Shown: positions 1 to 64,000 of the stretch, in pieces
Position numbering within the stretch: position 1 is the stretch's first letter
Layout of the letters: each line of letters opens with the position of its first letter
Sequence record: MK310184
DNA: 64,000 bases
Source of the DNA: Phage NC-G
Reading direction: 5' to 3' (one strand)
Notes under the pieces: model-generated
Database searches by the model: none
Told to the model about the DNA's origin: nothing
Seen by the model: the letters and a program-made list of their open reading frames with translations, nothing else
Position numbers and translations under genes: made by a program

Positions 1-57
1 CCTTCTTGAGTAGGTTCTGCACAACGACGAAGTTCATTAACAATATTCAGCTTGTTC
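1..57 (-). CDS. hypothetical protein, N-terminal fragment (continues beyond window start)
   Basis: ATG at 57-55 with GAGGAA RBS just after motA stop; open to position 1. Confidence 0.35.
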
Positions 58-77
58 ATAATAATTTCCTCAGTCAG

Positions 78-710
78 TTAAATTGCATTAGTTACGGTTT
101 TGATAACTTCAGATGATACGTTTTGGAAGTCAATATAAGTATTCTTACCACCAGTCTTAATCTTAACATCAAGATTCAAGGAAGTAAACACTTGTTTTTC
201 TTTATCAGTCATATTATAACCGAAGATACGCATCATTCCGTCACGACGGACTTCGATTTGGCGAATACCGTTGGTACGTTTAGCGAATCGAACTTCAAGA
301 TTGCTACGGTTTTCAGCAATTTCACGAATCTCGATACGGTCTTCTAACAAAGATTTAACTTCATCAGCCAATACCACCATTTCAGGAGTAACACCACGTG
401 AACTGCGAGTTTTACGTTTTTCCAACATCTCTGGAGCATTTTCAGAAGCGAACAGGTCGGCAGCTTTTTGAACTAGGTCCATTGCTTCACCCGTAGCCAC
501 CAGTCCATCACCGGATTTTTCGATGAATCCTTTCTTAATCAATACACCGATGTTAGAATTAACTACCGCAGCACTAAATTGCTCACTCAGGGCTTCACGG
601 ACTTCGCCTGAAGTGATGAAGTTATGCTTGATGATATGTACTAAGATAGAAGCCGTTTTTTCATTCAGGACGTCTTCAGAAGCTTTGATGATATAAGTAA
701 TTTTAGACAT
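78..710 (-). CDS. motA: MotA, activator of middle transcription
   Basis: 210 aa; N-terminus and NSNIGVLIKKG..EKSGDGL region match recalled T4 MotA; synteny beside gene 52. Confidence 0.88.
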   Translation of the reverse strand: MSKITYIIKASEDVLNEKTASILVHIIKHNFITSGEVREALSEQFSAAVVNSNIGVLIKKGFIEKSGDGLVATGEAMDLVQKAADLFASENAPEMLEKRKTRSSRGVTPEMVVLADEVKSLLEDRIEIREIAENRSNLEVRFAKRTNGIRQIEVRRDGMMRIFGYNMTDKEKQVFTSLNLDVKIKTGGKNTYIDFQNVSSEVIKTVTNAI

Positions 711-744
711 TTTAATCTCCGATAACCATTTATTTGATAGGTCT

Positions 745-773
745 ATAGTATCATGTTTAAAGCAGAAGTAAAC
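745..773 (-). promoter_or_regulatory. early sigma70-type promoter upstream of motA
   Basis: minus strand -35 GTTTAC (768-773), 17-bp spacer, extended -10 TGaTACTAT (745-750), upstream A-tract. Confidence 0.6.
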
Positions 774-780
774 ACCTTTT

Positions 781-817
781 TTGCACTAAACCAAAAAAGG
801 AACCCGAAGGTTCCTTA
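781..817 (-). repeat. terminator/UP-element module, near-identical copy at 55841-55880
   Basis: ttttgcactaaacc-aaaaaagg-aacccgaaggttcctt shared with 55841-55880 apart from 1-2 indels. Confidence 0.6.
791..817 (-). terminator. intrinsic terminator after gene 52 operon
   Basis: 8-bp stem AAGGAACC/GGUUCCUU with UUCG tetraloop (797-816) followed by U6 on minus-strand transcript. Confidence 0.7.
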
Positions 818-919
818 CTTTTTAAAGTGTGCCGCTATTAAACCAATAGCTAAGCCTGTTGCCAGGCCTAGGATAACAGCAAAGATACAGAGTAACAAGA
901 ACTCGACTCCAAGGCTCAT
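815..919 (-). CDS. small hydrophobic peptide (34 aa)
   Basis: ATG overlaps gene 52 stop (ATGA), GGAGG RBS, hydrophobic MSLGVEFLLLCIFAVILGLATGLAIGLIAAHFKK; below track size cut-off. Confidence 0.35.
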   Translation of the reverse strand: MSLGVEFLLLCIFAVILGLATGLAIGLIAAHFKK

Positions 920-2295
920 AGAGCCTCCAAATCTTTAACATACTCAGTTACAACATCAGTGGTTTTCCAGTATTGATGCTCTTCTTTCTTGGCCTTGGCT
1001 TCCAAAGCCAGTTTCTTAGCTTCATCGGACGTGATATGGAAAATGTTCATTGCTACGAGTTTATCGGCATATTCACCATAGACTTTATTGCTGGCCAATT
1101 CTTCGGTTAAAACCTTACGGGTCTTACCTTGGATAACCACTACACCATCAATAACATCTTTAATGAATGTAGCTTTGGCCAATGCCAGTTTGAAAGCTTC
1201 TTCGGTTTCGATGATTTTACCATCAATACGTTTTTGTACAAAGGTCTTACGGACCTCAACGAAATCACGAATCAGTTCAACTACATCTTCGTAAACCTTA
1301 AGTTTACCTTTTTCATTAATGACGGTCAGGTTTTGCGAACGACGTTCGATTAACCCAAAGTCCTTCATGATTTTTTCGTGCTTCTTATTTTCTTCAGTAG
1401 GCAATTCGTATTCTTTACGAATCTTAACCTTGAAGCCGAAACCATTCTCGTCACAGTCGTCATCATACGTGATATACCCTTTGTCTTCTAAAGGGTCCAG
1501 AACCTTAGCTACATACGTTTCACGGTCATATTTGTACGGGATTTCTGTGATATGCATTTGGGTTCGAGATGTGAATTTATACGTTCCACGAATCTCATAA
1601 CTACCCGGTTCAATCTCAACCACATCACCACGGAATTCCGGATAAGCCACCTTAGGCTTGGTTACGCGTTTTTCTTGAAGAACCTGCAATACAGCTTTCT
1701 TAACAGAATCAAAACTATGAGGAAGAATATTAGTTGCATAACCAGTTGCAATACCGGAAATACCATTAAGAAGAACAGTAGGAATAATAGGCAGATAAAA
1801 AGCTGGTGGCTTATGTTCAACATCCGCATGAACCGGAGCATATTCTGTATCCTTATAAACCTTTGCGAAATTAGTTCCAATACGTGCAAAAATATAACGA
1901 GAGGCTGCAGCCTTTTGAACCAAACGAGAACCAAAGTTACCTTGCCCATCCAACAGTGGGAAGTTGTTGTTCCATGTGTTAGCCATCAAAGCACCTGCTT
2001 CCTGAGCAGAGCCTTCACCATGGTGATATCCAAGGTCGGCTACACCGCCTGCAATAGAAGCTAGTTTGTGGAATTTTTCTTTATTACCACGAGCCATATC
2101 AAGACAACGAGCAACTACAAAACGTTGTACAGGTTTAAAACCGTCAATCATATTTGGAATGGCGCGGTTTTCGACAGTATACATTGCGTAAGCCAGCGCT
2201 TCGTTGTCGATAATGCTTTTTAAGTCACGACGAGTAAAAGCGTCATCGTAAACATCTAAGGATTGTTTAAAAAGGGTATCAATTACATCAGCCAT
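916..2295 (-). CDS. 52: DNA topoisomerase II medium subunit (GyrA-like) gp52
   Basis: 459 aa; DLKSIIDNEALAYAMYTVENRAIPNMIDGFKPVQRF and downstream blocks match recalled T4 gp52. Confidence 0.93.
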   Translation of the reverse strand: MADVIDTLFKQSLDVYDDAFTRRDLKSIIDNEALAYAMYTVENRAIPNMIDGFKPVQRFVVARCLDMARGNKEKFHKLASIAGGVADLGYHHGEGSAQEAGALMANTWNNNFPLLDGQGNFGSRLVQKAAASRYIFARIGTNFAKVYKDTEYAPVHADVEHKPPAFYLPIIPTVLLNGISGIATGYATNILPHSFDSVKKAVLQVLQEKRVTKPKVAYPEFRGDVVEIEPGSYEIRGTYKFTSRTQMHITEIPYKYDRETYVAKVLDPLEDKGYITYDDDCDENGFGFKVKIRKEYELPTEENKKHEKIMKDFGLIERRSQNLTVINEKGKLKVYEDVVELIRDFVEVRKTFVQKRIDGKIIETEEAFKLALAKATFIKDVIDGVVVIQGKTRKVLTEELASNKVYGEYADKLVAMNIFHITSDEAKKLALEAKAKKEEHQYWKTTDVVTEYVKDLEAL

Positions 2296-2299
2296 AATT

Positions 2300-2440
2300 T
2301 TACCATACTAGTGAATGAATAACCATAATAACATCGGAAATAAAAAGCACAACTTGGATAAGACCGAATATTACTCCATAATACAGTGCTACAAATAAAG
2401 CAGCAAGGGCTACAGAGTAGCCCAAGATTTTCTTAATCAT
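2300..2440 (-). CDS. small membrane protein (46 aa)
   Basis: ATG overlaps stop of upstream ORF (ATGATTAA); hydrophobic MIKKILGYSVALAALFVALYYGVIFGLIQVVLF...; ends 5 nt before gene 52 ATG. Confidence 0.35.
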   Translation of the reverse strand: MIKKILGYSVALAALFVALYYGVIFGLIQVVLFISDVIMVIHSLVW

Positions 2441-2594
2441 TTTTAATCATCTTAAGTAAGCCGACAGAAGTAGAAAGCACCCAGCCAATAAACAGAAAAC
2501 TTAAGAATACCGGACCAGGGGTCCACACACCTAAAAAGAAGCAAACTGAACAGACTATAGCCATAATAAGTTCAATAAAAACTAGGATAATCAT
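2433..2594 (-). CDS. small membrane protein (53 aa), ac-position
   Basis: track ORF 2433-2666 trimmed to ATG 2594 with GAGG RBS; two predicted TM segments. Confidence 0.4.
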   Translation of the reverse strand: MIILVFIELIMAIVCSVCFFLGVWTPGPVFLSFLFIGWVLSTSVGLLKMIKND

Positions 2595-2604
2595 ATTTTC
2601 CTCA

Positions 2605-2712
2605 TTAGCGTCCGAAGACGCCTTTAGTTTTAAGATTGATACGATAGAACTGCATCGCATGTTCATTATGGAAATTACTCCGTAATACAGTAGCCCAAGA
2701 TTTCTTAATCAT
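2605..2712 (-). CDS. stp: Stp-like peptide, N-terminally extended paralog (35 aa)
   Basis: ...[24 protein letters not shown] matches recalled T4 Stp; ATG overlaps upstream stop. Confidence 0.45.
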
Positions 2713-2858
2713 TTTTTGGTAAAGGCCTGTAGAATCAGAACAAATGCCAATATGAATTGTGGAATGGCCTGAGAAATGACCGAAGTTTCACCTGTTGTAA
2801 TAGTCCAAATACCTAGATAAGTCCAAATACCCGCAGCAAAACCTTGTAAAATATTCAT
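2709..2858 (-). CDS. small membrane protein (49 aa)
   Basis: ATG 2858 with GAGG RBS overlapping stp stop; hydrophobic; stop overlaps ATG of stp-like paralog. Confidence 0.4.
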
Positions 2859-2865
2859 ATTTTCC

Positions 2866-2946
2866 TCAAGGGCGTCCGAAGACGCCAGTTAATTTCAGAT
2901 TATGACGGTGCCATTGCATCACATGTTCATTATAGAAATTACTCAT
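2866..2946 (-). CDS. stp: Stp peptide (26 aa)
   Basis: [26 protein letters not shown] closely matches recalled T4 Stp [26 protein letters not shown]; ATG overlaps upstream stop. Confidence 0.65.
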
Positions 2947-3112
2947 AGATACCACACATTTTGCATAAACGTTCAAAACAAATATAACCACCACATAAAC
3001 ACATCATGACGGCAACTTTATCATTAAAGGGCATACCGAAAGCCATAAAGGCTCCGGTAACTACTAATGAAGCTAAAACAAATAGATAACCCATTACAAA
3101 GAACGTTCTCAT
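2939..3112 (-). CDS. small Cys-rich membrane protein (57 aa)
   Basis: ATG 1 nt after ndd stop (TAATATG); hydrophobic N-terminus, C-terminal [16 protein letters not shown]. Confidence 0.4.
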
Positions 3113-3113
3113 A

Positions 3114-3563
3114 TTAATAACTCTGTAGAACGAATTTAAAGTTATCAGCCAACATGCGGTTCATTTCTTCCAGGGTCTGAAGGTCGGAACTATGGTTGCG
3201 AGTGAAAGCCATTGCAATTTGACCCTTACCAAAACCTGTAGTCAGTGGTTTCATTTTAGAAGCAGGTACATAAAGAACTTCATACACTACACCGTTCACA
3301 GCCATAGTGCGAGCTGATTGAGAACGTTTCTTACGGATGTTAGCCACAATACCATCAAGACCTTGAGCTGAACGTTGGTTGCCGACATAAAAGCGAGCGG
3401 CTACGACACGAGAATCTGCTTCACCTTTAACAAAGAAGTAGAAGCCTGGCTGGGCAGCGATTTCTTTAGAAGGCTTACCATTTTGGTATTCGCCATTCTT
3501 AACATAAGCAACAGTAGTAGCACCAGCAGACAGAACGTCACGGCGAGTCATATAAGTATTCAT
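3114..3563 (-). CDS. ndd: Ndd nucleoid disruption protein
   Basis: 149 aa; [39 protein letters not shown] blocks match recalled T4 Ndd. Confidence 0.9.
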
Positions 3564-3612
3564 ATCAATTTCCTCAGTAGATTAATGTTTTGTTATCCAG
3601 TCAACGAGAACC

Positions 3613-3641
3613 ATTATAACATGATTCTCGAGGTTGTAAAC
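3613..3641 (-). promoter_or_regulatory. early sigma70-type promoter upstream of ndd
   Basis: -35 GTTTAC (3636-3641), 17-bp spacer, -10 TATAAT (3613-3618), upstream A-tract. Confidence 0.65.
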
Positions 3642-3985
3642 TATTTTTGTAGCTGTTCTAAAATAAATCCGCTCGTATAAAAAGAAGCATTATAAACCTT
3701 GTTCAGCGGGTTCAAAGCACGTCCGTAAGTATCACGTAATTCTTTGATAACGTTTTCATAACTCACGTAGTAAGCACTATGATAACCTGGGTCCATACTC
3801 ATACGAAATTTAATGAACCGATAAAAGCCTGTTTCCGGGTCTTGAACGAAAACGAAATCAGCACTCGTCATAATCTTTGAATGTACGCCGGGAATCATAC
3901 TTTGATTGAATGCCACCGATGCATCCTGAAGGCTGAGTTGTTTAAAGAACATTACCTTAGCATTACCAAAAAATACTTTAGACAT
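3641..3985 (-). CDS. hypothetical protein (114 aa)
   Basis: track ORF, co-oriented and tightly packed; no motif recognised. Confidence 0.55.
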   Translation of the reverse strand: MSKVFFGNAKVMFFKQLSLQDASVAFNQSMIPGVHSKIMTSADFVFVQDPETGFYRFIKFRMSMDPGYHSAYYVSYENVIKELRDTYGRALNPLNKVYNASFYTSGFILEQLQK

Positions 3986-3999
3986 AATAATTTCCTCAA

Positions 4000-4224
4000 T
4001 TATTCAGAGTCGACTTCTTCTGATAATTCCATCAGTTCATCAACCGTGAAACACTCGGTATTATTTTCAATAGCAAAACGCTTTTGATAAAAAGGATAAT
4101 CCAAACAGTTTTCAGTACGAATGGGTCGCTCGCTATTATCCATTAAAGGAGAAATACGAATCAATTGTTGACCATTACCTAAGACAAATTTTTCACCAAC
4201 TGCGATATCTTTAAAAAGTTTCAT
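4000..4224 (-). CDS. hypothetical protein (74 aa)
   Basis: track ORF trimmed to ATG 4224 with GAGG RBS right after upstream peptide stop. Confidence 0.5.
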   Translation of the reverse strand: MKLFKDIAVGEKFVLGNGQQLIRISPLMDNSERPIRTENCLDYPFYQKRFAIENNTECFTVDELMELSEEVDSE

Positions 4225-4234
4225 AATATTTTCC

Positions 4235-4345
4235 TCAGAAGTTAAAGAATACACGTACATGGTCAATCATAAAAACTATTGGGAAAATGCTCAATACAAC
4301 CAATAGCACAAACATGTTCCAAATTGCTTTAAGTAAGTTTTTCAT
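4235..4345 (-). CDS. small hydrophobic peptide (36 aa)
   Basis: first ORF after early promoter; GGAG RBS; MKNLLKAIWNMFVLLVVLSIFPIVFMIDHVRVFFNF. Confidence 0.35.
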   Translation of the reverse strand: MKNLLKAIWNMFVLLVVLSIFPIVFMIDHVRVFFNF

Positions 4346-4371
4346 AATCATCTCCATTAGTTGATAGGTCT

Positions 4372-4400
4372 ATAGTATCATGTCTAATGGAGATGTAAAC
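4372..4400 (-). promoter_or_regulatory. early promoter with RBS-complementary spacer
   Basis: -35 GTTTAC 4395-4400, 17-bp spacer, -10 TACTAT 4372-4377; inverted repeat 4351-4360/4384-4393. Confidence 0.6.
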
Positions 4401-4490
4401 TGATTTATGCCAATTTCCACAACAATAAACTAAAACATATACAAATAATTGGGATACAAGTCAACCAAATAAGGCACCAGGTTTTGCTAC

Positions 4491-4751
4491 TCATAATACT
4501 ATCTCTTTTATTTCCATAAACCCATCATTCAGTGCATGGCGGAGTTCATAATGGATATCTATACCATCGACATTATCTAATTTACCGTCGATAAGTTTTT
4601 GTAAATCTTTTTTTGACGCTATCAAAGGACGAAGAAATCTACAATTAGAAAGGGATAATTCCGTAATAACATCTTCACCTGATGCATCGTACATTGCGGC
4701 AACAACTTTACCCGTAACTTTGTGTTTAGCGTAATATAATTTGATATCCAT
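4491..4751 (-). CDS. hypothetical protein (86 aa)
   Basis: track ORF trimmed to ATG 4751 with GAGG RBS. Confidence 0.5.
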   Translation of the reverse strand: MDIKLYYAKHKVTGKVVAAMYDASGEDVITELSLSNCRFLRPLIASKKDLQKLIDGKLDNVDGIDIHYELRHALNDGFMEIKEIVL

Positions 4752-4781
4752 TTTGTTTCCTCTCATGTAGTTGATAGGAAG

Positions 4782-4811
4782 ATAGTAACACCATCCGTGG
4801 CGTATGTAAAC
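4782..4811 (-). promoter_or_regulatory. early promoter
   Basis: -35 GTTTAC 4806-4811, 18-bp spacer, -10 TACTAT 4782-4787, conserved ctatcaac box downstream. Confidence 0.5.
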
Positions 4812-4825
4812 ACTTATTTTAAAAA

Positions 4826-5302
4826 TTATAAGGCGAGATACCAGCCGTTGTAATTACTCTTACGGACTAGCTTTTTGATGGATTCTCTGTCACCAGAGAA
4901 CTTAGGAGTGAACAGGACGTCGCCTGCCTCATTTACTGAAGTGTCGAATATAATTATACAGTCTGCAACTTTATGATTCAAGAGCGGTCCCAGGTTAATC
5001 CCTTTTCCATAAGGGAAGTCACCCGAGTATCCTGTAGTGCAGGAAATCCACTTAGAATCGGATTGGTGGGTCTTGACCTCTACACGTAGCCCACAGTACA
5101 TAGGATGGGCTAAAACATCCCAGGCGTAGGTATAAGGGTCGTCATGGTCTTCCAGACCACTGTTGACATATCCTTTCAACCAATCAGCAACCATGTACTC
5201 TGCATACGTCGCAATAACACACCGAGTCAATACTTCTTTCTTATCTTGGGATGGGTCCTGGCTTAAGGAATACAATACGGTATCCTTAATCTTGACCTTC
5301 AT
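4826..5302 (-). CDS. hypothetical protein, possible nuclease (denB position)
   Basis: track ORF trimmed to ATG 5302 with AGGTGA RBS; D...EVK pattern; synteny between ndd and rIIB. Confidence 0.45.
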   Translation of the reverse strand: MKVKIKDTVLYSLSQDPSQDKKEVLTRCVIATYAEYMVADWLKGYVNSGLEDHDDPYTYAWDVLAHPMYCGLRVEVKTHQSDSKWISCTTGYSGDFPYGKGINLGPLLNHKVADCIIIFDTSVNEAGDVLFTPKFSGDRESIKKLVRKSNYNGWYLAL

Positions 5303-5315
5303 TTCACCTGTTAAA

Positions 5316-5642
5316 TCAGATGTCTTCAGGGTAAATGTCGGCATCTTCGACAGTCGAACTAGTCCCGGATTTGACGGATTCATAATCACCACCAATATAC
5401 AATTCTTCGACGTGAACATTACCAAAATAGATACGAGAGTTTTCACTCAATTTACTGTGGTCTAATTTTTTAAGGTTTTCAACTGAATCGAAAATCACAT
5501 CTGTTGCAAAAAGATGGCCTGTAGCTTTATCAGATTTGATTACATCTACACAATAAACCTTATCGGCCACATGATTACCCTGGAGATAACTATCTTTGAT
5601 ATCTTCGTCGCCGACGTTCATGAAATTAATCATTTTACTCAC
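5316..5642 (-). CDS. hypothetical protein (108 aa)
   Basis: track ORF, co-oriented and tightly packed; no motif recognised. Confidence 0.5.
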   Translation of the reverse strand: MSKMINFMNVGDEDIKDSYLQGNHVADKVYCVDVIKSDKATGHLFATDVIFDSVENLKKLDHSKLSENSRIYFGNVHVEELYIGGDYESVKSGTSSTVEDADIYPEDI

Positions 5643-5832
5643 CGAAATAAGAAATACGAACCTCTAAACAATGAGCATATGCACCCATCGCATCCAGTTG
5701 TGCAATAAGTAACCCTTGTTGACGGATATCAAGAGTTTCAAAAACACCACCTTTAATAAACTCTTCGAGAGCATTAATTTTCAGGACCAGTTGGTCATAT
5801 TCTTCAATTACACATGCTTGGAAACCTAACAT
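5635..5832 (-). CDS. hypothetical protein (65 aa)
   Basis: track ORF; GAGG RBS right after hairpin downstream of rIIB. Confidence 0.5.
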   Translation of the reverse strand: MLGFQACVIEEYDQLVLKINALEEFIKGGVFETLDIRQQGLLIAQLDAMGAYAHCLEVRISYFGE

Positions 5833-5844
5833 AATTCCTCATTA

Positions 5845-5860
5845 GGAGGCCGAAGCCTCC
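5845..5860 (-). other. RNA hairpin GGAGGC-UUCG-GCCUCC between rIIB and next gene
   Basis: perfect 6-bp palindrome with UUCG loop, no U-tract, immediately 5' of downstream RBS. Confidence 0.5.
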
Positions 5861-5870
5861 GTTTATTGAT

Positions 5871-6905
5871 TTAGTATTTGTATTCGTTTGCGAACTGTTC
5901 AGTGACGTCTTCCAGAACTTCATAATAACATACACGCATTTTAGCATCACCGTAATCGACCGGGATACTAACAACATCACGTGGGTTAACTTTGCATGAA
6001 ACTACTTTACAGTTAGAGTTACCAAAATGACCAATATAGCTACGAGAGCAAACGTGCAGACCACTTGAACAAGTTACTTCGTCGTCATCATTTACACGCG
6101 AACGAGGCATTTTAACTGGCTTACCTGGCGAGTTATCAAACGTACCGGTACGGCAGTCGGTGTAATCAGAGTTAACAACTTTCCATGCGATAAAGTGGCC
6201 GTCTTCAGTGATTTTGATATCGTTCGCGACCAGGAAGTCGAACAGACGCTGTACAGCTTTTTCGCTTGGGTTTTCTAACAGGTTTTCAAGGAACGGCAGG
6301 TAGAATTCAAAATCTTCGCCATTTTCCATTGAGGTGATAATACGGTCAATCAACCCTGAACGCAATTCGATACCTTGATAAACCAGACGTCCACCTTCAA
6401 TACGAACGTTACCTTTAACGAAAGCCTTAACAGCTTCTTTAATGGAAATCAGTTTAATCGCATCATCAAAACGGGATTCTTTAAGGGCCTGTACGATGGC
6501 ATCAAAATGTTTGTTCTTATTAGTAGTGTTCCATACTGTGCGACCTTCAGTGATGGATACGAATTTAGAACTCGCGTTCCAAATAATTTCCGGACGAGAA
6601 CCACCAATAGTAATATCAACCGGAACAACTCGCGGCTCATTAGGAACTGTTACTTTAATATTTCCGGTAATAGTCACTTCTGTTGGGGCATTAAGAGGTA
6701 CAGCAGGCGCTTTTTTAAGAGACTCTGCCATAGAATTAGCCACTTGAGAACGTTTAGCTTCTTCAGAATTTTTCAGGACTTTACGGACAGTATCAACAGA
6801 AACACTATGCCAATCGGCTAGTTCCTGCTGAGTATAATTACCTGTGGCATAAAGGTCAACGATGTCGGCTTGTTCGGATTTGGACAAACATTTAATATTG
6901 TACAT
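5871..6905 (-). CDS. rIIB: rIIB protein
   Basis: 344 aa; N-terminal region matches recalled T4 rIIB; directly downstream of rIIA. Confidence 0.88.
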   Translation of the reverse strand: MYNIKCLSKSEQADIVDLYATGNYTQQELADWHSVSVDTVRKVLKNSEEAKRSQVANSMAESLKKAPAVPLNAPTEVTITGNIKVTVPNEPRVVPVDITIGGSRPEIIWNASSKFVSITEGRTVWNTTNKNKHFDAIVQALKESRFDDAIKLISIKEAVKAFVKGNVRIEGGRLVYQGIELRSGLIDRIITSMENGEDFEFYLPFLENLLENPSEKAVQRLFDFLVANDIKITEDGHFIAWKVVNSDYTDCRTGTFDNSPGKPVKMPRSRVNDDDEVTCSSGLHVCSRSYIGHFGNSNCKVVSCKVNPRDVVSIPVDYGDAKMRVCYYEVLEDVTEQFANEYKY

Positions 6906-6919
6906 AATATTTCCTTAGA

Positions 6920-9130
6920 TTAAGCCGCTTCCACGGCTTTCATGAATTTAACAATTTGAGCTACAGAAGCCTCGGTAATGGATGTTCCACGACGATACAT
7001 GTAGTCCGAAACTAAATGGTAATCAGATTCAAACTGTACAGTCATTTTATCATTGTTGCTTGAAGCATTATTGGTTAACGTATTAAACGTGGTATTACAG
7101 ATTTTCTTGATAACGGAAAGCTTGTCATCAGTGATATAACCATGGAAATTCATGTAACGGAATATATCATAGAAATTACTCAGACGAGTATATGCTTCAG
7201 TTACCGGCTTGTCACTGAAATACTTGGTCATGAAATTAAGCTGAGGGAACTTAGCAATGATTTCAAGGTAATACCGAGCTCGAGTATTGCTACCAAGGTA
7301 GTCATCAATATCTACCGCATCCAGTGCTTCGGTATAAGCTTCTAATGTAGCTTCCATCAAGCATTCGCACTGGCCTAACTTTTTAATCTTTTTGGCAATC
7401 TGAGGACGGATGATATGGAATTCGGTAATACCTAACAAATTAGCCATACGAGTCATTGTAGTGGTGTTGATGTCAAAGATACCATAAGCTTCGTCCATCC
7501 CCATGATATCAGAACGACTGCCAAACAGAACATAACCTGTAATTTCTTCTGCTTCTGCGGCGGTCAAATACATTGTCTCTGTTTGCCAACGACCATCTTT
7601 AATGAACCAACGATAAGCACTTGGTGTTTTAGGACGAGGTTCTGATGAACGAACAGTGACCGGAATCCATGGCTTAACAATTTTATTCAGTTCAGAGACT
7701 TTATAAAAATGAATTGTATCACCTTTAAAAAGTTCTTTAACCTTTTCAAGCTGCTGCATTTGCAACATTGAATTCGGGTCGACAAAAATAAGGTCAGTTC
7801 CGTATTTAGGAATATTGTTCTCTTTAACAATTTTCTTAGCCGAAGCACTGTTGTCCATTGCCAGAGCCCAAAGTCCTCGAACCAGAGGTACGCGACCCTT
7901 TTCATCGTCATAAACAACATGGATTTCTTTCTTATTAATGCCTAATAAACCACTAAGTCCTGCTACCGAAGAAGTATTACTACTCGGCTTAATTCGTTTC
8001 AAACGTGGGTCCATACAAACTTCGTAAACCACACCTAAATTAATAAGGTCGTTTTGAAGGGTATAACGCTGGTATAATTTCTCGTATGACAATTTTTCTG
8101 TAGTAAACAGGCTAGTTCCACCTTTTTTGGTAAGATAGTCACGAGCACTGTAACCAAGGTTAGAAAGGTCGCGATAAACATGGCGTGGATTATCGGATTC
8201 CACCCATTCTTGGGTATCGTTTTTAAAGACCACTGCATCTAGTGCTTCAATACGAGTTGCAATATTTTCCATTGTGCGTTTATCAAGAGACAGCACTTCA
8301 CGAGACGGAGCAATATCCAGCGAACCCATAGGGAACTTAATATAAACTACATCATGGCGAGTACGCATCCATGTGCCTTTAATATAGGCAGAATCCAATG
8401 GATAGACAATACCACCATAAACTGCATAAAGTCCTGAACGTTCGAAGCTGCCATAATTTGTAGTGGTTACAGGATGGTAATCGTCAAATTCAGGGAAATA
8501 ATCAACTTCAACACCGTCTACATCACCAAGACCAATGAAAGGCCGCATGATATAACGAACTTCAGTTTCAAACTTACGGAAATCTTCTTCATCGACAGGA
8601 ACCGTGATTTCGATACCTGTTTTGTCACCGGGTTGCATCGGTTCAACGAATGTAGGTTTAATCTGCGGGCCATCGCCATCCATATAAGCTACATAACCAC
8701 GAACTTCACCGTTATGCCATGAGGTGATATTAAACGTTTCGGTATAACTGAACGGAGATTTTGAACCAAGGCCAAAGCCACCGATGAAATCGTTAGAAGC
8801 GGTTTTGGATGATGCGAAATAAGAGTTATACAAACCTGTTTCGTTTTCATCACCACGAATTTGGAAATCGCTCATACCCGGCCCGAAGTCACGGCATACA
8901 AAACGAGGGTCCAGTTTACCAGGAACCTGTACTTTCCAACGTTCTTTATTACCATTCAGAATATGGGCATCAATCATATTGGTAATTAGTTCACGTACTA
9001 CAGCACGTACTTTATTACTATAAAGGTCTGATGACAGAATTTTAAAGACCTTAGGCGAGGCCTGGATAGTAAAGCCTGTGGACTTGGCACCATTACCAAT
9101 GATTTGTTCTTTTTCGGTTTCAATAATCAT
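6920..9130 (-). CDS. rIIA: rIIA protein
   Basis: 736 aa; N-terminus (GNGAKS..FTIQASPKVFKILSSDLYSNKVRAVVRELITNMIDAH) matches recalled T4 rIIA. Confidence 0.93.
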   Translation of the reverse strand: MIIETEKEQIIGNGAKSTGFTIQASPKVFKILSSDLYSNKVRAVVRELITNMIDAHILNGNKERWKVQVPGKLDPRFVCRDFGPGMSDFQIRGDENETGLYNSYFASSKTASNDFIGGFGLGSKSPFSYTETFNITSWHNGEVRGYVAYMDGDGPQIKPTFVEPMQPGDKTGIEITVPVDEEDFRKFETEVRYIMRPFIGLGDVDGVEVDYFPEFDDYHPVTTTNYGSFERSGLYAVYGGIVYPLDSAYIKGTWMRTRHDVVYIKFPMGSLDIAPSREVLSLDKRTMENIATRIEALDAVVFKNDTQEWVESDNPRHVYRDLSNLGYSARDYLTKKGGTSLFTTEKLSYEKLYQRYTLQNDLINLGVVYEVCMDPRLKRIKPSSNTSSVAGLSGLLGINKKEIHVVYDDEKGRVPLVRGLWALAMDNSASAKKIVKENNIPKYGTDLIFVDPNSMLQMQQLEKVKELFKGDTIHFYKVSELNKIVKPWIPVTVRSSEPRPKTPSAYRWFIKDGRWQTETMYLTAAEAEEITGYVLFGSRSDIMGMDEAYGIFDINTTTMTRMANLLGITEFHIIRPQIAKKIKKLGQCECLMEATLEAYTEALDAVDIDDYLGSNTRARYYLEIIAKFPQLNFMTKYFSDKPVTEAYTRLSNFYDIFRYMNFHGYITDDKLSVIKKICNTTFNTLTNNASSNNDKMTVQFESDYHLVSDYMYRRGTSITEASVAQIVKFMKAVEAA

Positions 9131-9137
9131 ATTTTTC

Positions 9138-9341
9138 TCAATTCAGGTTACGTTTAAAAATATCTGCTACTTCAAGGAGCTCGTCCTTAGTAGCGATGTC
9201 GTTGAGTATTTTATATCTGATTTCTTTAAAGCGTTCTTTAAAATCCTCAGCCGCATTGATATCAAAAAAACGTTGGATTAACCGGAATTCTTTATGAACA
9301 GCTTTATCAAACAAATCAATATTGACTTTAAAGTTTGTCAT
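9138..9341 (-). CDS. hypothetical protein (rIIA.1 position)
   Basis: track ORF, co-oriented and tightly packed; no motif recognised. Confidence 0.5.
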   Translation of the reverse strand: MTNFKVNIDLFDKAVHKEFRLIQRFFDINAAEDFKERFKEIRYKILNDIATKDELLEVADIFKRNLN

Positions 9342-9651
9342 TTTTAACTACCTCATGTTGAACATATTCTCTGGTAGAACCTAGTTCAGCCAGAATTCTT
9401 CTCATAGAACCCATTGTACTTTTGTGCTCTCTGTGGCGATACAATATCTCTAAAACCTTTTCCTGGACAACAGGAGAGAGCGCCTGGTTATCTTTAATCT
9501 TTAAGGCAATAGATTTTACAGCCTTTAAGTATTCTAACCCCTTACCGCTTGTAATCACTACTCCTTCATCTTTACAGTTACGAATAGCCGTTTCCATAAA
9601 GGATAAAGCCAAGTTGTCAGTGTTCACTATACTATTATCTTGCATAATCAT
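9328..9651 (-). CDS. hypothetical protein (107 aa)
   Basis: track ORF; strong AAGAGGTGA RBS. Confidence 0.55.
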   Translation of the reverse strand: MIMQDNSIVNTDNLALSFMETAIRNCKDEGVVITSGKGLEYLKAVKSIALKIKDNQALSPVVQEKVLEILYRHREHKSTMGSMRRILAELGSTREYVQHEVVKNDKL

Positions 9652-9669
9652 ATTCTCACCTCTTAGAGA

Positions 9670-9699
9670 ATCGTATCACACTTTTAACCTGTTGTAAAC
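9670..9699 (-). promoter_or_regulatory. possible early promoter
   Basis: -35 GTTTAC 9694-9699, 18-bp spacer, weak -10 TACGAT with upstream TG. Confidence 0.35.
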
Positions 9700-9700
9700 C

Positions 9701-9724
9701 CCCGAAAAGGGCCTTGCGGCCCTT
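9701..9724 (-). terminator. intrinsic terminator (GNRA-loop hairpin)
   Basis: AAGGGCC-GCAA-GGCCCUU (9707-9724) followed by UUUUC on minus transcript, after the 53-aa ORF. Confidence 0.5.
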
Positions 9725-9726
9725 GA

Positions 9727-9888
9727 TTAGTTGCTTGAATCGACTCTATAAACTTGACCACGGGTTTGGTAAACTTCGCCGTCCCATGTTTCAACTGTGA
9801 TAGTAACGTACTCTGCAAAAAGAGGACGTGTATCTGTCCAGAGATAACCATATTCACCTGTGACGAGCGTAACCCAGTACTTTCTCAT
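9727..9888 (-). CDS. hypothetical protein (53 aa)
   Basis: ATG 9888 with AAGGAG RBS; not in track (below size cut-off). Confidence 0.4.
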   Translation of the reverse strand: MRKYWVTLVTGEYGYLWTDTRPLFAEYVTITVETWDGEVYQTRGQVYRVDSSN

Positions 9889-9902
9889 AAAGTCTCCTTT
9901 TA

Positions 9903-9922
9903 TACGGTACTCATGTACCGTA
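9903..9922 (-). other. RNA hairpin between gene 39 stop and downstream RBS
   Basis: 8-bp palindrome tacggtac/gtaccgta with 4-nt loop, immediately 5' of AAGGAG RBS. Confidence 0.45.
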
Positions 9923-9930
9923 CGTATTTA

Positions 9931-11748
9931 TTACGACATCCAAGCCTTACGGAGTTGAGGGTCGTTTCCAAGGAGCATTTCGAACTGTTCTTTCCAATCT
10001 TCAGGCAATTGAACCACATCAAATTTAGGGTCTTGAATCATTCGACGGTATTCGGCCTTCTCAAGAGAACCGAGCCCTTTAATATAACGAATAGAATGTT
10101 TAGGTAGAGAGTCCTTAGCTTTGGTATAACTAGGAACGTCATAAAACCATTCTTGTTCTTTACCAATCTGAGCAATAATTACAGGAGTCTTACAGAAACG
10201 AATTCGTCCTTGTTCGAATAATTCAGGCCATTGGCTAAAGAAGGCTAATAACGAAGGATAAATCGAACCAGTACCATCCACATCGGCGTCAGTCATGATA
10301 GCAATATTACGATAGTTGGTTTTATCTGCAGGTTCACCAATAACCAGTCCAGTGATTGCACAGATATCAAACAATTCTTTGTTCTTCATGATATCGGCAG
10401 CAGTCATACCCCAGGTATTCATAACCTTTCCGCGTAACGGATAACCGCCTTGGAGGTCTTTATTACGAACTTCAATGAAAGGACCCATTGCAGAATCACC
10501 TTCCGTAAGGAACAAAGTCGTATCAGCATCTTTGCCATACATATTGGCTTTAATATGCTTATGGACCTTGGCTTTCAAAGCTTTCTTAGCAGCTTTTGTT
10601 TCGGCGGCTTTTTCAGCAGCGAGTTTACGTGCTAAAGCTGCTTCGACAATAGGCATAATCAACCCATCAACTTTAAGAATAGCCGTTGCAATTTTCTTAG
10701 CATCAATTTGGATATGGTTACGAATCTCACCAAACGGAGAGGTTAATCGCTCTTTAGTCTGTGAATCAAAACGCATATTGCTCATATCACGAATGAACAT
10801 TACCATCGTAAGGCATTCTTTAACACGAGCCTTAGTTACTTCGATTCCTTTATATTTCTTTTTAATACCGGGTAGAAGGTGCTCACAGATATCATCGAAC
10901 ACACATTCAACGTGGTGGCCGCCATTCTTAGTATGGATATTGTTTACATACGTCAGTTGACGGAACCCGTCAGGAGAAGGAGTAAATGCCATCGAAACAT
11001 TATCAGTTTCCTGGATTACAAAGTCTTCACCAAATTGCTTAGCATACTTTTTAAAGTTGCCATCTACTTTTTTACCATTAAAAGTAAATTGGATATCTGG
11101 ATAAATTACAGCCAGTGTTTGAAGACGGTCTAGTGTAATATCCAGATAAATTTGAGACAGACTATTTTCTTCGAAATGGTTAAAGTCTGGGGTGAATATA
11201 ACCGAAGTACCCTTACCTTTAGATTTCTTAGTAGACCAACCTTTGTTTTCCATTCCATTGGAACAGTTAACAGTAATCTCATTCTCGCCATCAGAGGTGA
11301 TGCCTGTGAACAAAACAGAGAAGATATTAGTTAAACTACTACCAACACCGTTCATACCACCTGTCTTACGCTCAGCGTCATCTCCAAAGTTACCACCGGC
11401 CTTTGGAATAGTCCATGCAGCTACAGGACCTGGAATCTGTTCACCGTTTTGGTCAGTAACCATTGCTTGAGGAATACCACGCCCATTATCAGAAACCGAA
11501 ACCTGGTTATTCTTAATTTGAACATCAATTTTATTTGCGAATTTAAAATTGGTACGAATAGCTTCATCGACAGAGTTATCAATGATTTCGTCAATTAATT
11601 TAACCAGTCCAGGAACATAGTTCACCTGGGTAAAATTACCAAACAGGAATCGACCGTGAGCTTCATTAGCACTGGAGCCAATATACATCCCACTACGTTT
11701 TTTGATATGTTCAATGTCGGACAGTACTTTAATTTCATTCTTAATCAT
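9931..11748 (-). CDS. 39: DNA topoisomerase II large subunit (GyrB-like ATPase) gp39, contiguous 39+60
   Basis: 605 aa; GyrB ATPase and Toprim motifs (SDNGRGIP, EGDSA, IMTDADVDG); single uninterrupted ORF. Confidence 0.93.
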   Translation of the reverse strand: MIKNEIKVLSDIEHIKKRSGMYIGSSANEAHGRFLFGNFTQVNYVPGLVKLIDEIIDNSVDEAIRTNFKFANKIDVQIKNNQVSVSDNGRGIPQAMVTDQNGEQIPGPVAAWTIPKAGGNFGDDAERKTGGMNGVGSSLTNIFSVLFTGITSDGENEITVNCSNGMENKGWSTKKSKGKGTSVIFTPDFNHFEENSLSQIYLDITLDRLQTLAVIYPDIQFTFNGKKVDGNFKKYAKQFGEDFVIQETDNVSMAFTPSPDGFRQLTYVNNIHTKNGGHHVECVFDDICEHLLPGIKKKYKGIEVTKARVKECLTMVMFIRDMSNMRFDSQTKERLTSPFGEIRNHIQIDAKKIATAILKVDGLIMPIVEAALARKLAAEKAAETKAAKKALKAKVHKHIKANMYGKDADTTLFLTEGDSAMGPFIEVRNKDLQGGYPLRGKVMNTWGMTAADIMKNKELFDICAITGLVIGEPADKTNYRNIAIMTDADVDGTGSIYPSLLAFFSQWPELFEQGRIRFCKTPVIIAQIGKEQEWFYDVPSYTKAKDSLPKHSIRYIKGLGSLEKAEYRRMIQDPKFDVVQLPEDWKEQFEMLLGNDPQLRKAWMS

Positions 11749-11773
11749 GTTATTTCCTCATGTAGTAGGAGAA

Positions 11774-11799
11774 TATTATCCCATTTCACTTAAAGCATA
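11774..11799 (-). promoter_or_regulatory. MotA-dependent middle promoter for gene 39
   Basis: MotA box TTATGCTTTA (11791-11800) 11-12 bp upstream of -10 GATAATA (11774-11780). Confidence 0.5.
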
Positions 11800-11816
11800 A
11801 AAGGGCCGAAGCCCTT
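11795..11816 (-). terminator. terminator-like UUCG hairpin
   Basis: AAGGGC-UUCG-GCCCUU (11801-11816) followed by UUUAUGCUUU; overlaps stop of upstream ORF. Confidence 0.45.
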
Positions 11817-12075
11817 AATCAAATCGAATAGTAGACTTTTTAAAGAATAATCCAGAACAAACCGTTCCTTCAACCCTTTTACCTGTCGGCCCTACAGCAA
11901 TAAAGCCTGTACGTTGGAAATCATCTTCAGAACAACCGAATAGGTTATATCCTGTGATTTGGATTTGTTCGTAGCCATTTGCATCTAATACACGGGTAGC
12001 ATTATCGGCATCAGTACAACCAACCAACGAAACTGCTAGTACAAGAGCTGCAATAGAACGATTAACATATTTCAT
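11815..12075 (-). CDS. putative lipoprotein (86 aa)
   Basis: signal peptide with lipobox LVGC. Confidence 0.55.
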   Translation of the reverse strand: MKYVNRSIAALVLAVSLVGCTDADNATRVLDANGYEQIQITGYNLFGCSEDDFQRTGFIAVGPTGKRVEGTVCSGLFFKKSTIRFD

Positions 12076-12081
12076 AATTTC

Positions 12082-12258
12082 TCACTTAGTTAGTAGGTCG
12101 TAAAACCCGCCGTTAACATGTTTAGGAGCCGAGACTAACCGAACAGCCAGCCGATGGCAATCAGGGCAAATATCATTATCTCTTTCAGAGATTTTCTTGA
12201 TTTTTTCGTATTCTTTTGCACAGTCTTCAGATTGGCATTTGTAATCATAAAGTGGCAT
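12082..12258 (-). CDS. zinc-ribbon protein (58 aa)
   Basis: ATG 12258 with AAGGAA RBS; CQSEDC...CPDC motif; below track size cut-off. Confidence 0.4.
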   Translation of the reverse strand: MPLYDYKCQSEDCAKEYEKIKKISERDNDICPDCHRLAVRLVSAPKHVNGGFYDLLTK

Positions 12259-12264
12259 CTTCTA

Positions 12265-12636
12265 TTATTCCTTAAAGTGAGCTTTCAGCATCTGGTAAAC
12301 TGTCCAGGCTTCAGAATTATTAGAGATAGTGATTTTAGTCAAAGGGAAATCACTCGGTTCCGATGGGCCCACGTCTTCGCATTCATCTTCAGTATCGTCA
12401 TCTTTTTCTTCTTCAAAGAAACGACGCTCATCTTTCTTTATGAATAGGCTCGTAAATTCACCAGTTGATAATTCCATTTTATACACATCACCATCTTCAA
12501 TTCTGACTGGTCTAAATCCCTCGCCATTGATTATAGTATTGGCTATATTATCATTATCTGTACATAGCAAACGGAATTTGCTTTCAGCATCATTATCTTT
12601 AAAATAATACCACTTATCAGTTTCAAATTTGGTCAT
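12265..12636 (-). CDS. hypothetical protein (123 aa)
   Basis: track ORF trimmed to ATG 12636 (GGAAGGAAA RBS) to remove overlap with upstream gene. Confidence 0.5.
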   Translation of the reverse strand: MTKFETDKWYYFKDNDAESKFRLLCTDNDNIANTIINGEGFRPVRIEDGDVYKMELSTGEFTSLFIKKDERRFFEEEKDDDTEDECEDVGPSEPSDFPLTKITISNNSEAWTVYQMLKAHFKE

Positions 12637-12847
12637 TATAAGTTTCCTTCCAGAAGTCGGTGCCTTCAGCAGTGATTTCACGGAACACTGCATAGATAGG
12701 ATTTTTATCACCTTGATTTTTGTATACATAAACCGACGATAAATGAGAAAATGTATCAGAATGTTCCTTTTGAACCACGATTAAATCAGGGTTGAACAGA
12801 ACGTCTTCAAATTCTTCACGGGTCGAGTTCACGGTAACTTTAGCCAT
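12623..12847 (-). CDS. hypothetical protein (74 aa)
   Basis: track ORF; GAGAGGAAAA RBS. Confidence 0.5.
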   Translation of the reverse strand: MAKVTVNSTREEFEDVLFNPDLIVVQKEHSDTFSHLSSVYVYKNQGDKNPIYAVFREITAEGTDFWKETYNDQI

Positions 12848-12877
12848 TTTATTTTCCTCTCATTTGTTGATAGGGTA

Positions 12878-12907
12878 ATCTTATCACTACCCTATATTGT
12901 TGTACAC
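12878..12907 (-). promoter_or_regulatory. possible early promoter
   Basis: -35-like GTGTAC 12902-12907, 18-bp spacer, -10 TAAGAT 12878-12883, conserved ccctatcaac box. Confidence 0.35.
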
Positions 12908-12920
12908 TACTTTTTAAACT

Positions 12921-13424
12921 TTATGCACGATGAATATTGGCATACTCGACGATAAAGCTTTCAGGAACCACCTTAAAGGTTCCAAGGAACACGATGTTAT
13001 AGAGCTTAACGCCTTCTTCAACCCACTGGTCAGTGATGTACCCAGACATGCTAGTGGTTTCGTAAGTACCAAACTCTCCATCAATATATTCAAACGGTTT
13101 ATGTGAAACGAAAAAGACGCCTTGACCTAATTTCCATTTGAAATCAACACCAACATGAGACTGATCGATGGTTTCAACTTCTTCAACTACAGGAGCGACA
13201 CATCCAGTAAATTCAGTTGATTCCAGGAATTTAGAACGCACGTAGCCGAATTGTGTTTCCGTCTGGCCATTTTTAGGAATAATACGTACTTTTACTTCAG
13301 CGTTTTCAGGTCTGACACCTTCTTTAAGTTGAATACTAACAACTTCAACTAAACGGCCTGCAGCTTTTGAACGAGATTGTTTGGATACGCGAACGATACC
13401 ACCGATATCGGAAATAGTAATCAT
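12921..13424 (-). CDS. hypothetical protein with C-terminal domain shared with 13498-14244
   Basis: track ORF; C-terminal GY.TDQWVEEGV.L.N.VF.G.F.VVP.S motif. Confidence 0.6.
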   Translation of the reverse strand: MITISDIGGIVRVSKQSRSKAAGRLVEVVSIQLKEGVRPENAEVKVRIIPKNGQTETQFGYVRSKFLESTEFTGCVAPVVEEVETIDQSHVGVDFKWKLGQGVFFVSHKPFEYIDGEFGTYETTSMSGYITDQWVEEGVKLYNIVFLGTFKVVPESFIVEYANIHRA

Positions 13425-13466
13425 AATTTTTCTCTCTTGGTTAAAGGTTTATTCTCCATGAGAGCC

Positions 13467-13495
13467 ATTATAACATGGCTCTCGATAAAGTAAAC
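13467..13495 (-). promoter_or_regulatory. early promoter
   Basis: -35 GTTTAC 13490-13495, 17-bp spacer, -10 TATAAT 13467-13472 flanked by inverted repeat gagagccat/atggctctc. Confidence 0.6.
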
Positions 13496-13497
13496 TA

Positions 13498-14244
13498 TTA
13501 GTTCAAAACATTCACAACTGCACTACGAGGTACTACACTAAAATCACCTGCATGGACTACGTTCAGGAGCTCGACACCATCTTCAATCCATTGGTCTGTT
13601 ACCCACCCACAGATAGGATTATCAAAAGGACGACGGACGCTTACTGGCTTACACAACAAATCGGACGGGTCTTGTTCTTCAACTTCTTGGAACAGGATTA
13701 ACTCTGCTTCATAAACCAGGTTTTTCTCTACTTTGTTATTATCTAACCGGCGGCCGTGGATGACGTAAGATTTGGCAAACCAGTCACTTTTGGTAAATTC
13801 TTCAACAATAAATTCGCCTTCGCCAAAAACATCAGTCAGAGTTTTATGGCCGGAAATCAAGGCCTTAGTTTTAATTTCAGGTTCAACCAGTTTGTAGGTT
13901 TTGCCGATTTCAATAGTGGTAGTCATAGTAGGTTCCTTAATTTCCAGTGGTTTAACAGGGCATACATAAGTGCTTACAACATCAAAATCGATAAGCTGCT
14001 TTGGAGCTAAACGAATAAAGGCAGCCATTTCTCGTTGCGACAATCGAATAGTATGGATCCCGGGTCCGCCGCATTCTTGAACTGTTACAGATTTAATATT
14101 ATCAAGCTCATCAGGTCCAATAGAAAGAATACGAAATTCATTGCCTTTAGTCATCTTTTTAAGGATATCATAAGCTTGGTTGTAGAGCTTAAGTTCAGCG
14201 TACGGGGTAACGATGTATTTGGCATTCAGATCAAAAGTATTCAT
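13498..14244 (-). CDS. hypothetical protein (248 aa), paralogous C-terminal domain
   Basis: track ORF; C-terminus CGWVTDQWIEDGVELLNVVHAGDFSVVPRS resembles 12921-13424 C-terminus. Confidence 0.6.
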   Translation of the reverse strand: MNTFDLNAKYIVTPYAELKLYNQAYDILKKMTKGNEFRILSIGPDELDNIKSVTVQECGGPGIHTIRLSQREMAAFIRLAPKQLIDFDVVSTYVCPVKPLEIKEPTMTTTIEIGKTYKLVEPEIKTKALISGHKTLTDVFGEGEFIVEEFTKSDWFAKSYVIHGRRLDNNKVEKNLVYEAELILFQEVEEQDPSDLLCKPVSVRRPFDNPICGWVTDQWIEDGVELLNVVHAGDFSVVPRSAVVNVLN

Positions 14245-14750
14245 AATTGTCTCATTTCAATAAAATCTACGAGTTCAGCATGGGATTTGCGGAACATTAC
14301 TTGGTGGTCACCAATGACAACCTCATCTTCAGGTATTTCGTAAACAGCAAGATAGAATCCTTTAGAAGATAATTCTTCTCGCTCTTCATGACTGAACCAG
14401 CGCATCATATCATACTCACTGGCAAAAGCAAAATGATAGAGGTGAACAAACCAACTAGGTATATAGTTATCTACACCATTATAATCAGGGCGACCCCACT
14501 TAGTATTAATTGCTCTATTAGAATTCGCAACCAACAATTTATCTTGGGATGGTACCGGGATATTTTTAGTATTGCTATGATGGTGTCTAAAATCAGGTTT
14601 ATTATAACCCGCTTCTAATAACCATCCTTCACTCCACTCGTCGAATAATCCGCTATATGGTGTTAACTGACGACTCGCCTGTCTGGTGATTGCGATAGCG
14701 TTTCTGTCATCTAAAACACTGAATGATGATTCAACTCTATAAATTTTCAT
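14241..14750 (-). CDS. hypothetical protein (169 aa)
   Basis: track ORF; GAGGAG RBS; first gene after early promoter. Confidence 0.6.
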   Translation of the reverse strand: MKIYRVESSFSVLDDRNAIAITRQASRQLTPYSGLFDEWSEGWLLEAGYNKPDFRHHHSNTKNIPVPSQDKLLVANSNRAINTKWGRPDYNGVDNYIPSWFVHLYHFAFASEYDMMRWFSHEEREELSSKGFYLAVYEIPEDEVVIGDHQVMFRKSHAELVDFIEMRQL

Positions 14751-14776
14751 TTTGTTCTCCTCATGTTGATAGGGCT

Positions 14777-14805
14777 ATAGTATCATGTCATGAGGAGAAG
14801 TAAAC
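14777..14805 (-). promoter_or_regulatory. early promoter with RBS-complementary spacer
   Basis: -35 GTTTAC 14800-14805, 17-bp spacer, -10 TACTAT 14777-14782; inverted repeat ctcctcatg/catgaggag. Confidence 0.6.
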
Positions 14806-14809
14806 ACTT

Positions 14810-15484
14810 TTATCGATTTTTTACACTCAAAGGGTCTGGATTCTCAGGGACATCTTCCAGGCTTAAAGCGTATCGTTGGGCGTATTTAAGCATCAAGATA
14901 TCCTTAGCACAGTCATGAATAGAGTCATGAGCTACAAAGCCACTCAATGTTCCATTAGGCAGCGGACACATGCTTAACCCACGAGTCAACGAGTACGCTT
15001 CAATAGCAGTACGGATATCGCGTTGGTTCCAGAATTTAACAGGTTCTAACTTAGAGGTATCGATTTCATTCTCAGGAACACCTTCAGAACGGTATGCATC
15101 ACGGATTAGGTCGACCAAGATTGGAAAATCAAAGGACATTCCACGACACCACATCTGGGATTTCCATTGGTCTACTTCGTTTTTGCGACAGTATTCTAAG
15201 AAGTTACCAAGCCCAATAGAAGTAGACACATCAATTTCAGACGGGGCCAGGTTTTTACGTGCTTCAGGCCCTTGTTCTTTCCACCATTGGAGAGTGCTTT
15301 TAGAGAACAGACGTTTATCACGTTGAGAAGCCAAATCGAATTTAATACGAAGGCCTCGTTGAGTAAGCTCTTCAAACGATTCTACTACCTCTGGATTAGG
15401 GTCATAAGCAATTACGGCGAGGTCAATAACCGCCGCATTTTGGGTAGCGGCAAAGGTTTCGAAGTCAATAATTATATCTTTCAT
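14810..15484 (-). CDS. dexA: exonuclease A (DnaQ-like 3'-5' exonuclease) DexA
   Basis: 224 aa; DEDDh-type exonuclease motifs (IIIDFETF..., H..DC); synteny with dda. Confidence 0.85.
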   Translation of the reverse strand: MKDIIIDFETFAATQNAAVIDLAVIAYDPNPEVVESFEELTQRGLRIKFDLASQRDKRLFSKSTLQWWKEQGPEARKNLAPSEIDVSTSIGLGNFLEYCRKNEVDQWKSQMWCRGMSFDFPILVDLIRDAYRSEGVPENEIDTSKLEPVKFWNQRDIRTAIEAYSLTRGLSMCPLPNGTLSGFVAHDSIHDCAKDILMLKYAQRYALSLEDVPENPDPLSVKNR

Positions 15485-15720
15485 TTAACGTACCTCATAA
15501 GGTCTCGGATTTGGCCAATAGTGTAGTCTTCAATATAAACTGAAGAGATATTGTCGTCCATCAGATTTTGCACTGCAATAAAATCACTTTCAATCTCTTT
15601 AAGTGAATGCAAGACCTTATGAGCCTTGCCACGAATATTTGTATCGTCTTGGTTGACCTTAATAATATATTCTGTTTCAAATTTCAACTTATAAAACTGG
15701 TCTTTAGTTACTTTAATCAT
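15481..15720 (-). CDS. hypothetical protein (79 aa)
   Basis: track ORF trimmed to ATG 15720 with GAGGAA RBS just after dda stop. Confidence 0.5.
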   Translation of the reverse strand: MIKVTKDQFYKLKFETEYIIKVNQDDTNIRGKAHKVLHSLKEIESDFIAVQNLMDDNISSVYIEDYTIGQIRDLMRYVK

Positions 15721-15727
15721 ATTTTCC

Positions 15728-17059
15728 TCAAACGTAGTAGGCGTCAGTACGAGCACGAGTAATACTAACATAAGCCAGCTGTGAAGCTAAATTCACATCA
15801 GCCATATGCATGCATGGAGTATAGATAAAACTGTTCTGGACTGTAAGTCCTTGGGATTTATGAACAGTGCTCACAGGAAGAGCTCGAACCTTAGTAAACA
15901 TTCGCTTGGCTTTCCAGAAATCAGCCCACTTAGGTTTCTTACCGGTTCCACGCATAGCCTTATACTCAGTAGCAACCTTAGCCAAGAAATAATGGAACTT
16001 CTCAACTGAAGCCTCATCGATAACCTTTAAATGCTCTACATAGTACTCGTCGTCTTCATCAACAGATTCTACTTGTAGGTCCCAGTAGTTAATCATTTGT
16101 CGAGTGCCTACATCCTTAGCAGACAAGAACAATGAGGTGTGGTTCACATCTAGAATACGAACCATTTGACCGTTATTAAAAATGGTTTCAGAGAATTTCT
16201 TACCATCGTATTCAAGTTCCTTCATAAAAGGCTCTTGCATCACTAGGATTTCACCCTTAATATAAGGCGCATCGGTTTCATAAAGCTTTTTACGAATAAT
16301 GCTATTCAGCTTTTCAACCGATTTATTTGTATAAGCAAACATCCTATTCTCAAACAAGTCATCCGCGTCTTTTACAATGGAAAAATAATTCATCATAAAA
16401 TCTTTTAAAGCAGTTTGAGATTTAAAACCGTGGACACCATGTCCTTCGAATACACAATCTCTAAACCAACCACCATTACGGATTTCAGTAGCAACCTCAA
16501 TGATAGGAGCATTACTACGCATCACTTCAGTCAGATGTAGCTGTTTAATTTTAGGATGAGTAAAGAACGGAGATAACTGCGGACTTCCATCACTTCCGGG
16601 TTCTACCGGTTGTAGCTGAGCTCTGTCGCCAATCCCTAATACAGTGCACCATGGTGGCACGGAGGATTCAATAATCTTAAACAGCTTACCGTCAATCATC
16701 GAGCCTTCATCAACAACTAACACATTGCATTTGCTCAAGTCAGGAGCTTCGCGTTGTTCGAAGATATCCTGGTCTTCATATGTAGTAGGGTTAATTTTTA
16801 GAATTCTATGGATTGTTGATGCTTCTTGACCTGCGAGTTTCGACAACACCTTTTTGGCCGCATGAGTAGGTGCAGTCAAAATAACTCCGAGTTCACCGTT
16901 CTTGACTAAGTGGTCAAGGATAAATTTAGTAAGGGTTGTTTTACCTGTACCGGCTGGGCCGTTCAATGTAATCCATTCACCCTTACGTCGTTTAATAGCT
17001 TCAATGATTTCTTTAAAGGCCGTCCTCTGGCCGATGTTCAAGTCTTCAAATGTAATCAT
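15728..17059 (-). CDS. dda: Dda DNA helicase (SF1B)
   Basis: 443 aa; Walker A GPAGTGKTT and long blocks matching recalled T4 Dda. Confidence 0.93.
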   Translation of the reverse strand: MITFEDLNIGQRTAFKEIIEAIKRRKGEWITLNGPAGTGKTTLTKFILDHLVKNGELGVILTAPTHAAKKVLSKLAGQEASTIHRILKINPTTYEDQDIFEQREAPDLSKCNVLVVDEGSMIDGKLFKIIESSVPPWCTVLGIGDRAQLQPVEPGSDGSPQLSPFFTHPKIKQLHLTEVMRSNAPIIEVATEIRNGGWFRDCVFEGHGVHGFKSQTALKDFMMNYFSIVKDADDLFENRMFAYTNKSVEKLNSIIRKKLYETDAPYIKGEILVMQEPFMKELEYDGKKFSETIFNNGQMVRILDVNHTSLFLSAKDVGTRQMINYWDLQVESVDEDDEYYVEHLKVIDEASVEKFHYFLAKVATEYKAMRGTGKKPKWADFWKAKRMFTKVRALPVSTVHKSQGLTVQNSFIYTPCMHMADVNLASQLAYVSITRARTDAYYV

Positions 17060-17355
17060 GCCAATTTTACTCGCTTAACATATAAAGTGTCTAAAACTAA
17101 TTTAAGTTCTCGGGCTCGTTCTTCGGTAGGATATACTGTTTTAGTTTCCCACTTATCAAACCACCATTTTCTAGGTGTGCACACCGTTTCAAGGCGTCCA
17201 AGCCGAAGATATCTTTTTGTTGTCATTTCATAAACGGATAGAGCTGTGTCGGCTCCAATCTTTGTCGAATACAAAGTCACTTCACCGGCCTCTTCTAATG
17301 GAATTTCATACCCGTCTTTGTCCTTGTGAACTAATACGTATGCATAGTACATCAC
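17056..17355 (-). CDS. hypothetical protein (dda.1 position)
   Basis: track ORF, start overlaps upstream stop. Confidence 0.55.
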   Translation of the reverse strand: MMYYAYVLVHKDKDGYEIPLEEAGEVTLYSTKIGADTALSVYEMTTKRYLRLGRLETVCTPRKWWFDKWETKTVYPTEERARELKLVLDTLYVKRVKLA

Positions 17356-17356
17356 G

Positions 17357-18121
17357 TTAACCTCTAATCAATGAAAAAATTGAAGCATTCAGCGGAAGAC
17401 CTTTTTTCAACTTCATTTTGTCAATAAAAGAAAGGTGTTCTAAACGCTCCAGACCTTGAATAATTTTATCATACATATCGTAACGCGTTTCTGCTTCAGA
17501 CAATTTAAACTTAACCCGCCAATCAGGCCCACCAATTAAAGATTTAAGACCCTTTTCCATAGTACCGATTGAAGCATTAGAGCCATGGATACGGGCTTTA
17601 ATCGCGATGACAGAAGGGGTCTTATCGGTAGCTCCTGATTTAATAAGGTCCTTAAGACGTTTTTCACGCTTTTTAAGGCCTCTTTGGGTATCTTTAATAT
17701 TTTTAACTATTTTACGAATTTTATAATAATTATCGGGGGTTACTTTAAAACTATTAGGCATTTTAGAACTACCTGAAATACGAACTGCTAAACGAGTCTG
17801 GGCACGTTTCAGTTCATCAAGGGACAAATCGGCACGTAAGCTGTTATACTTAACTTTAACTGGGATTACATTACCCTCAATATAGCCGATATCGTTGTTA
17901 AAACGTTCAAATGAAATCTTGTCATTAACTGAATTTTCATCAAAGTACTCGCCTGAATAAGCACACACTTTTTGTTCGAGAAGTCTACGAACATACTTAC
18001 TAGACAGATTGAAGTCCTTACCGCGTTTATAAGCAGAAGCTTTGGTGTGTTTGCGGCGGTTGTAAACCTTTAACTCAAATTCATCGTTAGTTTTAATAGT
18101 AGGCATGATATTTTTTCTCAT
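17357..18121 (-). CDS. hypothetical protein (254 aa, srd position)
   Basis: track ORF; first gene after early promoter; basic C-terminal half. Confidence 0.55.
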   Translation of the reverse strand: MRKNIMPTIKTNDEFELKVYNRRKHTKASAYKRGKDFNLSSKYVRRLLEQKVCAYSGEYFDENSVNDKISFERFNNDIGYIEGNVIPVKVKYNSLRADLSLDELKRAQTRLAVRISGSSKMPNSFKVTPDNYYKIRKIVKNIKDTQRGLKKREKRLKDLIKSGATDKTPSVIAIKARIHGSNASIGTMEKGLKSLIGGPDWRVKFKLSEAETRYDMYDKIIQGLERLEHLSFIDKMKLKKGLPLNASIFSLIRG

Positions 18122-18147
18122 CTTACGGACGATTAGTTGATAGGTCT

Positions 18148-18176
18148 ATAGTATCATGTTGCTTAATAAAGTAAAC
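18148..18176 (-). promoter_or_regulatory. early promoter
   Basis: -35 GTTTAC 18171-18176, 17-bp spacer, -10 TACTAT 18148-18153, conserved agacctatcaac box. Confidence 0.6.
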
Positions 18177-18181
18177 ACTTT

Positions 18182-18208
18182 TTTGCTTTAAATTTTCGAC
18201 GGTATAAT
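18182..18208 (+). promoter_or_regulatory. candidate MotA-type middle promoter on plus strand (antisense to modA-like gene)
   Basis: consensus MotA box TTTGCTTTA (18182-18190), 12-bp spacer, -10 TATAAT (18203-18208). Confidence 0.35.
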
Positions 18209-18245
18209 GAATCAAGGACTTTGCCTTTCAATTAAACCGGGTGGT

Positions 18246-18860
18246 TCAGTAAGAAAGAACGGAAAGATTCCAAATGGTGTAATTATTCCATTTAGGATTT
18301 CTCTCAATAGAGTCTACGCGCAGCGTAGTTCCCGCAGGGAACATCATCTCATCTTCATCATTGATTAATTGTAAGTTTGCTACACGGGTAGATTCAGGAA
18401 ATGCGCCTGGGAACTCTTCAGGGGGCGCAGCACATAACATTTTAAAGATTTCTTCCTGATAATTGTACACAAATGGCGCATCATTAATACAAAAGATATT
18501 AAATGTGCCGTAGAAGTTATAAGATGCGAAATTCCTTGCCACGTTGAAGTCTTTAGAGAAGCTCATCACACGGTCGAATTCAATTACTGCACCTACACAC
18601 ATTGTGGACTCTAGATACTTCATAGTCTTTTTAGATATGCCGCGATAGAGCTTATCAGGCACTACAGAAGTCATATTCTTACGAATGATTTTGTTCAAAG
18701 TTTCTTGGATAGAATCCGGTTTATTTTCCATACACTGCCAGAGCGTGCTCTGTTCTAAATCAGAATACACCTCATCAATTTCTATCTGAGTATTCTCACG
18801 GAAATCATCGCATTTGGCATTGTTGATAAATTCTGCTAATTTATGGCTTGGGTATAACAT
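18246..18860 (-). CDS. modA: ADP-ribosyltransferase, Mod family
   Basis: 204 aa; R-S-E triad context (LYRG, SFS, EDEMMF); synteny after dda; A/B assignment by position only. Confidence 0.65.
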   Translation of the reverse strand: MLYPSHKLAEFINNAKCDDFRENTQIEIDEVYSDLEQSTLWQCMENKPDSIQETLNKIIRKNMTSVVPDKLYRGISKKTMKYLESTMCVGAVIEFDRVMSFSKDFNVARNFASYNFYGTFNIFCINDAPFVYNYQEEIFKMLCAAPPEEFPGAFPESTRVANLQLINDEDEMMFPAGTTLRVDSIERNPKWNNYTIWNLSVLSY

Positions 18861-18885
18861 ATTATTCTCCTCAGTTGATAGAAAG

Positions 18886-18915
18886 ATAGTACCACACGCT
18901 TCCTTGCCTGTAAAC
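18886..18915 (-). promoter_or_regulatory. early promoter
   Basis: -35 GTTTAC 18910-18915, 18-bp spacer, -10 TACTAT 18886-18891. Confidence 0.55.
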
Positions 18916-19484
18916 TAAAAATCCAACATTTTTAAATGAATTGTTTTATACTCGATTTCGTACGGGTCCCTTTTGACGGTTTCGATTGCAACAATCTCAA
19001 ATCGCGATAGACTAGAGACCATGAACTCACATTCGGTTTCAACCATATCATAGAGGTCAATACGGGTTTCATCTATTTCAAGCTCATCCACATTCCCTGC
19101 AAGAACAAGGTCGATAGCATGGTTGTAGTAGTCAAAAATGAAGGGTGCATTCCTGAGACTTAAAATGGTTTTTGTTCCATATTCCCAAGCCCCTGCGAAC
19201 TGTCGAGCCTGGGAGTATTGAGTACTAAAAGAAGTAACTCGACCAGGAGACCATTGACACCCTACTGAAAGGAGCTCTAATTGCTCAAGTTCTCTGGTGG
19301 TAATCCCACGATACAACTCTACCGGAACCGCTGAAGTAACATGCTTGCGAACCAGTTTGTCGAGGTCGTAATGGAAGTTAGGGTCTTTTTTGGCGTCCAG
19401 GCATTTTTCTAAAAGATTCTGTTCATGTTTTGAAAATTTGGAATTGATTCGGTCTTGATAAAGACATTTTTGTTCGATGTTCAT
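18915..19484 (-). CDS. modB: ADP-ribosyltransferase, Mod family
   Basis: 189 aa; R-S-E triad context (LYRG, TSFST, ETECEF); paralog of adjacent gene. Confidence 0.65.
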   Translation of the reverse strand: MNIEQKCLYQDRINSKFSKHEQNLLEKCLDAKKDPNFHYDLDKLVRKHVTSAVPVELYRGITTRELEQLELLSVGCQWSPGRVTSFSTQYSQARQFAGAWEYGTKTILSLRNAPFIFDYYNHAIDLVLAGNVDELEIDETRIDLYDMVETECEFMVSSLSRFEIVAIETVKRDPYEIEYKTIHLKMLDF

Positions 19485-19508
19485 ATGACCTCCAGTGATT
19501 TAGAGGTC

Positions 19509-19537
19509 ATTATAACATGAAGGGAGGAGGTGTAAAC
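19509..19537 (-). promoter_or_regulatory. early promoter embedded in RBS-sequestering hairpin
   Basis: -35 GTTTAC 19532-19537, 17-bp spacer, -10 TATAAT 19509-19514; 8-bp inverted repeat atgacctc/gaggtcat spans RBS and ATG. Confidence 0.6.
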
Positions 19538-19782
19538 TACTTAAACACACCAAGTGGGACGCCAAACACTGCAATGTCAGCAGCCATGCCTAATGAGGAT
19601 TGGGTATATAAAGTATAGGAGCTTTTTGATTCATAAGAGCTTTTTGTTTCTGGCTTCTCGACTTCAATCTTAGGAGCTTTCGCCTGAATATTTTTTTGCT
19701 CGATTTCCCTACGAGCCTGTTTACGGTCGATATCCAATGCCGATGTAGGTATATTAGTTAGCCAATTCATTATTTTACCCAA
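19537..19782 (-). CDS. hypothetical protein (81 aa)
   Basis: track ORF, co-oriented and tightly packed. Confidence 0.5.
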   Translation of the reverse strand: MGKIMNWLTNIPTSALDIDRKQARREIEQKNIQAKAPKIEVEKPETKSSYESKSSYTLYTQSSLGMAADIAVFGVPLGVFK

Positions 19783-19964
19783 GGGGCCCAGGGTGGAGGG
19801 TCTTGATAGTAAGAAGCAAGGTCGCTCAGGACCTCTTTAGGCAACTTAAAGCCGTGCTTCTGTATAATCATATCAAGTTCATTAACAAGGTCAATAGGCG
19901 GCTCCCGAGTTGTTTCAGGCTCAGGGTCCGGGTCCGGGATGACAAACATATCAAATAAATCCAT
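19770..19964 (-). CDS. hypothetical protein (64 aa)
   Basis: track ORF, co-oriented and tightly packed. Confidence 0.45.
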   Translation of the reverse strand: MDLFDMFVIPDPDPEPETTREPPIDLVNELDMIIQKHGFKLPKEVLSDLASYYQDPPPWAPWVK

Positions 19965-20455
19965 TAGTAACCACCGATAGGACCATAACCATACATACGA
20001 GCTCGTAGCTTAGCATCACGAATAGCTTCTTCAGTCGGGGTAAAGCGCAAACCTATATCAAAGTGTTTCCAAATCTGACATTCTACTTCCGTAAGGTCTT
20101 CGATGGTAGAAATCAGATATGTGCGACCTTTAAGTCGTTCAGTGGCCATTTTATCTCTATCTTTATAGAAAATATCCGCAGTACCTTCTGCATATGGGTC
20201 CGCCGGATAACGATAGCCTTTTATATGCAAGGCTTGAGCCACACTAAAAGGGCACCCATCAGCAACATCAACATTTTGATTATGACGTACTTTCATCATA
20301 ACATTTTCAGGAAGCTTGATATCTTTTAAGCGCGTTTCTAACTGGGTGATAGAATTCATACCGTTGTCAACAAAGATAAGACACGCCGTAGCATCATAAG
20401 GCCGTGTTTGGCCTGATGAATCACGCACATGGAATTCGAGTTCATAGACTTTCAT
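19964..20455 (-). CDS. hypothetical protein (163 aa)
   Basis: track ORF; AGAGGA RBS. Confidence 0.55.
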
Positions 20456-20609
20456 TATGTTTTCCTCTTTTTAGTTTACCTACTAAAGGACCATCCGGAA
20501 TTTTATTTTCCTGGATGTATTTCTCGTTTTCTTCCATCATTTTACTACCAATTTTAAGAAGCAAATCCAGTGCCTCTTTAGCATGTTTTTCAGCCTCTTC
20601 AGTAGTCAT
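20442..20609 (-). CDS. hypothetical protein (55 aa)
   Basis: ATG overlaps upstream stop (ATGA); fills gap between track ORFs; below size cut-off. Confidence 0.4.
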
Positions 20610-20806
20610 GATTTATCCCCATAGATGTCACACATAATCCTAAGGGCTTCGCGTTCTAATTTCTTTTCGCGTTCTTCACGGATACCTTTAAGAATCCATT
20701 CTTCGGAGTCGCGTTTCATTTCTGCATTGGCTTGGTCTAACCAACCATCATCAAGATAATCGCCAGGGCGGTCTAGCCAATCTTTAAGCCATGATAATGG
20801 TTTCAT
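20606..20806 (-). CDS. hypothetical protein (66 aa)
   Basis: track ORF, co-oriented and tightly packed. Confidence 0.5.
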
Positions 20807-21123
20807 TAATCACACGAGCTAGACGATGAGTCACAGCTTCCCGAGTCAGAATAAGACGAATCACCGGTCCATGAGCTAGCAACAACCGCTGTGGTCACAA
20901 TGGTAGAAGCATCTAAATTACTTCTGCTACGTTGCTCATCTAAACGCGATTGTGCCAGGCGTTTATTTACCTGTTCTATGCGTTGTTGAGCTTCAGGCGT
21001 TACTATAACTTCTTCCATCATGCCATCGCCCATGTAGGTGTATTCCTTTTTAGGAGGTGCTTCAATAGGAACCATTCCTTGGCCTGGGGTAGAAGCAAAC
21101 AACTCTTTAAGCCACTTAAACAT
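20806..21123 (-). CDS. hypothetical protein with Ser-rich C-terminus (105 aa)
   Basis: track ORF. Confidence 0.5.
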   Translation of the reverse strand: MFKWLKELFASTPGQGMVPIEAPPKKEYTYMGDGMMEEVIVTPEAQQRIEQVNKRLAQSRLDEQRSRSNLDASTIVTTAVVASSWTGDSSYSDSGSCDSSSSSCD

Positions 21124-21338
21124 TATAAGAACCCTCGTACAAATGAGACTTTAGGAAGTGGTTCGTCTTCGAAATCACTACGGATTTCAGCATTAAACTC
21201 AACAGAACCGTCTGCGTGCATCATGAAAGAATGCACAACAACTTCAGCATACCATAGTTGAAGATCGTATTTCTGTATAACCTGACGAGCAATAACTTCA
21301 TCTAAGGTTTGATTAGGTTTAATCCAACGATTTAACAT
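21123..21338 (-). CDS. hypothetical protein (71 aa)
   Basis: track ORF; first gene after early promoter. Confidence 0.5.
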   Translation of the reverse strand: MLNRWIKPNQTLDEVIARQVIQKYDLQLWYAEVVVHSFMMHADGSVEFNAEIRSDFEDEPLPKVSFVRGFL

Positions 21339-21366
21339 AGTGTTCTCCTCTTGTTTTGATAGGACT

Positions 21367-21396
21367 ACTATAACACTGTTTTACAAGGATGTAAAC
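21367..21396 (-). promoter_or_regulatory. early promoter
   Basis: -35 GTTTAC 21391-21396, 18-bp spacer, -10 TATAGT 21367-21372. Confidence 0.55.
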
Positions 21397-21400
21397 TGTA

Positions 21401-21432
21401 GAAACGAAAAAAGGAATCCCGAAGGATTCCTT
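21401..21432 (-). terminator. intrinsic terminator after soc
   Basis: 9-bp stem AAGGAAUCC/GGAUUCCUU with UUCG loop (21411-21432) followed by UUUUUCGUUU. Confidence 0.65.
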
Positions 21433-21441
21433 ATAATTAAC

Positions 21442-21693
21442 TTATGCTTCGGGTCCTGGAGGAACCGGTGCAGGTTCTGGGGTAAACATAGCTTCATTTG
21501 CTGTTGCCCAATCATCTGCGGTGTCAACCACAGTATCATAGGCTGGTTCTTCAGACGGGAAAGTCTGATAGTGCGCACCTGAGATTCGATGAGCATTAGA
21601 ATAAACTTCAAATGCAACAGAAACCTCGGTACCTTCTACTGTACCACCTTCTACTTCATGGTCGAACGTTTTGATATTTACATATCCACCCAT
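21442..21693 (-). CDS. soc: small outer capsid protein Soc
   Basis: 83 aa; GYVNIKTF...VSVAF..YS..H.ISGAHYQTFPSE matches recalled T4 Soc. Confidence 0.85.
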   Translation of the reverse strand: MGGYVNIKTFDHEVEGGTVEGTEVSVAFEVYSNAHRISGAHYQTFPSEEPAYDTVVDTADDWATANEAMFTPEPAPVPPGPEA

Positions 21694-21721
21694 AATTTAC
21701 TCCTTTAGTTAATTACAGGTG

Positions 21722-21729
21722 TATTTATA
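21722..21729 (-). promoter_or_regulatory. late promoter (TATAAATA) for soc
   Basis: minus-strand TATAAATA 28 nt upstream of soc ATG. Confidence 0.5.
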
Positions 21730-21731
21730 TC

Positions 21732-22253
21732 TTAATATCCATTATCCTGGCGTTCAAAATTATGTTTGTTCTTCAGGTAGTACAATTTAAAGATTTCTTC
21801 AGCAGTAAGACCAAGACCTTGGAACATATTCAGAACGAAATGGAGAATATCAATCATTTCAAATTTGATTTCAAGCTGGTCTTCAGGAGACAGTTCATCG
21901 ATACGACGATTTCGATATTCAGCATGTTGCGCCTTCCACGGCTTCCATACACTGCTGGCGGCTTTTTCACCATTGCTCATACCACCAAGTGAAGTCAGCA
22001 GTTCACGGAATTCATCATCAATATAATCTTTCTGATTACGTAGCCAATCAACAACATCACCAGCAGTGGCCAATTCATCAGGATGTTTGTTATGTTCAGG
22101 CTTGTCATTTGCCAGACGAACCTGTAAAGATTTCTGCATATCAAGCATTACCTGCAACGGGTCTTTATCTTCGTGAATAAGAGCATTAAAATAAGCTTCT
22201 TCAGCTTTATCAACACCAGCAATCAGTTGTGAACATTCGTTAAAGTGCGCCAT
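21732..22253 (-). CDS. 56: dCTPase/dUTPase (MazG-like) gp56
   Basis: track ORF trimmed to ATG 22253 (AAAGGA RBS); 173 aa; general resemblance to recalled T4 gp56. Confidence 0.8.
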   Translation of the reverse strand: MAHFNECSQLIAGVDKAEEAYFNALIHEDKDPLQVMLDMQKSLQVRLANDKPEHNKHPDELATAGDVVDWLRNQKDYIDDEFRELLTSLGGMSNGEKAASSVWKPWKAQHAEYRNRRIDELSPEDQLEIKFEMIDILHFVLNMFQGLGLTAEEIFKLYYLKNKHNFERQDNGY

Positions 22254-22288
22254 TTTATTTCCTTTCAATTCATGTTTAAGAGATGATA

Positions 22289-22315
22289 ATTATAACAAAC
22301 CCGATAGAAAGCATA
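22289..22315 (-). promoter_or_regulatory. candidate MotA-dependent middle promoter for gene 56
   Basis: MotA-like box TATGCTTTC (22307-22315), 12-bp spacer, -10 TATAAT (22289-22294). Confidence 0.4.
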
Positions 22316-22339
22316 AATAGTCCTAACGTAGGAGGATTT

Positions 22340-22417
22340 ATGGGAACTGTGTTCTATCAAATCTGGAAGTTAGTAGATAAAGAATCTCGTAAGTTGATAT
22401 TCTTTTTCTCACTATAG
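22340..22417 (+). CDS. small ORF (25 aa) on opposite strand
   Basis: AGGAGG RBS 6 nt upstream of ATG; lies in gene-free gap; very short. Confidence 0.2.
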   Translation: MGTVFYQIWKLVDKESRKLIFFFSL

Positions 22418-22534
22418 ACGTTTTAGTATGGAACCTGGTAATAGTTCCATTAGCGGCAACTCAAGCTATTATATTACTACAAGTAGAGTTGCAGCATATA
22501 CTCTCAATAATCAACGCAATTGGAGTTAATTTGC

Positions 22535-22732
22535 ATGCTTAAGTTACCTGCACTACTTATGGCCATTAAAGGCAATAAAAAGAAGACTATCCTGGCCTCT
22601 ATTATAGCAGGAGGTATTGTTTCTTGGAACTTTGTTTTTGCGCCGTTGTTAGTTGCCCATGGGCTCGCTGTTCCTGTAATCCCTTTAGATACAGTAGTAG
22701 ATTTAGCCTTTGCATTTGTGGGGTTAGTATAA
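22535..22732 (+). CDS. small membrane protein (65 aa) on opposite strand
   Basis: GGAG RBS; two predicted TM helices; ends at GNRA hairpin terminator; no overlap with minus genes. Confidence 0.4.
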   Translation: MLKLPALLMAIKGNKKKTILASIIAGGIVSWNFVFAPLLVAHGLAVPVIPLDTVVDLAFAFVGLV

Positions 22733-22735
22733 GAA

Positions 22736-22760
22736 TAGGGAGGAAACTCCCTATATTTTA
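22736..22760 (+). terminator. hairpin terminator between convergent genes
   Basis: UAGGGAG-GAAA-CUCCCUA (22736-22753) followed by UAUUUUA on plus strand; also at gene 61 stop. Confidence 0.5.
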
Positions 22761-23779
22761 GAATATTTACTTAAACGCATTTTTGCCATTAAACCTTGTG
22801 CGATATTCTCTTTCATATAAGAAAGGATATCGTTTATATTGGCTTTATCTTTCATAACCATATCATTTATATCTTTAGAAGGCCATGGGGCCTTGTCCCA
22901 GAACAGAACCCTTTCGCCTGCATCAACTAATCGTTGCATACGCTTAATTGTGTCAGGATGGCGGGGTTCATTGTCCATTACCCAGGCACGAGTTTCTTTA
23001 CATGGAACTATAGCCAAGTCCAACGACCCACCAGTAATTGCTATTGCATTCGGTACGAATAATGAATCGATAGGACCTTCCATTACCCACACCAATTGAC
23101 GTTCATCCACAGTATCCATTCCATATATTTTTGTGGCTTGGTCATGAGCTTTTATTGTAATATATTTTTGTGGAGCATCTTTACGTAAGGCTCGACCCTG
23201 AAAACTTTCTATTTGTTTATCCTTATTGAAAATAGGAATAACCAAACGTGGTTCAGGCATTTCTTTGGAATAGGTCCCTGGATTAACCGAGTTCACCAAT
23301 GCGGGCCATTCTTTAGTAAACCACAGCCGATTCCATTTGTTTTCAGGAATGCAACGTAGTGTCACATATTTGATAATAGGATGGTCCTTCGGCATTCTAT
23401 CTAATCGTTCACAGAAATTAAGCTTTTCGATGACAGGCATCTTAGCTTTAATTTTTTCAGATATCTCCACCTTAGGTGCAGCTTGTCTCCCGAACGATTG
23501 CTCTTTATGTTTCTCAAGAATATATTCGCGATATAAATCAGGCTCGTATTCGTATAGATACTTCTTAATTCCTGCTGAATAGTCACAGTTAAAACAGTGT
23601 AGCATTACAGAGCCGTCGTTAGCAGGATAGGCCCAAAAACGAGCTTTGTTCTCATCTTTTAGGGAGTCGCCACATACACGACAACGACAGTTTAATTTAA
23701 AATCACTACCAGTTACTTGTCTGAATTTAGGTTGGTAATTCAAGGCACGTACAGCAAATTCTCTATCGACATATGACAT
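22751..23779 (-). CDS. 61: DNA primase gp61
   Basis: 342 aa; N-terminal Cys4 zinc ribbon (CRCRVCGD...CFNCDY) and Toprim-type region; resembles recalled T4 gp61. Confidence 0.88.
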   Translation of the reverse strand: MSYVDREFAVRALNYQPKFRQVTGSDFKLNCRCRVCGDSLKDENKARFWAYPANDGSVMLHCFNCDYSAGIKKYLYEYEPDLYREYILEKHKEQSFGRQAAPKVEISEKIKAKMPVIEKLNFCERLDRMPKDHPIIKYVTLRCIPENKWNRLWFTKEWPALVNSVNPGTYSKEMPEPRLVIPIFNKDKQIESFQGRALRKDAPQKYITIKAHDQATKIYGMDTVDERQLVWVMEGPIDSLFVPNAIAITGGSLDLAIVPCKETRAWVMDNEPRHPDTIKRMQRLVDAGERVLFWDKAPWPSKDINDMVMKDKANINDILSYMKENIAQGLMAKMRLSKYSKI

Positions 23780-23817
23780 TATTTTTCCTTGGGCTCTAAA
23801 TTAATAGAGCCATTATA

Positions 23818-23979
23818 TCATTCGTTTTCGGATTTTTCTTTACGCTTTTTAGATGGGATTTGTTCAGGCCCTTTGTTGACGACTGCACCTGAGGTAGTTC
23901 CGGAGGCAATATTAGATGGGTTTCCACCTGCATCGCCTGCGACCATATCTTCGTTCATAACTTCTTTAAAAGATTTCAT
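23818..23979 (-). CDS. hypothetical protein (53 aa) with late promoter
   Basis: ATG 23979 with AGGAG RBS, TATAAATA 14 nt upstream; below track size cut-off. Confidence 0.4.
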   Translation of the reverse strand: MKSFKEVMNEDMVAGDAGGNPSNIASGTTSGAVVNKGPEQIPSKKRKEKSENE

Positions 23980-23992
23980 AGGCTCCTGGCCT

Positions 23993-24000
23993 TATTTATA
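23993..24000 (-). promoter_or_regulatory. late promoter (TATAAATA)
   Basis: exact TATAAATA on minus strand upstream of the 53-aa ORF. Confidence 0.45.
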
Positions 24001-24187
24001 TTACGAAAATAGCTTTGTCACCGTTGGCGTCAGTGACTTCGTACGTATCTTCGTGGTAAAGTGGGATAATCCAGGTCACACCATCATCAGCAATAACATG
24101 GATAGCTTCTTGGTCTTTTGATACGATTTCATATTCTTCGAATAATTCGAATACAGAAATCTTAGAGCCCGTACACATTGCAGTCAT
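23996..24187 (-). CDS. hypothetical protein (63 aa)
   Basis: track ORF, co-oriented and tightly packed. Confidence 0.45.
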   Translation of the reverse strand: MTAMCTGSKISVFELFEEYEIVSKDQEAIHVIADDGVTWIIPLYHEDTYEVTDANGDKAIFVI

Positions 24188-24188
24188 A

Positions 24189-24629
24189 TTAACCTCGGTT
24201 CATAAAGGCATTAAAAATCTGGTCGTCAATTGAATAAACTGGAGCTTCCAGAATTTTCAACAGGCTATTTTTGATATACTTGCTAGGGATATCCATATTA
24301 ACGCAGTCGTTCAATTCGTTGTCAGGGAGGATATCTTTAAATTCGAATCCTTCAAATTCAACCTTGTCGGGAAAACCATCAGCGAAAAAATAAACCAATT
24401 GGTGCATTGTATTGCGCGAAAATAATTTAGACTTAACTGCAATAAGTTCTTGCCATTGGTTTAATTCTTTGTTAAGAAGTTTATGGGCAAATACAATCCT
24501 ATCATCGCTATCAACAATAAAATAACCCAGGTATTTATGGTCGTCGCTCCAAAACATCCTGTATGCTTGTGCATTTGGATTTTTACAACGAAGTTTTTTG
24601 ATAACCAAATTTCTGTTAATCTTATTCAC
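24189..24629 (-). CDS. hypothetical protein (146 aa)
   Basis: track ORF, co-oriented and tightly packed. Confidence 0.55.
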   Translation of the reverse strand: MNKINRNLVIKKLRCKNPNAQAYRMFWSDDHKYLGYFIVDSDDRIVFAHKLLNKELNQWQELIAVKSKLFSRNTMHQLVYFFADGFPDKVEFEGFEFKDILPDNELNDCVNMDIPSKYIKNSLLKILEAPVYSIDDQIFNAFMNRG

Positions 24630-24915
24630 CTGTTACCTCTTTAACGATATTTTTGTTATCGAAATTGGCATCACAGTACAGAACATAGTTATACTGCATA
24701 ACACCGCTAGAAGCCAATTGGTCAGATACTTCTTTAACCATATCAGGACGGTCGCGTTTAGTGATGTTCATGATATCAGCATAAATCTGATGTTCAACTG
24801 ATTCTTGGTCTGCAGTCATTGACCATTCACAAAGGTCTTTATCCAGTCCGGCTGTAACTGGAGCTGTACCACATGATGCTACTATAAGGATTGCTGCGAT
24901 TAATAACTTTTTCAT
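24622..24915 (-). CDS. periplasmic lipoprotein (97 aa), possibly spackle (Sp)-like
   Basis: track ORF trimmed to ATG 24915 (GAGGAG RBS); signal peptide with lipobox VASC; Sp assignment is recollection only. Confidence 0.5.
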   Translation of the reverse strand: MKKLLIAAILIVASCGTAPVTAGLDKDLCEWSMTADQESVEHQIYADIMNITKRDRPDMVKEVSDQLASSGVMQYNYVLYCDANFDNKNIVKEVTGE

Positions 24916-24943
24916 TTTTAACTCCTCGTTAGTTGATAGGTCT

Positions 24944-24974
24944 ATAGTATCATTTACCATAGACCGTTGTAAAC
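24944..24974 (-). promoter_or_regulatory. possible early promoter (long spacer)
   Basis: -35 GTTTAC 24969-24974, extended -10 TGaTACTAT 24944-24949, but 19-bp spacer. Confidence 0.4.
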
Positions 24975-24976
24975 AC

Positions 24977-25273
24977 TTATTTTACTTTAGCGTAATCTAA
25001 AGTTACTAACTGTGATTCCATTATCAGACGACGTTGACGACGGAGAACCTCACCACCAACATAAGCACGAAAAGCTTTTTTGCACTGACGAATCTGGCGC
25101 TTAGTAGGACGAACAGTAAATTCGTAGAACTCTACAAAATCCATTTCGCCTTTAGTTTCCTGAGAAAGGACAAGTTCCCAGCGACTGTTAATACGATCTG
25201 CATAAATCTTATGCTTACCGAAAGACCTGTCCCAAAAGCCACTTTTAACAGGCTTCATAATTTGAATATTCAT
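24977..25273 (-). CDS. hypothetical protein (98 aa)
   Basis: track ORF trimmed to ATG 25273, 1 nt after upstream stop. Confidence 0.5.
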   Translation of the reverse strand: MNIQIMKPVKSGFWDRSFGKHKIYADRINSRWELVLSQETKGEMDFVEFYEFTVRPTKRQIRQCKKAFRAYVGGEVLRRQRRLIMESQLVTLDYAKVK

Positions 25274-25274
25274 T

Positions 25275-25415
25275 TTATTCCTCGTCTTCATGTTTATGAG
25301 CAATTTCTTCGAATTCACTGTCACAGTCTAAACAAGTCGCATTATCATACGCGTCAAAAACGGCTTCGTCTTCATAGACACTACAGCCGCACACTACACA
25401 TTCTACTTCTTCCAT
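25275..25415 (-). CDS. zinc-ribbon protein (46 aa)
   Basis: CVVCGC...CLDC motif; ATG abuts upstream stop; below track size cut-off. Confidence 0.4.
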   Translation of the reverse strand: MEEVECVVCGCSVYEDEAVFDAYDNATCLDCDSEFEEIAHKHEDEE

Positions 25416-25619
25416 TTAGATTTCCTCAATACGGGCATCATATTCAAAAACTTTATTGTCATTAACAAAGGCTTTCACCAGCGCATTATTCACTTCTGCA
25501 TACTGCACTGTAACCCATTCAATCATATTTTGGTCACTAACATCCAGCGCAGTTTCTTTGGTAAACATATTACCGTTTTCAAACCAACCAATAAATACTA
25601 CGATCTCTAATTTAAACAT
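25416..25619 (-). CDS. hypothetical protein (67 aa)
   Basis: track ORF, co-oriented and tightly packed. Confidence 0.5.
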   Translation of the reverse strand: MFKLEIVVFIGWFENGNMFTKETALDVSDQNMIEWVTVQYAEVNNALVKAFVNDNKVFEYDARIEEI

Positions 25620-25937
25620 TTAGATTTCCTCGCAGAAGGCCCATTCAGCATGATAAACCGTAGCGCCTTTAGTATCATTTAAACAAACCACATCCACCGG
25701 AGCAATTACGCGATAAAGACGAGGTTCTCCTCCCACTGAACGAGCAGCTCGTCCAGCATAAATCTTAGCCAAACCGATGTCCTCAGTAAAGAATACACGA
25801 TTCAGGTTTTTCTTACGACCAGTTTCAGACAGAACTCCTGTTTCCTCAGGAGGACAAAGCATATTACCAATATTAGCAACACTACAACTTCCGTGATAAT
25901 ACACTTTATATTCTGCTTTACAGTCGATGGTTTTCAT
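25620..25937 (-). CDS. hypothetical protein (105 aa)
   Basis: track ORF trimmed from TTG to ATG 25937 with GGAGAA RBS; first gene after promoter. Confidence 0.55.
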   Translation of the reverse strand: MKTIDCKAEYKVYYHGSCSVANIGNMLCPPEETGVLSETGRKKNLNRVFFTEDIGLAKIYAGRAARSVGGEPRLYRVIAPVDVVCLNDTKGATVYHAEWAFCEEI

Positions 25938-25961
25938 TTTGTTCTCCAAGTTGATAGGTCT

Positions 25962-25990
25962 ATAGTATCATGCCTACAGGAGAAGTAAAC
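25962..25990 (-). promoter_or_regulatory. early promoter
   Basis: -35 GTTTAC 25985-25990, 17-bp spacer, -10 TACTAT 25962-25967; inverted repeat ttctcc/ggagaa. Confidence 0.6.
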
Positions 25991-25997
25991 CCTTAAA

Positions 25998-26022
25998 ACA
26001 AAAAAAGGAGCCGAAGCTCCTT
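25998..26022 (-). terminator. intrinsic terminator after gene 41
   Basis: AAGGAGC-UUCG-GCUCCUU (26005-26022) followed by U7; overlaps gene 41 stop. Confidence 0.65.
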
Positions 26023-27460
26023 AAAATTTTATAGATGCTGCCAAATCGTCCAAATCGCTTCTATTAACACGCGACTGGCGATTGACTTCGGCTTGGCGAT
26101 TCATTTCACCTGTAGCCTCACGAACGGTGTTCACAGGGCCTTGGTTAGAATCGTCTTCAACTTCATACCAACGCTGGTTTCCTTTCTTAACACCAATCTT
26201 AAATTTGTTGTAGTAGCTCTTATCACCATAACGAGATTTAAGCTGCTTAATCATCTGCATACCCATCTGGGCAAACTCTTCTGTCTCGACCACACCTAAC
26301 ATGAAGTCTGCAGTATGTGCAATACCAAAAGATTCAGCGATATCAGCCATATCGATTTCGGCAGCAACGTTTGCACCACGAGTAGTCTGGGCCGCCGTCC
26401 ACAACAATAATTTCTTCTCTACTGCAAGGCCACGTAGTTCTTCGGCAACCATCTTAATCAATCCGTAACTGTTTTCAGAGAAAACTTTCGTACGGGATGA
26501 AGCACAGATAGCCAAGTAGTCGACGATAACGACCTGTGGAACAAAGTTTTGTTTGAGCTTGTATTCGTTTAATAATGCACGGAATGTATCGGCATTAGCA
26601 CCACCGGTAGGATACTGTTTAATCTTTAAACGACCTAAAGTAGCAGTTGAACGCCACTTATCCATCTTAGCTTTATATTCAGGCCATGAGACGTGACCAT
26701 CATCGATATCATCCAGCGATACATCCAGAAGGTTAGCATCGATACGCTTAGCACATACTTCTTCTGCCATCTCCATGGAGATATAAAGAACATCGTAACC
26801 GGATTGAAGGTAATCAGCAGCCAATGAACATAGTCCAAGAGACTTACCTACGTTTGTTCCTGCCAACAATACGTTTTCAGTACCAAACTCAGCGCCACCC
26901 TTAGTAATCTTATTCAGAATATTAAGACGGAATGGAACCTTACGTGCTTTATCAGAATAACTTTTGAATCGTTCTTCATAGTCATCCATCCAGTCATGGC
27001 CTAATTCAGAATCGAAACAAATCGATAATGCATCACGCATGATATCCGGAATAGCACCGATACCTGGGAGTTTTCTATTTTGTTGCTCAACCGGAAGGTC
27101 GGCATTAGTTTGAATTTCAATAATTTTTGAAGTGGCATTATACATCGCTGCCTTCTGAACATATTTCTCTGTCTCTTTAACCAACCATTCTTGGTCTTCA
27201 GGGCCTGCATTCAGAGAATTTAAAAGCTCTTTAGCTCCTTGGTGTTCGACTTCTGAAAGGGTGCTGTTATCTAATGCAATACTCAAAGCATTTTTAGAAG
27301 GCACCGCATTATATTCATTGACATGTTTTTTGATTTCTTTGAAAAGGGTCTTTGCCGGGCCCTGGTCAAAATAAGAATCATTCATATAAGGCCAGACCTT
27401 AGTGAAATAATCACTATTGCCTAGCAGTTGAGCCAAAATAGTTTCTACCACTTCCACCAC
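26021..27460 (-). CDS. 41: replicative DNA helicase (DnaB-like) gp41
   Basis: 479 aa; Walker A GTNVGKS and DnaB-family C-terminal domain; synteny with 61/uvsX. Confidence 0.92.
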   Translation of the reverse strand: MVEVVETILAQLLGNSDYFTKVWPYMNDSYFDQGPAKTLFKEIKKHVNEYNAVPSKNALSIALDNSTLSEVEHQGAKELLNSLNAGPEDQEWLVKETEKYVQKAAMYNATSKIIEIQTNADLPVEQQNRKLPGIGAIPDIMRDALSICFDSELGHDWMDDYEERFKSYSDKARKVPFRLNILNKITKGGAEFGTENVLLAGTNVGKSLGLCSLAADYLQSGYDVLYISMEMAEEVCAKRIDANLLDVSLDDIDDGHVSWPEYKAKMDKWRSTATLGRLKIKQYPTGGANADTFRALLNEYKLKQNFVPQVVIVDYLAICASSRTKVFSENSYGLIKMVAEELRGLAVEKKLLLWTAAQTTRGANVAAEIDMADIAESFGIAHTADFMLGVVETEEFAQMGMQMIKQLKSRYGDKSYYNKFKIGVKKGNQRWYEVEDDSNQGPVNTVREATGEMNRQAEVNRQSRVNRSDLDDLAASIKF

Positions 27461-27774
27461 CTCTTAGATTTAATTTTATCCAGTTCTTCTTGTATTTGCA
27501 TTGTAACACATTTTTCTACATGAAGCGCTAGCTCTTCTTTTCGGTCTTCGGAAGGCGTTCCGAAATCAACCGACACTTTTCCATCTTTCTCAATAACAAT
27601 ATTCATCACATAAACGATGTGAGCAGTGCCATCGGGTAATGTAAGCATAATTTCCTGCTTAACAGAACCCATTGACTTACGGATTATATCTAACGATTTC
27701 TCATAATAACGAGGGTCACTAGGACCCTCTTCAGTATCTTTAACAAAATTATCTAAATCAGATAAATCAGTCAT
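27445..27774 (-). CDS. hypothetical protein at gene 40 position
   Basis: 109-aa ORF overlapping uvsX stop and gene 41 start, as gene 40 does in T4. Confidence 0.55.
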   Translation of the reverse strand: MTDLSDLDNFVKDTEEGPSDPRYYEKSLDIIRKSMGSVKQEIMLTLPDGTAHIVYVMNIVIEKDGKVSVDFGTPSEDRKEELALHVEKCVTMQIQEELDKIKSKRWWKW

Positions 27775-28939
27775 CTAAATCCATCTCTTCTAAATCGTTT
27801 TCGATATCAGCAGCGCTTTGAGTGTCACCACCCAATTTAACTGCAACGTTTTTAGAGACACGAGAGTTAATAAGGTCGTTCACCGCATCATCGACTTCTT
27901 TAATAGAATTAATTGCACCGAGCTTATACTTATTCTCGATTGCTTCACGGAATGGAGCATGTTTAAACAGCGGTCCCCAGAACTCAACACAATCGGTAGC
28001 TTTAGCACGCCATGATTTTTCTTCTTGAACCATTTCACCTGTGGTTTCGTCAAGGAATGCACGATTATACCAACCAGCTTTAGGTTTCACGACAAAGCCA
28101 ATATCAGTAGCCATTTCGAGCAGACCACTAAATGGGTCAATACCACCTTCAAAGTTCACAGTAATTGGGAACGTTGATTTCTCTTTAACAGTACGAGATT
28201 TTTCGGCCTTCAGGGTGAAGTCATAACCAGTGAGCTCGGTTCCATCTTTAACCTGACGTTTGGAGATAAAGAACACGGTAGAAGCAGAGTACAGAATACC
28301 AGTACCACCACCCATAATCTCTTTAGGATACATTCCACCAATTTCCATAGCCGTATGGTTAATTGCTACACAAGGAATATCCTTGATAGTCAGATAAGGT
28401 GTTACGATACGGAACAGAGATTTCAAAGACTTAGCACGAGTCATATCACCTACAACTTTCTCGTTCAAAGCATCTTCGGTTTCTTTCTTAGAAGCAGTGT
28501 TACCGATGGAGTCGATAAAGATAATAACCTTTTCGCCACGAGTAATTTCTTCTAATTGGTTGGTCATGTCAACCTTCAGTTGTTCGACCGACTGGATTGG
28601 CGTATGAACCACACGTTCCAGGTCAACACCCATTGAACGGAAATAAGATTCTGAAGCACCAAACTCAGAGTCATAGAACAAACAAATTGCGTCTGGATAT
28701 TTCTTCATATATGCCGCAACCATAGTTAATCCAAACAACGTTTTAAAGTGTTTAGACGGCGCAGCAAAGATTGTCAAACCTGATTGTAAGCCTGCATTCA
28801 ATGCACCACCCAATGCAATATTAAGCATAGGAATACGAGTAGGAACTTCGTCACGACCATTAAACAATTTAGATTTGGTCAGGTCGGCAGTCATTTTAGA
28901 AGTAGAAGCTTTAATCAAACGGGATTTTAAATCAGACAT
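27767..28939 (-). CDS. uvsX: UvsX recombinase (RecA-like)
   Basis: 390 aa; RecA-fold Walker A (AAPSKHFKT) and long collinear resemblance to recalled T4 UvsX. Confidence 0.92.
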   Translation of the reverse strand: MSDLKSRLIKASTSKMTADLTKSKLFNGRDEVPTRIPMLNIALGGALNAGLQSGLTIFAAPSKHFKTLFGLTMVAAYMKKYPDAICLFYDSEFGASESYFRSMGVDLERVVHTPIQSVEQLKVDMTNQLEEITRGEKVIIFIDSIGNTASKKETEDALNEKVVGDMTRAKSLKSLFRIVTPYLTIKDIPCVAINHTAMEIGGMYPKEIMGGGTGILYSASTVFFISKRQVKDGTELTGYDFTLKAEKSRTVKEKSTFPITVNFEGGIDPFSGLLEMATDIGFVVKPKAGWYNRAFLDETTGEMVQEEKSWRAKATDCVEFWGPLFKHAPFREAIENKYKLGAINSIKEVDDAVNDLINSRVSKNVAVKLGGDTQSAADIENDLEEMDLDD

Positions 28940-28991
28940 TATATTTTTCCATAGGCATCATTATATTTTTCTCACGTTTTAAGATAGGGTA

Positions 28992-29018
28992 ATTATATCA
29001 CTTCACAGCTACAGCATT
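28992..29018 (-). promoter_or_regulatory. candidate MotA-dependent middle promoter for uvsX
   Basis: MotA-like box AATGCTGTA (29010-29018), 12-bp spacer, -10 TATAAT (28992-28997). Confidence 0.4.
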
Positions 29019-29148
29019 ACTTAATTCCTCGGTTGATAGCCTTATCGACTATCTTCCGAACTTCTCGTTTCTCGAGCCACACTAATAATAGCAAGGCTCC
29101 GAAAGAGAATAATAACAAACCTATAAAAAGCAATAGAGGACCTAGCAT
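29017..29148 (-). CDS. small membrane protein (43 aa)
   Basis: ATG overlaps upstream stop (ATGCTAG); hydrophobic MLGPLLLFIGLLLFSFGALLLLVW... Confidence 0.3.
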   Translation of the reverse strand: MLGPLLLFIGLLLFSFGALLLLVWLEKREVRKIVDKAINRGIK

Positions 29149-30035
29149 ACTACGTCCTCATAACGTGGCATTTCGTATTCAGAATGAATATTGGCACCGA
29201 AATAAATGAATTCAGCCAGACCAGGATGAAATACTAAACCTGGGTTCTCATGATAAATGATATGTGGTCTTGATTTCAGAATTTGATAATATTCAACCTT
29301 ACTCGGTTTGAATTTAATAATCTCTACATCAGGACGATAGTCTTCACGTTTAAATGAATCGTTAGGGTCGGTGATATAAAGACGAGCACCTTCAGCCGCA
29401 GCTTGGTCTACAACTCTTTCGAATTGATAACACTTATCTGAAATACGGAACGGATGGAAAATACCATCAATTTTAATAGGCGCTAGACCTTCAGAGTAAC
29501 GCTCAATTACTGCCGGATTAATTACCTTTTGGTCTACAAAAATTTTATCAGAGGATGCACCTCGTGACACCAGGACGTCTTTCTGGCATTGATTCAGCAC
29601 TGTAGTATAAAGTGAACGTTCAACTGAAGCCACATCAATATCAATGAACTCGTCGATATAATAACGAGGAACTTCAGGGTCCATTGTGATATTAAAGTTG
29701 AATTGTACAGTATGAGCGCCGTCATAACCGGTGATATCGGTTACTAGTCCTGAGCAATCATAGTATTCGATTAGAGAATCGACTACAAACTCGTTTTCAG
29801 ACCAGAAATGTTTACGGGTTTCATAAGCATTTTCTTTATACCAAAGTGGTACGAAATTCAGTTCTGGGAATAATTCAATGCATTCTTTGATATCGCTCGA
29901 ATTTCTAGGATAAGCCAGATAATCACCTGGACGAGCACGATTTAAATGGAGTTGAAAATTACCGTCCTTAAGGACGGCATATTCACCTGTTTCGTAACTA
30001 CGCATACTGAAAATAGGAACGATAAACAGACTCAT
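29142..30035 (-). CDS. hypothetical protein in beta-gt slot; candidate hmC sugar transferase
   Basis: 297-aa ORF; start overlaps stop of 42-like gene (ATGA); function inferred from position only. Confidence 0.55.
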   Translation of the reverse strand: MSLFIVPIFSMRSYETGEYAVLKDGNFQLHLNRARPGDYLAYPRNSSDIKECIELFPELNFVPLWYKENAYETRKHFWSENEFVVDSLIEYYDCSGLVTDITGYDGAHTVQFNFNITMDPEVPRYYIDEFIDIDVASVERSLYTTVLNQCQKDVLVSRGASSDKIFVDQKVINPAVIERYSEGLAPIKIDGIFHPFRISDKCYQFERVVDQAAAEGARLYITDPNDSFKREDYRPDVEIIKFKPSKVEYYQILKSRPHIIYHENPGLVFHPGLAEFIYFGANIHSEYEMPRYEDVVC

Positions 30036-30730
30036 TTCAGGAAACCTCGGACGTAGTCAAAATCACGTTCAAACACGTGTGCACTTACCATGGTGTGGGA
30101 ATACGTACCTAAACCGACACCACACTGTTCAGCAATAAATGCCATCAGTTTACCCTGCAGATAGAAATCCAGTTGCATAACAACAGCGCAGTTTTGTGAA
30201 CGCATATGGGTATGTGCATACAAACGTCCGTCACGGATATAATACGTCACCGAATCAGTGCATGGATATTCTAAGGATTCGTCAGAATCAAGGAGGGCTT
30301 GGTCTTGTTCTTGGAGAATCTGGAACACAACTCTTCGCGAGTTAGCCTTTTCTTTAAGCTCTTTAAGTAGGGCTGGGAGTTGGGCCACAATTCGAGGTCC
30401 ATAGAAAGTGTTGAAGTTTGCAGGCAATACGTCACTTTTCGGCTTATCAATGAACTTAGCAACATTAGGATATTCCTTAAATGCTTCGGCAGCGTCAGTA
30501 CCACCAGAAATCATAAATTTCCAAAAGGATTCGGCATATTCGTAACTAATACGATTGATACGTGGGTCGGTGAATTTATAGGTGCTGGCATCCAGTACTT
30601 CTATCGAAGCAGAACCAATTTCATAACAACGTCCGATACGAGAATCAACTGCAAACTGCGGAGCTTCCAGGATTTCTTCGTTCATTTGTTTAAATGCATT
30701 TTCAAAACTAACAGCGGTAATGTGTTTCAT
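30032..30730 (-). CDS. 42: dCMP hydroxymethylase-like (thymidylate synthase family), divergent gp42
   Basis: 232 aa; TS-family signature around catalytic Cys (SRR...YPCTDSV.YYIRDGR...MRSQN); ATGA coupling both sides. Confidence 0.65.
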   Translation of the reverse strand: MKHITAVSFENAFKQMNEEILEAPQFAVDSRIGRCYEIGSASIEVLDASTYKFTDPRINRISYEYAESFWKFMISGGTDAAEAFKEYPNVAKFIDKPKSDVLPANFNTFYGPRIVAQLPALLKELKEKANSRRVVFQILQEQDQALLDSDESLEYPCTDSVTYYIRDGRLYAHTHMRSQNCAVVMQLDFYLQGKLMAFIAEQCGVGLGTYSHTMVSAHVFERDFDYVRGFLK

Positions 30731-31263
30731 TTATTCACCTTATTTTCAATATATTCGTTCAGACGTTTTAATTCTACCATATCAACATTAAGCAAATTAT
30801 TATGGCCGTCATGATTTAAGATTTTAAACACGTTTTCAAAACATGTTTCGTATTGCCGGATAGTTAGGTTGAACTCATCTTTGGTTAATTTAATAAGGTC
30901 GTCTTCAAAGTCTTCATCTAATGGATTACGAGTTAAAATAACCTCGATAACATTAAATTCGGATTTAAACCCTTTCCAATCTTCCAGTTCTACATAAGGG
31001 TCCATTTCACCACGAAGGAATCCTGAGTAAACAATATTACTTGGATAACCGCGGTCAAGGATGTAGACGAAATTAGGGTCTAAAAACTTATACAGAGTTT
31101 CAACTAAGGCCTTATCGTTATCAGTTCCTAATGAAATACATTTACCATTAATCTTTTTAGGAAAATCAATAAGACGATATTTCTTATCGGATAACAGATT
31201 TTTAATTAAAGTAGACTTCCCGGAATTATCCGGGCCGTCTATAACAATGATTTTTGGATTCAT
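30727..31263 (-). CDS. P-loop kinase (nucleotide or sugar kinase family)
   Basis: 178 aa; Walker A IVIDGPDNSGKSTL; translationally coupled within cassette. Confidence 0.6.
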   Translation of the reverse strand: MNPKIIVIDGPDNSGKSTLIKNLLSDKKYRLIDFPKKINGKCISLGTDNDKALVETLYKFLDPNFVYILDRGYPSNIVYSGFLRGEMDPYVELEDWKGFKSEFNVIEVILTRNPLDEDFEDDLIKLTKDEFNLTIRQYETCFENVFKILNHDGHNNLLNVDMVELKRLNEYIENKVNK

Positions 31264-31643
31264 GGATGATAGGCCTTATAACTATCAAGAGTTCCTTCAC
31301 GAACCATTTCTTTAAAGTGGTCAGGACGGATTGCTCGGTCATCGATGATAAAAGTATAACTCGGCTTGTGTGTAAGCAAATTGTGGTATTTCAATCCAAT
31401 TTTTTCAAGGTTCTTAACCAATGCAGGAACTACTTCAACCAAGATTCGACCTGGGCCACATGAAGTCATGCCACGGGCGGTGAACAATGTAATCTCGTAC
31501 CCTTCATCATAAAGCTTATTAATCATGGACACCATTTCGGTGTCCGGTTTAAAGTTCTCATAATCACGGTCATGGTTCCAAATCGTGATTGTGTTATCGA
31601 TATCAAAACATAAATGTGGCTTATTTTCTACTCGATGCGACAT
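31260..31643 (-). CDS. HAD-superfamily phosphatase
   Basis: track ORF trimmed to ATG 31643 (TAATG coupling); motifs DIDNTIT, LFTARG, FIIDDR. Confidence 0.65.
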   Translation of the reverse strand: MSHRVENKPHLCFDIDNTITIWNHDRDYENFKPDTEMVSMINKLYDEGYEITLFTARGMTSCGPGRILVEVVPALVKNLEKIGLKYHNLLTHKPSYTFIIDDRAIRPDHFKEMVREGTLDSYKAYHP

Positions 31644-33316
31644 TAAATTTTCTTCCATTGTTTGTGGAGTTCAGTAGAACCTGTAGGTTTATATTTTACA
31701 CCAGTTTCCTGGTCAAGCAAAACCCACTTATCAGGACAACGAGTAATAATTTGAGCCGTAATAGGGTCACGAACTTCATCGACAAATTCACCAGTAATAA
31801 GCTTACGCTTACGAGGATGCCGCTTCAGCAGCACACTCAGTTGGTACAAACCGTTATAATAAGCACCTAGAGCTTTCAGAGGGTTATTCTTAAAGTAACC
31901 TGCCAGAGCCATCCAAATAACAGCAATCCAGAGCTTGTGCTTAAATGTGCACATAGGAATATCGTCTAAAGGCATAACCTTTTCAATATCAACGAACACA
32001 CGAGTCCCATTACGAGTTAAGCCACCCCATAGAGGGTCTGAGTTAAATTTGTCATAGCCATCGATAGAATAAAGCACCTTAGCTTCATCATAAATCGCAG
32101 GGCCTTTAGAACTATTACCGAAATAACCACGTGGGTCGATGATTTTAATATCACCTTCATCTGACAGCATAATATTACTGTAGTGTGGGTCGCCATGAAT
32201 AAGTTGGTACGGCTCTTTATGTTCAGACAGAATTTCTAATGCATGGCGGAGAAGTTTTTCAGGGTCGCCTACCTTGAAGTCATTAACGTGGGTAATGCCT
32301 TGTGGAGCAAAGCCTTCAATCAATCCGGCAATAGAAGCATTACGAATAAGGACCTTGTCCAATACTTCTTTCTTAACATCGGAATACCATTGCTCATCGG
32401 ACGGGTTATCGATAGTTCCACCGAATGAACGTAATGCACTAATGACCTTATAAACCATGAGGACTTTAGTTTCTTTAGACATAAACCGGTAGGCATCTGC
32501 CATGGTACGACCAAAGATACGTTCCATTTTAATGAATTCGCCTGGAGAAAAGTCTACAATGCTAGGAACGAATTCAGAATCAATAGAATTATACCAATTG
32601 ATTTCTTTAGATTGAATTTCTTTACCTAATTCGTTAGTTGGTACTTTAATGGCCAGATTCTCGGTGAACTCTAATTTATTAAATTCACGGTTAATTTCAG
32701 ATTCTTCATGGGCTTTAGCCAGTTTCAATTTGTCACCGACATCAACTACAAAGTCCAGTTTACGTTCAGTCAAATAGACCATTGAATCCAGGTTATCAGC
32801 AAGGTCTTCGCCATAATTAGAACGGTCGAAACCTGTCCAATTGGCTACCTGATACAAACCAACTACGCCACCACCCGTACCAATTTCACGTAAGTACGGT
32901 TCTTCAAATGTAAAGCGACAGTCAGTTCCATAGGTATAACAGTAGTCGTTACCCCATTCAACTTTATGACCAATAGGAATGATGTCACACCAGTTAAACA
33001 AGACATTATGGCCAATGATATCTTCGGCAATGCAATCAATAGCATGAGCTGAACCATTAGCAACGTCAACGTTACGAATAGTGAATTTAGGCTTATCACC
33101 AGTAATCATGTTAATGGATTTAATATAGCCTTTAACGAGGTCGTTAAATTTGCTGTGAATAACCAGAATAATTTCATCTGATTGGTTACTATACAAATCA
33201 TACAAATGCTTTAATACCGTATGTTGTTTGTAGTTAACCAATACCTTCGGGATTTCGTTAGTAATTGGATACAACCGTGAGCCAAGACCCGCGCCTAAAA
33301 TAACAACCTTTTTCAT
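31643..33316 (-). CDS. bifunctional sugar-1-phosphate nucleotidyltransferase / sugar kinase (APH-like)
   Basis: track ORF trimmed to ATG 33316 (GAGGAA RBS); N-terminal ILGAGLGSRL; C-terminal HGDPHYSN and IIDPRG. Confidence 0.7.
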   Translation of the reverse strand: MKKVVILGAGLGSRLYPITNEIPKVLVNYKQHTVLKHLYDLYSNQSDEIILVIHSKFNDLVKGYIKSINMITGDKPKFTIRNVDVANGSAHAIDCIAEDIIGHNVLFNWCDIIPIGHKVEWGNDYCYTYGTDCRFTFEEPYLREIGTGGGVVGLYQVANWTGFDRSNYGEDLADNLDSMVYLTERKLDFVVDVGDKLKLAKAHEESEINREFNKLEFTENLAIKVPTNELGKEIQSKEINWYNSIDSEFVPSIVDFSPGEFIKMERIFGRTMADAYRFMSKETKVLMVYKVISALRSFGGTIDNPSDEQWYSDVKKEVLDKVLIRNASIAGLIEGFAPQGITHVNDFKVGDPEKLLRHALEILSEHKEPYQLIHGDPHYSNIMLSDEGDIKIIDPRGYFGNSSKGPAIYDEAKVLYSIDGYDKFNSDPLWGGLTRNGTRVFVDIEKVMPLDDIPMCTFKHKLWIAVIWMALAGYFKNNPLKALGAYYNGLYQLSVLLKRHPRKRKLITGEFVDEVRDPITAQIITRCPDKWVLLDQETGVKYKPTGSTELHKQWKKI

Positions 33317-33375
33317 TATCTGTTCCTCAAGTGAATGTAGGTACATTATACACTATTTTTAATAAATTCTATTGC

Positions 33376-33876
33376 TTAAATCTTATCTTTACCGTATTCC
33401 ATACACTGTTCTACTGCAGCAGGCACTTTGGTCTTAAGCTTGTTGATTTGTTTCTTATAATCACGCGCCTTATCGAAGCTCTCGGTTTCGAGCATTTCGT
33501 AATAACGAGCCTCATGAATAGAAACCTGTAAATTGATATGGTTTACACACATCGCATACAGTTTCTGCTTTTTGTACAAATCATCTTGGCGCTTCATTTC
33601 TGCCTGGTGTTTGGCTAGTACCGCTTCACGCTTAGACTCTTGTTCACGTTGGAATTCGATTTCCCTTTGAGCATATTTTGCGCAGTTATTACCGCATTGA
33701 TTATTAGCTCGGGTATACACAAGTCCAGAACCGGCACGGAATTTCATTTCGCCATCGAATTGTTTCTGTTCGGCTGCAATACGAGCTTTACCAACTTCAT
33801 CAGCTGAAACTGCATCACCGTATTGGACCGCGCAACCTGATAGGAGCATACTCATTGCGATAATTAACTTTTTCAT
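33376..33876 (-). CDS. putative lipoprotein (166 aa)
   Basis: signal peptide with lipobox LSGC; GAGGA RBS; charged coiled-coil-like C-terminal half. Confidence 0.6.
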   Translation of the reverse strand: MKKLIIAMSMLLSGCAVQYGDAVSADEVGKARIAAEQKQFDGEMKFRAGSGLVYTRANNQCGNNCAKYAQREIEFQREQESKREAVLAKHQAEMKRQDDLYKKQKLYAMCVNHINLQVSIHEARYYEMLETESFDKARDYKKQINKLKTKVPAAVEQCMEYGKDKI

Positions 33877-33883
33877 AATATCC

Positions 33884-34021
33884 TCAATTAAAACAGTTAT
33901 ACTTAATTTGTGCTATAAGAATAATCCATCCCATGATTAATGTTGGAATCATTGGAGGAATTGCCACTGCCCAATAAATGGTAAAGGCAGCCATTATAAG
34001 AAATAAAATAATTATCTTCAT
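33884..34021 (-). CDS. small membrane protein (45 aa)
   Basis: ATG overlaps upstream stop (ATGA); hydrophobic; below track size cut-off. Confidence 0.35.
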   Translation of the reverse strand: MKIIILFLIMAAFTIYWAVAIPPMIPTLIMGWIILIAQIKYNCFN

Positions 34022-34254
34022 TGTTTAACGATAATGATTTGTGCGTTTGATTTACGTTCAGCGACGATAGCCCAGATTAAAGCCACTACCCAACCAATCA
34101 TCGTCCATCCTAACAGGAGATTAAGGAAGAAGATTCCGACATTGCTACGAGTGCCTCGCAGAAGAGCCAGAATCCATGGTAAAAAGTAACCAATGAACAT
34201 AATAACCAGAGAACCGAATCCTAAAACACCAGCACTAACGATTAAAGCTTCCAT
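34018..34254 (-). CDS. small membrane protein at imm position (78 aa)
   Basis: track ORF; two TM helices; first gene after early promoter; position matches T4 imm. Confidence 0.5.
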   Translation of the reverse strand: MEALIVSAGVLGFGSLVIMFIGYFLPWILALLRGTRSNVGIFFLNLLLGWTMIGWVVALIWAIVAERKSNAQIIIVKQ

Positions 34255-34284
34255 TATAATTTCCTCATGTAGTTGATAGGAAGG

Positions 34285-34314
34285 ATAATACCACGTTCCC
34301 TGTGGTATGTAAAC
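34285..34314 (-). promoter_or_regulatory. early promoter inside 3' end of gene 43
   Basis: -35 GTTTAC 34309-34314, 18-bp spacer, -10 TATTAT 34285-34290, conserved cctatcaac box. Confidence 0.5.
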
Positions 34315-34316
34315 AC

Positions 34317-37028
34317 TTAAAAGTCGAACATGTCAAATAATGTTGCTTTTTTCTCGTAGTCGATTTTAGCAGACTCGGTAAAACCGGTCAGAGGTTTGAT
34401 AAAGGTCTTTTGGAACAGTACGTTGTAGTCCATCCAACGGAGGACTTGGTCACGAATCTGAATCGGGAGTTCAATACCTGACGGCCATGCCATACAAGCT
34501 TCACCGAACGGGTTGCCTTCTTTAAGTGGCAGTACATATACCTTCTCACCATCAACGATACGAGGCATAGTCAAATCACCAGCAGAAGCACGCATGTAAG
34601 CTAAGCAACCTTTGATGTGGTACGGACATTTAGAACCAGGGAAACCACCTTCATTATATTTCTCAATGTTGTTAGCACTGGATACTGCAGCAATGCTTAC
34701 ATAGTCTAATTCGTTAAATTCCTTATTAAACTGTTTGAAATATTCTTGCAAAGAGGCCTCGCCTTCTTGAAGCATACGACGGATGCATTCTTTCAGTGCT
34801 TTCTGAACCGCTTTAGGTGTACTTGATTTCTGAGTTTCGAGACCCATGATTTTCAAGTGTGGTTCGGCATAACGAGTACCTTCCATGTCCCAAACGTTCA
34901 GTGCATAACGTTTCTTGCCTGTCCAGAATCCACCAAGACCTTTAGAACCAAGTGGAGGACCAGCGATAGCTTCTCGGTCCATGAACATCAAGTGCTGTTT
35001 ATTGTTCATGTATTCACACATCTCACGGAAGCCTGCATCAATAGCAGGTTCCATACGTTCACGTGCAAATTTATCTAAGAAGTCAACCCAGTGGTTAGTA
35101 TCACGGAATTTGTCTTCGCCTACTTTATTGATGATTGCGTCAGCCTTAACATAAATGGAGTCGGTATCACCATAGAGCACGAACTTCTGGTTTTCGGTCT
35201 TACATACGCTATTCAGATATTCGTTAACCTTACGTTCAATCCATTGGAGGGCCATTTGACCAAACAATGTGATTGCAGTTGCGTTCCTGAGGTCATAGTA
35301 ACGGAACCATACGTTACCAAGTGCACCATAAAGGGAGTTGATAAGCAACTTACGGTTAATCTGAGCAGTCATACCTGCGACTTCAGTACGTTCGGCTTTG
35401 AACAACATTTCTTTTAAAGAAGCTTCTGACAATTTTTTAATCTGGGCTTTGACTTCGTCAGAGAAGTCGAAACGATAATCAACATCCAGTGGACTATCAT
35501 CAGACGGATTAGGATTTTCTAATGCTTCTTTAATTAACTCGCCATTACGTTGAGCTGCAAGCATATAACCTTTATGTTCTTTACGTTGTAAGAACACCTT
35601 CGTGATTTCTGTAGGAATAACACCATCACGGTCTTTATAGTACATCATGCCGTTAGGAGAGCAACTGTAGGTGTCGCTAGGACGCGGAGCAGTTCCGGCA
35701 ATATATTCATGTATAGGTGCGTTGGCGAATGTGCCTGCGATGGTCTCTGGGCTTATATTCACTTGTCGAATGATACTCGGGTACAGAGATGTAAGGTCGA
35801 AACTCATTACATATTTGTACGCGTTAGGAATCGGTTCCTTAACGAAAGCACCTGGATAAGGTTGAACCGCGTGCGATTTGGCCTGAGGAATAACTTTACC
35901 CTGTTCTTTAAGGCTATTAAAGATAATAGCGTCCCAAGTCTTAATTGGGCTGAACACCGACTGAATCTGCATCTTGGCATAGTAACCCATGTCCAGACTA
36001 AGAAGAATGAACTGGCGCTTCATATCAATCTGCACAACACGATATACGTCGATAATGTTATAGGAAATATATCGTTGGTGGTTCGTCTCACGTAACTTGG
36101 AGATAGGACCATCATATTTCAACTTACCTACTTTCAATTCATATTCAGAAACATAATCCAGAGAATAAGAAGGCTGGTTGGTAAAGCTGAATTTTTTATA
36201 AAGGTCGATATAGTCCAGAACAGAAATACCGAACAGTGTAATAATTTCACGAGCACCGTACATGTTCTCGATAACTTTAACACGAGTCTTACGATGCGGG
36301 CTTAATCGCTTAGCAGTGTTCTCACCAAACAGATTTTTCAGACGGTTATAAACGTATGGCACGTCAAATGATTCAACGTTCCAGCCGGTCAAAATCACAG
36401 GAGTTTTCTGTTGCCAGAAATTCAGATACTCGAGCATCATTTCTTCTTCGGAATTAAACGGAAGATAAACGATTTTGTCAATGATTTCCTGTGGAACTTC
36501 GTCACCACCTTCGTCTTGGAGTTTCTCAGCGATTTTAATCGACCACTCTTCGACCGTACCATAAGGTGAAACTAAAAGGTCAAATACATAGAATTTATCA
36601 TCAATCGAGTCGTAGTGAGTAATGGCATCGATAGGATGTTTAGCCTGGGCAGGTTCAGGGAATCCATCAGGAGATGTTACCTCGATGTCGAAGTTAGCAA
36701 TACGAATCTTGGAAGAATCATACTTGATTTCTTTACGATAGGTATCAGACAAATAGGCTAATTTATAGTCGTCCATACCAAGGGCTTCAAGTCCCATATC
36801 GTCCATGCGCTTCATCCATTGAGAAGCATCACGCATTGAATCGAATTCTTTCTTAACACAACCCTTACCATAGATGTCAATGTATTTTACGGCTTGCTCT
36901 GGGTTAGCATGCATAAACATTGTAGGCTTGTAAGGAACTTCACGACTACGTTCGTTACCATTTTTATCGATGTAACGTTCGAGAATATTATCACCGATTT
37001 GTTCGACTGTCAAATAGAATTCTTGCAT
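34317..37028 (-). CDS. 43: DNA polymerase gp43 (family B)
   Basis: track ORF trimmed to ATG 37028 (AAAGGA RBS); 903 aa; exo and pol motifs (FDIE, YGDTDS); collinear with recalled RB69/T4 gp43. Confidence 0.95.
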   Translation of the reverse strand: MQEFYLTVEQIGDNILERYIDKNGNERSREVPYKPTMFMHANPEQAVKYIDIYGKGCVKKEFDSMRDASQWMKRMDDMGLEALGMDDYKLAYLSDTYRKEIKYDSSKIRIANFDIEVTSPDGFPEPAQAKHPIDAITHYDSIDDKFYVFDLLVSPYGTVEEWSIKIAEKLQDEGGDEVPQEIIDKIVYLPFNSEEEMMLEYLNFWQQKTPVILTGWNVESFDVPYVYNRLKNLFGENTAKRLSPHRKTRVKVIENMYGAREIITLFGISVLDYIDLYKKFSFTNQPSYSLDYVSEYELKVGKLKYDGPISKLRETNHQRYISYNIIDVYRVVQIDMKRQFILLSLDMGYYAKMQIQSVFSPIKTWDAIIFNSLKEQGKVIPQAKSHAVQPYPGAFVKEPIPNAYKYVMSFDLTSLYPSIIRQVNISPETIAGTFANAPIHEYIAGTAPRPSDTYSCSPNGMMYYKDRDGVIPTEITKVFLQRKEHKGYMLAAQRNGELIKEALENPNPSDDSPLDVDYRFDFSDEVKAQIKKLSEASLKEMLFKAERTEVAGMTAQINRKLLINSLYGALGNVWFRYYDLRNATAITLFGQMALQWIERKVNEYLNSVCKTENQKFVLYGDTDSIYVKADAIINKVGEDKFRDTNHWVDFLDKFARERMEPAIDAGFREMCEYMNNKQHLMFMDREAIAGPPLGSKGLGGFWTGKKRYALNVWDMEGTRYAEPHLKIMGLETQKSSTPKAVQKALKECIRRMLQEGEASLQEYFKQFNKEFNELDYVSIAAVSSANNIEKYNEGGFPGSKCPYHIKGCLAYMRASAGDLTMPRIVDGEKVYVLPLKEGNPFGEACMAWPSGIELPIQIRDQVLRWMDYNVLFQKTFIKPLTGFTESAKIDYEKKATLFDMFDF

Positions 37029-37085
37029 TTCATTTCCTTTATAGACGAGTGATTGTCTTTTGTTTGTTGATGAATCATTATACTC

Positions 37086-37106
37086 CAAAAAGGGACCGAA
37101 GTCCCT
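37086..37106 (-). terminator. terminator-like UUCG hairpin between regA and gene 43
   Basis: AGGGAC-UUCG-GUCCCU (37091-37106) followed by UUUUUGG; -10-like TATAAT directly downstream. Confidence 0.5.
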
Positions 37107-37116
37107 CTGCTTAAAC

Positions 37117-37479
37117 TTAATTACCAATCGTATACTTAGACAGCAGTTCCCAGTCATTTTTCTGTTTAAAGGAAATGACGCGGAAGTTGTTGGTGATTTC
37201 GAACAATTCGGAATCGTCTACAATATCAATAAGTCCCCAATCCTTAAGAAGCTGGGCGATAGAATCGCGACGTTGGTAGTCTTCACCATCGATATCTACC
37301 TGGCGTCCGTCCATACGCAACATTTCTTTAAAGTGGACAATATAATATCGTCCTTGCTTTTGCAAAATGTGACAGGACTGATATAGTTTCTTTTCTTTAT
37401 TATTAGCGATACCCATACGAGTCAGGGTCTCTTTCACTTTTAGGAAGTCTTCGGGTTGCTTCAGAGTAATTTCAATCAT
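37117..37479 (-). CDS. regA: RegA translational repressor
   Basis: 120 aa; near-identical blocks to recalled T4 RegA (MIEITLK.PEDFLKVKETLTRMGIAN...). Confidence 0.9.
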   Translation of the reverse strand: MIEITLKQPEDFLKVKETLTRMGIANNKEKKLYQSCHILQKQGRYYIVHFKEMLRMDGRQVDIDGEDYQRRDSIAQLLKDWGLIDIVDDSELFEITNNFRVISFKQKNDWELLSKYTIGN

Positions 37480-37485
37480 TTTAAT

Positions 37486-38058
37486 TTACCATTCCAATGC
37501 TTTCTTTTTCAAGTCTTTTTGTTCTTTCACATTTTTGGTTACGGATTTCAGGAACTCATCCGTAACCAACCCTTTCATCTTCTTAAGCATTGCCGGAAGA
37601 TGGCCTTTAATTTTATAAGTCTCGAGATAACGATAAGCGTCATCATTATTAATTGAATGGTATTTCATCAATAAACGAGTAATAAAAACTACACTAACTT
37701 CATCATCATGGGCCTTAGCCCATTTACCAAATCTCTTACCCTTAGGAACAGCATGTAAAAGATAGTTGAAGTGACTTTGGTCGTCAAGTTTAAGACAGTT
37801 AACCATTGCAGCTTGCATAATGCAATCTACGTGTTGGCTCAAACTATTATCGAGCCAGAATTGATTATAGTTTTCCGATTGAGCCAAGTTACGTTGTTTC
37901 TTACCGTATGTGATATCGTTCATAATGGCAAACAATTCGTTTTCAGCCTTTTCTTTAAATGAATCGGCCAAGGCTTGAATAGCAGCGTCGTTACGTTGTT
38001 TCCAAGCAACTTCATGTTCATTCAGTTCAACGTCATCATCAAAAAGACTTATAGCCAT
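37486..38058 (-). CDS. 62: clamp loader small subunit gp62
   Basis: 190 aa; position and overlap with gene 44 as in T4. Confidence 0.75.
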   Translation of the reverse strand: MAISLFDDDVELNEHEVAWKQRNDAAIQALADSFKEKAENELFAIMNDITYGKKQRNLAQSENYNQFWLDNSLSQHVDCIMQAAMVNCLKLDDQSHFNYLLHAVPKGKRFGKWAKAHDDEVSVVFITRLLMKYHSINNDDAYRYLETYKIKGHLPAMLKKMKGLVTDEFLKSVTKNVKEQKDLKKKALEW

Positions 38059-39008
38059 TGGAGCTCCAGAGCAAGTTGGATAAACAGATAGGTCAGGTGA
38101 ATTTCTGGGTTAGCAGCAATACCATGGTATTGGTTATTTTCACCGACGATTTCATACATTCTAACAATGCTTGGCCCAGGCAATTTACCATAGAGTTCGT
38201 TAGCCAATGTCATAATAAAGTTGGCATAATCATTGACATGGCGTGGAGCTAATGCACGGAGTTCTTTAAAGTTTTTATCTTTCAGTGCAGCCACTACTTC
38301 ATCAATAGGCGAATTGGTATTCATTACAATACTCAAAATGCCTGTATCGATTTTACCGCTTGAGGAATAACGGTCTAGTTGGTTAACTGTTTTACGGAAG
38401 TCAGGGAAGTTTTGTTTAACTAAAGCAGCAATAACTTTAAGGTCTTCGACTTCAACATTTTCATTTTTACAAATTGCTACTGCACGATGAATCATTTCTT
38501 TCATCATGGCTGTTTGGTCAGCTGGAGTGGCTTCACCAAATTTAATTACACGACAACGGGATTGAAGTGGACCAATGATACCATCAATATTGTTTGCTGT
38601 AATAATTACAGAACAGTTTGAGGAATAGGCCTCTAAGAATGAACGAAGGTGGCGTTGGGCTTCAGCAACACCAGCACGGTCGAATTCGTCAATAACAATT
38701 ACCTTACGTTTACCTTCGATAGATTTAGAAGATGCAAAACGAGTAAGTTCGTTACGAACGAAATCAATACGGCAGTCAGAACCGTTAACAAACAACATGT
38801 CTGAATTTGTATCAGCACACAATGCTTTAGCTACAGTAGTTTTACCTGTGCCTGGTGAAGCAGAGACTAGGATAATGTTAGGGATTAGGCCCTTATTAAC
38901 AATGGCTTGGAGAGTTTCTTTATCATGAGCAGGCAGAATACATTCGGATAAAGTACCTGGACGATATTTCTGTTCCCACATGAATTCATTATTATTTACT
39001 GTAAGCAT
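38049..39008 (-). CDS. 44: clamp loader large subunit gp44 (AAA+)
   Basis: 319 aa; Walker A SPGTGKTT, SRC-like motif; synteny 45-44-62. Confidence 0.9.
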   Translation of the reverse strand: MLTVNNNEFMWEQKYRPGTLSECILPAHDKETLQAIVNKGLIPNIILVSASPGTGKTTVAKALCADTNSDMLFVNGSDCRIDFVRNELTRFASSKSIEGKRKVIVIDEFDRAGVAEAQRHLRSFLEAYSSNCSVIITANNIDGIIGPLQSRCRVIKFGEATPADQTAMMKEMIHRAVAICKNENVEVEDLKVIAALVKQNFPDFRKTVNQLDRYSSSGKIDTGILSIVMNTNSPIDEVVAALKDKNFKELRALAPRHVNDYANFIMTLANELYGKLPGPSIVRMYEIVGENNQYHGIAANPEIHLTYLFIQLALELQWL

Positions 39009-39046
39009 ATTAATTTCCTCAGGTTTGTTTTTACATTATACTCCAA

Positions 39047-39063
39047 GGGAGGAATTTCCTCCC
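39047..39063 (-). other. RNA hairpin between genes 45 and 44
   Basis: 7-bp palindrome gggagga/tcctccc with 3-nt loop just after gene 45 stop. Confidence 0.4.
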
Positions 39064-39069
39064 TATGCT

Positions 39070-39768
39070 TTAGAACGAGTGGCTTGAGCCTGCTTCCATA
39101 GCTAATACGTAAGAAGCTTGTGTACCTTCAAACTTAGCTGCAAATCGAGCATCTTGACCTTCACCACGAGCCCATAACAATACATGATAATCGGCCGGCA
39201 TCATTTTCATATTAGTTTTGTTAATGATGAACTTAAAGTCAGGACCGTCATGGTCGGCCACGACCAGAGAATACAATGGACGAGTTAATTCTTTATCGTC
39301 GACTTGTTTATAACCGTTGATAACAATTTTACCATCGTCTACAGTGATTGCAAATGTATCAATACTCAGACCAGAGGACACACGCATCAACTGTTGATAA
39401 TCTTCGGCTTTCAGGTCGAAAATAACTTCAGCCACAGGGAACGGAATAGCTTTACTTGGGAATGCGATTGTGCTTGGGTCGGCAATAGGCCACTTAATTG
39501 TTGAACGTTGGTCTTTAATAATTAATGTGGTTTGGTCTTCACTTACCGAAACTTCAGCACTTTCTGATACCAAAGACAGAATACTTAAGAAGCCATTCAA
39601 ATCATAGATTGCTGCTTCGATATCGAAGGTATCACTTACAGTAGCTTCACCATAACTTGCGCCGGTAACAGATCGGGTCAGAATGGTGTTACCTGGTTTA
39701 AGCATAATGCCCGGGTTAATACCGGAGAAGTTTTTAAGAATGTTCAGGGTTTCTTTAGAGAATTTCAT
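39070..39768 (-). CDS. 45: sliding clamp gp45
   Basis: 232 aa; size and synteny between rpbA and 44. Confidence 0.8.
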   Translation of the reverse strand: MKFSKETLNILKNFSGINPGIMLKPGNTILTRSVTGASYGEATVSDTFDIEAAIYDLNGFLSILSLVSESAEVSVSEDQTTLIIKDQRSTIKWPIADPSTIAFPSKAIPFPVAEVIFDLKAEDYQQLMRVSSGLSIDTFAITVDDGKIVINGYKQVDDKELTRPLYSLVVADHDGPDFKFIINKTNMKMMPADYHVLLWARGEGQDARFAAKFEGTQASYVLAMEAGSSHSF

Positions 39769-39793
39769 AATGTTTCCTTATCAAGTCAAATTA

Positions 39794-40228
39794 TTAAGCA
39801 ATTACGATCATTTGTTTACGGATTGATTCAGGCAGAGATTCAATATACTCTGGAATCTTGGAAGCAACAATGGCACCGGCTTCAAGCAACTGCTCATCAG
39901 GGTCGACGCAATAATCATCTTCTAAACGTTCAGAACCGTCGCGGTCGATAACAAGTTTAGCACCTGCAGCCAAAGAATCTTTAAAGTGTTTACGCATGAT
40001 TTCAATCCACTTATCAGATACATCATTATCGATGATACTGTACAGCATAAACTTGGTTTCTTGTGGAAGAGACTGCAGACGACGTGCAGAGTCGGTATCA
40101 ATATTCAGTACCCATGATTTACGGATACGGTTCTGATTATGTGGGTTGGAATCAGTACGGATGGTTTTAACTTGGATATCTTTAACGGTAACGCCATTAG
40201 AAGTAGCAAACATAATATTTTCTCTCAT
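39794..40228 (-). CDS. rpbA: RNA polymerase-binding protein RpbA (by position)
   Basis: track ORF between 45 and 46 as rpbA in T4; start may be ATG 40213. Confidence 0.5.
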   Translation of the reverse strand: MRENIMFATSNGVTVKDIQVKTIRTDSNPHNQNRIRKSWVLNIDTDSARRLQSLPQETKFMLYSIIDNDVSDKWIEIMRKHFKDSLAAGAKLVIDRDGSERLEDDYCVDPDEQLLEAGAIVASKIPEYIESLPESIRKQMIVIA

Positions 40229-40269
40229 TTAGTTGGTAAATGTATTATAAATCAATATTTTAAAGCAAT

Positions 40270-40461
40270 TTAATCAAAATACTCATAGACAAACCATGCT
40301 GGATTTCTATTTGACATGATTGTAACATATTCTGACTTAAAAGCATTTTGGAGATATTCCTCAGTAACAAGATGTTCATCTCCAGAGAAGTTGTTAACTA
40401 AAACATATCTCTTTATTTCTGGAACGGCCAACAAATGCTGGCCTGTTATAAAATCACTCAT
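40270..40461 (-). CDS. hypothetical protein (63 aa, 45.2 position)
   Basis: track ORF. Confidence 0.5.
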   Translation of the reverse strand: MSDFITGQHLLAVPEIKRYVLVNNFSGDEHLVTEEYLQNAFKSEYVTIMSNRNPAWFVYEYFD

Positions 40462-42140
40462 TCCATCACCGTGAATCGTCCAACTTTCTTCATTTGAAGA
40501 TGTTGGCCATAAGCTTGTGGGTCATGGTCTCGGTGAGAGATAATGAACACGTTCGTATCCTCAAGGCTATTCAAGATGGTTGCAATGCTCTTAACGCCTT
40601 CAGCGTCGGTTGCACTGTCAAATACCTCATCAAGAATCAGTGTGGATATATTAACACCTGATACCCTAGAAGCAATATCACGCCATGTAAAAAGTAGTGC
40701 GATATCAATACGTGCTTTCTCACCCTGTGAAAATGAAGCATAACTAAAGTCTTCACGTCCACGTGATTTAATCGTCTCATTGAATTCTTCGTCTAGAGTA
40801 AAGACGTAGTCCGCCTCCATAATCTTCAAATAAGAATTAATCTGCTTATTAAAGATAGGAATGTATTTCTTAATAATAGAACCTTTAATACCAGTATCCT
40901 TCAACATTTCTGTCAGAATTCCACGATGATATTTTTCCATTACCAAGGACGATTTGGTAGAGACGATTTTATCAAGCTCTGCTTGAAGCGTAGCAATCTC
41001 TTCGGCATTACTTACGAACTCAGCTGCCGCTTGGTCAATTAATATCTTAACCTTTTTGGCTTTCTCTACAGCAGTAATAGCTTGCTGCTTATGAGTAGCT
41101 ATCTGAGATTTAATAGCCAACGCTTTATTGCGTTGTTCGGTTACTTGGTCTTTAATGAGCTTGAGTTCTTGGTATTGCTCATTAATCTTATCCAAAGATT
41201 TTTGAAGCTCAAAGTTTTTATCCTTAATTTTGGTAAGGATGTTTCCATGCTCTTCTAATCCTTGCATACATGTAGGGCAGTGACCACCTGTTTCGTATAA
41301 TTTAACCACCTTTGTAAAGGTCGCCATATCATTTTTGATTGCAAATCCTTTATTACTCAGGTCACTCATGGAGTCGCTAGGGTCATCATCTACGATAACA
41401 TTGAGTAATTCATCAGTCAGAGATTCTATGCTCGCCTTCGCAGTCCTGGCTTCTTTAACGAGCTCATCATACATTAATTGTAGACGGGCAGCGTTTTCGC
41501 CAGATAATTTACGTTGACGTTCTTCGTTGTCATTATAAATTTTAATTTGTTGGGTAATAGAATCTTGCTTAACATCTATTACTTGGATTTGGCTATTAGT
41601 CTCACGAATCAAAGATTTGTTTAACTTATCCATATCCGCTAATACAGAAACCTCTAAGAGGTCTTCGACGAGTTTTCTTCTTGCAGGAGTGGATAGGCCC
41701 ATAAAAGGGGTATATCCAGCTGTGCCGAGTACGACAATTTGTTTGAAGCTTGCATAGGACATTCCGATAAGCTGTTCAAATTCCGCTTGGAAGTCTTTAC
41801 TGCTGGCAGATTCATCAAGACGTTCACCGTCACAAGAGATTTCAAAAACGTTGGGTTTTTGCCCGCGTTTGATATAGTATTCTTTGCCATCATATTCCAT
41901 CCACAGTTCGACCAAAAGGTCTTTCTTGTTACTTGAGTTAATCAACTGCCCTTTCTTAACATCACGAAAAGGCTTACCAAACAGAGCAAATGTTACAGCT
42001 TCAAGGAATGTTGATTTCCCTGCACCATTTTTACCAGTGACTAAGGTCTTTTGGACCTTATCAAGTTGGATTGTAATGGGCTGCTGCCCTACCGACATAA
42101 TATTTTTATACGTTACTTTTTTTAACTTAAAAGTCTTCAT
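40458..42140 (-). CDS. 46: recombination nuclease subunit gp46 (SbcC/Rad50-like)
   Basis: track ORF trimmed to ATG 42140; 560 aa; Walker A GKNGAGKST, long coiled coil, Cys hook CPTC. Confidence 0.9.
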   Translation of the reverse strand: MKTFKLKKVTYKNIMSVGQQPITIQLDKVQKTLVTGKNGAGKSTFLEAVTFALFGKPFRDVKKGQLINSSNKKDLLVELWMEYDGKEYYIKRGQKPNVFEISCDGERLDESASSKDFQAEFEQLIGMSYASFKQIVVLGTAGYTPFMGLSTPARRKLVEDLLEVSVLADMDKLNKSLIRETNSQIQVIDVKQDSITQQIKIYNDNEERQRKLSGENAARLQLMYDELVKEARTAKASIESLTDELLNVIVDDDPSDSMSDLSNKGFAIKNDMATFTKVVKLYETGGHCPTCMQGLEEHGNILTKIKDKNFELQKSLDKINEQYQELKLIKDQVTEQRNKALAIKSQIATHKQQAITAVEKAKKVKILIDQAAAEFVSNAEEIATLQAELDKIVSTKSSLVMEKYHRGILTEMLKDTGIKGSIIKKYIPIFNKQINSYLKIMEADYVFTLDEEFNETIKSRGREDFSYASFSQGEKARIDIALLFTWRDIASRVSGVNISTLILDEVFDSATDAEGVKSIATILNSLEDTNVFIISHRDHDPQAYGQHLQMKKVGRFTVME

Positions 42141-42390
42141 CGTTATAAGCATCCTTGATGCATGATTCAGCCATATGAATTAATGTTTCTGGAGTATCAT
42201 CTACCATTACATTAAAGCTAAATTCCACAGCCCAATCGGTAGCAACATAAACTTTAATAAGCTCGCCGGTATCACGAGTGCTCACAGCTTCAAACCAGAA
42301 CTTAATTGTACTAGGTTGGCCATCATCGTCAATAACTATACAGTCGTGTTCCAGTTCAAGTCCCGATTTTTTGAATTCATCTAAAGTCAT
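42127..42390 (-). CDS. hypothetical protein (87 aa, 46.1 position)
   Basis: track ORF. Confidence 0.5.
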   Translation of the reverse strand: MTLDEFKKSGLELEHDCIVIDDDGQPSTIKFWFEAVSTRDTGELIKVYVATDWAVEFSFNVMVDDTPETLIHMAESCIKDAYNDEDF

Positions 42391-43409
42391 CGTGTAACCT
42401 CATTATAAAGTTGTGCGGCCATAGTCTTAAGGGCTTTAACATCGTCTTCAGTGTGGCCATCAGGAAGGGCATCGATATAATCATACATCATATCCAAGAG
42501 GGACTTAACTTCATCTTCCTCTTCAGAATCATCGATATCAACGCTGTTATCTACCTTAGACACAATACGTAAAGAGTGAACAACCTTTTCAAGCTCTGAT
42601 TCGAACTTAGTAAGCCCGTCATCGATTTTATCGACTATAACACGAACTGCGATATTTGTAAAATCTTTGTAATCGATGGTTGCATTAGGATAATGAATCT
42701 TACGGTGCCAACAGGTTTCATTAATTACGAAATCCATTTTATGCGTTTCGGTATCGAAAATCCAGAAGCCACGAGGGTCGTTCTCATCACCAGCAGTTAG
42801 AGTCCATGGGGTGCCAATGTACTTGACGTTTGCTGCATCAGAAATAGTGTGGAAGTGACCAGACCAAACTTGCTTATACTTTTTAAGGAAATCAGGTTCT
42901 AAACCGTGAGATTTCATTCCTTTATAGAAATAGAAACCATTTAATTCCCAGTGACCAATACAGAAATCTGCTGTAGTATTTTTGATATGTTCCATGATAT
43001 CAGTCGTGTTTTCTTCACACATCCATGGAATCAAATCAATTTCTGTGCCATCAAAGTTAACCGTAGTAGGTTTTTCAATAACCTTGATATGGTCATATTT
43101 ACCCAGAACTTCAGAAGCCGCGTTCGGCGTCAGGGTATTTTTGTAGTGGGCATCATGGTTACCAACGACCGTATACATGGTAATGCCACTTTCTTTAAGC
43201 AAATCCGAAATATGTCTAGCAAATTCCATGCACTTATGGGTAATTGCTTTACGGACGTCAAAGATATCACCATACTGAATCCAAACCGTGATACCGTTTG
43301 CTTTAGAATAATTGATGGCGTCTTTAATGCCGGCTAATTGAATATTCTGCACCCAAGGGTCATCGTTCTTCACTCCAAGGTGCCAGTCACCTGTATTAAG
43401 AATTTTCAT
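42387..43409 (-). CDS. 47: recombination nuclease subunit gp47 (SbcD/Mre11-like)
   Basis: track ORF trimmed to ATG 43409; calcineurin-like phosphoesterase motifs (GDWHLG, GNHD, GHWE). Confidence 0.9.
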   Translation of the reverse strand: MKILNTGDWHLGVKNDDPWVQNIQLAGIKDAINYSKANGITVWIQYGDIFDVRKAITHKCMEFARHISDLLKESGITMYTVVGNHDAHYKNTLTPNAASEVLGKYDHIKVIEKPTTVNFDGTEIDLIPWMCEENTTDIMEHIKNTTADFCIGHWELNGFYFYKGMKSHGLEPDFLKKYKQVWSGHFHTISDAANVKYIGTPWTLTAGDENDPRGFWIFDTETHKMDFVINETCWHRKIHYPNATIDYKDFTNIAVRVIVDKIDDGLTKFESELEKVVHSLRIVSKVDNSVDIDDSEEEDEVKSLLDMMYDYIDALPDGHTEDDVKALKTMAAQLYNEVTR

Positions 43410-44013
43410 TGCGTATTCGTTCCCACATTTTGGAGGCTGCTTTAGAAGCAGAGCCAGGAAGTTTACCTTTGACCCACCCATCAGGAATATTAGATGGATT
43501 AATCAGTTTATGTTCTATTCCGTTATTATACCACTTCCTGCCCTTATTATGACTAGATGCTTTATAATTAGGCGAACGGCCCTCTACATATCCTTCAGGA
43601 ACCGTGGGTGCAAAGGTTTGTTCTAATGTAGCAGGATTATAGGAATGGATATATCCCTTGGCATTATGAGAACCATAAAGAGGATGCTGTTCTTTAGGTA
43701 GCGAAAGCCCAAAGAACCCTTTAGGGGCTGCAATAGACCTATTAAAGAACAGAGGGTTTTGAGCTGCATCCATTCTTAATTGGTACGTTCTTTCAGCTTC
43801 TAAAGCCTCTTCTCTTGTAGGGTGTTCACTTACAATACACGAGTCAAATAATTCAGGATGCTCTAAAAGCTCCTTGTTATAGATTTCTTTATATGCTTTA
43901 GAAAGAACACTCCCATGGTATCCTTTTAAATGCTTCTCTAAAGTAGTGGACCCTATATAAAACGGTGGAAGCTTAGTCCCGGAATATATTGTCAGGTATG
44001 TGATGTATTTCAT
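43396..44013 (-). CDS. hypothetical protein, possible GIY-YIG endonuclease (alpha-gt slot)
   Basis: 205 aa; N-terminal TIYSG..(8)..YIGST resembles GIY-YIG; C-terminal KWYNNGIE-type motif. Confidence 0.45.
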   Translation of the reverse strand: MKYITYLTIYSGTKLPPFYIGSTTLEKHLKGYHGSVLSKAYKEIYNKELLEHPELFDSCIVSEHPTREEALEAERTYQLRMDAAQNPLFFNRSIAAPKGFFGLSLPKEQHPLYGSHNAKGYIHSYNPATLEQTFAPTVPEGYVEGRSPNYKASSHNKGRKWYNNGIEHKLINPSNIPDGWVKGKLPGSASKAASKMWERIRNENS

Positions 44014-44040
44014 AGATTTATTTTATCATCCGAATATAAA

Positions 44041-44064
44041 GCAAAAAAGGAGCCTAAGCTCCTT
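44041..44064 (-). terminator. intrinsic terminator
   Basis: AAGGAGC-UUAG-GCUCCUU (44047-44064) followed by UUUUUGCUUU. Confidence 0.55.
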
Positions 44065-44227
44065 TACCAACTAATACACCATACAGAGGTTCGCGATTAG
44101 ACGTGAACTTGATTTTCTTATACGTAATAGTACCTTCATTTTCTGCTTTAATACGAGTGGCTTCAAATTGAAGTATCATCTCATTTTTGTCAGATTTAAT
44201 CTTATCAAAATCCATCGAATTCGTCAT
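44054..44227 (-). CDS. hypothetical protein (57 aa)
   Basis: ATG 44227 with AAGAGG RBS; stop inside terminator stem; below track size cut-off. Confidence 0.35.
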   Translation of the reverse strand: MTNSMDFDKIKSDKNEMILQFEATRIKAENEGTITYKKIKFTSNREPLYGVLVGKGA

Positions 44228-44316
44228 TCATAAAACCTCTTAAACTTTTTCGTATTCGTCATTCATAAGCTTAAAAATCCGGGTGTTCGTCTTTCATTAG
44301 CCACCTGTCCACGTTA

Positions 44317-44517
44317 TCATCGTTGCCACCATTTTTTAAGTTGATGTGAATCCACCCAAACCTTGGCTACAGGCTCAATCTGAAAAATTCCATCAGAATA
44401 TTGGCCCATCATTTTATATTCGGTTTCGGACTGCTTAATACAGATATTACCGTATGAGCGAAGTCTAAAGGCGGCTCCAATAAGAAGCCGTTTAAAGGGT
44501 TTATTTACTAGAGCCAT
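44317..44517 (-). CDS. hypothetical protein (66 aa)
   Basis: track ORF. Confidence 0.45.
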   Translation of the reverse strand: MALVNKPFKRLLIGAAFRLRSYGNICIKQSETEYKMMGQYSDGIFQIEPVAKVWVDSHQLKKWWQR

Positions 44518-44812
44518 TGACGATTTCCCAAATTTGTTTGCGGGTAGATTCCCACATCAATTGAACAAGTTCATCAGTAACAGGTTGACGGTAAATACCG
44601 CGTAATTTAATTAAAGCGTACTTATATGCTTCAAAGTTGTTTTCAAGTACAGCGCCTTGGGCATGGAGATTTAAACGACGGATTTCACGAGCATTCTTCT
44701 TAAGAATCTTAGCCGCTTGCGAATTAGCTTCTTTAATATTGTGCTCTTCTAAACGTTGCTGGGCTTCTTCAATTTGCTCATCAGTCAATTGAGAAATGTC
44801 ATGGCTTTGCAT
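44501..44812 (-). CDS. hypothetical protein (103 aa)
   Basis: track ORF. Confidence 0.5.
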   Translation of the reverse strand: MQSHDISQLTDEQIEEAQQRLEEHNIKEANSQAAKILKKNAREIRRLNLHAQGAVLENNFEAYKYALIKLRGIYRQPVTDELVQLMWESTRKQIWEIVNGSSK

Positions 44813-44813
44813 A

Positions 44814-45065
44814 TTAATCCTTTGGAGTCAATTCAATAGTGAAGTAGAAATTAGCGTTCTCAACATGATAACGATAATCTACGTTATTGTCAGGAGAAGT
44901 GAATTCAATATTCCTGACGTTAAGTGGGTCAATATCAATAGGAAGGCCTTTAACATCTCGTAATATCAATTTAATAAAATAAGGGAGTGCTTCGAAGTCT
45001 TCCATTCCATCTAAAAGTGGAGTGATATTAATCTGATGTTCCATATAAAAAATCCAGTTCACCAA
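44814..45065 (-). CDS. hypothetical protein (83 aa)
   Basis: track ORF; start likely internal because it overlaps gene 55 end. Confidence 0.45.
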
Positions 45066-45585
45066 CTTTAGGTTCAGCGCTCTTATCAGACCCTGGTGCT
45101 TTAGTTAAAGAGGTTTCATACTGTGTCATTTTATCGTAGATATCTTGGATAAAGGTTTCATCTGCAATACCTACCATGTCGTCGTCATTAGCGTCATAAA
45201 CGTTATGGACGAAGTAGCTGTATTTCTTTGCCATTTCTTTACGTTCTTTTTTGATACGCTGAACGAAGGCATTAAAACAAGCCATAGTGATATATGCATG
45301 TGGGTTGTCGTATTTTGTTTCGTCGAAGTTGTGAAGACCTTTAATCGAAGCTTCGATTCCATCAGCAATCATTTCTTGCTTCCAGGATTGGGTATATCCT
45401 GAGAAGTTGAAACGCTTAGAAAGGCCTTCAGCAATGAGCATAATAGCCAAGCCGATAACGTCGTTCTGACGAACTATTTTATTAGGGTCGGTATTTTCTC
45501 GGAGCTCCGTTTTCCACTGGGTAATGGCTTTAAGAAGCTCCTTATTATTTACATAGTTATTTTTAGTCAGTTTAATTTCGGTCAT
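45028..45585 (-). CDS. 55: late sigma factor gp55
   Basis: 185 aa; long blocks matching recalled T4 gp55 ([52 protein letters not shown]). Confidence 0.92.
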
Positions 45586-45651
45586 TGTTACCTCAGATAA
45601 CTCAAATCATAGGTCTATTATATCATAGTATTTGGAGACCTGTTTAAAGCA

Positions 45652-45915
45652 TCAACGGAGTAAGCAATAAGCCTGAAATACCGTTTCAAGGATTTGTGTG
45701 AATTCAGGATAAGAAATTGTATCGGTACATCCATGTTCAGACATATATCCGCAAAATTCTTTAAAAAGTTCTGGATAATCTCGTTGGTTGTATTTAGAGA
45801 TATGAGACTTCCATACTAAAGAAGTCTCGCCACAAACAAACTCCACATCCATACAGTTATCTATTAAGAAAAATCCTAGACCTTCATAAGCGAGGGTGGT
45901 GGATATAGGTTTCAT
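45652..45915 (-). CDS. hypothetical protein (87 aa)
   Basis: track ORF. Confidence 0.5.
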   Translation of the reverse strand: MKPISTTLAYEGLGFFLIDNCMDVEFVCGETSLVWKSHISKYNQRDYPELFKEFCGYMSEHGCTDTISYPEFTQILETVFQAYCLLR

Positions 45916-46178
45916 TGTAGGAATCTGGCTCCTTCTAGTGCATCGTCAAGATTATCAAACTCATCAACGTAATCAATACCACCAACCTCGTCTTTAGCGT
46001 ATAGCCAGTACTGTTTAAATTCATATTCGATAATAAAGTGATCGCCTTCGATTTGAAGTACATTGGCGTCATTAATTTGGACCGTATATCCAACTAGGCG
46101 GACATCATTAAGGATTTCTTCTTTCATGGTAATCATTTCCAGGTTTTTATCGTAATTAGAGAGTTTTATTTTAATCAT
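45912..46178 (-). CDS. hypothetical protein (88 aa)
   Basis: track ORF. Confidence 0.5.
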   Translation of the reverse strand: MIKIKLSNYDKNLEMITMKEEILNDVRLVGYTVQINDANVLQIEGDHFIIEYEFKQYWLYAKDEVGGIDYVDEFDNLDDALEGARFLQ

Positions 46179-46504
46179 TTCGCAGCCTTAACAATTTTCA
46201 GGTCAACGAATTTTTTCTTACGTTGGTTTTTCATACGACGAATAGTTTTATCTGTGATTTCACCCGGGTGCCAAGCTTTAGATTCAACACCAAAGGCAGC
46301 AACGTCAAACTCATCAAGGATATATTGAACCAGGATTTCACGAATACCATTCTTACCAATTTTCTGGTCTTTAGAACGCATGATTGGTAACAGTTCGGCA
46401 ACCCATTGGTCGAGAATTTCAGGAGTCACAAAACCTGTATTCATCAGTTCGTTTACTTTATCGAAAGCGAAAGAGTTCAGCACGTTTTTGATTGCTTGTG
46501 ACAT
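46175..46504 (-). CDS. hypothetical protein (109 aa)
   Basis: track ORF; first gene after early promoter. Confidence 0.55.
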   Translation of the reverse strand: MSQAIKNVLNSFAFDKVNELMNTGFVTPEILDQWVAELLPIMRSKDQKIGKNGIREILVQYILDEFDVAAFGVESKAWHPGEITDKTIRRMKNQRKKKFVDLKIVKAAK

Positions 46505-46542
46505 AATAATTTCCTCAGTTTAAATTTATAATCCGTAGGACC

Positions 46543-46572
46543 ATTATACTCTGATCCCAAGAGTTTGTAAAC
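46543..46572 (-). promoter_or_regulatory. early promoter
   Basis: -35 GTTTAC 46567-46572, 18-bp spacer, -10 TATAAT 46543-46548; similar to ndd promoter. Confidence 0.55.
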
Positions 46573-46772
46573 TATTTTTGTTTTAGTGCGCCTTTCCAGC
46601 CTTCGTACATCATTGCAGCTGAAATTAATATTGCTCCTGAGCATTTTGAATATTTGTTATTCCAAAACCAGTTAAGAAATACTTCGTCATCAATACCTTG
46701 GGCTATCATATTTTCAAAGAATTGACGACGGGCTTCAGCAATACGTTGTGATAATTTAGATTCAGGATTCAT
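46572..46772 (-). CDS. hypothetical protein (66 aa)
   Basis: track ORF. Confidence 0.45.
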   Translation of the reverse strand: MNPESKLSQRIAEARRQFFENMIAQGIDDEVFLNWFWNNKYSKCSGAILISAAMMYEGWKGALKQK

Positions 46773-46904
46773 TTAAATTTTCCAGTTACCGTTTTCATCA
46801 ATAAATTTAATCCAGTCATTTACTGACCACTTAGTCGTATCGCCTTTTGGAGCAGAATTTAAAGTATACAACCCTTGCTTAAAAAGCATTCGTTTGATAT
46901 TCAT
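46773..46904 (-). CDS. hypothetical protein (43 aa)
   Basis: track ORF trimmed to ATG 46904 (GAGGAA RBS) to remove overlap. Confidence 0.35.
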   Translation of the reverse strand: MNIKRMLFKQGLYTLNSAPKGDTTKWSVNDWIKFIDENGNWKI

Positions 46905-46911
46905 ATTTTCC

Positions 46912-47205
46912 TCAGCTATAACGATAACATTCGTTTGATTTACGTTTTGCAACTCGATGAGAAGTATTGTAATCAGGTTCATCGTCACTGTAAACATCTT
47001 TTTTCAGCTTTCTCACTTCTTTACGAAGTTGGCGGTTCATTTCATTCTTAACTTCAGAATCAACACCACGCATACGTTTCCATTTGTCTGAACGGAAGAT
47101 ATTTTCTTCAACTCGTTCCTGACTTACACCGTCGGGTGCTTTACGACGTCCTGAATAACAAAAATCTTTTACAGACAATTCTTTACGACGGATAGTTTTA
47201 CCCAT
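46912..47205 (-). CDS. hypothetical basic protein (97 aa)
   Basis: track ORF trimmed to ATG 47205 with GAGGTAA RBS. Confidence 0.45.
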   Translation of the reverse strand: MGKTIRRKELSVKDFCYSGRRKAPDGVSQERVEENIFRSDKWKRMRGVDSEVKNEMNRQLRKEVRKLKKDVYSDDEPDYNTSHRVAKRKSNECYRYS

Positions 47206-47212
47206 AGTTACC

Positions 47213-47461
47213 TCAGCAGTTAGCATCAATAAGATTTTTAATGTATTGGATATCGCGAATTCCTAAATCCAATTTAATATCTTCAAGGCGGTCGCCTAAA
47301 GTAAGAAATGTTACGTGTTTCCAATTCTTAACAGGACAACAATAAGTTTTAGGGCCGTTAGCGATTTCAATATTTTTATCTGTGATAGTAATAAAAATCA
47401 AACGTTCGTCATCAAGATTCAGGGTAATAACATTTCTCTTTGCGTGTATTTTCAGGCTCAT
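47213..47461 (-). CDS. hypothetical protein (82 aa)
   Basis: track ORF. Confidence 0.45.
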   Translation of the reverse strand: MSLKIHAKRNVITLNLDDERLIFITITDKNIEIANGPKTYCCPVKNWKHVTFLTLGDRLEDIKLDLGIRDIQYIKNLIDANC

Positions 47462-47640
47462 GATTTAATTTCCTTTGCTACTGAACAAAACACAGAACGG
47501 TCACACACCATAAGTGGAGCTTCAGGCCGGCTCAAAGGTTGATACCATACATCAAGAACGGTCACCTTAGTTACCTGGACAGGGTAGCCATTTACTGAAT
47601 AATACTGGTCAACTTTAATTTCTTTATCTTGGATAGTCAT
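47458..47640 (-). CDS. hypothetical protein (60 aa)
   Basis: track ORF; GAGGAG RBS; first gene after early promoter. Confidence 0.45.
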   Translation of the reverse strand: MTIQDKEIKVDQYYSVNGYPVQVTKVTVLDVWYQPLSRPEAPLMVCDRSVFCSVAKEIKS

Positions 47641-47669
47641 AATGTTCTCCTCATGTGTTGATAGGATAG

Positions 47670-47698
47670 ACTATACCACGTGAGGAGAGGAAGTAAAC
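47670..47698 (-). promoter_or_regulatory. early promoter with RBS-complementary spacer
   Basis: -35 GTTTAC 47693-47698, 17-bp spacer, -10 TATAGT 47670-47675; inverted repeat ctcctcacgtg/cacatgaggag. Confidence 0.6.
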
Positions 47699-47699
47699 A

Positions 47700-48017
47700 C
47701 TAATCTTCAATTAAATCTCGGTCATAACCAAGTTCAATCAAAAGGGATTTGAAGGCAGGAATATTTTCTATTTTCTTATTATCGACAAATATGACAGGAT
47801 AGCGTATCGCTAAGCTCTTGAAGCCGCCGCGTTTGGCCAATGATACTATAAGAGGCTTGTCATATACTGCACCTGACGGCGCCTGGTTAATCACAGGATA
47901 GAAAGTATATTGAATGGAAAGGGAATTTAGGAGCGATAGAACTGCAATGCACCCTGGACAGCGCATGACTGTCTCAGGGATACCGTAGATTTCGATTTTA
48001 GTTGACTTTTGGTCCAC
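47700..48017 (-). CDS. glutaredoxin-like protein (NrdH/Grx fold)
   Basis: KIEIYGIPE..CPGC...YPVIFVDNKKI pattern; probable GTG start 48017 with GGAG RBS. Confidence 0.5.
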   Translation of the reverse strand: MDQKSTKIEIYGIPETVMRCPGCIAVLSLLNSLSIQYTFYPVINQAPSGAVYDKPLIVSLAKRGGFKSLAIRYPVIFVDNKKIENIPAFKSLLIELGYDRDLIED

Positions 48018-48294
48018 AGGAAATAACTCCTTGGTAGTCCCAAGTTTTGATAACTTCGTCGTCATTAGTTCCGTACGGAACGTAAATCTGGATAAGGAAC
48101 CCGGTATCATCAAAAGAGAAGTAGACCGTAGGTTTAATACCATGAATCTCTGATAAAGCGTAGATGTCCTTGAGGTCGTCTTCCTTACCTTTAAAGAATT
48201 CAGGGTTCAGGTCGCAGTCATGGAAGTACCAATCATCACCGAACTTGTCCCATGCGGTCCAATTCAAAGCTACATATTCTTCAAAACGTTTCAT
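47998..48294 (-). CDS. hypothetical protein (98 aa)
   Basis: track ORF. Confidence 0.5.
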   Translation of the reverse strand: MKRFEEYVALNWTAWDKFGDDWYFHDCDLNPEFFKGKEDDLKDIYALSEIHGIKPTVYFSFDDTGFLIQIYVPYGTNDDEVIKTWDYQGVISCGPKVN

Positions 48295-48518
48295 TCTTTC
48301 ACCTTCACCATTTTTGCTATAACACTATGAACAGCCTGGATTCGTTTGTTGAACTCAGACCCTTCAAGACCCTTTTCAGTACTCAGCGCACCAATCATCA
48401 CAAACAGCAATCCAAATGGGATAACCAGGATTAAAAGGCACACAATAAACAGGACAAATGTAATATTGGCCAAGATATCAGAGACAGCATTACGAAATTT
48501 ATTCATACGATAGTCCAT
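48291..48518 (-). CDS. small membrane protein (75 aa)
   Basis: track ORF; central hydrophobic helices. Confidence 0.45.
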   Translation of the reverse strand: MDYRMNKFRNAVSDILANITFVLFIVCLLILVIPFGLLFVMIGALSTEKGLEGSEFNKRIQAVHSVIAKMVKVKE

Positions 48519-48612
48519 GTATTAGTTACAACAAATAACCATTGAGCAGGATACTCAACACCCATGCGCCGGATAATATCATTCATAGATTCGGTTAAGG
48601 CATAAAAATTAA

Positions 48613-49086
48613 TCATTTAAGCGATTTCCTCAGTTGTTTTTTAAATGAATCAACCATTTGTTTCTTTGTGTCAGATTCATTATAAGTCATTCCGTGTGAA
48701 AGCATTTCAGCAATCATTTCTTCCTTACCTAATCTACTGAACTCTTTGGTTTTATCAGGAACGAAATTAGGATGGATATTGTTTTCGGTATAATCAGCTT
48801 TTAGATAGACCAGCAAATTCTCTAACCATTCGAGGTAGTCAACGTTTTGACCTTTAAGACCAGAACGGTTGAACTTATGCTTCATTTGTCCTTCTGCAGC
48901 ATTGCACAGGTTACATAGTAAACCACGAACCTTACCGGCTTTTGGCCCGTTCAATTCATGGTCGTGGTCAAGGTGGTTACTTTGAACATCAGGGTTTAAT
49001 TCACGTTTACAAATCAAACACTTACCATGTTGTGCATCATAAAGTTTTTGTTTTTCTTCTTTGTATAGTTTGCCAGTCAACAACAT
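48613..49086 (-). CDS. 49: endonuclease VII (Holliday junction resolvase) gp49
   Basis: 157 aa; near-identical blocks to recalled T4 endo VII (HLDHDHELNGPKAGKVRGLLCNLCNAAEGQ). Confidence 0.92.
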   Translation of the reverse strand: MLLTGKLYKEEKQKLYDAQHGKCLICKRELNPDVQSNHLDHDHELNGPKAGKVRGLLCNLCNAAEGQMKHKFNRSGLKGQNVDYLEWLENLLVYLKADYTENNIHPNFVPDKTKEFSRLGKEEMIAEMLSHGMTYNESDTKKQMVDSFKKQLRKSLK

Positions 49087-49297
49087 AATAAACCCTTACC
49101 ATTATTAGATAAGGGTATTTATTAAACATTATAAAATGAGCGATGCAACCGTTTAAATTGACGAATCATCTTTTTGGTAGGACGGGTGTATAATCCTACA
49201 CAGGTGGCCATAAACCGGTCGGTAGGACTTCCTTTGATAAGAAGTTTCCAGACCTTGTCACCATTTAACTTTTCAGTATAGACTAATTTAGTTTTCA

Positions 49298-49513
49298 TCA
49301 GAACGCCTTATCAGCAAAGCGAAGTTGAGCTTCAAGCCAATGAATATAATCGGCTGCAGCTTTAATCAAATCGGATTCTAGGTCAGGTAACTTACGGGAA
49401 TCCGATAACTCGTAAAGCGAATGTTCAATCAGACGGCCTTTATGTCGACCAATTTCAATTTTGGTACTCATATCCAAACTCCATATCGATGAAATCATTG
49501 TTTGAAGGTTCAT
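49298..49513 (-). CDS. hypothetical protein (71 aa)
   Basis: track ORF; overlaps neighbour, true start uncertain. Confidence 0.4.
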   Translation of the reverse strand: MNLQTMISSIWSLDMSTKIEIGRHKGRLIEHSLYELSDSRKLPDLESDLIKAAADYIHWLEAQLRFADKAF

Positions 49514-49688
49514 TATACTCTATTTCGGAATCGTTGTAAACCGGTTCCTCTGGCTCGGTAGTTTCCCACCGAGCGACATACCATGGCTTAACGGTCACAC
49601 CACCAACTTGATACTTCAAAATCAGGCTCGCCATTTTCCCAATACCAAGGGCCAACCGGATGCCAATCGCCATGCTCATCTTCTTCAA
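49455..49688 (-). CDS. hypothetical protein (77 aa)
   Basis: track ORF; overlaps both neighbours, true start uncertain. Confidence 0.35.
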   Translation of the reverse strand: MKKMSMAIGIRLALGIGKMASLILKYQVGGVTVKPWYVARWETTEPEEPVYNDSEIEYNEPSNNDFIDMEFGYEYQN

Positions 49689-49896
49689 ATTCTTCAGATT
49701 CTAGCCCAACGTATTGCCATTGGACTTCATAAGCAGTGCCACCGATTACAACAGTATTCTCGCCATATGGGTTAGCCACAACAAAATCAATACCTTCTGC
49801 TTTAGCCAACCAAACCATATATTCGTATAGTTTATATTCTAGGTCATCTTCGGTACCATCACCTAGAAAAATGGTTTGTTCGTTTAACCCAATCAT
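49588..49896 (-). CDS. hypothetical acidic protein (102 aa)
   Basis: track ORF. Confidence 0.4.
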   Translation of the reverse strand: MIGLNEQTIFLGDGTEDDLEYKLYEYMVWLAKAEGIDFVVANPYGENTVVIGGTAYEVQWQYVGLESEEFEEDEHGDWHPVGPWYWENGEPDFEVSSWWCDR

Positions 49897-50065
49897 AATT
49901 CCACCATAAATTCAAATAACTGGTCGCGTACACAAGTATCAGTCCAACCCCATTCGTTGGCTTCTTCTTTTAACCAATCCGGGAGATTTGCTAATACGGT
50001 TTCTTTACTAGGGACAGGAGTATCAAACTCTCCTGCACAGGTTTCATAAGCCGTATCAAATTCGG

Positions 50066-50329
50066 TCATTTGAAATATGCTCGCAGTTGGTCAAAGCCAC
50101 CAATAGAAGTTCCATCAGGGGCAAATACCTGAGGCATAGTCAAACCTACTTGAGATTCACGTCCAAGAGCAGCCAGGAGTTCATCAATCTTCTCATCATC
50201 AAATACACCTTTTTCCGGCATCACGTTAATGAATTCATAAGGTTGTTTCTTAACATCAAGCAGACGTTTGGCATTATCACAGAAAACACAACGGTGAATA
50301 TTTGAATCATAACCATAAACTTTAAACAT
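50066..50329 (-). CDS. nrdC: thioredoxin/glutaredoxin NrdC
   Basis: 87 aa; near-identical to recalled T4 NrdC (MFKVYGYDSNIH.CV.CDNAKRLL.VKKQP.EFIN.MPEKGVFDDEKI). Confidence 0.88.
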   Translation of the reverse strand: MFKVYGYDSNIHRCVFCDNAKRLLDVKKQPYEFINVMPEKGVFDDEKIDELLAALGRESQVGLTMPQVFAPDGTSIGGFDQLRAYFK

Positions 50330-50330
50330 T

Positions 50331-50582
50331 TTAAATTCCTAATACTTGTTTGAATGCTTCAGAACGGTCAAGTTCTGTTCCATATTTTTCGAGGTGTTCG
50401 TATTTTAAATCATACACATCAGATAGTATATTATTATACGAACGAGTTAAAGCAGATTTCAATACTGAATAACTGTCTGGGAATTTACCATGCTCTTTAT
50501 AATAAGCCAAAGTAAGTTCGCGAACCGCCTTATCGGCGGCCTCTACATATTCTTTACGCTTTGCCATTTTCGTCTCGCTCAA
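50331..50582 (-). CDS. hypothetical protein (83 aa)
   Basis: track ORF. Confidence 0.5.
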
Positions 50583-50775
50583 ATTTGTGCTTACAATGTC
50601 GGCATTTATACTGAAGCGGATTATGACGCCATTGAATCAACTGAACCTGTTCAGTTCCACATTCAGGACAGTTAGGAACATTCTTAGAAGCTCGTTCGCG
50701 ACGTTCGACAATTTTAATAATTTGATTCCAATCAGGAATAGTTTGGTCGATATCATCGGCTAATTGATATTTCAT
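50554..50775 (-). CDS. zinc-ribbon protein (73 aa)
   Basis: track ORF; CPEC...CRHC motif. Confidence 0.5.
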
Positions 50776-51782
50776 TTCAACAGCTCCAGAGCTTGTTCAA
50801 GACGGTCTAAACGATTGGTAGACTCTTCCCAAAGTTTCTTGGCAGCGGTATATTGGGCAGTCAGTTTTTTGTTAATAGCAAGGGCGTCTTTATACGCTTT
50901 TTCCAGAGCAACTACTTCTGGCGGCTTGGATTTAGTAATTGGCGTAGGGACCAGTAGCCTTGGGCTATTCAGCTCATCAATCAAGTCTTCTAATGTAGCA
51001 GGCTCTTTATCGGTGTTCACAATTTCCTCACATTTTTCTTGGTAAATTTCAGCATCGGTTTTTGGAACAGGGCATTTGATTTCGCGAACTGTTACTAAAG
51101 CTTCATATCCTTTCCAACCTAACGGGTGTTTGATTTCTTGAATCTCATATTTCTCTACCGTATGCATCAAAGCTAAAGCCTGTTCTACAGTATTCAAGGT
51201 ATTGTAGGAAATATCTTGGTATTTAGAAACTTCGGCTTCATCTTTAGGTTTCCAACTAGGTGACCAGATAATAGAAATATGTACTTTACCATTTTTAGCA
51301 CAGGCTTTAATCATCTGGGGTGCTATTGGGTGGTTAGTACGGCAAACGCCCTTTACAAAAGTTTTGGCTGCAGCTTTAAGGATTAAAGCACTATTTGTAT
51401 GAAATTCACCGGCCCAACGTAAAGGAAATAGTCCCTTAGGGTCGGCACCTTTAATTTTGATATAGCTTTTTAAAACATCACCAAACCACTGGTAGTTAAC
51501 ATGACTAGTGCCGCAATACTTACCTTTACCAAATCCGGAAAGGAGGTCCTTATTGACCAAGCGTGAAAGCAGTCGAGACCCTTTAAAAGTTTCAATGATA
51601 TCAGAAATAAACAAGCGGCCTGCAATCTTTTCGATTTCAGATTTAAAACACCGTGACAAATCTTCATCAATTTGGTCAACCCATTTACTGATATTAGAAA
51701 CTATTACCTCATACGGTGTTAATGGTGGTGTATTGGTAGTGATATACGCAGTAAAGGCTTTGATATATTCGTTACGTGTCAT
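50772..51782 (-). CDS. hypothetical protein (336 aa)
   Basis: track ORF trimmed from GTG to ATG 51782 with GAGGAG RBS; first gene after early promoter. Confidence 0.6.
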   Translation of the reverse strand: MTRNEYIKAFTAYITTNTPPLTPYEVIVSNISKWVDQIDEDLSRCFKSEIEKIAGRLFISDIIETFKGSRLLSRLVNKDLLSGFGKGKYCGTSHVNYQWFGDVLKSYIKIKGADPKGLFPLRWAGEFHTNSALILKAAAKTFVKGVCRTNHPIAPQMIKACAKNGKVHISIIWSPSWKPKDEAEVSKYQDISYNTLNTVEQALALMHTVEKYEIQEIKHPLGWKGYEALVTVREIKCPVPKTDAEIYQEKCEEIVNTDKEPATLEDLIDELNSPRLLVPTPITKSKPPEVVALEKAYKDALAINKKLTAQYTAAKKLWEESTNRLDRLEQALELLK

Positions 51783-51809
51783 GATATTCTCCTCAGTAGA
51801 TTTAGAAAG

Positions 51810-51839
51810 ATTATACTCCACCCGTCCTTGGATGTAAAC
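51810..51839 (-). promoter_or_regulatory. early promoter
   Basis: -35 GTTTAC 51834-51839, 18-bp spacer, -10 TATAAT 51810-51815. Confidence 0.55.
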
Positions 51840-51840
51840 A

Positions 51841-52755
51841 TTATTTTAGAGCTAATACTGCCGCGCGGAGTTTGTCACGCTGGATTTCCATATTCTTGAT
51901 GCGAATCAATACGTCTTGAATACTCTTTTTCTCATCTTCGATCTGACCGTTTAAACGGTGGATTGATTCCTGGATGTAGTCTTCATGATACTTCTCAATA
52001 GGTTTCATCGTAGGGTTAGTAACCACCATAGAATTATCAGGTGTAATTTTCCACTGATATGGATTAGAATTGAATGGAGAAGGCACAGCGGTAGTTTTGA
52101 ATTTGTCATAGGCTGCATACTGGCCTACACTGTCACATGATACTGCAGAGATACGACGTTCCATTTGTGGTTCCTTTTGTTGGGATTGATAAGGGGCATA
52201 AGACAAAAGATATTCTTTAGTCAATTTAATATCAATTGCTATAGTTTTAAGGAATTTTTCTGTTTGATGGATATAATTTGTATCTTCATCAAACGTGTAT
52301 GCTTCAACGGCATGACGCATATAAAACAGCGCAATACCCATAACCTCTTTAAAGGCATCACAAAGGGCAACATCGCCTTTAGTAGTTGGCTTGAACTTAA
52401 TCTGCACCCCATCATTCTTGATATTGATAATCAAGTTATTGGAGTTGAAATTATAGTTTTTGATGTTAACCGAAGCTTTACGAATACGAAGTCCGCCAGC
52501 CAGGATTTCCTTGATGCTCTTGCGAACTGTGGCACCAAACAAAAACGCCGGGCGGCGGCAGTAATCATTCAGAGAATTAATTCTTACAATACGTTGTCCA
52601 TACCCCTGGGTGGCAGAACCTGATTTAATTTTGCCAAAGTTAACCAGAGAATTCATCGCGATAAGACGAGTCACACGAACATCATGTGGTTCATAACTAC
52701 TAGTATATTCAGCACGAGTTTTAATTTTCATATCATAGTCCAAATAATTTTTCAT
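51841..52755 (-). CDS. hypothetical protein (304 aa)
   Basis: track ORF. Confidence 0.6.
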   Translation of the reverse strand: MKNYLDYDMKIKTRAEYTSSYEPHDVRVTRLIAMNSLVNFGKIKSGSATQGYGQRIVRINSLNDYCRRPAFLFGATVRKSIKEILAGGLRIRKASVNIKNYNFNSNNLIINIKNDGVQIKFKPTTKGDVALCDAFKEVMGIALFYMRHAVEAYTFDEDTNYIHQTEKFLKTIAIDIKLTKEYLLSYAPYQSQQKEPQMERRISAVSCDSVGQYAAYDKFKTTAVPSPFNSNPYQWKITPDNSMVVTNPTMKPIEKYHEDYIQESIHRLNGQIEDEKKSIQDVLIRIKNMEIQRDKLRAAVLALK

Positions 52756-52945
52756 AGAGTTTAGCGAAAGGCCAGGTCACACACATTATAACAGCGATTA
52801 TCCAAAACACAGGCCATACGAATGTTGTGAACACTGCATCATACTCGTCCCCACTTTCGTAGGGACTATCAAACTTGTGGAGCAACAGGGTAGTAATAAA
52901 TCCCGTCAAAAGATAGCCAAAAATAATACTGATAATCAAAATCAT
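52733..52945 (-). CDS. small membrane protein (70 aa)
   Basis: track ORF; two TM helices. Confidence 0.45.
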   Translation of the reverse strand: MILIISIIFGYLLTGFITTLLLHKFDSPYESGDEYDAVFTTFVWPVFWIIAVIMCVTWPFAKLYEKLFGL

Positions 52946-52946
52946 A

Positions 52947-53795
52947 TTAATCCTTAAGCAATTTAATAACGTTCATCAGTTTATGACGTTCAGCTTTCGC
53001 TGCATTGTTCAGTCCTGACAGGCGGAAAATTTCATCATCTTGTTGCTGGATGGTGATGTTAAGTTCTTCAATCTGTTTAGTGAAAAGCTCAATTTGCTCT
53101 GAATATTTTTCATTGCTTCGCACTGGAACAGGTTCCATTTTAGGAGCTTGTTCTGAAGGACTATCAGCTACAACTCGGTCTTTAATTTGGCATAATTTAA
53201 TACGCTGGACGCCTCCAGTTTTAACATCATAAAAGGTAAGAACCCCATGATGTCCGAGTTCAGACAATGCCAAACGAAGATGGAATTTCCAGTTTTCGTA
53301 TTGACATCCACTAAAAGAAGAAATACTGTATTCGCCTTCATTTTGACCTTTAATAACATTAAATAGTTTATAATCTAAAGAATTATTGGTTTTAAAGGTC
53401 ATTTGTTTATCTTGACCGCTTGCTAAACGAGCACCTAATGCCAATAAACGGCGCTGGTTAGTATGAAGGTCTTTGACCACTTCATCAAATGTCATGGTGC
53501 TAATCGCACGACCATAAAGGTCATAACCTTTATTATAATTTTTAAGTAAAATTTTGGCGTTAGCACGAGACAACATACCAGCCCTGTGAAGAGATTTCAT
53601 GACTCGGTCTTCTAACGTAAATAAACCTTTAGTCTTGTCAAAGATTTTAGTGAATTCATCTACAGCAATACAAACTTCGAACTTTTCCCACATCATGGCC
53701 AAAACCTTTTCAACCACTTCTTTATTCAGTGGAATACGACCAAATTTAATAACTTTTTTAACTTCAGAACGAATTTGATTAATTGCTTGTGACAT
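52947..53795 (-). CDS. hypothetical protein (282 aa)
   Basis: track ORF. Confidence 0.6.
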   Translation of the reverse strand: MSQAINQIRSEVKKVIKFGRIPLNKEVVEKVLAMMWEKFEVCIAVDEFTKIFDKTKGLFTLEDRVMKSLHRAGMLSRANAKILLKNYNKGYDLYGRAISTMTFDEVVKDLHTNQRRLLALGARLASGQDKQMTFKTNNSLDYKLFNVIKGQNEGEYSISSFSGCQYENWKFHLRLALSELGHHGVLTFYDVKTGGVQRIKLCQIKDRVVADSPSEQAPKMEPVPVRSNEKYSEQIELFTKQIEELNITIQQQDDEIFRLSGLNNAAKAERHKLMNVIKLLKD

Positions 53796-53858
53796 AATAA
53801 TTTCCTCAGTAAGTAATTAAGAACCTAGAACCATTATACCATCCTTGGTATAAAGCGT

Positions 53859-54383
53859 TTATGCGAGAACCGTCTTTAAACGCTCTTCAAATTTCTGAAG
53901 CAGAGCTTGGCGTTCAGCTCGTTGTGATTTGTACTGCTCGATACGACCTGAAGTGAGGGCGTATTGTTCGTTTACTGATTCCCGCATGAATTCAGGAATC
54001 TCTTTACAAGCTTTGATTTCATCAAACTTATCAATAACCGCTTGTTCCTCGGCAATCAGATTATCGAAATAAGCGATATCAGATTTAACATTTGCCAGGT
54101 CGGATTCAGTAGGCATTAAACGTTTGTTACGTTCAGCTTGATAAGCTTGATTGGTTTCACGACTCCAGTGAAGAGTACGTTTTTTGTTAGTGTTTTTATA
54201 GAGCTCTACAATACCAACTGAATCGATGATAACAATCCAGTTCCAACGGCTTTTGTAAATCTCTCCTCCAGATACGGTAATCTCATTACCACAAGCAACG
54301 TCATTAAAGAACTTGCTTTGTTTTTCAGATTTGAAATTACCGTTATTAAAATTAATCAGTGAAAAAATATCTTTAGCATTCAT
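53859..54383 (-). CDS. hypothetical protein (174 aa)
   Basis: track ORF; GGAGG RBS; first gene after early promoter. Confidence 0.6.
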   Translation of the reverse strand: MNAKDIFSLINFNNGNFKSEKQSKFFNDVACGNEITVSGGEIYKSRWNWIVIIDSVGIVELYKNTNKKRTLHWSRETNQAYQAERNKRLMPTESDLANVKSDIAYFDNLIAEEQAVIDKFDEIKACKEIPEFMRESVNEQYALTSGRIEQYKSQRAERQALLQKFEERLKTVLA

Positions 54384-54409
54384 GATAACCTCCAGTAGTT
54401 GATAGGTCT

Positions 54410-54438
54410 ATAGTATCATTTCTACTGGAGATGTAAAC
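54410..54438 (-). promoter_or_regulatory. early promoter with RBS-complementary spacer
   Basis: -35 GTTTAC 54433-54438, 17-bp spacer, -10 TACTAT 54410-54415; inverted repeat ctccagta/tactggag. Confidence 0.6.
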
Positions 54439-54440
54439 AA

Positions 54441-54782
54441 CTAATAGAAACTTTTTTCACCTGCTTGTCCACTAAACCACGCTGATTGGGTATTAGGTTT
54501 CCGTTGATGTTCAATACGAATGCGATATTCATTCCTGATGGCGCAGAGTTCACCTCGGAAGTCGCCTGCCAACTTTACCTGCTTACGGTCTAGATTTATT
54601 AAGGCCTGGGTCTTCGCGGCCAAGAGCAGTCTCTTGTAGTCTCCTTCTTCACAATCGGTTTTATAAACTCTATTAGTATATCCGTCGATAACTTCTTTAT
54701 CATAGTCCTCGACGGACTGTTTCATGGCATCACGATGGGCCAAACCTGCTTTATAAAGATTGTAAATAAATTGTTCAAACAT
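54441..54782 (-). CDS. hypothetical protein (113 aa)
   Basis: track ORF. Confidence 0.5.
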   Translation of the reverse strand: MFEQFIYNLYKAGLAHRDAMKQSVEDYDKEVIDGYTNRVYKTDCEEGDYKRLLLAAKTQALINLDRKQVKLAGDFRGELCAIRNEYRIRIEHQRKPNTQSAWFSGQAGEKSFY

Positions 54783-54791
54783 AATTCACCT

Positions 54792-55772
54792 TTATTTCAG
54801 AAGTGTAACTTCAGCGATTTCGTTCCAGTCATTTTTATCGGTGGCAATGAAGTCCGCCAGATAAAGAGCTGTACGTAATGATACGTTACGAAGACGAGAT
54901 ACATTAGCCTTCATCCATGCCAGTGCTTGATAAGTCTCAGCATCAGTCAGACCTCGATTTTGCATCATATCAGTGGACAGGATAACGTCTTCAACACGAA
55001 CCATAATCTCTTCGTTAGAGTGAACTCCGAGGTCTAAGTAAACTGAACGAGATACTAAAGCCTGGAGGTGTGGAGCAAGTTTAGTTCCACGCTCTAATTC
55101 ACGGTCAATATCAACGTTGGTGATGAACACGATGGTGCCTTCATACTCGAATTCTTTATCGATATTTTTATCATCGAGATAAGAACTTGAAGTGCTCCAG
55201 CATACCTTACGTTTTTCACCAGTATCCAATGCCGCTTTCAGAAGGTTCAGGATATCCATATCAGAGAATACATCAACATCATCAATAAGAAGAACACTAT
55301 TAGGGCCGCGGTTATTCCAAAGCTGCTCGTAAAGACCGATTCCACTAATCTTTCCGTTGATTGATTTATATTCGATAGTTTCATTTTCGTGGGCATTTTG
55401 TAATGCTTTATCCAAAGAGTACGTTTTACCAATACCTGCTGCACCAGAGATGATAAGGGAACGAATTTTACCATCGATGATTCCATTAGTCATCATATTC
55501 ATTACTTTAAAACGTTTGTTGATGCGGTGTTTCATTTCATCCTGGGATTCGGTTACGACTGCAGGGGTTTCAACACCTTCAGTCTCGATATCAGATTTGA
55601 ACACCCATACACCACGCTCTACGCCATCAATCTGAACAAAGACCTTACCATCGCCGAGGTGGGCTTCAGATTCATGAATTTTATTAGGGAACCAGGTTTT
55701 ACCTGAACTCATGAACGTACCAGAGATTTCGTTACCGCGGTAGATACCTTTGTTGATTTTGATAGTTAACAT
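54792..55772 (-). CDS. AAA+ ATPase
   Basis: track ORF trimmed from GTG to ATG 55772 (GAAGGA RBS); Walker A ISGAAGIGKT, Walker B VLLIDDVD. Confidence 0.65.
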   Translation of the reverse strand: MLTIKINKGIYRGNEISGTFMSSGKTWFPNKIHESEAHLGDGKVFVQIDGVERGVWVFKSDIETEGVETPAVVTESQDEMKHRINKRFKVMNMMTNGIIDGKIRSLIISGAAGIGKTYSLDKALQNAHENETIEYKSINGKISGIGLYEQLWNNRGPNSVLLIDDVDVFSDMDILNLLKAALDTGEKRKVCWSTSSSYLDDKNIDKEFEYEGTIVFITNVDIDRELERGTKLAPHLQALVSRSVYLDLGVHSNEEIMVRVEDVILSTDMMQNRGLTDAETYQALAWMKANVSRLRNVSLRTALYLADFIATDKNDWNEIAEVTLLK

Positions 55773-55807
55773 TTTATTATCCTTCACTCATTTGTTTTGA
55801 TAGGTCT

Positions 55808-55836
55808 ATCTTAACACGATTAATCAGGTTGTAAAC
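55808..55836 (-). promoter_or_regulatory. early promoter
   Basis: -35 GTTTAC 55831-55836, 17-bp spacer, -10 TAAGAT 55808-55813, conserved agacctatcaa box. Confidence 0.55.
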
Positions 55837-55840
55837 AATT

Positions 55841-55880
55841 TTTTGCACTAAACCCAAAAAAAGGAACCCGAAGGTTCCTT
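55841..55880 (-). repeat. terminator/UP-element module, near-identical copy at 781-817
   Basis: ttttgcactaaaccc-aaaaaaagg-aacccgaaggttcctt shared with 781-817. Confidence 0.6.
55851..55880 (-). terminator. intrinsic terminator
   Basis: AAGGAACC-UUCG-GGUUCCUU (55861-55880) followed by U7 on minus transcript. Confidence 0.7.
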
Positions 55881-55884
55881 AATA

Positions 55885-56895
55885 TTATCGATAATAGGCG
55901 TTGTGGTTTTCTAGATAAACCTCTTCAACAAATTTGTCCCAGAAGCTCATGTCTACCTTATCAGGCATACCGTTCTTGGCCGCCCAGACTGCATTGGTTT
56001 CGACTTCATCGACGATTGCTTCAAGTTCAGCTTGTACATCTTTAAAAGCGTGTAGGCCTTGTTTGATTTCAAGGATAAATGGAGCTGTACGTAAAGGATA
56101 TTGGAGATCGCCTGTTTGATAGATTTCTTTCAACTGGTATCCAGCACGATAAGCATGGCTCAGGGCTTTCCAGTCAATACCTTCATTGGCTTCGGCCTTA
56201 CGAGCACGTTCGCCGTATTCAGCATCAAGTTTATTCAGAGATTGCTTAAGCTCGATTAATGACAAAGTGGTCTGGTATTTACGTCCTAAGACAGTATAGA
56301 ACGTTTGTGGACCTGTTTTCTCGTGATTATGGAATACCCATTCACAGAACTCGTTTTCAGGGAGTCTGTGTTTGATATCTTCTACCTTAGTGCGACGTTG
56401 TTTAGTTGAACCATCTTCTTGATAATCGACCCATTGTTCAGGAATCTGGTTGACTATTGCCAGTACACCACGCAGAGCAGCCAGACGAGAACCTTTAACA
56501 CCATACTTAGAAGCTTGCTTACGGACGTACCCTAAATATGCTTTCATGTTAGTTGTATAGAACCGAGAACGGTTGTCTTGAATAAATTTCCACACATCTG
56601 GTAAATCAGATTTGACTACCAGGTCAGCCGGAGTATGAATCATGTCCAGGGCAACGGTTTCGCCTTCGGCAGCCAGTTTAAAGAAATATTTCAGGCTATA
56701 AAGCTCATGGTCAACATCATCTTTTGTGTTTTTGGTAGCCGTGTTATTCGTATTCAAGTTGGTATGGTTCATCGCGGTTCCGAGCAGGATATCACGCGGA
56801 TGTGGAACAAAGATTTCTTTAAAATCAACATCAGATTCTGGAGTACTTGTTCCATAAAGGTGGCTACCGAAGTAGCCTTTCATAACTGTTCTCAT
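55885..56895 (-). CDS. Pol-beta-superfamily nucleotidyltransferase
   Basis: 336 aa; N-terminal GS-x9-DVD motif (YFGSHLYGTSTPESDVDFKEIF). Confidence 0.55.
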   Translation of the reverse strand: MRTVMKGYFGSHLYGTSTPESDVDFKEIFVPHPRDILLGTAMNHTNLNTNNTATKNTKDDVDHELYSLKYFFKLAAEGETVALDMIHTPADLVVKSDLPDVWKFIQDNRSRFYTTNMKAYLGYVRKQASKYGVKGSRLAALRGVLAIVNQIPEQWVDYQEDGSTKQRRTKVEDIKHRLPENEFCEWVFHNHEKTGPQTFYTVLGRKYQTTLSLIELKQSLNKLDAEYGERARKAEANEGIDWKALSHAYRAGYQLKEIYQTGDLQYPLRTAPFILEIKQGLHAFKDVQAELEAIVDEVETNAVWAAKNGMPDKVDMSFWDKFVEEVYLENHNAYYR

Positions 56896-57344
56896 TCTTT
56901 GTCCTTGAAGTGGATTACCGGACAGACCTTAGATTTACGAGCTTTAATGTATTGGATAACGATGTTTTCTTTAATTTCCTTTCCTTCGCGTTTAGCTTTA
57001 ATTAGTTCCCATTCTTTTTCTTCTTTACGTAAATCATACCAGGCCCAGAAACTCATCATACAGTACACAATACCAACGGCTACTGCTAGAATAAGAGCCA
57101 GTGTAACCAGTCCTAAAATAAAACCTAAACTTAAACCAACAGGAGTACTCAATACAAAGAACTGCTCCAATATACCGGCGCCTGCAACAGTTAAGCCGAA
57201 AATAGTACTACCTGCAAGCACAGAACACATAAAGCACACCCAAACCATTTTCCAGAAGTACGCGCATAATGAGCGCGGACGCGAATAACTGGCATAAAAA
57301 CGGTCATGCAATTTAACGTGCCAAGAGTTTGTATTGATAATCAT
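56892..57344 (-). CDS. membrane protein (150 aa)
   Basis: track ORF; three or four TM helices; start overlaps upstream region. Confidence 0.5.
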   Translation of the reverse strand: MIINTNSWHVKLHDRFYASYSRPRSLCAYFWKMVWVCFMCSVLAGSTIFGLTVAGAGILEQFFVLSTPVGLSLGFILGLVTLALILAVAVGIVYCMMSFWAWYDLRKEEKEWELIKAKREGKEIKENIVIQYIKARKSKVCPVIHFKDKE

Positions 57345-57355
57345 AATATTTTTCC

Positions 57356-57916
57356 TTAAGAGTTCATAGTTGGGATAACAGAGTTCAAATAAGAGACTAA
57401 AGCCTTGAGCTCTTCTTTAGTAAATACCACTTCATTTTCACCGTCGTGTCTTTGGACTAAGGATAGCAAATCACGGCCCTGATGTTGATACACGGATAAT
57501 TCGGTATCATAATCCAGTTCTTCTTCGTCGCCTTCAAAGGTTTCACTAGAACGAATCACAGCATCTTGGCCTGGGACTTTCCATTCAACTTCGGGCTTAC
57601 ATTCTTCCTGGAACAGTTTAAAAATACATTTAAAGAAATTAGCAGAATCACTAATGCTTAGGCATTCTGCACCCGTTTCCAAATTAAACCCGTTGTCATG
57701 GTTATAAATCTGGGCCCATATATCGTCGTTAATATCAAATACACCTCTAAAACTACCATTAAGATATTCGTGTTTGTCCAAAACCTTTAAATCGTAAAGT
57801 GGTTTAATATCTTGGATAGTTAGTACGATTTTATCGTCTTCTTGTGAAAGCTCAATTGCGTTATTAACTACTTCAGCAGTCAGGTCACCAAACAGCCCAG
57901 ATGTTTCAATAATCAT
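57356..57916 (-). CDS. hypothetical acidic protein (186 aa)
   Basis: track ORF. Confidence 0.55.
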   Translation of the reverse strand: MIIETSGLFGDLTAEVVNNAIELSQEDDKIVLTIQDIKPLYDLKVLDKHEYLNGSFRGVFDINDDIWAQIYNHDNGFNLETGAECLSISDSANFFKCIFKLFQEECKPEVEWKVPGQDAVIRSSETFEGDEEELDYDTELSVYQHQGRDLLSLVQRHDGENEVVFTKEELKALVSYLNSVIPTMNS

Positions 57917-57926
57917 TTTCTGTTCC

Positions 57927-58109
57927 TCATTTCACATTTTGTTTAATAAAATTTAGCAATTCTTTAAGGGCCTTATCTTCTTCTTTAGAAAGCCTAGTAC
58001 AATCATCAACCGAGTATTGGTGACAAAATGCGGTTTCGAATCTAGCAACTGTACCTGCATAGGCCTCGATAAGCTCTTCAAGCTTTAAGTGCTTTTCTTT
58101 AGTTTTCAT
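57927..58109 (-). CDS. hypothetical protein (60 aa)
   Basis: track ORF. Confidence 0.45.
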   Translation of the reverse strand: MKTKEKHLKLEELIEAYAGTVARFETAFCHQYSVDDCTRLSKEEDKALKELLNFIKQNVK

Positions 58110-58112
58110 AAA

Positions 58113-58379
58113 TCACCGGTTGTGTTTTAAAATACTGTATAATTCTTCAACTTGGCTCGCGTCCAAACAAATCATATCATTTTCTTGTTGAAGCGTAATT
58201 CCACCATGACAGTCCCACTCTGTAACGAAAACATCGTCATCAGAGTCTTTGTTATCCGCAAAAAGGACAATGATACCATTTTCAGAACAACCATTTGGAT
58301 CGTATAACATTACAGTTTCCTCGCTAACCATGAAAAGAATAAACCAATTAAAACAGGACCTATAAGCATTGTTAACCAA
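58113..58379 (-). CDS. hypothetical protein (88 aa)
   Basis: track ORF. Confidence 0.45.
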   Translation of the reverse strand: MVNNAYRSCFNWFILFMVSEETVMLYDPNGCSENGIIVLFADNKDSDDDVFVTEWDCHGGITLQQENDMICLDASQVEELYSILKHNR

Positions 58380-58429
58380 GCCCAGGGTTCTAAGTAATAA
58401 ATCATCTCATACTCCTATGTCAACAGCCA

Positions 58430-58612
58430 TTATACAACCAGCCCATTCAGATACTCAACCAATGCCGCTTTAGAGTTAGCCAAATCTCGTTTACACTGCT
58501 CTATTCCGGAATATGAATATCCTTCACAATGTTCTACTGCACTATCATAAGAATCACGTTCAATAGAAGTAGCAAGTTTAAGGATTTGTTCAATCTGTTC
58601 AGTAGTTAACAT
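58430..58612 (-). CDS. hypothetical protein (60 aa)
   Basis: track ORF. Confidence 0.45.
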   Translation of the reverse strand: MLTTEQIEQILKLATSIERDSYDSAVEHCEGYSYSGIEQCKRDLANSKAALVEYLNGLVV

Positions 58613-58616
58613 ATTA

Positions 58617-58853
58617 TCACCAGTATTTGTTGATGGTAGAAATTAATTCTTGGGCCTGGGTGGTTTTCAGTTTACACCCACAACCCTTTAACGTATCTTT
58701 AAGAAGCCACGGCTCCTTGAGCTCGACCTTTTCTAGACGAATTCTGTATCCTCGATAATCGGCGAAGATACTTCGGTCGTCGAATATCTTAATCTCAAGG
58801 AGGCGGTTATTGATTTCATATTCTAATGAAACCGTAGTACTTGTAAGTTTCAT
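58617..58853 (-). CDS. hypothetical protein (78 aa)
   Basis: track ORF; GAGGAG RBS; first gene after early promoter. Confidence 0.5.
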   Translation of the reverse strand: MKLTSTTVSLEYEINNRLLEIKIFDDRSIFADYRGYRIRLEKVELKEPWLLKDTLKGCGCKLKTTQAQELISTINKYW

Positions 58854-58882
58854 AATATTCTCCTCATTAGTTGATAGGTCTA

Positions 58883-58911
58883 TAGTATCATGTTCCTAGA
58901 GGATGTAAACA
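58883..58911 (-). promoter_or_regulatory. early promoter
   Basis: -35 GTTTAC 58906-58911, 17-bp spacer, -10 TACTAT 58883-58888, conserved agacctatcaac box. Confidence 0.6.
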
Positions 58912-58920
58912 CTAAAATGA

Positions 58921-58948
58921 AAAAAAAAGGTCCCACCGAAGTGAGACC
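58921..58948 (-). terminator. intrinsic terminator
   Basis: 8-bp stem GGUCUCAC/GUGGGACC with UUCG loop (58929-58948) followed by U8-9. Confidence 0.7.
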
Positions 58949-58953
58949 TTTGA

Positions 58954-59337
58954 TTATTCTAACGTCAGCAAATACTTAGTCTGGTAAAAGACACCAGTGA
59001 TATCGTCCAAAGTCGACTGGATGGCCTTAGGAAGGGTGTCATAGATTTTATCAGATGCTTTAAGAAGCTCGTCAAGAAAATCTACCGGGTCCTTAGGCAA
59101 GTCTGAAGCAGACGGTAATGATGCTTTATATTCTTTGCCACTGAATCCAAGATATTGCTCACTAAATTGGTCCAGCGGTCCTTGAACTTCTACGTAATAG
59201 AAGTCATACGCTTTGTGTCTTGCATAGCTTTTGGTTTCTAAATGGGCTGACTTAAAATAGGCTAAAGAAACCAATAGCCAACCAATATAAGAATCCACTT
59301 CAGACCCTCGACCGGGTACGAAATCATTGAACTTCAT
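58954..59337 (-). CDS. hypothetical protein (127 aa)
   Basis: track ORF. Confidence 0.5.
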   Translation of the reverse strand: MKFNDFVPGRGSEVDSYIGWLLVSLAYFKSAHLETKSYARHKAYDFYYVEVQGPLDQFSEQYLGFSGKEYKASLPSASDLPKDPVDFLDELLKASDKIYDTLPKAIQSTLDDITGVFYQTKYLLTLE

Positions 59338-59617
59338 CTTCCACCTTCATTAGTTTTGCATAACGCTCTCCGATGGCACGACCTTCAATTGAGCATGCTT
59401 CTATAGTCCGACAACTTGAGTTCTTCCAAGAAGCCGTAACATAGGCCCAATAGTCTTCGGAGGCCATTACGCTGGGTCTACTCATTTGCGCATAAACAGG
59501 CATCGCACTACTAGCAAATGCATCCATCAATTTATCGTTGGTATCATTTGCTAGTGAAACTGTAGGGCTTAAACATCCCGCCATAAGGATACAAGCCGCT
59601 GTACGGAAAATATCCAT
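59324..59617 (-). CDS. rI: lysis inhibition regulator rI
   Basis: 97 aa; N-terminal signal anchor; C-terminal region resembles recalled T4 rI; synteny beside tk. Confidence 0.75.
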   Translation of the reverse strand: MDIFRTAACILMAGCLSPTVSLANDTNDKLMDAFASSAMPVYAQMSRPSVMASEDYWAYVTASWKNSSCRTIEACSIEGRAIGERYAKLMKVEDEVQ

Positions 59618-59709
59618 ACAAAAGTCCTTTGTTGTTTTATACTATTTGCCTTTCGGCCTTAACCGATAGCGATTACCAAAAGCTAAAGCTCTACGGTTAG
59701 TATTATTAT

Positions 59710-59988
59710 TTATAGCTTTTTAAGCTTACGACAATAAGAATAGAACACGTCGTTAAAATTATGCTCAACCCAATTCCTCTGTATAGGCGAGGTAATGGAA
59801 AGCATATAATGGGCTTTAATTAAATTCATCCCATTTTTATTAGGGCATTCTTTATTATTAGCATTATACGTCGCTGCTACAACCTCTATCTCTCTTTTGT
59901 AAGCCGTATCATCCATGATAGGCAAAAGAACAATATAAGAAATAGCCACAGCTACCGCTAGAATTAAAATCTTTGAATTTAGGTCCAT
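59710..59988 (-). CDS. membrane-anchored hypothetical protein (92 aa)
   Basis: track ORF; N-terminal TM helix. Confidence 0.5.
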   Translation of the reverse strand: MDLNSKILILAVAVAISYIVLLPIMDDTAYKREIEVVAATYNANNKECPNKNGMNLIKAHYMLSITSPIQRNWVEHNFNDVFYSYCRKLKKL

Positions 59989-59995
59989 AGTATCC

Positions 59996-60568
59996 TCAAC
60001 TCGTTATTTCTATCCAGTGCTTCCTGCACAATGACACGTAAGAATCGTTGCCACCCATAGAAACTTGGGCGCCGTCCTTAATTGCGATACCATCTTGGAC
60101 CCTAGCAGTCATAGTAGCTTTACGGCCACAATGGCACACACCTTTGTACTCAACGAGTTTATCTGCTGTAGCGAGTAATTCAGCAGAGCCAGGAAACAGT
60201 TTACCCTGAAAATCAGTTCTTAGTCCATAACACATAACCGGAACATTATAATTGTCTACTATCTTCGCCAGTTGTTTTATCTGTGCAGGTTCTAAGAACT
60301 GTGCTTCATCCACAAACACGCAGTGGATATCTTTTTGAGATTCAGCCCAACGATAGAACTCGTATAGGTCCATATCCGGAGTCACGGCATTAGCCTCTTG
60401 ACTAATCCCTATACGAGACGAAATGCTATGGCTTGATTCTCTATTGTCTATCGCAGGCTTTAAAAGGAGTACGCCCATACCACGTTCTTTGTAGTTATGA
60501 GCGGCCGTTAGCAATGAAGCAGTCTTCCCGGAATTCATCGCTGCATAGTGAAACATCAAACTTGCCAT
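59996..60568 (-). CDS. tk: thymidine kinase
   Basis: 190 aa; P-loop AAMNSGKT, catalytic FVDEAQF, C-terminal zinc site (CHCGRK...C). Confidence 0.9.
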   Translation of the reverse strand: MASLMFHYAAMNSGKTASLLTAAHNYKERGMGVLLLKPAIDNRESSHSISSRIGISQEANAVTPDMDLYEFYRWAESQKDIHCVFVDEAQFLEPAQIKQLAKIVDNYNVPVMCYGLRTDFQGKLFPGSAELLATADKLVEYKGVCHCGRKATMTARVQDGIAIKDGAQVSMGGNDSYVSLCRKHWIEITS

Positions 60569-60577
60569 ATTACCTTC

Positions 60578-60763
60578 TTAAAGACTATTTACATAAGCAA
60601 TTAATTCGTTTTCTTTCTCATCAAATCGATTAGCAAATTCTTCCTGATGGTCGGCATCTATCGGGCCGTATTCATCGTAAAAAGCGTTTGCTTCTGTATG
60701 TTCATCCAAAAGCTCATGGATAAGCTCAAACAATTTGTCTTTCTGTTCTTTACTCAAACTCAT
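60578..60763 (-). CDS. hypothetical acidic protein (61 aa)
   Basis: track ORF. Confidence 0.45.
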   Translation of the reverse strand: MSLSKEQKDKLFELIHELLDEHTEANAFYDEYGPIDADHQEEFANRFDEKENELIAYVNSL

Positions 60764-60966
60764 TTAGGTTCACCATATCGCACAAATTTAGGGTGTTCAC
60801 AATCACCAGAATGGAGACCTTCACCTTCATGGTTAGGACATCCTTTATTAGAACAGTACCACCAGTAATCAAATCCACATTCCATTTCATCGTTGCATAA
60901 AACTGCGATTACTGGCCATTCGCATTTTTCACATTTGGCCGTTTTAAGAATTCGGGCTTGGCTCAT
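60760..60966 (-). CDS. zinc-ribbon protein (68 aa)
   Basis: track ORF; CEKCEW...CSNKGC...C motif. Confidence 0.45.
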   Translation of the reverse strand: MSQARILKTAKCEKCEWPVIAVLCNDEMECGFDYWWYCSNKGCPNHEGEGLHSGDCEHPKFVRYGEPK

Positions 60967-61405
60967 AATCCACCACCACTAAATTAATATCAGGAGTAAA
61001 CAAATTAATCAATTGATAAACCTTGTCCCAATCACCACCAGCAATACCACAACCAATGCGAGGAATATAAATTCTCGGTTTAAACAAAAGACCCTTTGCA
61101 GTACGGTTTAATTCTATCATACAGTTTACTAAAGCACCGTAATCAAGATTAGGACCTGGTTCATATTGGGTGTAAAGATTGTAGCAAATTTGCCCGTTAT
61201 TACCCGTGGCTTGAGTAAATGTTCCGAGTTTTGCTGCATCACCTAAATAAGTGGTTTTATCAATAGCAAGAATAGGTGGATACGCTTTAGCCAATTGACC
61301 CGCTACACCTGAACCCATAGTATGAAAACAGTTGCACCCGTGTGCAACATTATTACCTTGAAGAAACAGGGCGACGATATCGCCCTTAATATAATCAATA
61401 ATCAT
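60944..61405 (-). CDS. macro-domain protein (ADP-ribose binding / hydrolase)
   Basis: 153 aa; macro-domain glycine-rich motifs (NVAHGCNC...MGSGVAGQL and IPRIGCGIAGGDW). Confidence 0.65.
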   Translation of the reverse strand: MIIDYIKGDIVALFLQGNNVAHGCNCFHTMGSGVAGQLAKAYPPILAIDKTTYLGDAAKLGTFTQATGNNGQICYNLYTQYEPGPNLDYGALVNCMIELNRTAKGLLFKPRIYIPRIGCGIAGGDWDKVYQLINLFTPDINLVVVDYEPSPNS

Positions 61406-61758
61406 TTAGAGTTTAATCCTCGATTGTATGAGTCAACGAGTCTGTCTACCATAGACGCGCACATTTCTTTGTACTTTTTATCGGATGGAACACATTCAGT
61501 AACGTTTAGACGTTGCTCGTATCTTTTAGAAAGAGTTTTCTCTTTCATTCGGCGATGCTCTACGTCGTTCTGACCATCTTTAAAAGCAGCTGTGATTTTT
61601 GAACTGAATTCGATAATGCATTCAGTATTACTTGGATGACAATAATCTTTTGCTGTACGGGTAGCATACTCAACAATTGAATTATTGCTATCATCAACTT
61701 GTGACGCTAATACTCCCGGAGCGATCAACATAAGCGCTATAGTCATCTGTTTAATCAT
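61402..61758 (-). CDS. secreted hypothetical protein (118 aa)
   Basis: track ORF; N-terminal signal peptide. Confidence 0.5.
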   Translation of the reverse strand: MIKQMTIALMLIAPGVLASQVDDSNNSIVEYATRTAKDYCHPSNTECIIEFSSKITAAFKDGQNDVEHRRMKEKTLSKRYEQRLNVTECVPSDKKYKEMCASMVDRLVDSYNRGLNSK

Positions 61759-62322
61759 TTAATATACCGCCTCAAACATCTTTTTAGATTTTAGGTAATT
61801 GGCCTTTTCTAGAACCTCAGAAGCATATTTACTGCCTGCTTTGACATTCCAGCCCGCATTATAAGAAGCAATCGCTTTTCTCAGGTCACCTTTGTGAACA
61901 TCAATCCAATAAGACAGTTCAATGTAGGCCCAAGAGGCACTGTTCTGTCGTTTTTGGACCATACGAATTATTTCTTTGTCTGACATCTTCCAACCCACCT
62001 GTTGAACACGACTTCTTAACGTAGGCAAGTAATTTTGGAACATGCCATAAGCATGGTGCTTATCTTTATTTAAACCTTGATTAATTCCGGCGGATGATTC
62101 CTGCCATAGTAATCCGGCCATAATATATCCTAATCCTTTTTGATTAGGGTTTTCTTTGAACTTTCCCGACTTTTGGTATTGTTCACCGAAAGCATACGCA
62201 TAATGTAAATTATCGAGCTGGGTTTCTGTAAATACGGGTTCTGCTGCACTTACAGAAAACGAACCACACATAATAGCCGCTATTAAAGAATATTTAAGTT
62301 TTTTTAGAAAAATCATAATCAA
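61759..62322 (-). CDS. lytic transglycosylase (SLT domain) with signal peptide
   Basis: 187 aa; SLT motifs (LLWQESS, YGMFQ, SYNAG). Confidence 0.6.
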   Translation of the reverse strand: MIMIFLKKLKYSLIAAIMCGSFSVSAAEPVFTETQLDNLHYAYAFGEQYQKSGKFKENPNQKGLGYIMAGLLWQESSAGINQGLNKDKHHAYGMFQNYLPTLRSRVQQVGWKMSDKEIIRMVQKRQNSASWAYIELSYWIDVHKGDLRKAIASYNAGWNVKAGSKYASEVLEKANYLKSKKMFEAVY

Positions 62323-63028
62323 TAAGTCCTCGGTAATCTACATTAGGGAAGCCGTTCTTAATTGCGATTTTACTAAATCTTCCACACTTGAGCTTATTAT
62401 TATCTACCCATAATTTATATAATTGTGAATACATCGGTTCATGCCATATAGGGGATTTACGCAAAGAGGCTTTTTTCCTTTCTATAGTTTCTTTAGAATT
62501 TTGTATGGCTTTAAATTTTTGTCTATTTTCAGGATTTTCAAAATACTTAACCCGTTTTTCAGACATTTTAGCTTTTACTTTTGGCGAATTTAAAATTTCT
62601 TTGAGCCGTTCTTTAGAGCCTTCCTTTTCAAAATACTTTATTAAAGCCATTGAATGAGCAGCCCTATTTTCCTTTTTAGAGAAAAATAAAATTTTATTAA
62701 TAGATTGCAATTTTGAAAATGATTCTTTAGCCAACTTATAATTTTCAGAATCTACAAAATAAGACCTTTGTTTTGAATTTGAAGTAGAGCTCATATTTAA
62801 CCAGGCAAAATTCAACCCATAGTGGTTTGGATTAGCTTTGGCTAGATACATATGGGCCAAATAATGTTCATCAGCATAAAGCTCAACTAAATTGTCTTGA
62901 GTGTCAGGACCACCAACACAACTCGGAATTATATGATGCTTTTCTGTATAGGCGTCATTAGGTGTATCCCTAGATAAGGCCGCATTTATTATTTTATAGT
63001 AGTCATATGGATATTTTATAGTTTCCAT
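62294..63028 (-). CDS. HNH homing endonuclease
   Basis: 244 aa; HNH motif EKHHIIPSCVGGPDTQDNLVELYADEHYLAHM; basic repeat-rich C-terminus. Confidence 0.7.
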   Translation of the reverse strand: METIKYPYDYYKIINAALSRDTPNDAYTEKHHIIPSCVGGPDTQDNLVELYADEHYLAHMYLAKANPNHYGLNFAWLNMSSTSNSKQRSYFVDSENYKLAKESFSKLQSINKILFFSKKENRAAHSMALIKYFEKEGSKERLKEILNSPKVKAKMSEKRVKYFENPENRQKFKAIQNSKETIERKKASLRKSPIWHEPMYSQLYKLWVDNNKLKCGRFSKIAIKNGFPNVDYRGLIDYDFSKKT

Positions 63029-63035
63029 ACTGTCC

Positions 63036-63494
63036 TCACAAGTAAATTACTTTCGTGCTGGTTTTACCTTCTAAACGTTTAGAGTTAACAAATGCCATAC
63101 GGCATTTAAGGGAATATCCTTTATCAGGGTGTTTACGGTCTACTGTCATACCTAACCATAAGGTTTTATCGGTAATCTCAAGACGCAGTGGGCGATACAC
63201 TTTACCTGGGACAATTTCAGATTCTACATCAGGCAGAGGTTCCTGGATTAAAAATTCATGGATTTCTTTAACATGGTTATGGAGTTGCTTGAATAAAGCA
63301 AAAACGTATTTTTCGTCAATTTCACGTTGGATAGCACGGTCCAATAGGTGATTAGAGTACTTAATAAAGAAAGCTGGGACTCCACTCTTAATGGCGGCTT
63401 TTTTGATGGATGTATTCAGTTCACGAAATTCGGTTTCGAACTGACGACGTAATTTGTTGCGGCGGATGAATACTTCTGAATTAATTTCTGACAT
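63036..63494 (-). CDS. regB: RegB site-specific endoribonuclease
   Basis: 152 aa; blocks matching recalled T4 RegB (EVFIRRNKLRR.FE.EFR, HLLDRAIQREIDE.YVF, RLEITD..LWLG). Confidence 0.85.
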   Translation of the reverse strand: MSEINSEVFIRRNKLRRQFETEFRELNTSIKKAAIKSGVPAFFIKYSNHLLDRAIQREIDEKYVFALFKQLHNHVKEIHEFLIQEPLPDVESEIVPGKVYRPLRLEITDKTLWLGMTVDRKHPDKGYSLKCRMAFVNSKRLEGKTSTKVIYL

Positions 63495-63521
63495 TTTGTT
63501 TCTCCTGTAGTTGATAGGTTT

Positions 63522-63550
63522 ATAGTATCACTTCTACAGGAGATGTAAAC
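63522..63550 (-). promoter_or_regulatory. early promoter for regB with RBS-complementary spacer
   Basis: -35 GTTTAC 63545-63550, 17-bp spacer, -10 TACTAT 63522-63527; inverted repeat ctcctgtag/ctacaggag. Confidence 0.6.
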
Positions 63551-63554
63551 TGCT

Positions 63555-63806
63555 TTATTCTTGGAATGGCGTGAGTTTTCCGGCTATCGAACAAATTTCT
63601 ACCATCGCAGGATAAAACTCTTTCACTTGTTCAAGGCGCTGGACAGCGTACCGCATTTCGCCTTCTTCAAGACAAGCCACCTGGTCATCGAGCAAATATT
63701 TGTGGTAACCGGTACAGGCTTCGCTAATGATACGTTGGAATTCTTGCAAACTTTCAATTTTCACTAGTATTTTTCCTCGGGTCGAAATACTGCACGACAT
63801 GCCCAC
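63555..63806 (-). CDS. hypothetical protein (83 aa)
   Basis: track ORF. Confidence 0.45.
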   Translation of the reverse strand: MGMSCSISTRGKILVKIESLQEFQRIISEACTGYHKYLLDDQVACLEEGEMRYAVQRLEQVKEFYPAMVEICSIAGKLTPFQE

Positions 63807-63973
63807 ATGCTGGCTTCTTTTAGATGTTGCTTAGCATACTTAAGAGCCTGCACTGCGTCCATATCTTCTTTGGTTTGTTGCTCTGTTTCATTTTCTTTCA
63901 AGATATACGCTTCTTCAATCAGAGCATCAAACATCAATCCAAGACGGACTTCTGCATCTTTAATAGCGTTCAC
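63764..63973 (-). CDS. hypothetical protein (69 aa)
   Basis: track ORF. Confidence 0.45.
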   Translation of the reverse strand: MNAIKDAEVRLGLMFDALIEEAYILKENETEQQTKEDMDAVQALKYAKQHLKEASMWACRAVFRPEEKY

Positions 63974-64000
63974 TTTACCGATTTTATCGTCGGTATGTGG

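Follow-up and report, generated by a model that had tools for sequence, protein, structure and literature searches.

The interval between genes 56 and 61 of Phage NC-G (MK310184) is probably an ancestral accessory unit of T-even-type phages that is transcribed late, rather than a novel insertion. All positions below refer to the window, the 64,000-nt stretch that was analyzed. On the plus strand the interval carries an intact 65-aa gene (type A) preceded by a decayed paralogue (type B), and it ends in a hairpin. The locus is thus an unusual tandem arrangement—type-B pseudogene, type-A gene, and hairpin—of an already known protein family, phrog_2024. The flanking genes run on the minus strand: gene 56, encoding dCTP pyrophosphatase, on the left (21732–22253; from the ORF list, annotated as dCTPase in relatives) and gene 61, encoding DNA primase, on the right (22751–23779; from the ORF list, with its stop codon inside the hairpin). 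The gap between them, 22254–22750, measures 497 nt. A re-reading of the sequence reproduced the coordinates of the interval, its ORFs, and the hairpin as given in an earlier sequence-only reading of this DNA.

The ORF census of the window returned 111 minus-strand ORFs and three plus-strand ORFs. Together with PHROG matches and the annotation of relatives, it bears out, in essence, the earlier description of this gap as the only interruption of minus-strand coding in 64 kb: It holds the sole supported plus-strand coding of the window. Plus-strand ORFs at 753–938 and 60647–60868 were considered as further islands and rejected; neither matches a PHROG family, and relatives annotate small minus-strand genes at both places. 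Across the gap, a GC skew of −0.13 turns positive (+0.03/+0.085) and then returns to −0.145, a reversal that fits the strand switch. GC content is 0.34–0.39 in the gap vs. 0.36–0.45 in the flanks, so that the label "AT-rich" applies marginally and had been overstated. A search of the region against Rfam gave a single match, a chance microRNA hit far under threshold.

The type-A ORF (22535–22732, plus strand) matches the phrog_2024 profile along its entire length (E = 4.5e-25; residues 1–65 of 65). Its frame is intact, the invariant residues W31, N32, P37, and P47 are all present, and a ribosome-binding site, GGAG at 22522–22525, lies 9 nt ahead of the ATG. Codon-level comparison of type A gave dN/dS values of 0.04–0.43 with synonymous sites saturated. 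Pooled pN/pS for type A was 0.36 in frame, compared with 0.75 and 1.84 in the two shifted frames; the in-frame value for type B was 0.32. Because purifying selection is confined to the frame, the 65-aa ORF is a real protein-coding gene. Profile match and selection together identify type A as a bona fide gene under purifying selection and a member of phrog_2024.

The distribution of the gene speaks to its age. A tblastn search found type A in 716 phage records, and at every type-A locus examined the gene adjoins the primase gene 61 on the opposite (plus) strand. The plus-strand position that faces gene 61 convergently and has gene 56 (or dam) on its other side is occupied in T4, JK42, fDHCT2, ESCO47, VR7, S16, Ursula, and L020; the same gene position recurs in Tequatrovirus (including T4), Mosigvirus, Dhakavirus, Gaprivervirus, Gelderlandvirus, and other genera. 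The T4 copy lies at 17738–17938 of NC_000866, between dam and gene 61, where it is unannotated in the reference record; its stop and that of gene 61 share TTAA. Homologues that are annotated include RB32 ORF030w, VR7 ORF033w (Gaprivervirus; "similar to RB32 ORF030w"), and gp16.1 of the Salmonella phage S16 (Gelderlandvirus). With the exception of one homologue labeled "Holin," the records carry "hypothetical protein" throughout (Mosigvirus, Dhakavirus, Gaprivervirus, Gelderlandvirus, and others).

This shared position across T-even genera indicates that type A, a predicted late gene, is ancestral rather than a new insertion; the gene is not peculiar to Phage NC-G, which contradicts the proposal of an inserted module. 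The earlier reading had also named conservation of the interval as noncoding sequence in relatives as an outcome that would count against it; we looked at the relatives, and their interval is coding. The locus shares with its phrog_2024 relatives the full-length HMM match, size, strand, position, an nATAAATA box with ribosome-binding site, and the invariant W-N, P, and P residues. It differs from them in that its type-B copy is frameshifted and in that a 22-nt hairpin insert parts type A from gene 61, where relatives have a 4-nt overlap of stop codons. The tandem order also sets it apart: Type B precedes type A here and, among deposited phages, only in ESCO47, whereas VR7 has type A followed by type B.

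Beyond these phages, the family is narrow, as a profile search of 1.84 billion representative proteins returned only 11 clusters; among those proteins no distant informative relative was found. ORF length across phrog_2024 members is 62–70 aa. A locus search in IMG/VR gave two loci, and the exact type-A protein is present on 13 metagenome contigs. The type-A protein has no meaningful match in Pfam, NCBIfam, PADLOC, or PDB, with nothing at E ≤ 1 among the PADLOC models of anti-phage defense and exclusion. A Foldseek search of BFVD gave family members and noise only. phrog_2024 is a family with no known function, and our literature search found no paper on the type-A ORF.

Upstream of type A, alignments with ESCO47 and with metagenome contigs carrying the same 65-aa protein delimit a second phrog_2024 copy, type B (22340–22542, plus strand). 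The sequence-only reading had counted two plus-strand ORFs in the gap. Its 65-aa ORF holds as coding, whereas its 25-aa ORF (22340–22417, plus strand; AGGAGG at 22330–22335) does not hold as a gene of its own: By alignment it is the N-terminal remnant, or stub, of a frameshifted 67-aa paralogue. A run of five Ts at 22403–22407 stands where relatives have six, a one-base deletion that breaks the frame. Farther on, CTA at 22477–22479 converts a proline that is invariant in the family to leucine, a change seen in the window alone among the aligned sequences. We filed the upstream copy as a pseudogene on the strength of the frameshift and this Pro-to-Leu substitution.

Intact 67-aa type B is present in ESCO47 and in assemblies L007, L008, L010, L011, and L014, and it matches phrog_2024 with E = 8e-20. 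Types A and B are ~18% identical and have the W-N, P, and P invariant residues in common. Type B occurs in 108 phage records and is the sole form present in ordinary Dhakaviruses (JS98, fDHCT2). VR7 carries an unannotated type-B copy with an altered C terminus 3′ of its type-A gene, and in other two-copy phages (DK-13, RZ, and SP18) the type-B matches are split or partial. Between the start of type A and the former type-B stop there is an 8-nt overlap (ATGCTTAA), an arrangement that in intact alleles suggests translational coupling between the two.

It is very improbable that the upstream ORF is still functional, whether as the 25-aa peptide itself, through a −1 slip that restores the 67-aa product, or because the five-T run is an assembly error. 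Frameshift aside, no stop interrupts type B before its normal end, and, as read from the sequence, a −1 shift on UUC-UUU-UUC would bring that frame back. The slip site, however, is not a canonical X-XXY-YYZ heptamer and, to our knowledge, a run of five Ts is too short for efficient transcriptional slippage. Programmed −1 frameshifting at the T run was rejected for lack of a slippery heptamer, for the six Ts in sister genomes, and for the additional inactivating substitution, which costs the window copy its invariant proline. As to an assembly error, the five-T allele recurs in two independent assemblies, L009 and L013, both with a further K-to-N change, and we therefore take it to be a real lineage variant rather than a sequencing slip. 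The type-B copies of VR7, DK-13, RZ, and SP18, broken or partial, likewise argue against retained function. Decay of type B thus remains our reading of the upstream copy.

A promoter-like element precedes both copies. The plus-strand TATA box CATAAATA at 22312–22319, 20 nt ahead of the type-B ATG, matches the T4 late consensus TATAAATA at seven of eight positions, with C at −13; there is no separate late box for type A. Transcription is predicted to begin with the A at 22325, which would leave a leader of 15 nt. ATAAATA occurs twice on the plus strand of the 64-kb window. In all T4-like genera examined, T4 included, the gene is preceded by an A/G/C-ATAAATA or ATTAAATA box and a strong ribosome-binding site; among T4-like homologues the distance from box to ATG is about 13–33 nt, mostly 13–21 nt. 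T4 keeps the box even though dam separates the ORF from gene 56 and no MotA box is adjacent. The homologue in an E. coli prophage has no such upstream box.

The deviation from the consensus at −13, where the base is C in the window and G in the T4 copy, counts against a late promoter. Variants of TATAAATA at −13 are, however, documented and common among T4 late promoters (PMC2988020, PMC1524935); A is the common variant and C an uncommon one (PMC2988020). In its seven matches to the consensus (−13 to −6) and in its distance from a short-leader gene, the element otherwise resembles T4 late promoters, which depend on gp55, gp33, and gp45 and have no −35 element. A promoter scan found no sigma-70-like plus-strand promoter in the gap. 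From the conserved box, the tolerance at −13, and the result of that scan, we infer a putative gp55-dependent late promoter at CATAAATA with a start near 22325. The earlier description of an independently regulated module is supported in that the plus-strand unit has its own promoter-like signal and ribosome-binding sites.

The same stretch also holds, on the minus strand, a MotA-type middle promoter for gene 56 (22289–22313): TGCTTTC running from 22313 to 22307, a 12-nt spacer, and TATAAT from 22294 to 22289. We scored MotA promoters by (a/t)(a/t)(a/t)TGCTT(t/c)A near −30, 11–13 bp from a sigma-70 −10 element; the gene 56 box reads TTATGCTTTC, with C rather than A at its last position. Eight relatives, among them ESCO47, JK42, fDHCT2, JS98, and VR7, and T4 itself share this box, spacer, and −10 element ahead of gene 56, so that the earlier proposal of a separate middle promoter for gene 56 finds support at the level of the motif. 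The element resembles T4 MotA middle promoters in its TGCTTTC, its 12-nt spacer, and its TATAAT, but here it is packed against the late box: The predicted late and middle promoters stand back to back with a 2-bp overlap. Conservation of the late box outside T4 could be owed in part to this overlap with the AT-rich edge of the MotA box. The window promoter corresponds by position to the T4 gene 56 promoter, which the NC_000866 record links to oriA; T4 oriA has been linked to a MotA-dependent gene 56 transcript (PMC3016281).

At its far end the interval closes with the hairpin TAGGGAG-GAAA-CTCCCTA (22736–22753), present as first described, with the gene 61 stop (CTA, 22751–22753) in its 3′ arm. 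The predicted fold has a stem of 7–9 bp and a free energy of −14 kcal/mol (z = −2.9 vs. shuffles). This GNRA hairpin belongs to a 22-nt insert (22733–22754) restricted to one clade, being present in the window and in L007–L014 and absent from ESCO47, T4, JK42, and fDHCT2, where the two convergent genes share 4 nt at their stop codons. The tails read AUAUUUUAG on the plus strand and UUCUUAU on the minus strand, with an A-rich 5′ flank. Placed between the convergent type A and gene 61, the hairpin looks like a bidirectional terminator; its four-T tail falls below the threshold of our terminator scan (five Ts in eight bases). The 18-mer occurs once in the window, and elsewhere identical copies lie just 3′ of stop codons in unrelated phage contigs. 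A mobile repeat was accordingly rejected: The element is single-copy in the window and its exact copies are ordinary post-stop hairpins.

These regulatory features could be all that the interval provides, with incidental ORFs in a segment that works as the gene 56 promoter and an oriA-like origin and that gives rise, late, to RNA antisense to the 3′ end of the primase message. This account is favored by the middle promoter motif of gene 56, by the placement of T4 oriA at the gene 56 promoter, and by the overlap of the ORF stop with the gene 61 stop, with no terminator, in most relatives; T4 is also known to transcribe both strands at some sites (PMC2988020). We nevertheless give it very little credence. 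Selection acts in frame only, with the protein conserved while synonymous sites are saturated, and shifted-frame pN/pS across the two types is 0.75–2.07. W, N, P, and P are invariant across subfamilies that are ~18% identical, length is conserved at 62–70 aa, and in the window clade read-through into gene 61 would be curbed by the hairpin. In phages that lack the hairpin, antisense RNA may act alongside the protein. Our preferred reading remains that of a late protein-coding unit.

The unusual composition of the locus coincides with a mosaic boundary. In the window, soc, gene 56, the promoter region, and type B are 98–100% identical to the Mosigvirus ESCO47 (98.9% for gene 56), and identity to ESCO47 falls to about 65–75% from roughly 22450–22550 on. 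Gene 61, in turn, is 94.9% identical to that of the Dhakavirus fDHCT2 and 67.8% identical to that of ESCO47. Positions 26000–46000 are ~97% identical to the Dhakaviruses JS10, MN04, and Esco_phi_B-01, so that the window is the arm of a Dhakavirus-like T-even phage that holds early/middle genes and is transcribed counterclockwise. With an ESCO47-like left side and an fDHCT2-like gene 61, the 56–61 locus lies on an intergenus recombination joint between Mosigvirus and Dhakavirus. In other phages dam, mobE, or extra ORFs are found at or next to the 56–61 interval.

The AlphaFold model of type A (pLDDT 76.8) comprises a short N-terminal helix, a transmembrane helix at residues 15–41, a loop, and a C-terminal helix at residues 51–62. 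The protein had been described as a two-helix membrane protein: Its membrane character is upheld, but the model shows one long transmembrane helix and a short C-terminal one. The best 19-residue hydropathy window has a mean of 2.06. Five positive charges lie N-terminal of the hydrophobic segment, whereas no positive and two negative charges follow it. With all positive charges on the N-terminal side, type A likely adopts an N-in orientation in the inner membrane; alternatively, the hydrophobic stretch of 48 residues could fold into a helical hairpin.

Comparison with distant members locates the conserved part of the protein. Their N terminus is variable, and what is kept is the outer half of the helix together with the motif W-N-[FY]..P...HG..P..P.(D/E). 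The pattern points to a predicted interaction of this segment at the outer leaflet or in the periplasm. One such member is a homologue in an E. coli prophage (phrog_2024, E = 6.3e-11), where it is the terminal gene of a siphovirus-type prophage in yegD, after the tail-fiber genes and next to the attachment junction. The yegD prophage is present in 25 of 5,426 complete E. coli genomes.

A small membrane protein in a phage raises the question of lysis. Like phage holins, type A is small, predicted to be expressed late, and predicted to be membrane-embedded, with at least one transmembrane domain; acting in lysis timing, be it as holin, antiholin, or otherwise, it would build up late in the inner membrane and change the moment or the manner of membrane permeabilization. 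A homologue in phage OE5505, 54% identical, is labeled "Holin" in UniProt/BFVD, and a distant homologue and a lysozyme gene lie ~1.5 kb apart in an E. coli prophage. The label is a submitter annotation, however. Type A also lacks the hydrophilic, charged C-terminal tail usual in holins: Its charges are N-terminal and its C terminus is hydrophobic (...DLAFAFVGLV). A dual-start motif is not conserved in the family alignment. The gene adjoins primase and thus stands outside the lysis cassette, never beside an endolysin gene in the T4-like phages examined. T4-type phages, moreover, already have a full lysis set in t, e, rI, rIII, and pseT.2/.3. On balance we regard a role in lysis as improbable, and none of our tests speaks for either the toxin or the holin role raised in the earlier reading.

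A role as a superinfection-exclusion, host-envelope, or anti-defense factor at the periplasmic face is also unlikely, if slightly less so. Such a factor could keep the DNA of incoming phages out, or it could mask or inactivate a membrane protein of the host. Here the conserved part of the protein is suggestive, comprising the outer helix half and a periplasm-side motif while the cytoplasmic N terminus varies freely. The true homologue that ends the yegD prophage sits in a moron-like position; morons for lysogenic conversion or exclusion typically lie in such a terminal position after tail-fiber genes. An arms-race gene would also fit the existence of two divergent paralogues that are patchily retained and decay. 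Set against this, the PADLOC search found no similarity of type A to its models or to known exclusion proteins, and the prophage evidence comes from one case. In T4, imm and sp, the known exclusion genes, are early, in contrast to the predicted late expression of type A.

Imm (superinfection immunity) and RI (antiholin) of T4 offer an analogy of kind only. Both are short membrane-anchored T-even proteins that act at the inner membrane or in the periplasm. The gene imm, however, is early and lies on the other strand than type A, and RI has a folded periplasmic domain, whereas type A leaves ~23 residues beyond its transmembrane helix.

Taken together, we favor a model of late transcription, which rests on the conserved nATAAATA box and ribosome-binding site, the rarity of the motif, and the absence of a sigma-70-like promoter. 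After replication starts, RNA polymerase with the late sigma factor gp55 would initiate at CATAAATA, at about 22325. Ribosomes would translate the type-B stub and terminate; type A would be initiated independently from its own GGAG. The type-A protein would then insert in the inner membrane with its lysine-rich N terminus in the cytoplasm. This would place the W-N...P...HG...P..(D/E) segment on the periplasmic face or in the outer leaflet, probably in contact with a binding partner in the membrane or periplasm. In the window clade the GAAA hairpin would end the transcript and so separate type A from gene 61. In most relatives, where the stops overlap with no terminator between them, late transcripts would be expected to run antisense into gene 61.

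As to what the protein does, our best guess, a speculative one, is that it serves the envelope late in infection, for instance in lysis timing or exclusion, and that the phage can do without it. A more specific scenario, which we put forward as a long shot, would make type A an overlooked late inner-membrane component of T-even phages whose periplasmic motif engages a specific partner in the envelope, of host or phage origin, perhaps to inhibit lysis or to exclude secondary phages. Types A and B would then be specificity variants swapped or lost by recombination at 56–61, and the prophage copy would have been captured for use against T-even phages.

The 56–61 locus does not overturn current understanding. 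It illustrates back-to-back late and middle promoters, convergent genes that share stop codons, and the decay of one redundant paralogue. Its main value is for annotation, and it gives T4 biology a pointer: A gene for a 65–66-aa membrane protein, conserved and selected across T-even phages, is missing from the annotation of NC_000866.

The small-gene pair between gene 56 and gene 61, comprising a type-B pseudogene and an intact type-A gene of the small membrane-protein family phrog_2024, lies where the closest relative changes. Positions 21400-22550, which include soc, gene 56, and the type-B copy, are 98-100% identical to Mosigvirus ESCO47, whereas the primase gene (61) and the replication genes resemble Dhakavirus (95-97%; compared region 22550-23800). 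On sequence comparison, an inter-genus recombination joint is placed within the pair.

The neighboring soc-gene 56 region varies among relatives. An extra ORF of 228 or 311 aa lies between soc and gene 56 in the close relatives L011 (1519-2205) and L013 (1261-2196) and is absent from the window; the same region carries segF in T4 and mobE in other phages. Set beside segF and mobE, the extra ORF provides further evidence that this region is an insertion hot spot.

Members of phrog_2024 also occur in other phages and in a prophage. In T4, a 66-aa protein is encoded between dam and gene 61 (NC_000866.4 17738-17938, plus strand; L004 3239-3439), preceded by GATAAATA and AAGGAGG; the T4 RefSeq record has no feature at these coordinates, and OZ209023, a T4 re-annotation from the 2020s, labels the ORF hypothetical. 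VR7 carries an unannotated type-B copy immediately 3′ of VR7ORF033w (L017 1707-1905; NC_014792 about 16598-16796), so that its order, A then B, is the reverse of that in the window; the C terminus of this copy appears to be frameshifted and to continue into gene 61 antisense. On the E. coli chromosome, yegD is truncated by a siphovirus-type prophage whose final gene is a homologue (L023 3001-3213; L025 12001-12213); ahead of it come the tail-fibre genes, a DUF2730 gene, a lysozyme gene, and a SegE-like GIY-YIG gene. Among 5426 complete E. coli genomes, 25 contain this prophage.

Elsewhere in the window, a 61-aa (753-938) and a 73-aa (60647-60868) plus-strand ORF lack a PHROG match and are probably spurious; relatives annotate short minus-strand genes at both places.

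Upstream of the type-B copy, the TA dinucleotide between the late-promoter-like box and the ribosome-binding site is missing at 22324 in the window and in the clade relative L012 and is present in the other aligned relatives, making the predicted leader 2 nt shorter in these two. At the motif level, canonical late-promoter boxes also occur on the minus strand within the early region, at 23993-24000, 21722-21729, and 59707-59714, and as AATAAATA (ATAAATA core from 49122) 5′ of a 157-aa ORF (48613-49086). One minus-strand box lies upstream of soc, matching expectation, and another precedes the 53-aa 61.1-like ORF ahead of the primase gene; the latter motif suggests that 61.1 and 61 are transcribed late.

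Follow-up and report, generated by a model that had tools for sequence, protein, structure and literature searches.

Gene content and organization

The region between primase gene 61 and helicase gene 41 of Phage NC-G was analysed within a window of 64,000 nucleotides, which is the whole stretch of sequence record MK310184 considered here. Eight tightly packed ORFs (23818-25937) occupy 2.24 kb between these two genes. All are encoded on the minus strand, as are the flanking genes and the transcription signals described below. In order of transcription they are ORF A, dmd, ORF C, ORF D, sp, ORF F, ORF G and gene 61.1. The upstream flank, outside the block, is the replicative helicase gene 41 (26021-27460), a 479-aa ORF with 66% identity to T4 gp41 that is annotated as gp41 in IME281 and JS98. 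The downstream flank, also outside the block, is gene 61 (22751-23779), a 342-aa ORF with 64-66% identity to the gp61 primases of T4 and RB69 and a gp61 annotation in relatives.

The source phage is a JS98-like Dhakavirus, and the whole block is 96.9% identical to that of Dhakavirus IME281. The block is common to 167 phage records. The original prediction of eight small ORFs at this location holds, and every one of them matches a PHROGs family at E <= 4e-30. Thus, these are conserved genes rather than chance ORFs. Scans of all eight block proteins with PADLOC and NCBIfam returned nothing useful.

Transcription signals

Two early promoters had been proposed for the block, and both are present. 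Promoter 1 (25962-25990) consists of a -35 element GTTTAC (25985-25990), a 17-nt spacer and a -10 element TGaTACTAT (TACTAT with an upstream TG; 25962-25967). Promoter 2 (24944-24974), identified in a promoter scan, has the same -35 (GTTTAC, 24969-24974) and -10 (TGaTACTAT, again TACTAT with an upstream TG; 24944-24949) elements, separated by 19 nt. The window contains nine such cassettes, nearly identical and without exception on the minus strand, and these two are among them; the nine have a 21-mer in common for which zero matches are expected by chance. Promoter 2 agrees with the other eight copies in its 21-mer cassette and leader.

The terminator that had been predicted was also recovered, in a terminator scan, as an intrinsic terminator after gene 41 (25995-26022). 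It is formed by a 7-bp hairpin (AAGGAGC-UUCG-GCUCCUU) followed by a U tract, with a folding energy of -11.1 kcal/mol (z = -2.1). Terminator and promoter 1 together form a cassette of the PeSL (promoter-early stem-loop) type known from T4-like phages (Arbiol et al., 2010, PMC2839356; Comeau et al., 2014, PMC4122927). As in PeSLs, an early promoter, here promoter 1, comes directly after a stem-loop terminator and fits the T4/PST consensus TTTACW-N17-TAYWAT (PMC4122927), and the unit is repeated (nine times in the window) beside variable genes. There are two differences from the published cassettes. In Phage NC-G, conservation continues into the transcribed leader for about 20 nt (AGACCTATCAAC...GGAG), and the copy in front of sp has a spacer that is longer by 2 nt and no obvious stem-loop ahead of it.

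From this arrangement, promoter 1 would transcribe ORF A, dmd, the 46-aa zinc-ribbon ORF and the tifA/61.4-like gene, downstream of the gene 41 terminator. Promoter 2 would transcribe sp, the AdfA-like gene, the ORF033c-like gene and 61.1, and continue into gene 61.

The 53-aa ORF at the end of the block had been described as driven by a late promoter. The late-promoter motif TATAAATA does occur (23993-24000), where it shares nucleotides with the ORF G stop codon and lies 13 nt upstream of the 61.1 ATG; that it drives this ORF is a reading of the motif. There are three copies of TATAAATA in the 64 kb, compared with 6.7 expected, and another copy precedes the late gene soc. The copy before 61.1 is retained in IME281 and is absent from this spot in T4 and RB69. 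We treat it as a motif-based candidate late promoter with a tight motif-to-ATG geometry (13 nt). A hairpin at the 61.1 ribosome-binding site that would make translation dependent on the late promoter, as for T4 gene e, was considered and rejected, because the fold is no better than that of shuffled sequence (z = -0.25).

Spackle

The 97-aa protein encoded at 24622-24915 was suspected to be Spackle-like, and it is Spackle itself (Sp, gene 61.3). It matches Pfam family PF25676 over its full length (E = 2.5e-42; 143.8 bits against a cut-off of 27; residues 1-96 of 96), with 69% identity to T4 Sp and 73% to RB69 Sp. Its label as a lipoprotein is not supported. The protein does contain a lipobox-like V-A-S-C15, and S14-C15 is invariant in the Sp family. 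However, T4 Sp has such a motif too (LASC, where Phage NC-G has VASC), yet N-terminal sequencing of T4 protein released from the periplasm showed that it is cleaved after residue 22 and is a soluble periplasmic protein (PMC7650644). The same cleavage context is encoded here, with VTA/GLDKDLC aligned to AMA/GYDKDLC of T4 (predicted cleavage between A22 and G23). A22, C29 and C81, which include the two cysteines expected to form the disulfide, are invariant in five Sp homologues down to 47% identity.

In T4, periplasmic Sp forms an Sp-gp5 complex with the tail lysozyme gp5 and inhibits it, and Sp functions in superinfection exclusion (PMC7677548, PMC7650644). The Phage NC-G protein resembles it over all 97 residues, in the A22/G23 context, in Cys29 and Cys81 and in having its own upstream promoter; no structural difference from T4 Sp was found. 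By homology, it would be exported to the periplasm, where it would block the gp5 tail lysozyme of superinfecting phages.

Dmd, a TifA-family protein and other small proteins

The gene dmd (61.5; 25416-25619) encodes 67 aa with 58% identity to T4 Dmd. It was assigned by a match to PF17587 (E = 3.6e-20; 72.5 bits against a cut-off of 27) and by its syntenic position downstream of the gene 41 region. Dmd is an antitoxin-like inhibitor of the RnlA and LsoA endoribonuclease toxins (PMC9391042). Based on what is established for T4, the protein encoded here would neutralize RnlA/LsoA RNase toxins.

ORF D (24977-25273; 98 aa) is a member of the TifA/gp61.4 family (DUF7279, PF23945; E = 1.4e-16; 60.6 bits against a cut-off of 24.5). 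It has the Pro-Thr (PT) cap and the basic C-terminal helix VRPTKRQIRQCKKAFR, which aligns with VRPTKRQIRQCKRYFR of T4. Identity is 38% to T4 TifA and 80% to the homologue from VR7. TifA is an RNA-binding inhibitor of ToxN-type RNases (PMC10853763), and by homology ORF D may act in this way. However, in the panel of Guegler et al. (PMC10853763) the VR7 homologue, JS98 gp61.4 and the vB_EcoM_005 paralogue neutralized none of the ToxN/TenpN tested. These Dhakavirus- and VR7-type homologues, one of them 80% identical to ORF D, speak against simply carrying the ToxN target of TifA over to ORF D. Between ORF F and ORF G, IME281, JS98 and vB_EcoM_005 encode a further DUF7279 protein, a 73-aa paralogue (E = 9.5e-19) that is missing from the Phage NC-G window.

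Also encoded are three small proteins. ORF C (25275-25415; 46 aa; phrog_13952, 3.7e-30) is acidic and zinc-ribbon-like, with the pattern CxxC-18-CxxC, although zinc-ribbon models match it at sub-threshold scores only. It occurs in 57 phage records, all of them from JS98-like or VR7-like phages, and its position is empty in T4 and RB69. ORF G (23996-24187; 63 aa; phrog_3249, 2.6e-34) is a homologue of RB69 ORF033c (71% identity). Gene 61.1 (23818-23979; 53 aa; phrog_1823, 5.1e-32) encodes a conserved small protein that is 81% identical to T4 gp61.1 over 42 aa.

Comparison with other T4-like phages

Synteny comparison gave the gene order 41-dmd-61.4-sp-61.2-61.1-61 for T4 and 41-041c-040c-dmd-61.4-imm.1-imm-sp-61.2-033c-032c-61.1-61 for RB69. 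The backbone of dmd, 61.4, sp, the 61.2 slot and 61.1 is syntenic across T4, RB69 and the JS98 group. In T4, the genes tifA (61.4), dmd and adfA (61.2) have been described as an anti-TA island (Srikant, Guegler & Laub, 2022, PMC9391042). The block in Phage NC-G resembles T4 61.1-61.5 in position, strand and order (dmd, 61.4/tifA, sp, the 61.2 slot and 61.1), in its early promoter upstream of dmd and in its small, tightly packed genes. It is larger (2.24 kb versus about 1.65 kb in T4). In Phage NC-G, ORF A is added ahead of dmd, the 46-aa zinc-ribbon ORF separates dmd from tifA, an ORF033c-like gene is added before 61.1, and a 146-aa tail-sharing protein takes the place of the 208-aa AdfA. Very probably, then, to judge from homology and gene order, the block corresponds in Dhakavirus to the T4-type hyperplastic region between genes 41 and 61 (T4 genes 61.1-61.5, the anti-TA island), with functions assigned by homology. 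In this sense the block is already known: its genes are annotated in close GenBank relatives (IME281 and JS98) and the island concept is published.

The block had been called an insert. In its strongest form, this would make it a recently acquired foreign element, a mobile cassette specific to this phage with no ancestral region behind it. Gene content does vary between genera, and with a G+C of 0.35-0.40 the block lies a little below gene 41 (0.41-0.45). The dS values of ORF A and sp against RB69 (about 0.7 for both) are below those of flanking core genes (2.4 for primase), and in Aeromonas, Klebsiella and Acinetobacter phages ORF A has different genomic surroundings. However, T4 and RB69 hold the same block, and the order of dmd, 61.4, sp, the 61.2 slot and 61.1 is kept across them and the JS98 group. 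Searches of the block ORFs against Pfam and PHROGs found no integrase, transposase or homing endonuclease. Only single genes (ORF A, ORF C, ORF G and the extra TifA paralogue) come and go, as in a hyperplastic region with PeSL-mediated shuffling (PMC2839356, PMC4122927). We consider acquisition as a foreign insert highly improbable and reject it on synteny; the region is ancestral and syntenic. Within this ancestral region, the low dS of ORF A and sp relative to primase is probably a sign of exchange between genera, and the observed differences in gene content among genera probably arose by recombination, both between copies of the promoter cassette and at microhomologies.

A position between helicase and primase could also suggest that these are accessory replication proteins with housekeeping roles. 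The block lies within the uvsX-40-41-61 replication cluster and is predicted to be co-transcribed with gene 61. We give this reading almost no credence, as Sp, Dmd, TifA and AdfA are documented as non-replicative in T4 (PMC9391042, PMC7677548), gene content varies even inside the genus, and matches to replication protein families number zero. The homology search of each ORF that had been proposed as a check found the likeness to T4 Sp and no housekeeping role. The expectation of a superinfection-exclusion and anti-defence block is thus borne out by Spackle, Dmd, the TifA/gp61.4-family protein and a gene at the AdfA position with its conserved tail, in agreement with the published island (PMC9391042). 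The block as a whole adds nothing new; its value is as a pointer to two of its genes, ORF F and ORF A.

The protein in the adfA slot

ORF F (24189-24629; 146 aa; phrog_8539, 8.6e-92) directly follows sp, in the slot occupied by adfA (61.2) in T4. The AF2 model and sequence indicate that residues 1-95 form a beta-rich domain, which a disordered linker joins to a C-terminal helix, SIDDQIFNAFMNRG, that is identical to the tail of AdfA. AdfA, which binds DarT1 (PMC11257639), is longer (208-216 aa) and looks like two copies of a domain of which ORF F has one. The two proteins have in common the slot after sp, the 14-residue tail and a beta-hairpin motif in the body, and only the tail passes sequence tests. 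The Pfam AdfA model (PF23813) scores 16.3 bits against a cut-off of 27 and aligns to residues 132-146 only (E = 0.0064), rather than to the full length. Profile comparison with hhalign gives 97.5% probability (E = 7e-12) when the tail is included, and E of about 0.004-0.009 with probability below 10% when tail-less ORF F and AdfA alignments are compared. The likeness beyond the tail is therefore weak and register-consistent, and we regard it as suggestive, with no proof of homology. The position of AdfA that determines specificity (His/Arg164) is ambiguous in the ORF F alignment, where it falls on H77 or Q78.

A sliding-clamp-binding motif, such as that of the gp43 C-terminus (TLFDMFDF in this phage), was considered for the shared AdfA/ORF F tail (QIFNAFMN), but the two are only loosely alike.

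Across phages, the tail is carried by three bodies: AdfA (208-216 aa), ORF F (146 aa) and a family of 118-119 aa. It could have come to ORF F through recombination that captured the 3' end of adfA, in which case the tail would mark a junction, the two proteins would be unrelated and no function would be common to them. We think this unlikely. All 14 residues of the tail are the same as in T4 AdfA, but the nucleotides differ by six changes, all synonymous, which argues for selection on the peptide rather than a recent DNA junction. Three different bodies bear the tail, and one metagenomic contig encodes two of them in tandem. The motif Y-[VL]-G-x-[FI]-[IV]-V-[KD]-x-[ND]-x-I is found in the same register in all three, and ORF F occupies the same slot between sp and the next gene. 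On the reading that we prefer, ORF F would be related to the anti-DarT factor AdfA, although short and diverged, and would probably neutralize some toxin by binding it. ORF F points to AdfA as one member of a broader group of proteins with this tail.

A small protein with an ADP-ribosyltransferase fold

The first gene of the block, ORF A (25620-25937; phrog_2110, 1.5e-60), encodes a 105-aa homologue of RB69 ORF040c (89% identity). It has a minimal ADP-ribosyltransferase (ART) fold of the Arr/Tpt1 clade, and the AF2 model has a pLDDT of 84.6. ORF A itself scores 15.1 bits against Pfam Arr-ms (PF12120; cut-off 25), and a profile of its close family had no match among PDB sequences; Arr is reached by the broadened family profile only, which matches the Arr-ms structure 2HW2 at E = 0.003. 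Of 46 multidomain homologues, 31 match Arr-ms at E <= 1e-3, several with more than 25 bits.

The signature of an NAD+ site is found family-wide, including in domains of giant polyvalent phage proteins: H15-G-[ST], an aromatic residue at 49, Y60 and E38-x-G-R41. H15 is invariant, F/Y49 and Y60 are conserved, and the E38-x-G-R41 motif is common to Arr-ms. The spacing of 11 residues between aromatic 49 and Y60 is the same as in diphtheria toxin (Y54/Y65) and PARP1 (Y896/Y907). The nearest known counterparts of ORF A are Arr and the NAD+ lobe of Tpt1/KptA, and it also differs from these enzymes. Unlike the rifampin ADP-ribosyltransferase Arr, the family alignment contains no conserved acidic residue at the position of Arr D84. 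Unlike the RNA 2'-phosphotransferase Tpt1/KptA, ORF A is only 105 aa and does not have the Tpt1 RNA-binding lobe with its catalytic Arg-His-Arg. Relative to both Arr and Tpt1, it forms a family of its own in T4-like phages and giant polyvalent phage proteins.

ORF A is found in at least 609 phage records, which include phages of Escherichia, Klebsiella, Acinetobacter and Aeromonas. Purifying selection on it is strong (dN/dS 0.12), and identity between the Escherichia, Acinetobacter and Aeromonas phage proteins is 63-75%. It is possible, although we lean against it, that ORF A is a catalytically dead ART fold that acts by binding only, for example as a decoy or inhibitor, and makes no use of NAD+. 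The retention of the NAD+-site signature throughout the family speaks against this, and the low dN/dS and the high identity across hosts would be unusual for a fast-evolving binder. Moreover, Tpt1 and Arr are active without a catalytic Glu. On the reading that we prefer, ORF A would use NAD+ to modify a conserved target.

Literature searches found no function described for an Arr-like gene of T4-like phages. In a survey on NAD+ and ADP-ribose, the only phages mentioned with genes of the Arr family are those of actinobacteria and Sinorhizobium (PMC9503650).

We offer, as a speculative proposal, a reading that covers both genes: ORF A may be an active, unusually small, stand-alone NAD+-dependent transferase of the Arr/Tpt1 clade that acts on a conserved host or nucleic-acid target, and the adfA slot may hold toxin inhibitors in which interchangeable bodies are joined to one tail that docks to a common partner. 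If so, candidate targets of ORF A would be a phosphorylated RNA or DNA end (as for Tpt1) or a host protein (as for AcrF11), and ORF A would add a new activity, in counter-defence or host takeover, to those of T4-like phages.

Gene content and origin of the block

Eight small ORFs (A to H) are encoded between the genes for helicase 41 (26021-27460) and primase 61 (22751-23779). All are on the minus strand, as are all genes surrounding the block, including uvsX (27767-28939), located upstream of gene 40 (between uvsX and gene 41), and dCTPase gene 56, beyond gene 61. All eight, which together span 23818-25937, have matches among the PHROGs phage protein families (E ≤ 4e-30), so we conclude that these are real, conserved genes; the count and coordinates of the original prediction were correct. 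Between genes 56 and 61, the plus strand (22520-22732) encodes a predicted 70-aa membrane protein with homologues in T4 (66 aa), RB69 (ORF029w) and IME281, to which we assign no family.

The block and its flanks are 96.9% identical to those of Dhakavirus IME281 and 92% identical to those of JS98, and the block is common to 167 phage records. Spackle, Dmd, gp61.4 and gp61.1 are already annotated in the records of these relatives (IME281, JS98). T4 has the gene order 41-dmd-61.4-sp-61.2-61.1-61 and RB69 has 41-041c-040c-dmd-61.4-imm.1-imm-sp-61.2-033c-032c-61.1-61. Because these orders correspond, we regard the block as ancestral, a hyperplastic region lying between genes 41 and 61, and not as the insert originally proposed. 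The feature is already known from T4-like phages, both in annotated records and in print: Srikant, Guegler and Laub named it the "anti-TA island", with tifA as 61.4, dmd as 61.5 and adfA as 61.2 (PMC9391042). This published work, together with the Spackle, Dmd and TifA-family assignments, supports the proposed role in superinfection exclusion or anti-defence. What remains of interest is an ADP-ribosyltransferase-fold gene heading the dmd operon and an AdfA-like protein that shares the AdfA tail.

An extra 73-aa DUF7279 (TifA-like) gene occurs between F and G in IME281, JS98, AnYang and vB_EcoM_005 (E=9.5e-19). The window lacks this paralogue (positions 1963-2184 of the IME281 comparison sequence, L001), and the junction (24187-24190) falls at a shared ATATG. 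Relative to RB69, dS is ~0.7 for ORF A and sp vs ~2.4 (saturated) for primase 61, which suggests that exchange of these accessory genes between the Mosigvirus and Dhakavirus lineages postdates the divergence of the core genes. The missing paralogue and low dS fit the recombination-driven turnover published for this locus (PMC9391042, PMC2839356). The block of vB_EcoM_005 is bordered on its gene-61 side by a homing endonuclease gene (positions 1-288 of the comparison sequence, L022).

An ADP-ribosyltransferase-fold gene

ORF A (25620-25937, minus strand, 105 aa) occupies a position where T4 has no gene, between 41 and dmd. Its identity to RB69 ORF040c is 89%, against 66% for the flanking primase in the same comparison, and its dN/dS is 0.12. 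Homologues occur in 609 records of phages of Escherichia, Klebsiella, Acinetobacter, Aeromonas and other hosts, with 63-75% identity across hosts and varied genomic contexts. An exhaustive search recovered 161 distant homologues, many of them domains inside giant "polyvalent" phage proteins, beside ART-PolyVal, NUDIX, 2H-phosphoesterase/Acb1, portal, GNAT, Toprim and CHAP domains.

The Pfam family Arr-ms (Arr rifampin ADP-ribosyltransferase) was matched in 31 of 46 multidomain homologues, and a broadened ORF A family profile matches the Arr-ms crystal structure (E=0.003). In this alignment, H15 and F49 fall opposite H19 and Y49 of Arr, respectively, and E38-x-G-R41 falls opposite the Arr EAGR motif. 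Invariant or near-invariant positions are H15, G16, [ST]17, P29, E38, R41, T51, Y60, A61 and G69-G70. Y60 lies eleven positions after aromatic residue 49, a spacing also found in diphtheria toxin (Y54/Y65) and PARP1 (Y896/Y907). At the position of Arr D84, no acidic residue is conserved in the family alignments. From these sequence features we lean, by a little, towards an active NAD+-using transferase, to which we assign no acceptor. The main alternative is a non-catalytic binder. We found no description of ORF A function in the literature. The "clamp loader subunit DNA polymerase" label that ORF A bears in the Salmonella phage SHP1 record is very likely a mis-annotation.

A protein sharing the AdfA tail

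ORF F (24189-24629, minus strand, 146 aa) lies directly 3' of sp, in the adfA (61.2) slot, and its GTG start overlaps the sp stop. Pfam AdfA covers only its last 15 residues, and ORF F falls short of the curated family threshold. By BLASTP, the C-terminal peptide SIDDQIFNAFMNRG is identical to T4 AdfA at 14/14 residues and to RB69 AdfA at 13/14. The tail DNA of T4 and the window differs at six sites, all synonymous, which indicates that the peptide itself is under selection. Profile-profile comparison links the F and AdfA families with 97.5% probability (E=7e-12; F 25-146 with AdfA 119-208), weakening to E 0.004-0.009 when the tail is removed.

A scan of viral contigs showed the tail on three distinct bodies: AdfA (208-216 aa), F (146 aa) and a 118-119 aa family. 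All three share a hairpin motif, Y-[VL]-G-x-[FI]-[IV]-V-[KD]-x-[ND]-x-I, which AdfA seems to contain twice. The metagenomic T4-like sequence IMGVR_UViG_3300010279_000005 (L021, 3565-3955) encodes a 210-aa AdfA and a 119-aa protein in tandem, both ending in SIDDQIFNAFMN[KR]G; this pair indicates duplication and divergence inside the tail-sharing family. In the predicted model, residues 1-95 of F form a beta-rich domain (pLDDT 85-90), followed by a disordered linker and a helix at the C-terminus; fold searches returned no informative match. F is restricted to 85 records of JS98-like and VR7-like phages. We consider it reasonably likely that F is a short, diverged relative of AdfA. Like AdfA with DarT1 (PMC11257639), it probably binds a toxin and thereby neutralises it.

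The C-terminus of gp43 DNA polymerase (...KKATLFDMFDF, 34317-34346) loosely resembles the tail (QIFNAFMNRG). If this resemblance is meaningful the tail might dock on the sliding clamp, which is pure speculation.

Spackle, Dmd and other small proteins

ORF E (24622-24915, minus strand, 97 aa) is identified as Spackle by a full-length Pfam match (E=2.5e-42) and identities of 69% to T4 Sp and 73% to RB69 Sp, as had been guessed. The A22|G23 cleavage context and Cys29/Cys81 are kept. T4 Spackle binds the gp5 tail-spike lysozyme domain one-to-one and inhibits it, resulting in superinfection exclusion (PMC7677548, PMC7650644). The lipoprotein label is not supported, because cleavage was located after residue 22 when T4 gp61.3 was released from the periplasm and its N-terminus sequenced (PMC7650644), though the lipobox-like VASC is real in the signal peptide (residues 1-15, 24873-24915). 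Ser14-Cys15 is invariant in T4, RB69 and two Klebsiella-phage homologues (47-49% identity), a degree of conservation unusual in an ordinary signal peptide.

ORF B (25416-25619, minus strand, 67 aa) is identified as Dmd (PF17587, E=3.6e-20; 58% identity to T4 Dmd). By homology, ORF D (24977-25273, minus strand, 98 aa) belongs to the TifA/gp61.4 family (DUF7279, E=1.4e-16; 38% identity to T4 TifA), with the Pro-Thr cap and basic helix retained. Its closest tested homologue is a phage VR7 protein (80% identity). None of a ToxN/TenpN panel was neutralised by the VR7 homologue, JS98 gp61.4 or the 73-aa vB_EcoM_005 paralogue ("tifA vB_EcoM_005") (PMC10853763); thus, we place ORF D by family only and assign no target. 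Also recognised by homology are gp61.1 (ORF H; 23818-23979, minus strand, 53 aa; 81% identity to T4 over 42 residues) and a homologue of RB69 ORF033c (ORF G; 23996-24187, minus strand, 63 aa; 71% identity). ORF C (25275-25415, minus strand, 46 aa) is acidic, with a CxxC-18-CxxC arrangement that matched zinc-ribbon models only below threshold, and is restricted to JS98-like and VR7-like phages (57 records in total).

Promoters and terminator

The 64-kb window contains nine near-identical early-promoter cassettes, each on the minus strand, that share a 21-mer for which 0 chance matches are expected (733-753, 4360-4380, 14765-14785, 18136-18156, 24932-24952, 25950-25970, 54398-54418, 58870-58890 and 63510-63530). 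Each consists of an invariant GTTTAC, 17 nt (19 nt in the sp copy), TG-n-TACTAT (TGaTACTAT), a conserved leader AGACCTATCAAC, a GGAG Shine-Dalgarno sequence and ATG. The cassettes fit the promoter-early stem-loop (PeSL) consensus of T4-like phages, TTTACW-N17-TAYWAT (PMC4122927), and probably double as promoters and recombination sites. The two in the block lie exactly where early promoters had been predicted, before ORF A (25962-25990) and before sp (24944-24974). The predicted terminator is also present ahead of ORF A, as a strong hairpin with a 7-bp stem, UUCG loop and U tract (-11.1 kcal/mol); with the adjacent promoter it forms a typical promoter-terminator cassette. Transcription from the first promoter would cover A-dmd-C-D, and that from the second sp-F-G-61.1, continuing into 61.

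The late-promoter motif TATAAATA is under-represented (3 copies in the window vs 6.7 expected), with all copies on the minus strand. One (21722-21729) is ~30 nt upstream of soc (21442-21693), a known late gene; for this reason the copy at 23993-24000 is plausibly functional, as a candidate late promoter. It is kept in IME281 and absent at the same spot in T4 and RB69. Only 13 nt separate it from the ATG of 61.1, which would give a very short leader. The third copy (59707-59714) overlaps the stop of a 92-aa ORF (59710-59988), ~90 nt upstream of a 97-aa ORF (59324-59617).

Follow-up and report, generated by a model that had tools for sequence, protein, structure and literature searches.

The question raised by this locus is what kind of DNA modification is made by five genes that occupy the place of beta-gt in a T4-type genome. 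The window, a stretch of 64,000 nucleotides from Phage NC-G (MK310184), has about 97.7% nucleotide identity to the JS98/JS10-like phages, which places it in Dhakavirus. On the minus strand at 29142-33316 five ORFs lie between uvsX (27767-28939) and the DNA polymerase gene gp43 (34317-37028); T4 holds segA, beta-gt and gene 42 in the equivalent slot, which the first-pass annotation had recognised as that of beta-gt. ATGA overlaps are found at three junctions, and the genes for the fusion enzyme and the HAD phosphatase share a 16-nt overlap, or a TAATG overlap if the phosphatase starts at its second methionine (31643, giving 127 aa). The coupled arrangement and all motifs first quoted for it (GPDNSGKST, DIDNTI, TARG, IIDDR, ILGAGLGSRL, HGDPHYSN and IIDPRG) were recovered in the ORFs and their translations. 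The absence of alpha-gt and beta-gt was likewise borne out, as tblastn found no homolog of either in the window or anywhere in the complete JS98 genome. The ORFs are genuine genes and not products of chance: homologs of the 297-aa protein occur in 352 phage records and those of the fusion protein in 367.

The five genes are very likely the Dhakavirus copy of a phage pathway that replaces virion-DNA cytosine with arabinofuranosyl-5-hydroxycytosine. By sequence comparison they are the orthologs of RB69 gp46:47, gp48, gp45, gp51 and gp52:53. This agrees with the earlier suggestion of a DNA-hypermodification cassette with a sugar-nucleotide route and a link to arabinose; the donor would be an NDP-pentose, which is UDP-arabinofuranose in the published homologs. 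The cassette is not new, since the phage pathway has already been published. The donor pathway, thought to be undefined in the first-pass annotation, was proposed in 2018 when the RB69 cluster was described as a UDP-arabinose and arabinosylation module (Thomas et al. 2018, PMC6024577). Characterisation of the cluster followed in 2025-2026 (Mahler et al.; He et al.; Lee et al.), with the enzymology of AfhE and AfhF established by He et al. 2026, as cited in Lee et al. (PMC13326640).

In the proposed mechanism dCMP would be supplied by the gp56 dCTPase, which is encoded outside the cassette (21735..22253, minus strand; 97% identity to RB69 gp56 by tblastn) and is functionally linked to the pathway through dCMP supply and dCTP removal (Lee et al. 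Table 1, PMC13326640). The enzyme encoded at 30032-30730 would use flavin and O2 to hydroxylate C5 of dCMP, and the resulting 5-hydroxy-dCMP would be taken to the triphosphate by a gp1-type dNMP kinase, encoded outside the window, and host NDP kinase, followed by incorporation into DNA by gp43; RB69 gp159 phosphorylates 5hodCMP (Lee et al., PMC13326640). The host isomerases KdsD/GutQ would be the source of arabinose 5-phosphate, which the C-terminal kinase domain of the 557-aa enzyme would convert to arabinose 1,5-bisphosphate. The HAD phosphatase would remove the 5-phosphate to give arabinose 1-phosphate, the N-terminal uridylyltransferase domain would form UDP-arabinofuranose and the 297-aa protein, as the predicted transferase, would add one arabinose to the 5-hydroxyl. 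The steps are established for homologs and are carried over to the window by orthology, except that the host source is deduced from gene absence and the final transfer is a prediction. The order corresponds to the one outlined in PMC13326640, from arabinose-5-P to arabinose-1,5-bisphosphate (kinase), arabinose-1-P (HAD phosphatase) and UDP-Araf.

The 297-aa protein (29142..30035, minus strand) is the ortholog of RB69 gp46:47 (araT1, 65-70% identity) and DLP3 gp79, and is the proposed first (base-proximal, alpha) arabinofuranosyltransferase on 5-hydroxycytosine. The first reading and the literature agree on this protein, as candidate transferase in the former and as candidate first arabinosyltransferase in the latter. 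Its description as a protein of unknown fold also stands, as the domain search gave no match; sequence similarity of the family to known glycosyltransferases was sought and none was found, and the glycosyltransferase fold is not confirmed. This dissimilarity favours an alternative in which the protein is not a DNA glycosyltransferase and would either form a sugar nucleotide or act on the mononucleotide, glycosylating 5hodCMP ahead of replication to give a product that the adjacent TMK-like kinase phosphorylates. Single GTs had no activity on 5hoC-DNA, and Lee et al. leave undecided whether the first arabinosylation takes place on the mononucleotide or on DNA (PMC13326640). The TMK-like kinase is found beside the TS homolog and the first GT in RB69, DLP3 and the unrelated Rhizobium phage RL38J1 (gp214-216), and it is present although a gp1-type kinase already phosphorylates 5hodCMP. 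Thanatos TH1_063, probably the ortholog of the 297-aa protein as judged by size, position and the statement of Lee et al. rather than by alignment, formed UDP-xylose in vitro, accepted xylose-1-P and was assigned as a UDP-xylose pyrophosphorylase, not a transferase (PMC12838424). We nevertheless consider this alternative unlikely, and the protein is kept as the predicted arabinosyltransferase.

The enzymes assigned to the sugar donor and the TMK-like kinase differ in how closely they resemble those of RB69. The 557-aa bifunctional enzyme (31643..33316, minus strand) is the counterpart of AfhE and RB69 gp52:53, with an N-terminal sugar-1-phosphate uridylyltransferase and a C-terminal APH-like kinase, the latter proposed to be the arabinose-5-P 1-kinase. 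The longest ORF starts at 33346 and encodes 567 aa, in which NTP_transferase covers residues 13-110 (3.4e-08) and APH residues 356-427 (9.5e-06); the start that yields 557 aa is preceded, at a distance of 8 nt, by a GAGGA ribosome-binding site and agrees with the JS98 annotation. Its identity is 44% to RB69 gp53 and 41% to gp52, and phrog_4098 is covered over the full length. AfhE of HY126 is a bifunctional kinase/pyrophosphorylase and AfhF a Mg-dependent phosphatase (He et al. 2026, as cited in Lee et al., PMC13326640). The 132-aa HAD phosphatase (31260..31658, minus strand), the counterpart of AfhF and RB69 gp51 (62% identity), is a proposed arabinose-1,5-bisphosphate 5-phosphatase with the DxDxT, T and DD motifs. 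It matches the PDB entries 9IQW (E = 5e-54) and 1XPJ (4.5e-12), while the HAD domain match is weak and the match to the capsule-biosynthesis phosphatase family TIGR01689 (1.3e-14) falls under the family cut-off. The 178-aa P-loop, thymidylate-kinase-like nucleotide kinase (30727..31263, minus strand), the counterpart of RB69 gp45 and DLP3 gp78, has 38% identity to RB69 gp45 and 77% to a Klebsiella phage homolog. It matches phrog_761 'thymidylate kinase' at 8e-40, its Pfam and NCBIfam matches to TMK/CMK P-loop families are weak and no PDB relative was found. The profile searches that had been called for thus uphold the TS, NTP_transferase and APH assignments and give weak P-loop/TMK and HAD matches.

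Homologs of RB69 gp3, gp50 and gp55 were found neither in the window nor in the complete JS98 genome, and gp49 is absent from the window. As far as these searches reach, the window holds the smallest known form of the arabinosyl-5-hydroxycytosine cassette, lacking the isomerase, the gp50-like protein and a second arabinosyltransferase; for the last, BLAST and Pfam gave no match and could miss a very divergent one. Across all phage records, gp3 homologs are either at least 95% or less than 60% identical, and the range from 60% to 95% is empty. The sugar route was first described as a complete salvage route, which does not hold because the arabinose-5-phosphate isomerase carried by RB69 is missing. 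E. coli makes arabinose 5-phosphate for Kdo synthesis, so a phage isomerase can be dispensable, and since there is none, the substrate would be drawn from the host. Because no second arabinosyltransferase is present, the predicted product is mono-arabinosylated 5-hydroxycytosine as in LC53, not the di-arabinosyl form of RB69/Bas46. LC53 carries one arabinose and Bas46 two (Mahler et al. 2025), and RB69 is di-arabinosylated with gp3 as the proposed second transferase (Lee et al., PMC13326640).

Compared with the flanking core genes uvsX (90% identity to RB69) and gp43 (83.5%), the fusion enzyme (41-44%) and the kinase (38%) have diverged much further, and identical substrate specificity is therefore an assumption. 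A cassette of the same architecture might use another pentose, such as ribose or xylose, or another entry substrate. Consistent with this, fusion enzymes of the Dhakavirus type (at least 60% identity) are found in about 80 phage records, similar in size to the isomerase-less count (367 records with the fusion enzyme vs 276 with the isomerase); the isomerase is also absent in two representative relatives, Klebsiella phage CP-p-KP-21072 and Proteus phage PM2. The xylose-1-P use by TH1_063 points the same way, and no chemical analysis of any Dhakavirus DNA was found in the literature. However, the phosphatase, transferase and hydroxylase remain close to RB69, the host supply of arabinose 5-phosphate could make up for the missing isomerase, and the Dhakaviruses are named as cluster carriers and grouped by synteny with arabinosylating phages (Lee et al. 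2026, PMC13326640). Another pentose or entry substrate is quite unlikely, and arabinose is the preferred sugar.

The base is indicated by the 232-aa thymidylate-synthase-superfamily protein (30032..30730, minus strand; Thymidylat_synt domain, 3.3e-13), the ortholog of RB69 gp48. It had been read as a gp42-like hydroxymethylase making hmC, with the cassette yielding ara-hmC by salvage in the order phosphatase, anomeric kinase and pyrophosphorylase. RB69 DNA was indeed originally reported to carry ara-hmC (Thomas et al. 2018, PMC6024577), the protein is a TS-superfamily member in which the catalytic Cys and the dCMP-selecting Asp are conserved, and homologs are labelled dCMP hydroxymethylase in some database records. 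However, RB69 DNA was later re-assigned to ether-linked arabinosyl-5-hydroxycytosine, and the protein has 79% identity to RB69 gp48, an FMN-binding enzyme whose 5hodCMP product takes up oxygen from 18O2 (Lee et al., PMC13326640), vs 24-25% to T4 gp42. The PDB matches are 9IQU/9IQC/9IR2 (E = 3e-125), solved structures to which the protein is nearly identical, vs T4 gp42 1B49 (E = 1.2e-4). By the signature of Lee et al. (D169N/N177D/L143E/Cys146; PMC13326640) the corresponding residues are N180, D188, E155 and C157, and the position of E. coli ThyA D169 is Asn here and Asp in both T4 gp42 and ThyA. The published enzymes, as outlined in the same paper, also begin with a kinase acting on arabinose 5-phosphate. 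On its residues and matches the enzyme is a flavin-dependent 5-hydroxy-dCMP synthase (a flavin/O2-dependent dCMP 5-hydroxylase) and not a gp42-type hydroxymethylase, and the ara-hmC reading is very improbable. The physical linkage of the sugar genes to this TS homolog holds, whereas its role in hmC synthesis does not. An auxiliary module for a host capsule or LPS sugar without DNA modification, suggested by homolog labels such as 'capsule biosynthesis protein', 'phosphoheptose isomerase' and 'GlmU' and by the weak capsule-family resemblance of the HAD protein, is scarcely credible given the direct gene overlap with the dCMP hydroxylase, the DNA-modification slot, the arabinosylated DNA found by LC-MS and NMR in related cluster-carrying phages and the near loss of propagation when the Thanatos fusion-enzyme homolog was inactivated (PMC12838424).

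Among known systems, RB69 (Mosigvirus; gp45-gp55 and gp3) shares the uvsX-gp43 slot, the five orthologs, the dCTPase and the lack of alpha- and beta-gt. It differs in having gp55 (arabinose-5-P isomerase), gp50 (peptidase-U32-like), gp49 and gp3 (second arabinosyltransferase), all four absent from the window. In the window the TS homolog and the HAD gene flank the kinase gene, which adjoins uvsX in RB69, and the araT1 and fusion genes, intact in the window, are both split in the RB69 record by sequencing errors (PMC6024577, PMC13326640). A lipoprotein-like ORF and imm are found in the window at the place of RB69 gp55. The Afh system of HY126, as cited in Lee et al., comprises a flavin-dependent dCMP hydroxylase, AfhE and AfhF, corresponding to the 232-, 557- and 132-aa proteins; the HY126-type sequence belongs with Mosigvirus rather than Dhakavirus, and 9IQU/9IQC/9IR2 and 9IQW are probably from HY126, judging by the entry series and near-identity to RB69 gp48.

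Serratia/Prodigiosinella phage LC53 and Shewanella phage Thanatos each have just one transferase, that of the first step, and bear one pentose on each cytosine (Mahler et al. 2025; PMC12838424). Thanatos has the TS homolog, a 300-aa protein and a 561-aa fusion arranged as in the window (PMC12838424), while CHI14, a close relative of LC53, has the isomerase. CP-p-KP-21072 and PM2 (Bragavirus) share the gene order of the window (fusion, HAD, kinase, ..., TS, araT1) but keep a gp50-like protein of 386-388 aa (83-86% to RB69 gp50). The cassette proteins of CP-p-KP-21072 are 69-87% identical to those of the window, closer than those of RB69, although its gp43 is more distant (69% vs 83.5%), which indicates modular exchange of the cassette. 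With T4 (gp42, gp56, gp1, alpha-gt and beta-gt) the shared logic is a dCTPase, a TS-family enzyme acting on dCMP, kinases and polymerase, and sugar transfer, with the TS homolog and one transferase in the same genomic slot; homology to alpha-gt or beta-gt is lacking. The chemistry differs, with flavin/O2 hydroxylation, an ether-linked pentose and a phage-made donor in the window-type pathway, and folate-dependent hydroxymethylation with glucose from host UDP-glucose on the hydroxymethyl group in T4.

The region 29000-33400 has 97.6-97.8% nucleotide identity to phages UP19, JS98, JS10, IME281 and others, at least 80% of it is present in 51 phage records, and the window comes from a T4-type coliphage that resembles JS98 and JS10 and belongs to the genus Dhakavirus. 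The five open reading frames described in the first-pass annotation were all found, on the minus strand: a 297-aa protein (29142..30035), a thymidylate synthase (TS)-like protein of 232 aa (30032..30730), a thymidylate kinase (TMK)-like kinase of 178 aa (30727..31263), a HAD phosphatase of 132 aa (31260..31658) and a fusion enzyme of 557 aa (31643..33316). The motifs quoted for them are present in the translations, and the results from Pfam, NCBIfam and PHROG agree with the domains assigned. The stop of the TS-like gene and the start of the 297-aa gene overlap as ATGA, as do the kinase/TS and HAD/kinase junctions, and the fusion gene ends 16 nt within the HAD ORF or, with the second Met of that ORF, as TAATG. 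A GAGGA ribosome-binding site precedes the 557-aa start at 33316, which is also the start annotated in JS98; at its longest the ORF would begin at 33346 (567 aa). When 28800-34400 was scanned for promoters and terminators, the counts did not exceed those of shuffled sequence (19 vs 18.2 and 3 vs 3.5), and no operon boundaries are therefore drawn.

The cassette is flanked by uvsX (27767-28939) and, beyond a 166-aa ORF and imm, by the DNA polymerase gp43 (34317-37028, minus strand); the equivalent interval of T4, from uvsX to gp43, holds segA, beta-gt and gene 42. The mechanical gp43 ORF is 34317-37157 (minus strand, 946 aa), but the homologs align only from residue 44, which places the true start at 37028 (903 aa), in agreement with the JS98 annotation. 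The 166-aa ORF (33376-33876, minus strand) has a lipoprotein-type N-terminus, MKKLIIAMSMLLSGC, with the lipobox LSGC; it is a member of phrog_1754, a family of unknown function, and neither Pfam nor NCBIfam gave a meaningful match. Its position, with the cassette on one side and imm on the other, is that of the arabinose-5-phosphate isomerase in RB69, a Mosigvirus. The ORF corresponds to JS98 orf43, which has no RB69 similarity note, and could be a superinfection-exclusion lipoprotein. The Imm superinfection immunity protein (34018-34254, minus strand; PF14373, 5e-18) is encoded directly upstream of gp43. Because imm is found near gene 61.4 in RB69 and beside gp43 in the window, the two genera differ by a rearrangement of this interval.

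Arabinose was found on RB69 DNA by Thomas et al. (2018, PMC6024577), who proposed ORF53_52c and ORF055c, in a module flanked by uvsX and the polymerase, as genes for UDP-arabinose synthesis and noted a full-length homolog in Dhakavirus IME08. LC-MS and NMR showed the bases of RB69 and DLP3 to be mono- to tri-arabinofuranosyl-5-hydroxycytosine, in which an ether bond joins the sugar directly to C5 (Lee et al., NAR 2026, PMC13326640), and the earlier assignment of ara-hmC to RB69 is called erroneous outright in the Durham-collection paper. Phages of Serratia, E. coli and Acinetobacter have also been described as carrying the modification (Mahler et al., Cell Host Microbe 2025). Dhakaviruses are stated to carry the cluster, among eleven other groups (Lee et al., PMC13326640). 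No chemical analysis of Dhakavirus DNA was found in the literature searched. The connection to RB69 arabinosylation and the role in donor-sugar supply that were claimed in the first-pass annotation are borne out and already published (Thomas et al., Lee et al.); that reading was insightful and is now superseded.

The five genes correspond to the RB69 module, and the JS98 record labels them as similar to RB69 orf047c, 048c, 045c, 051c and 052c. The 557-aa protein is 44% and 41% identical to RB69 gp53 and gp52, a single gene split by a sequencing error; it joins an N-terminal sugar-1-phosphate nucleotidyltransferase (Pfam NTP_transferase) to a C-terminal APH-like kinase (Pfam APH), as do bifunctional enzymes of the AfhE type, and matches gp53/gp52 and phrog_4098 at full length. 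The 132-aa protein, a small HAD phosphatase of the AfhF type, is 62% identical to gp51, has the HAD motifs DIDNT, TARG and IIDDR, and matches PDB entries 9IQW (5e-54) and 1XPJ (4.5e-12). In coliphage HY126, AfhE is the bifunctional kinase/pyrophosphorylase, and AfhF, a Mg-dependent phosphatase, forms arabinose 1-phosphate from arabinose 1,5-bisphosphate (He et al., Nat Chem Biol 2026, cited through PMC13326640). The 297-aa protein is 70% and 65% identical to gp47 and gp46, likewise one gene split by a sequencing error, and this identity and the ATGA overlap with the TS gene place it in the family of the proposed first arabinosyltransferase (RB69 gp46:47, DLP3 gp79). The 178-aa protein is assigned to the TMK-like kinases (RB69 gp45, DLP3 gp78) by 38% identity to gp45 and a match to phrog_761 at 8e-40, and the TS-like protein is 79% identical to gp48. 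Judged from sequence, the cassette has all those core features of the arabinosyl-5-hydroxycytosine (ara-5hoC, Afh) cluster that can be checked in silico, and lacks accessory ones only (the isomerase and the second transferase).

The identity of the modified base depends on the TS-like enzyme. RB69 gp48 and DLP3 gp80 convert dCMP to 5-hydroxy-dCMP (5hodCMP) with oxygen from O2 and with flavin bound, and the diagnostic of such synthases is Asn at the position of Asp169 in E. coli ThyA together with the catalytic Cys146, N177D and L143D/E (Lee et al., PMC13326640). The 232-aa protein was aligned with RB69 gp48, T4 gp42, E. coli ThyA and JS98 td, which is the thymidylate synthase of the phage itself; the numbering of the ThyA sequence used reproduces 12 of the 12 residues in the list of Lee et al. 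In this alignment the 232-aa protein carries the full signature, with C157, E155, N180 and D188 at the diagnostic positions, and the Asp at 169 is kept in T4 gp42 and in both true thymidylate synthases. Against the PDB, the protein matches 9IQU, 9IQC and 9IR2 (named 'thymidylate synthase') at E = 3e-125 and the T4 dCMP hydroxymethylase 1B49 at E = 1.2e-4; the first three entries and 9IQW are most likely HY126 structures. The N180 signature and the PDB E-values argue that the enzyme is a dCMP 5-hydroxylase and that the base is 5-hydroxycytosine, not hmC. The gp42-like hydroxymethylase and the hmC pathway proposed in the first-pass annotation were wrong, since Asn180 stands where gp42 has Asp and identity to T4 gp42 is 24-25%, which excludes the protein from the gp42 type.

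For the 297-aa family, which was examined for a GT-B glycosyltransferase fold (a pair of Rossmann domains that bind a nucleotide sugar), no fold was recognized in the PDB by phmmer or by a 65-sequence profile, and no domain by Pfam in any of the 65 members or by NCBIfam. An hhalign comparison of the family gave nothing against RB69 gp3 and a probability of 0.2% against T4 beta-gt, and a single-sequence structure prediction of the 297-aa protein had a pLDDT of 30.8 and a pTM of 0.19. As claimed earlier from the sequence, no alpha-gt or beta-gt homolog was found by tblastn in the window, nor in the complete JS98 genome; the best E-values for T4 a-gt and b-gt were 0.027 and 0.27, in short segments only, and the cassette is thus not of the T4 glucosyltransferase type. 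Near the T4 alpha-gt/mobB slot there is a 205-aa ORF (43396-44013, minus strand) that has a weak GIY-YIG nuclease match (E = 0.008), overlaps the end of the gene 47 ORF and is not listed there in the JS98 annotation; it may be a seg-type homing endonuclease. JS98 orf86 has the same length of 297 aa and was considered as a paralogous transferase, but by tblastn against the window and JS98 the 297-aa protein matches only itself. The ORF of the window located roughly at the position of JS98 orf86 encodes a 304-aa DUF7235 protein (51841-52755, minus strand; E = 1e-121), and orf86 is not a transferase paralog.

Single transferases showed no activity on 5hoC-DNA, and the first arabinose may be added either to the nucleotide or to DNA (Lee et al., PMC13326640). 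In the study of the Shewanella phage Thanatos, UDP-xylose pyrophosphorylase activity is assigned to TH1_063, a protein of 300 aa encoded beside the TS homolog (PMC12838424), which is probably an ortholog of the 297-aa protein.

RB69 gp55 (the isomerase), gp50 (peptidase-U32-like), gp49 and gp3 (the proposed second arabinosyltransferase) gave no tblastn match in the window or in five loci tiling the whole 170.5-kb JS98 genome. The rIIA.1-gp39 gap at 9342-9930, the site of gp3 in RB69 and the Mosigviruses, contains small ORFs only, for example 107 aa at 9328-9651, and JS98 annotates nothing in its corresponding gap of about 590 bp between rIIA.1 and gene 39. A glycosyltransferase domain was found in none of the ten other large unassigned ORFs of the window. 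The dCTPase gp56 is present at 21735-22253 (minus strand).

Homologs of the fusion enzyme were found in 367 phage records, of the 297-aa protein in 352, of the isomerase in 276 and of gp3 in 212. The gp3 homologs across the phage collection have either at least 95% or less than 60% identity, and the Dhakavirus type of fusion enzyme (at least 60% identity) occurs in about 80 records, a number similar to that of the records without the isomerase. The isomerase is also missing from Klebsiella phage CP-p-KP-21072 and the Bragavirus Proteus phage PM2; this and the 276 records as against 367 with the fusion enzyme indicate that it is accessory, not defining. The second and third transferases (RB69 gp3, DLP3 gp76/77), which serve the di- and tri-arabinosyl forms, are likewise accessory, because mono-arabinosylating phages do without them.

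The cassette is a mosaic. Identity to RB69 is 90% for uvsX and 83.5% for gp43, about 42% for the fusion enzyme and 38% for the kinase, whereas identity to the Klebsiella phage is 69% for gp43, 80.5% for the fusion enzyme, 77% for the kinase, 83% for the HAD phosphatase and 87% for the TS homolog. The sugar-activation half (fusion enzyme, HAD phosphatase and kinase) and the TS homolog are thus nearer to the Klebsiella phage than to RB69, and gp43 shows the opposite; the 297-aa protein is as far from the one phage as from the other (about 68-69%). Public names for these genes are inconsistent, and in many database records misleading, as the window shows: the hydroxylase is called 'thymidylate synthase' or 'dCMP hydroxymethylase', the HAD phosphatase 'phosphoheptose isomerase' or 'capsule biosynthesis protein', the fusion enzyme 'GlmU' and the 297-aa protein 'RNA polymerase binding protein'.

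In the pathway proposed for the window, dCTPase would provide dCMP, the TS-like enzyme would hydroxylate it at C5 in a flavin- and O2-dependent reaction, a gp1-type kinase and the host NDP kinase would phosphorylate the product up to the triphosphate, which gp43 would build into DNA. Arabinose 5-phosphate is expected to come from the host enzymes KdsD/GutQ, a step that we infer because the phage lacks the isomerase and because KdsD/GutQ are established enzymes of Kdo synthesis. The C-terminal kinase domain of the fusion enzyme would then form arabinose 1,5-bisphosphate, the HAD phosphatase arabinose 1-phosphate, and the N-terminal uridylyltransferase domain of the fusion enzyme UDP-arabinofuranose, from which the 297-aa protein is predicted to transfer one arabinose. 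All steps other than the host supply and the transfer have been shown for homologs and would hold here by orthology. Phages with a single transferase (Serratia phage LC53, Thanatos) have one pentose per cytosine and those with a gp3 homolog (RB69, Bas46, NP) have two, and the DNA of the window phage is accordingly predicted to be mono-arabinosylated.

A different reading takes the five genes as an irreducible core for which neither an isomerase of the phage nor gp50 nor another transferase is required. In RB69, in DLP3 and in Rhizobium phage RL38J1, which is unrelated, the TS homolog is accompanied by the first transferase and the TMK-like kinase, and this trio is kept although the gp1-type kinase already phosphorylates 5hodCMP (Lee et al., PMC13326640). 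It is conceivable on this ground that the mononucleotide receives its first sugar ahead of replication and, once glycosylated, is the substrate of the dedicated kinase. In the other form of this reading, the divergent Dhakavirus-type fusion enzyme may load a pentose other than arabinose. This reading in either form appears improbable. The view of the cassette as a set of auxiliary genes for capsule or LPS was rejected, because its genes directly overlap that of the dCMP hydroxylase and because of the DNA chemistry published for relatives.

The reading preferred here, a minimal cassette for mono-arabinosyl-5-hydroxycytosine made with host arabinose 5-phosphate, is a prediction yielded by the window. 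Such hypermodification protects the DNA of phages against restriction enzymes and CRISPR nucleases but is itself targeted by type IV restriction, which matters when therapeutic T4-like coliphages are chosen or engineered. The residual value of the window lies in the minimal-cassette comparison, in the predictions of a mono-arabinosyl product and a host precursor, and in the questions of the first transferase and the TMK-like kinase.

The system is already described and Dhakaviruses are already named as carriers; the modest addition of the window is a natural minimal version that separates core from accessory genes. The Klebsiella phage and Proteus phage PM2 have the same gene order as the window and no isomerase, but keep a gp50 homolog, and the Dhakavirus cassette of five genes is the most reduced version seen in this analysis.
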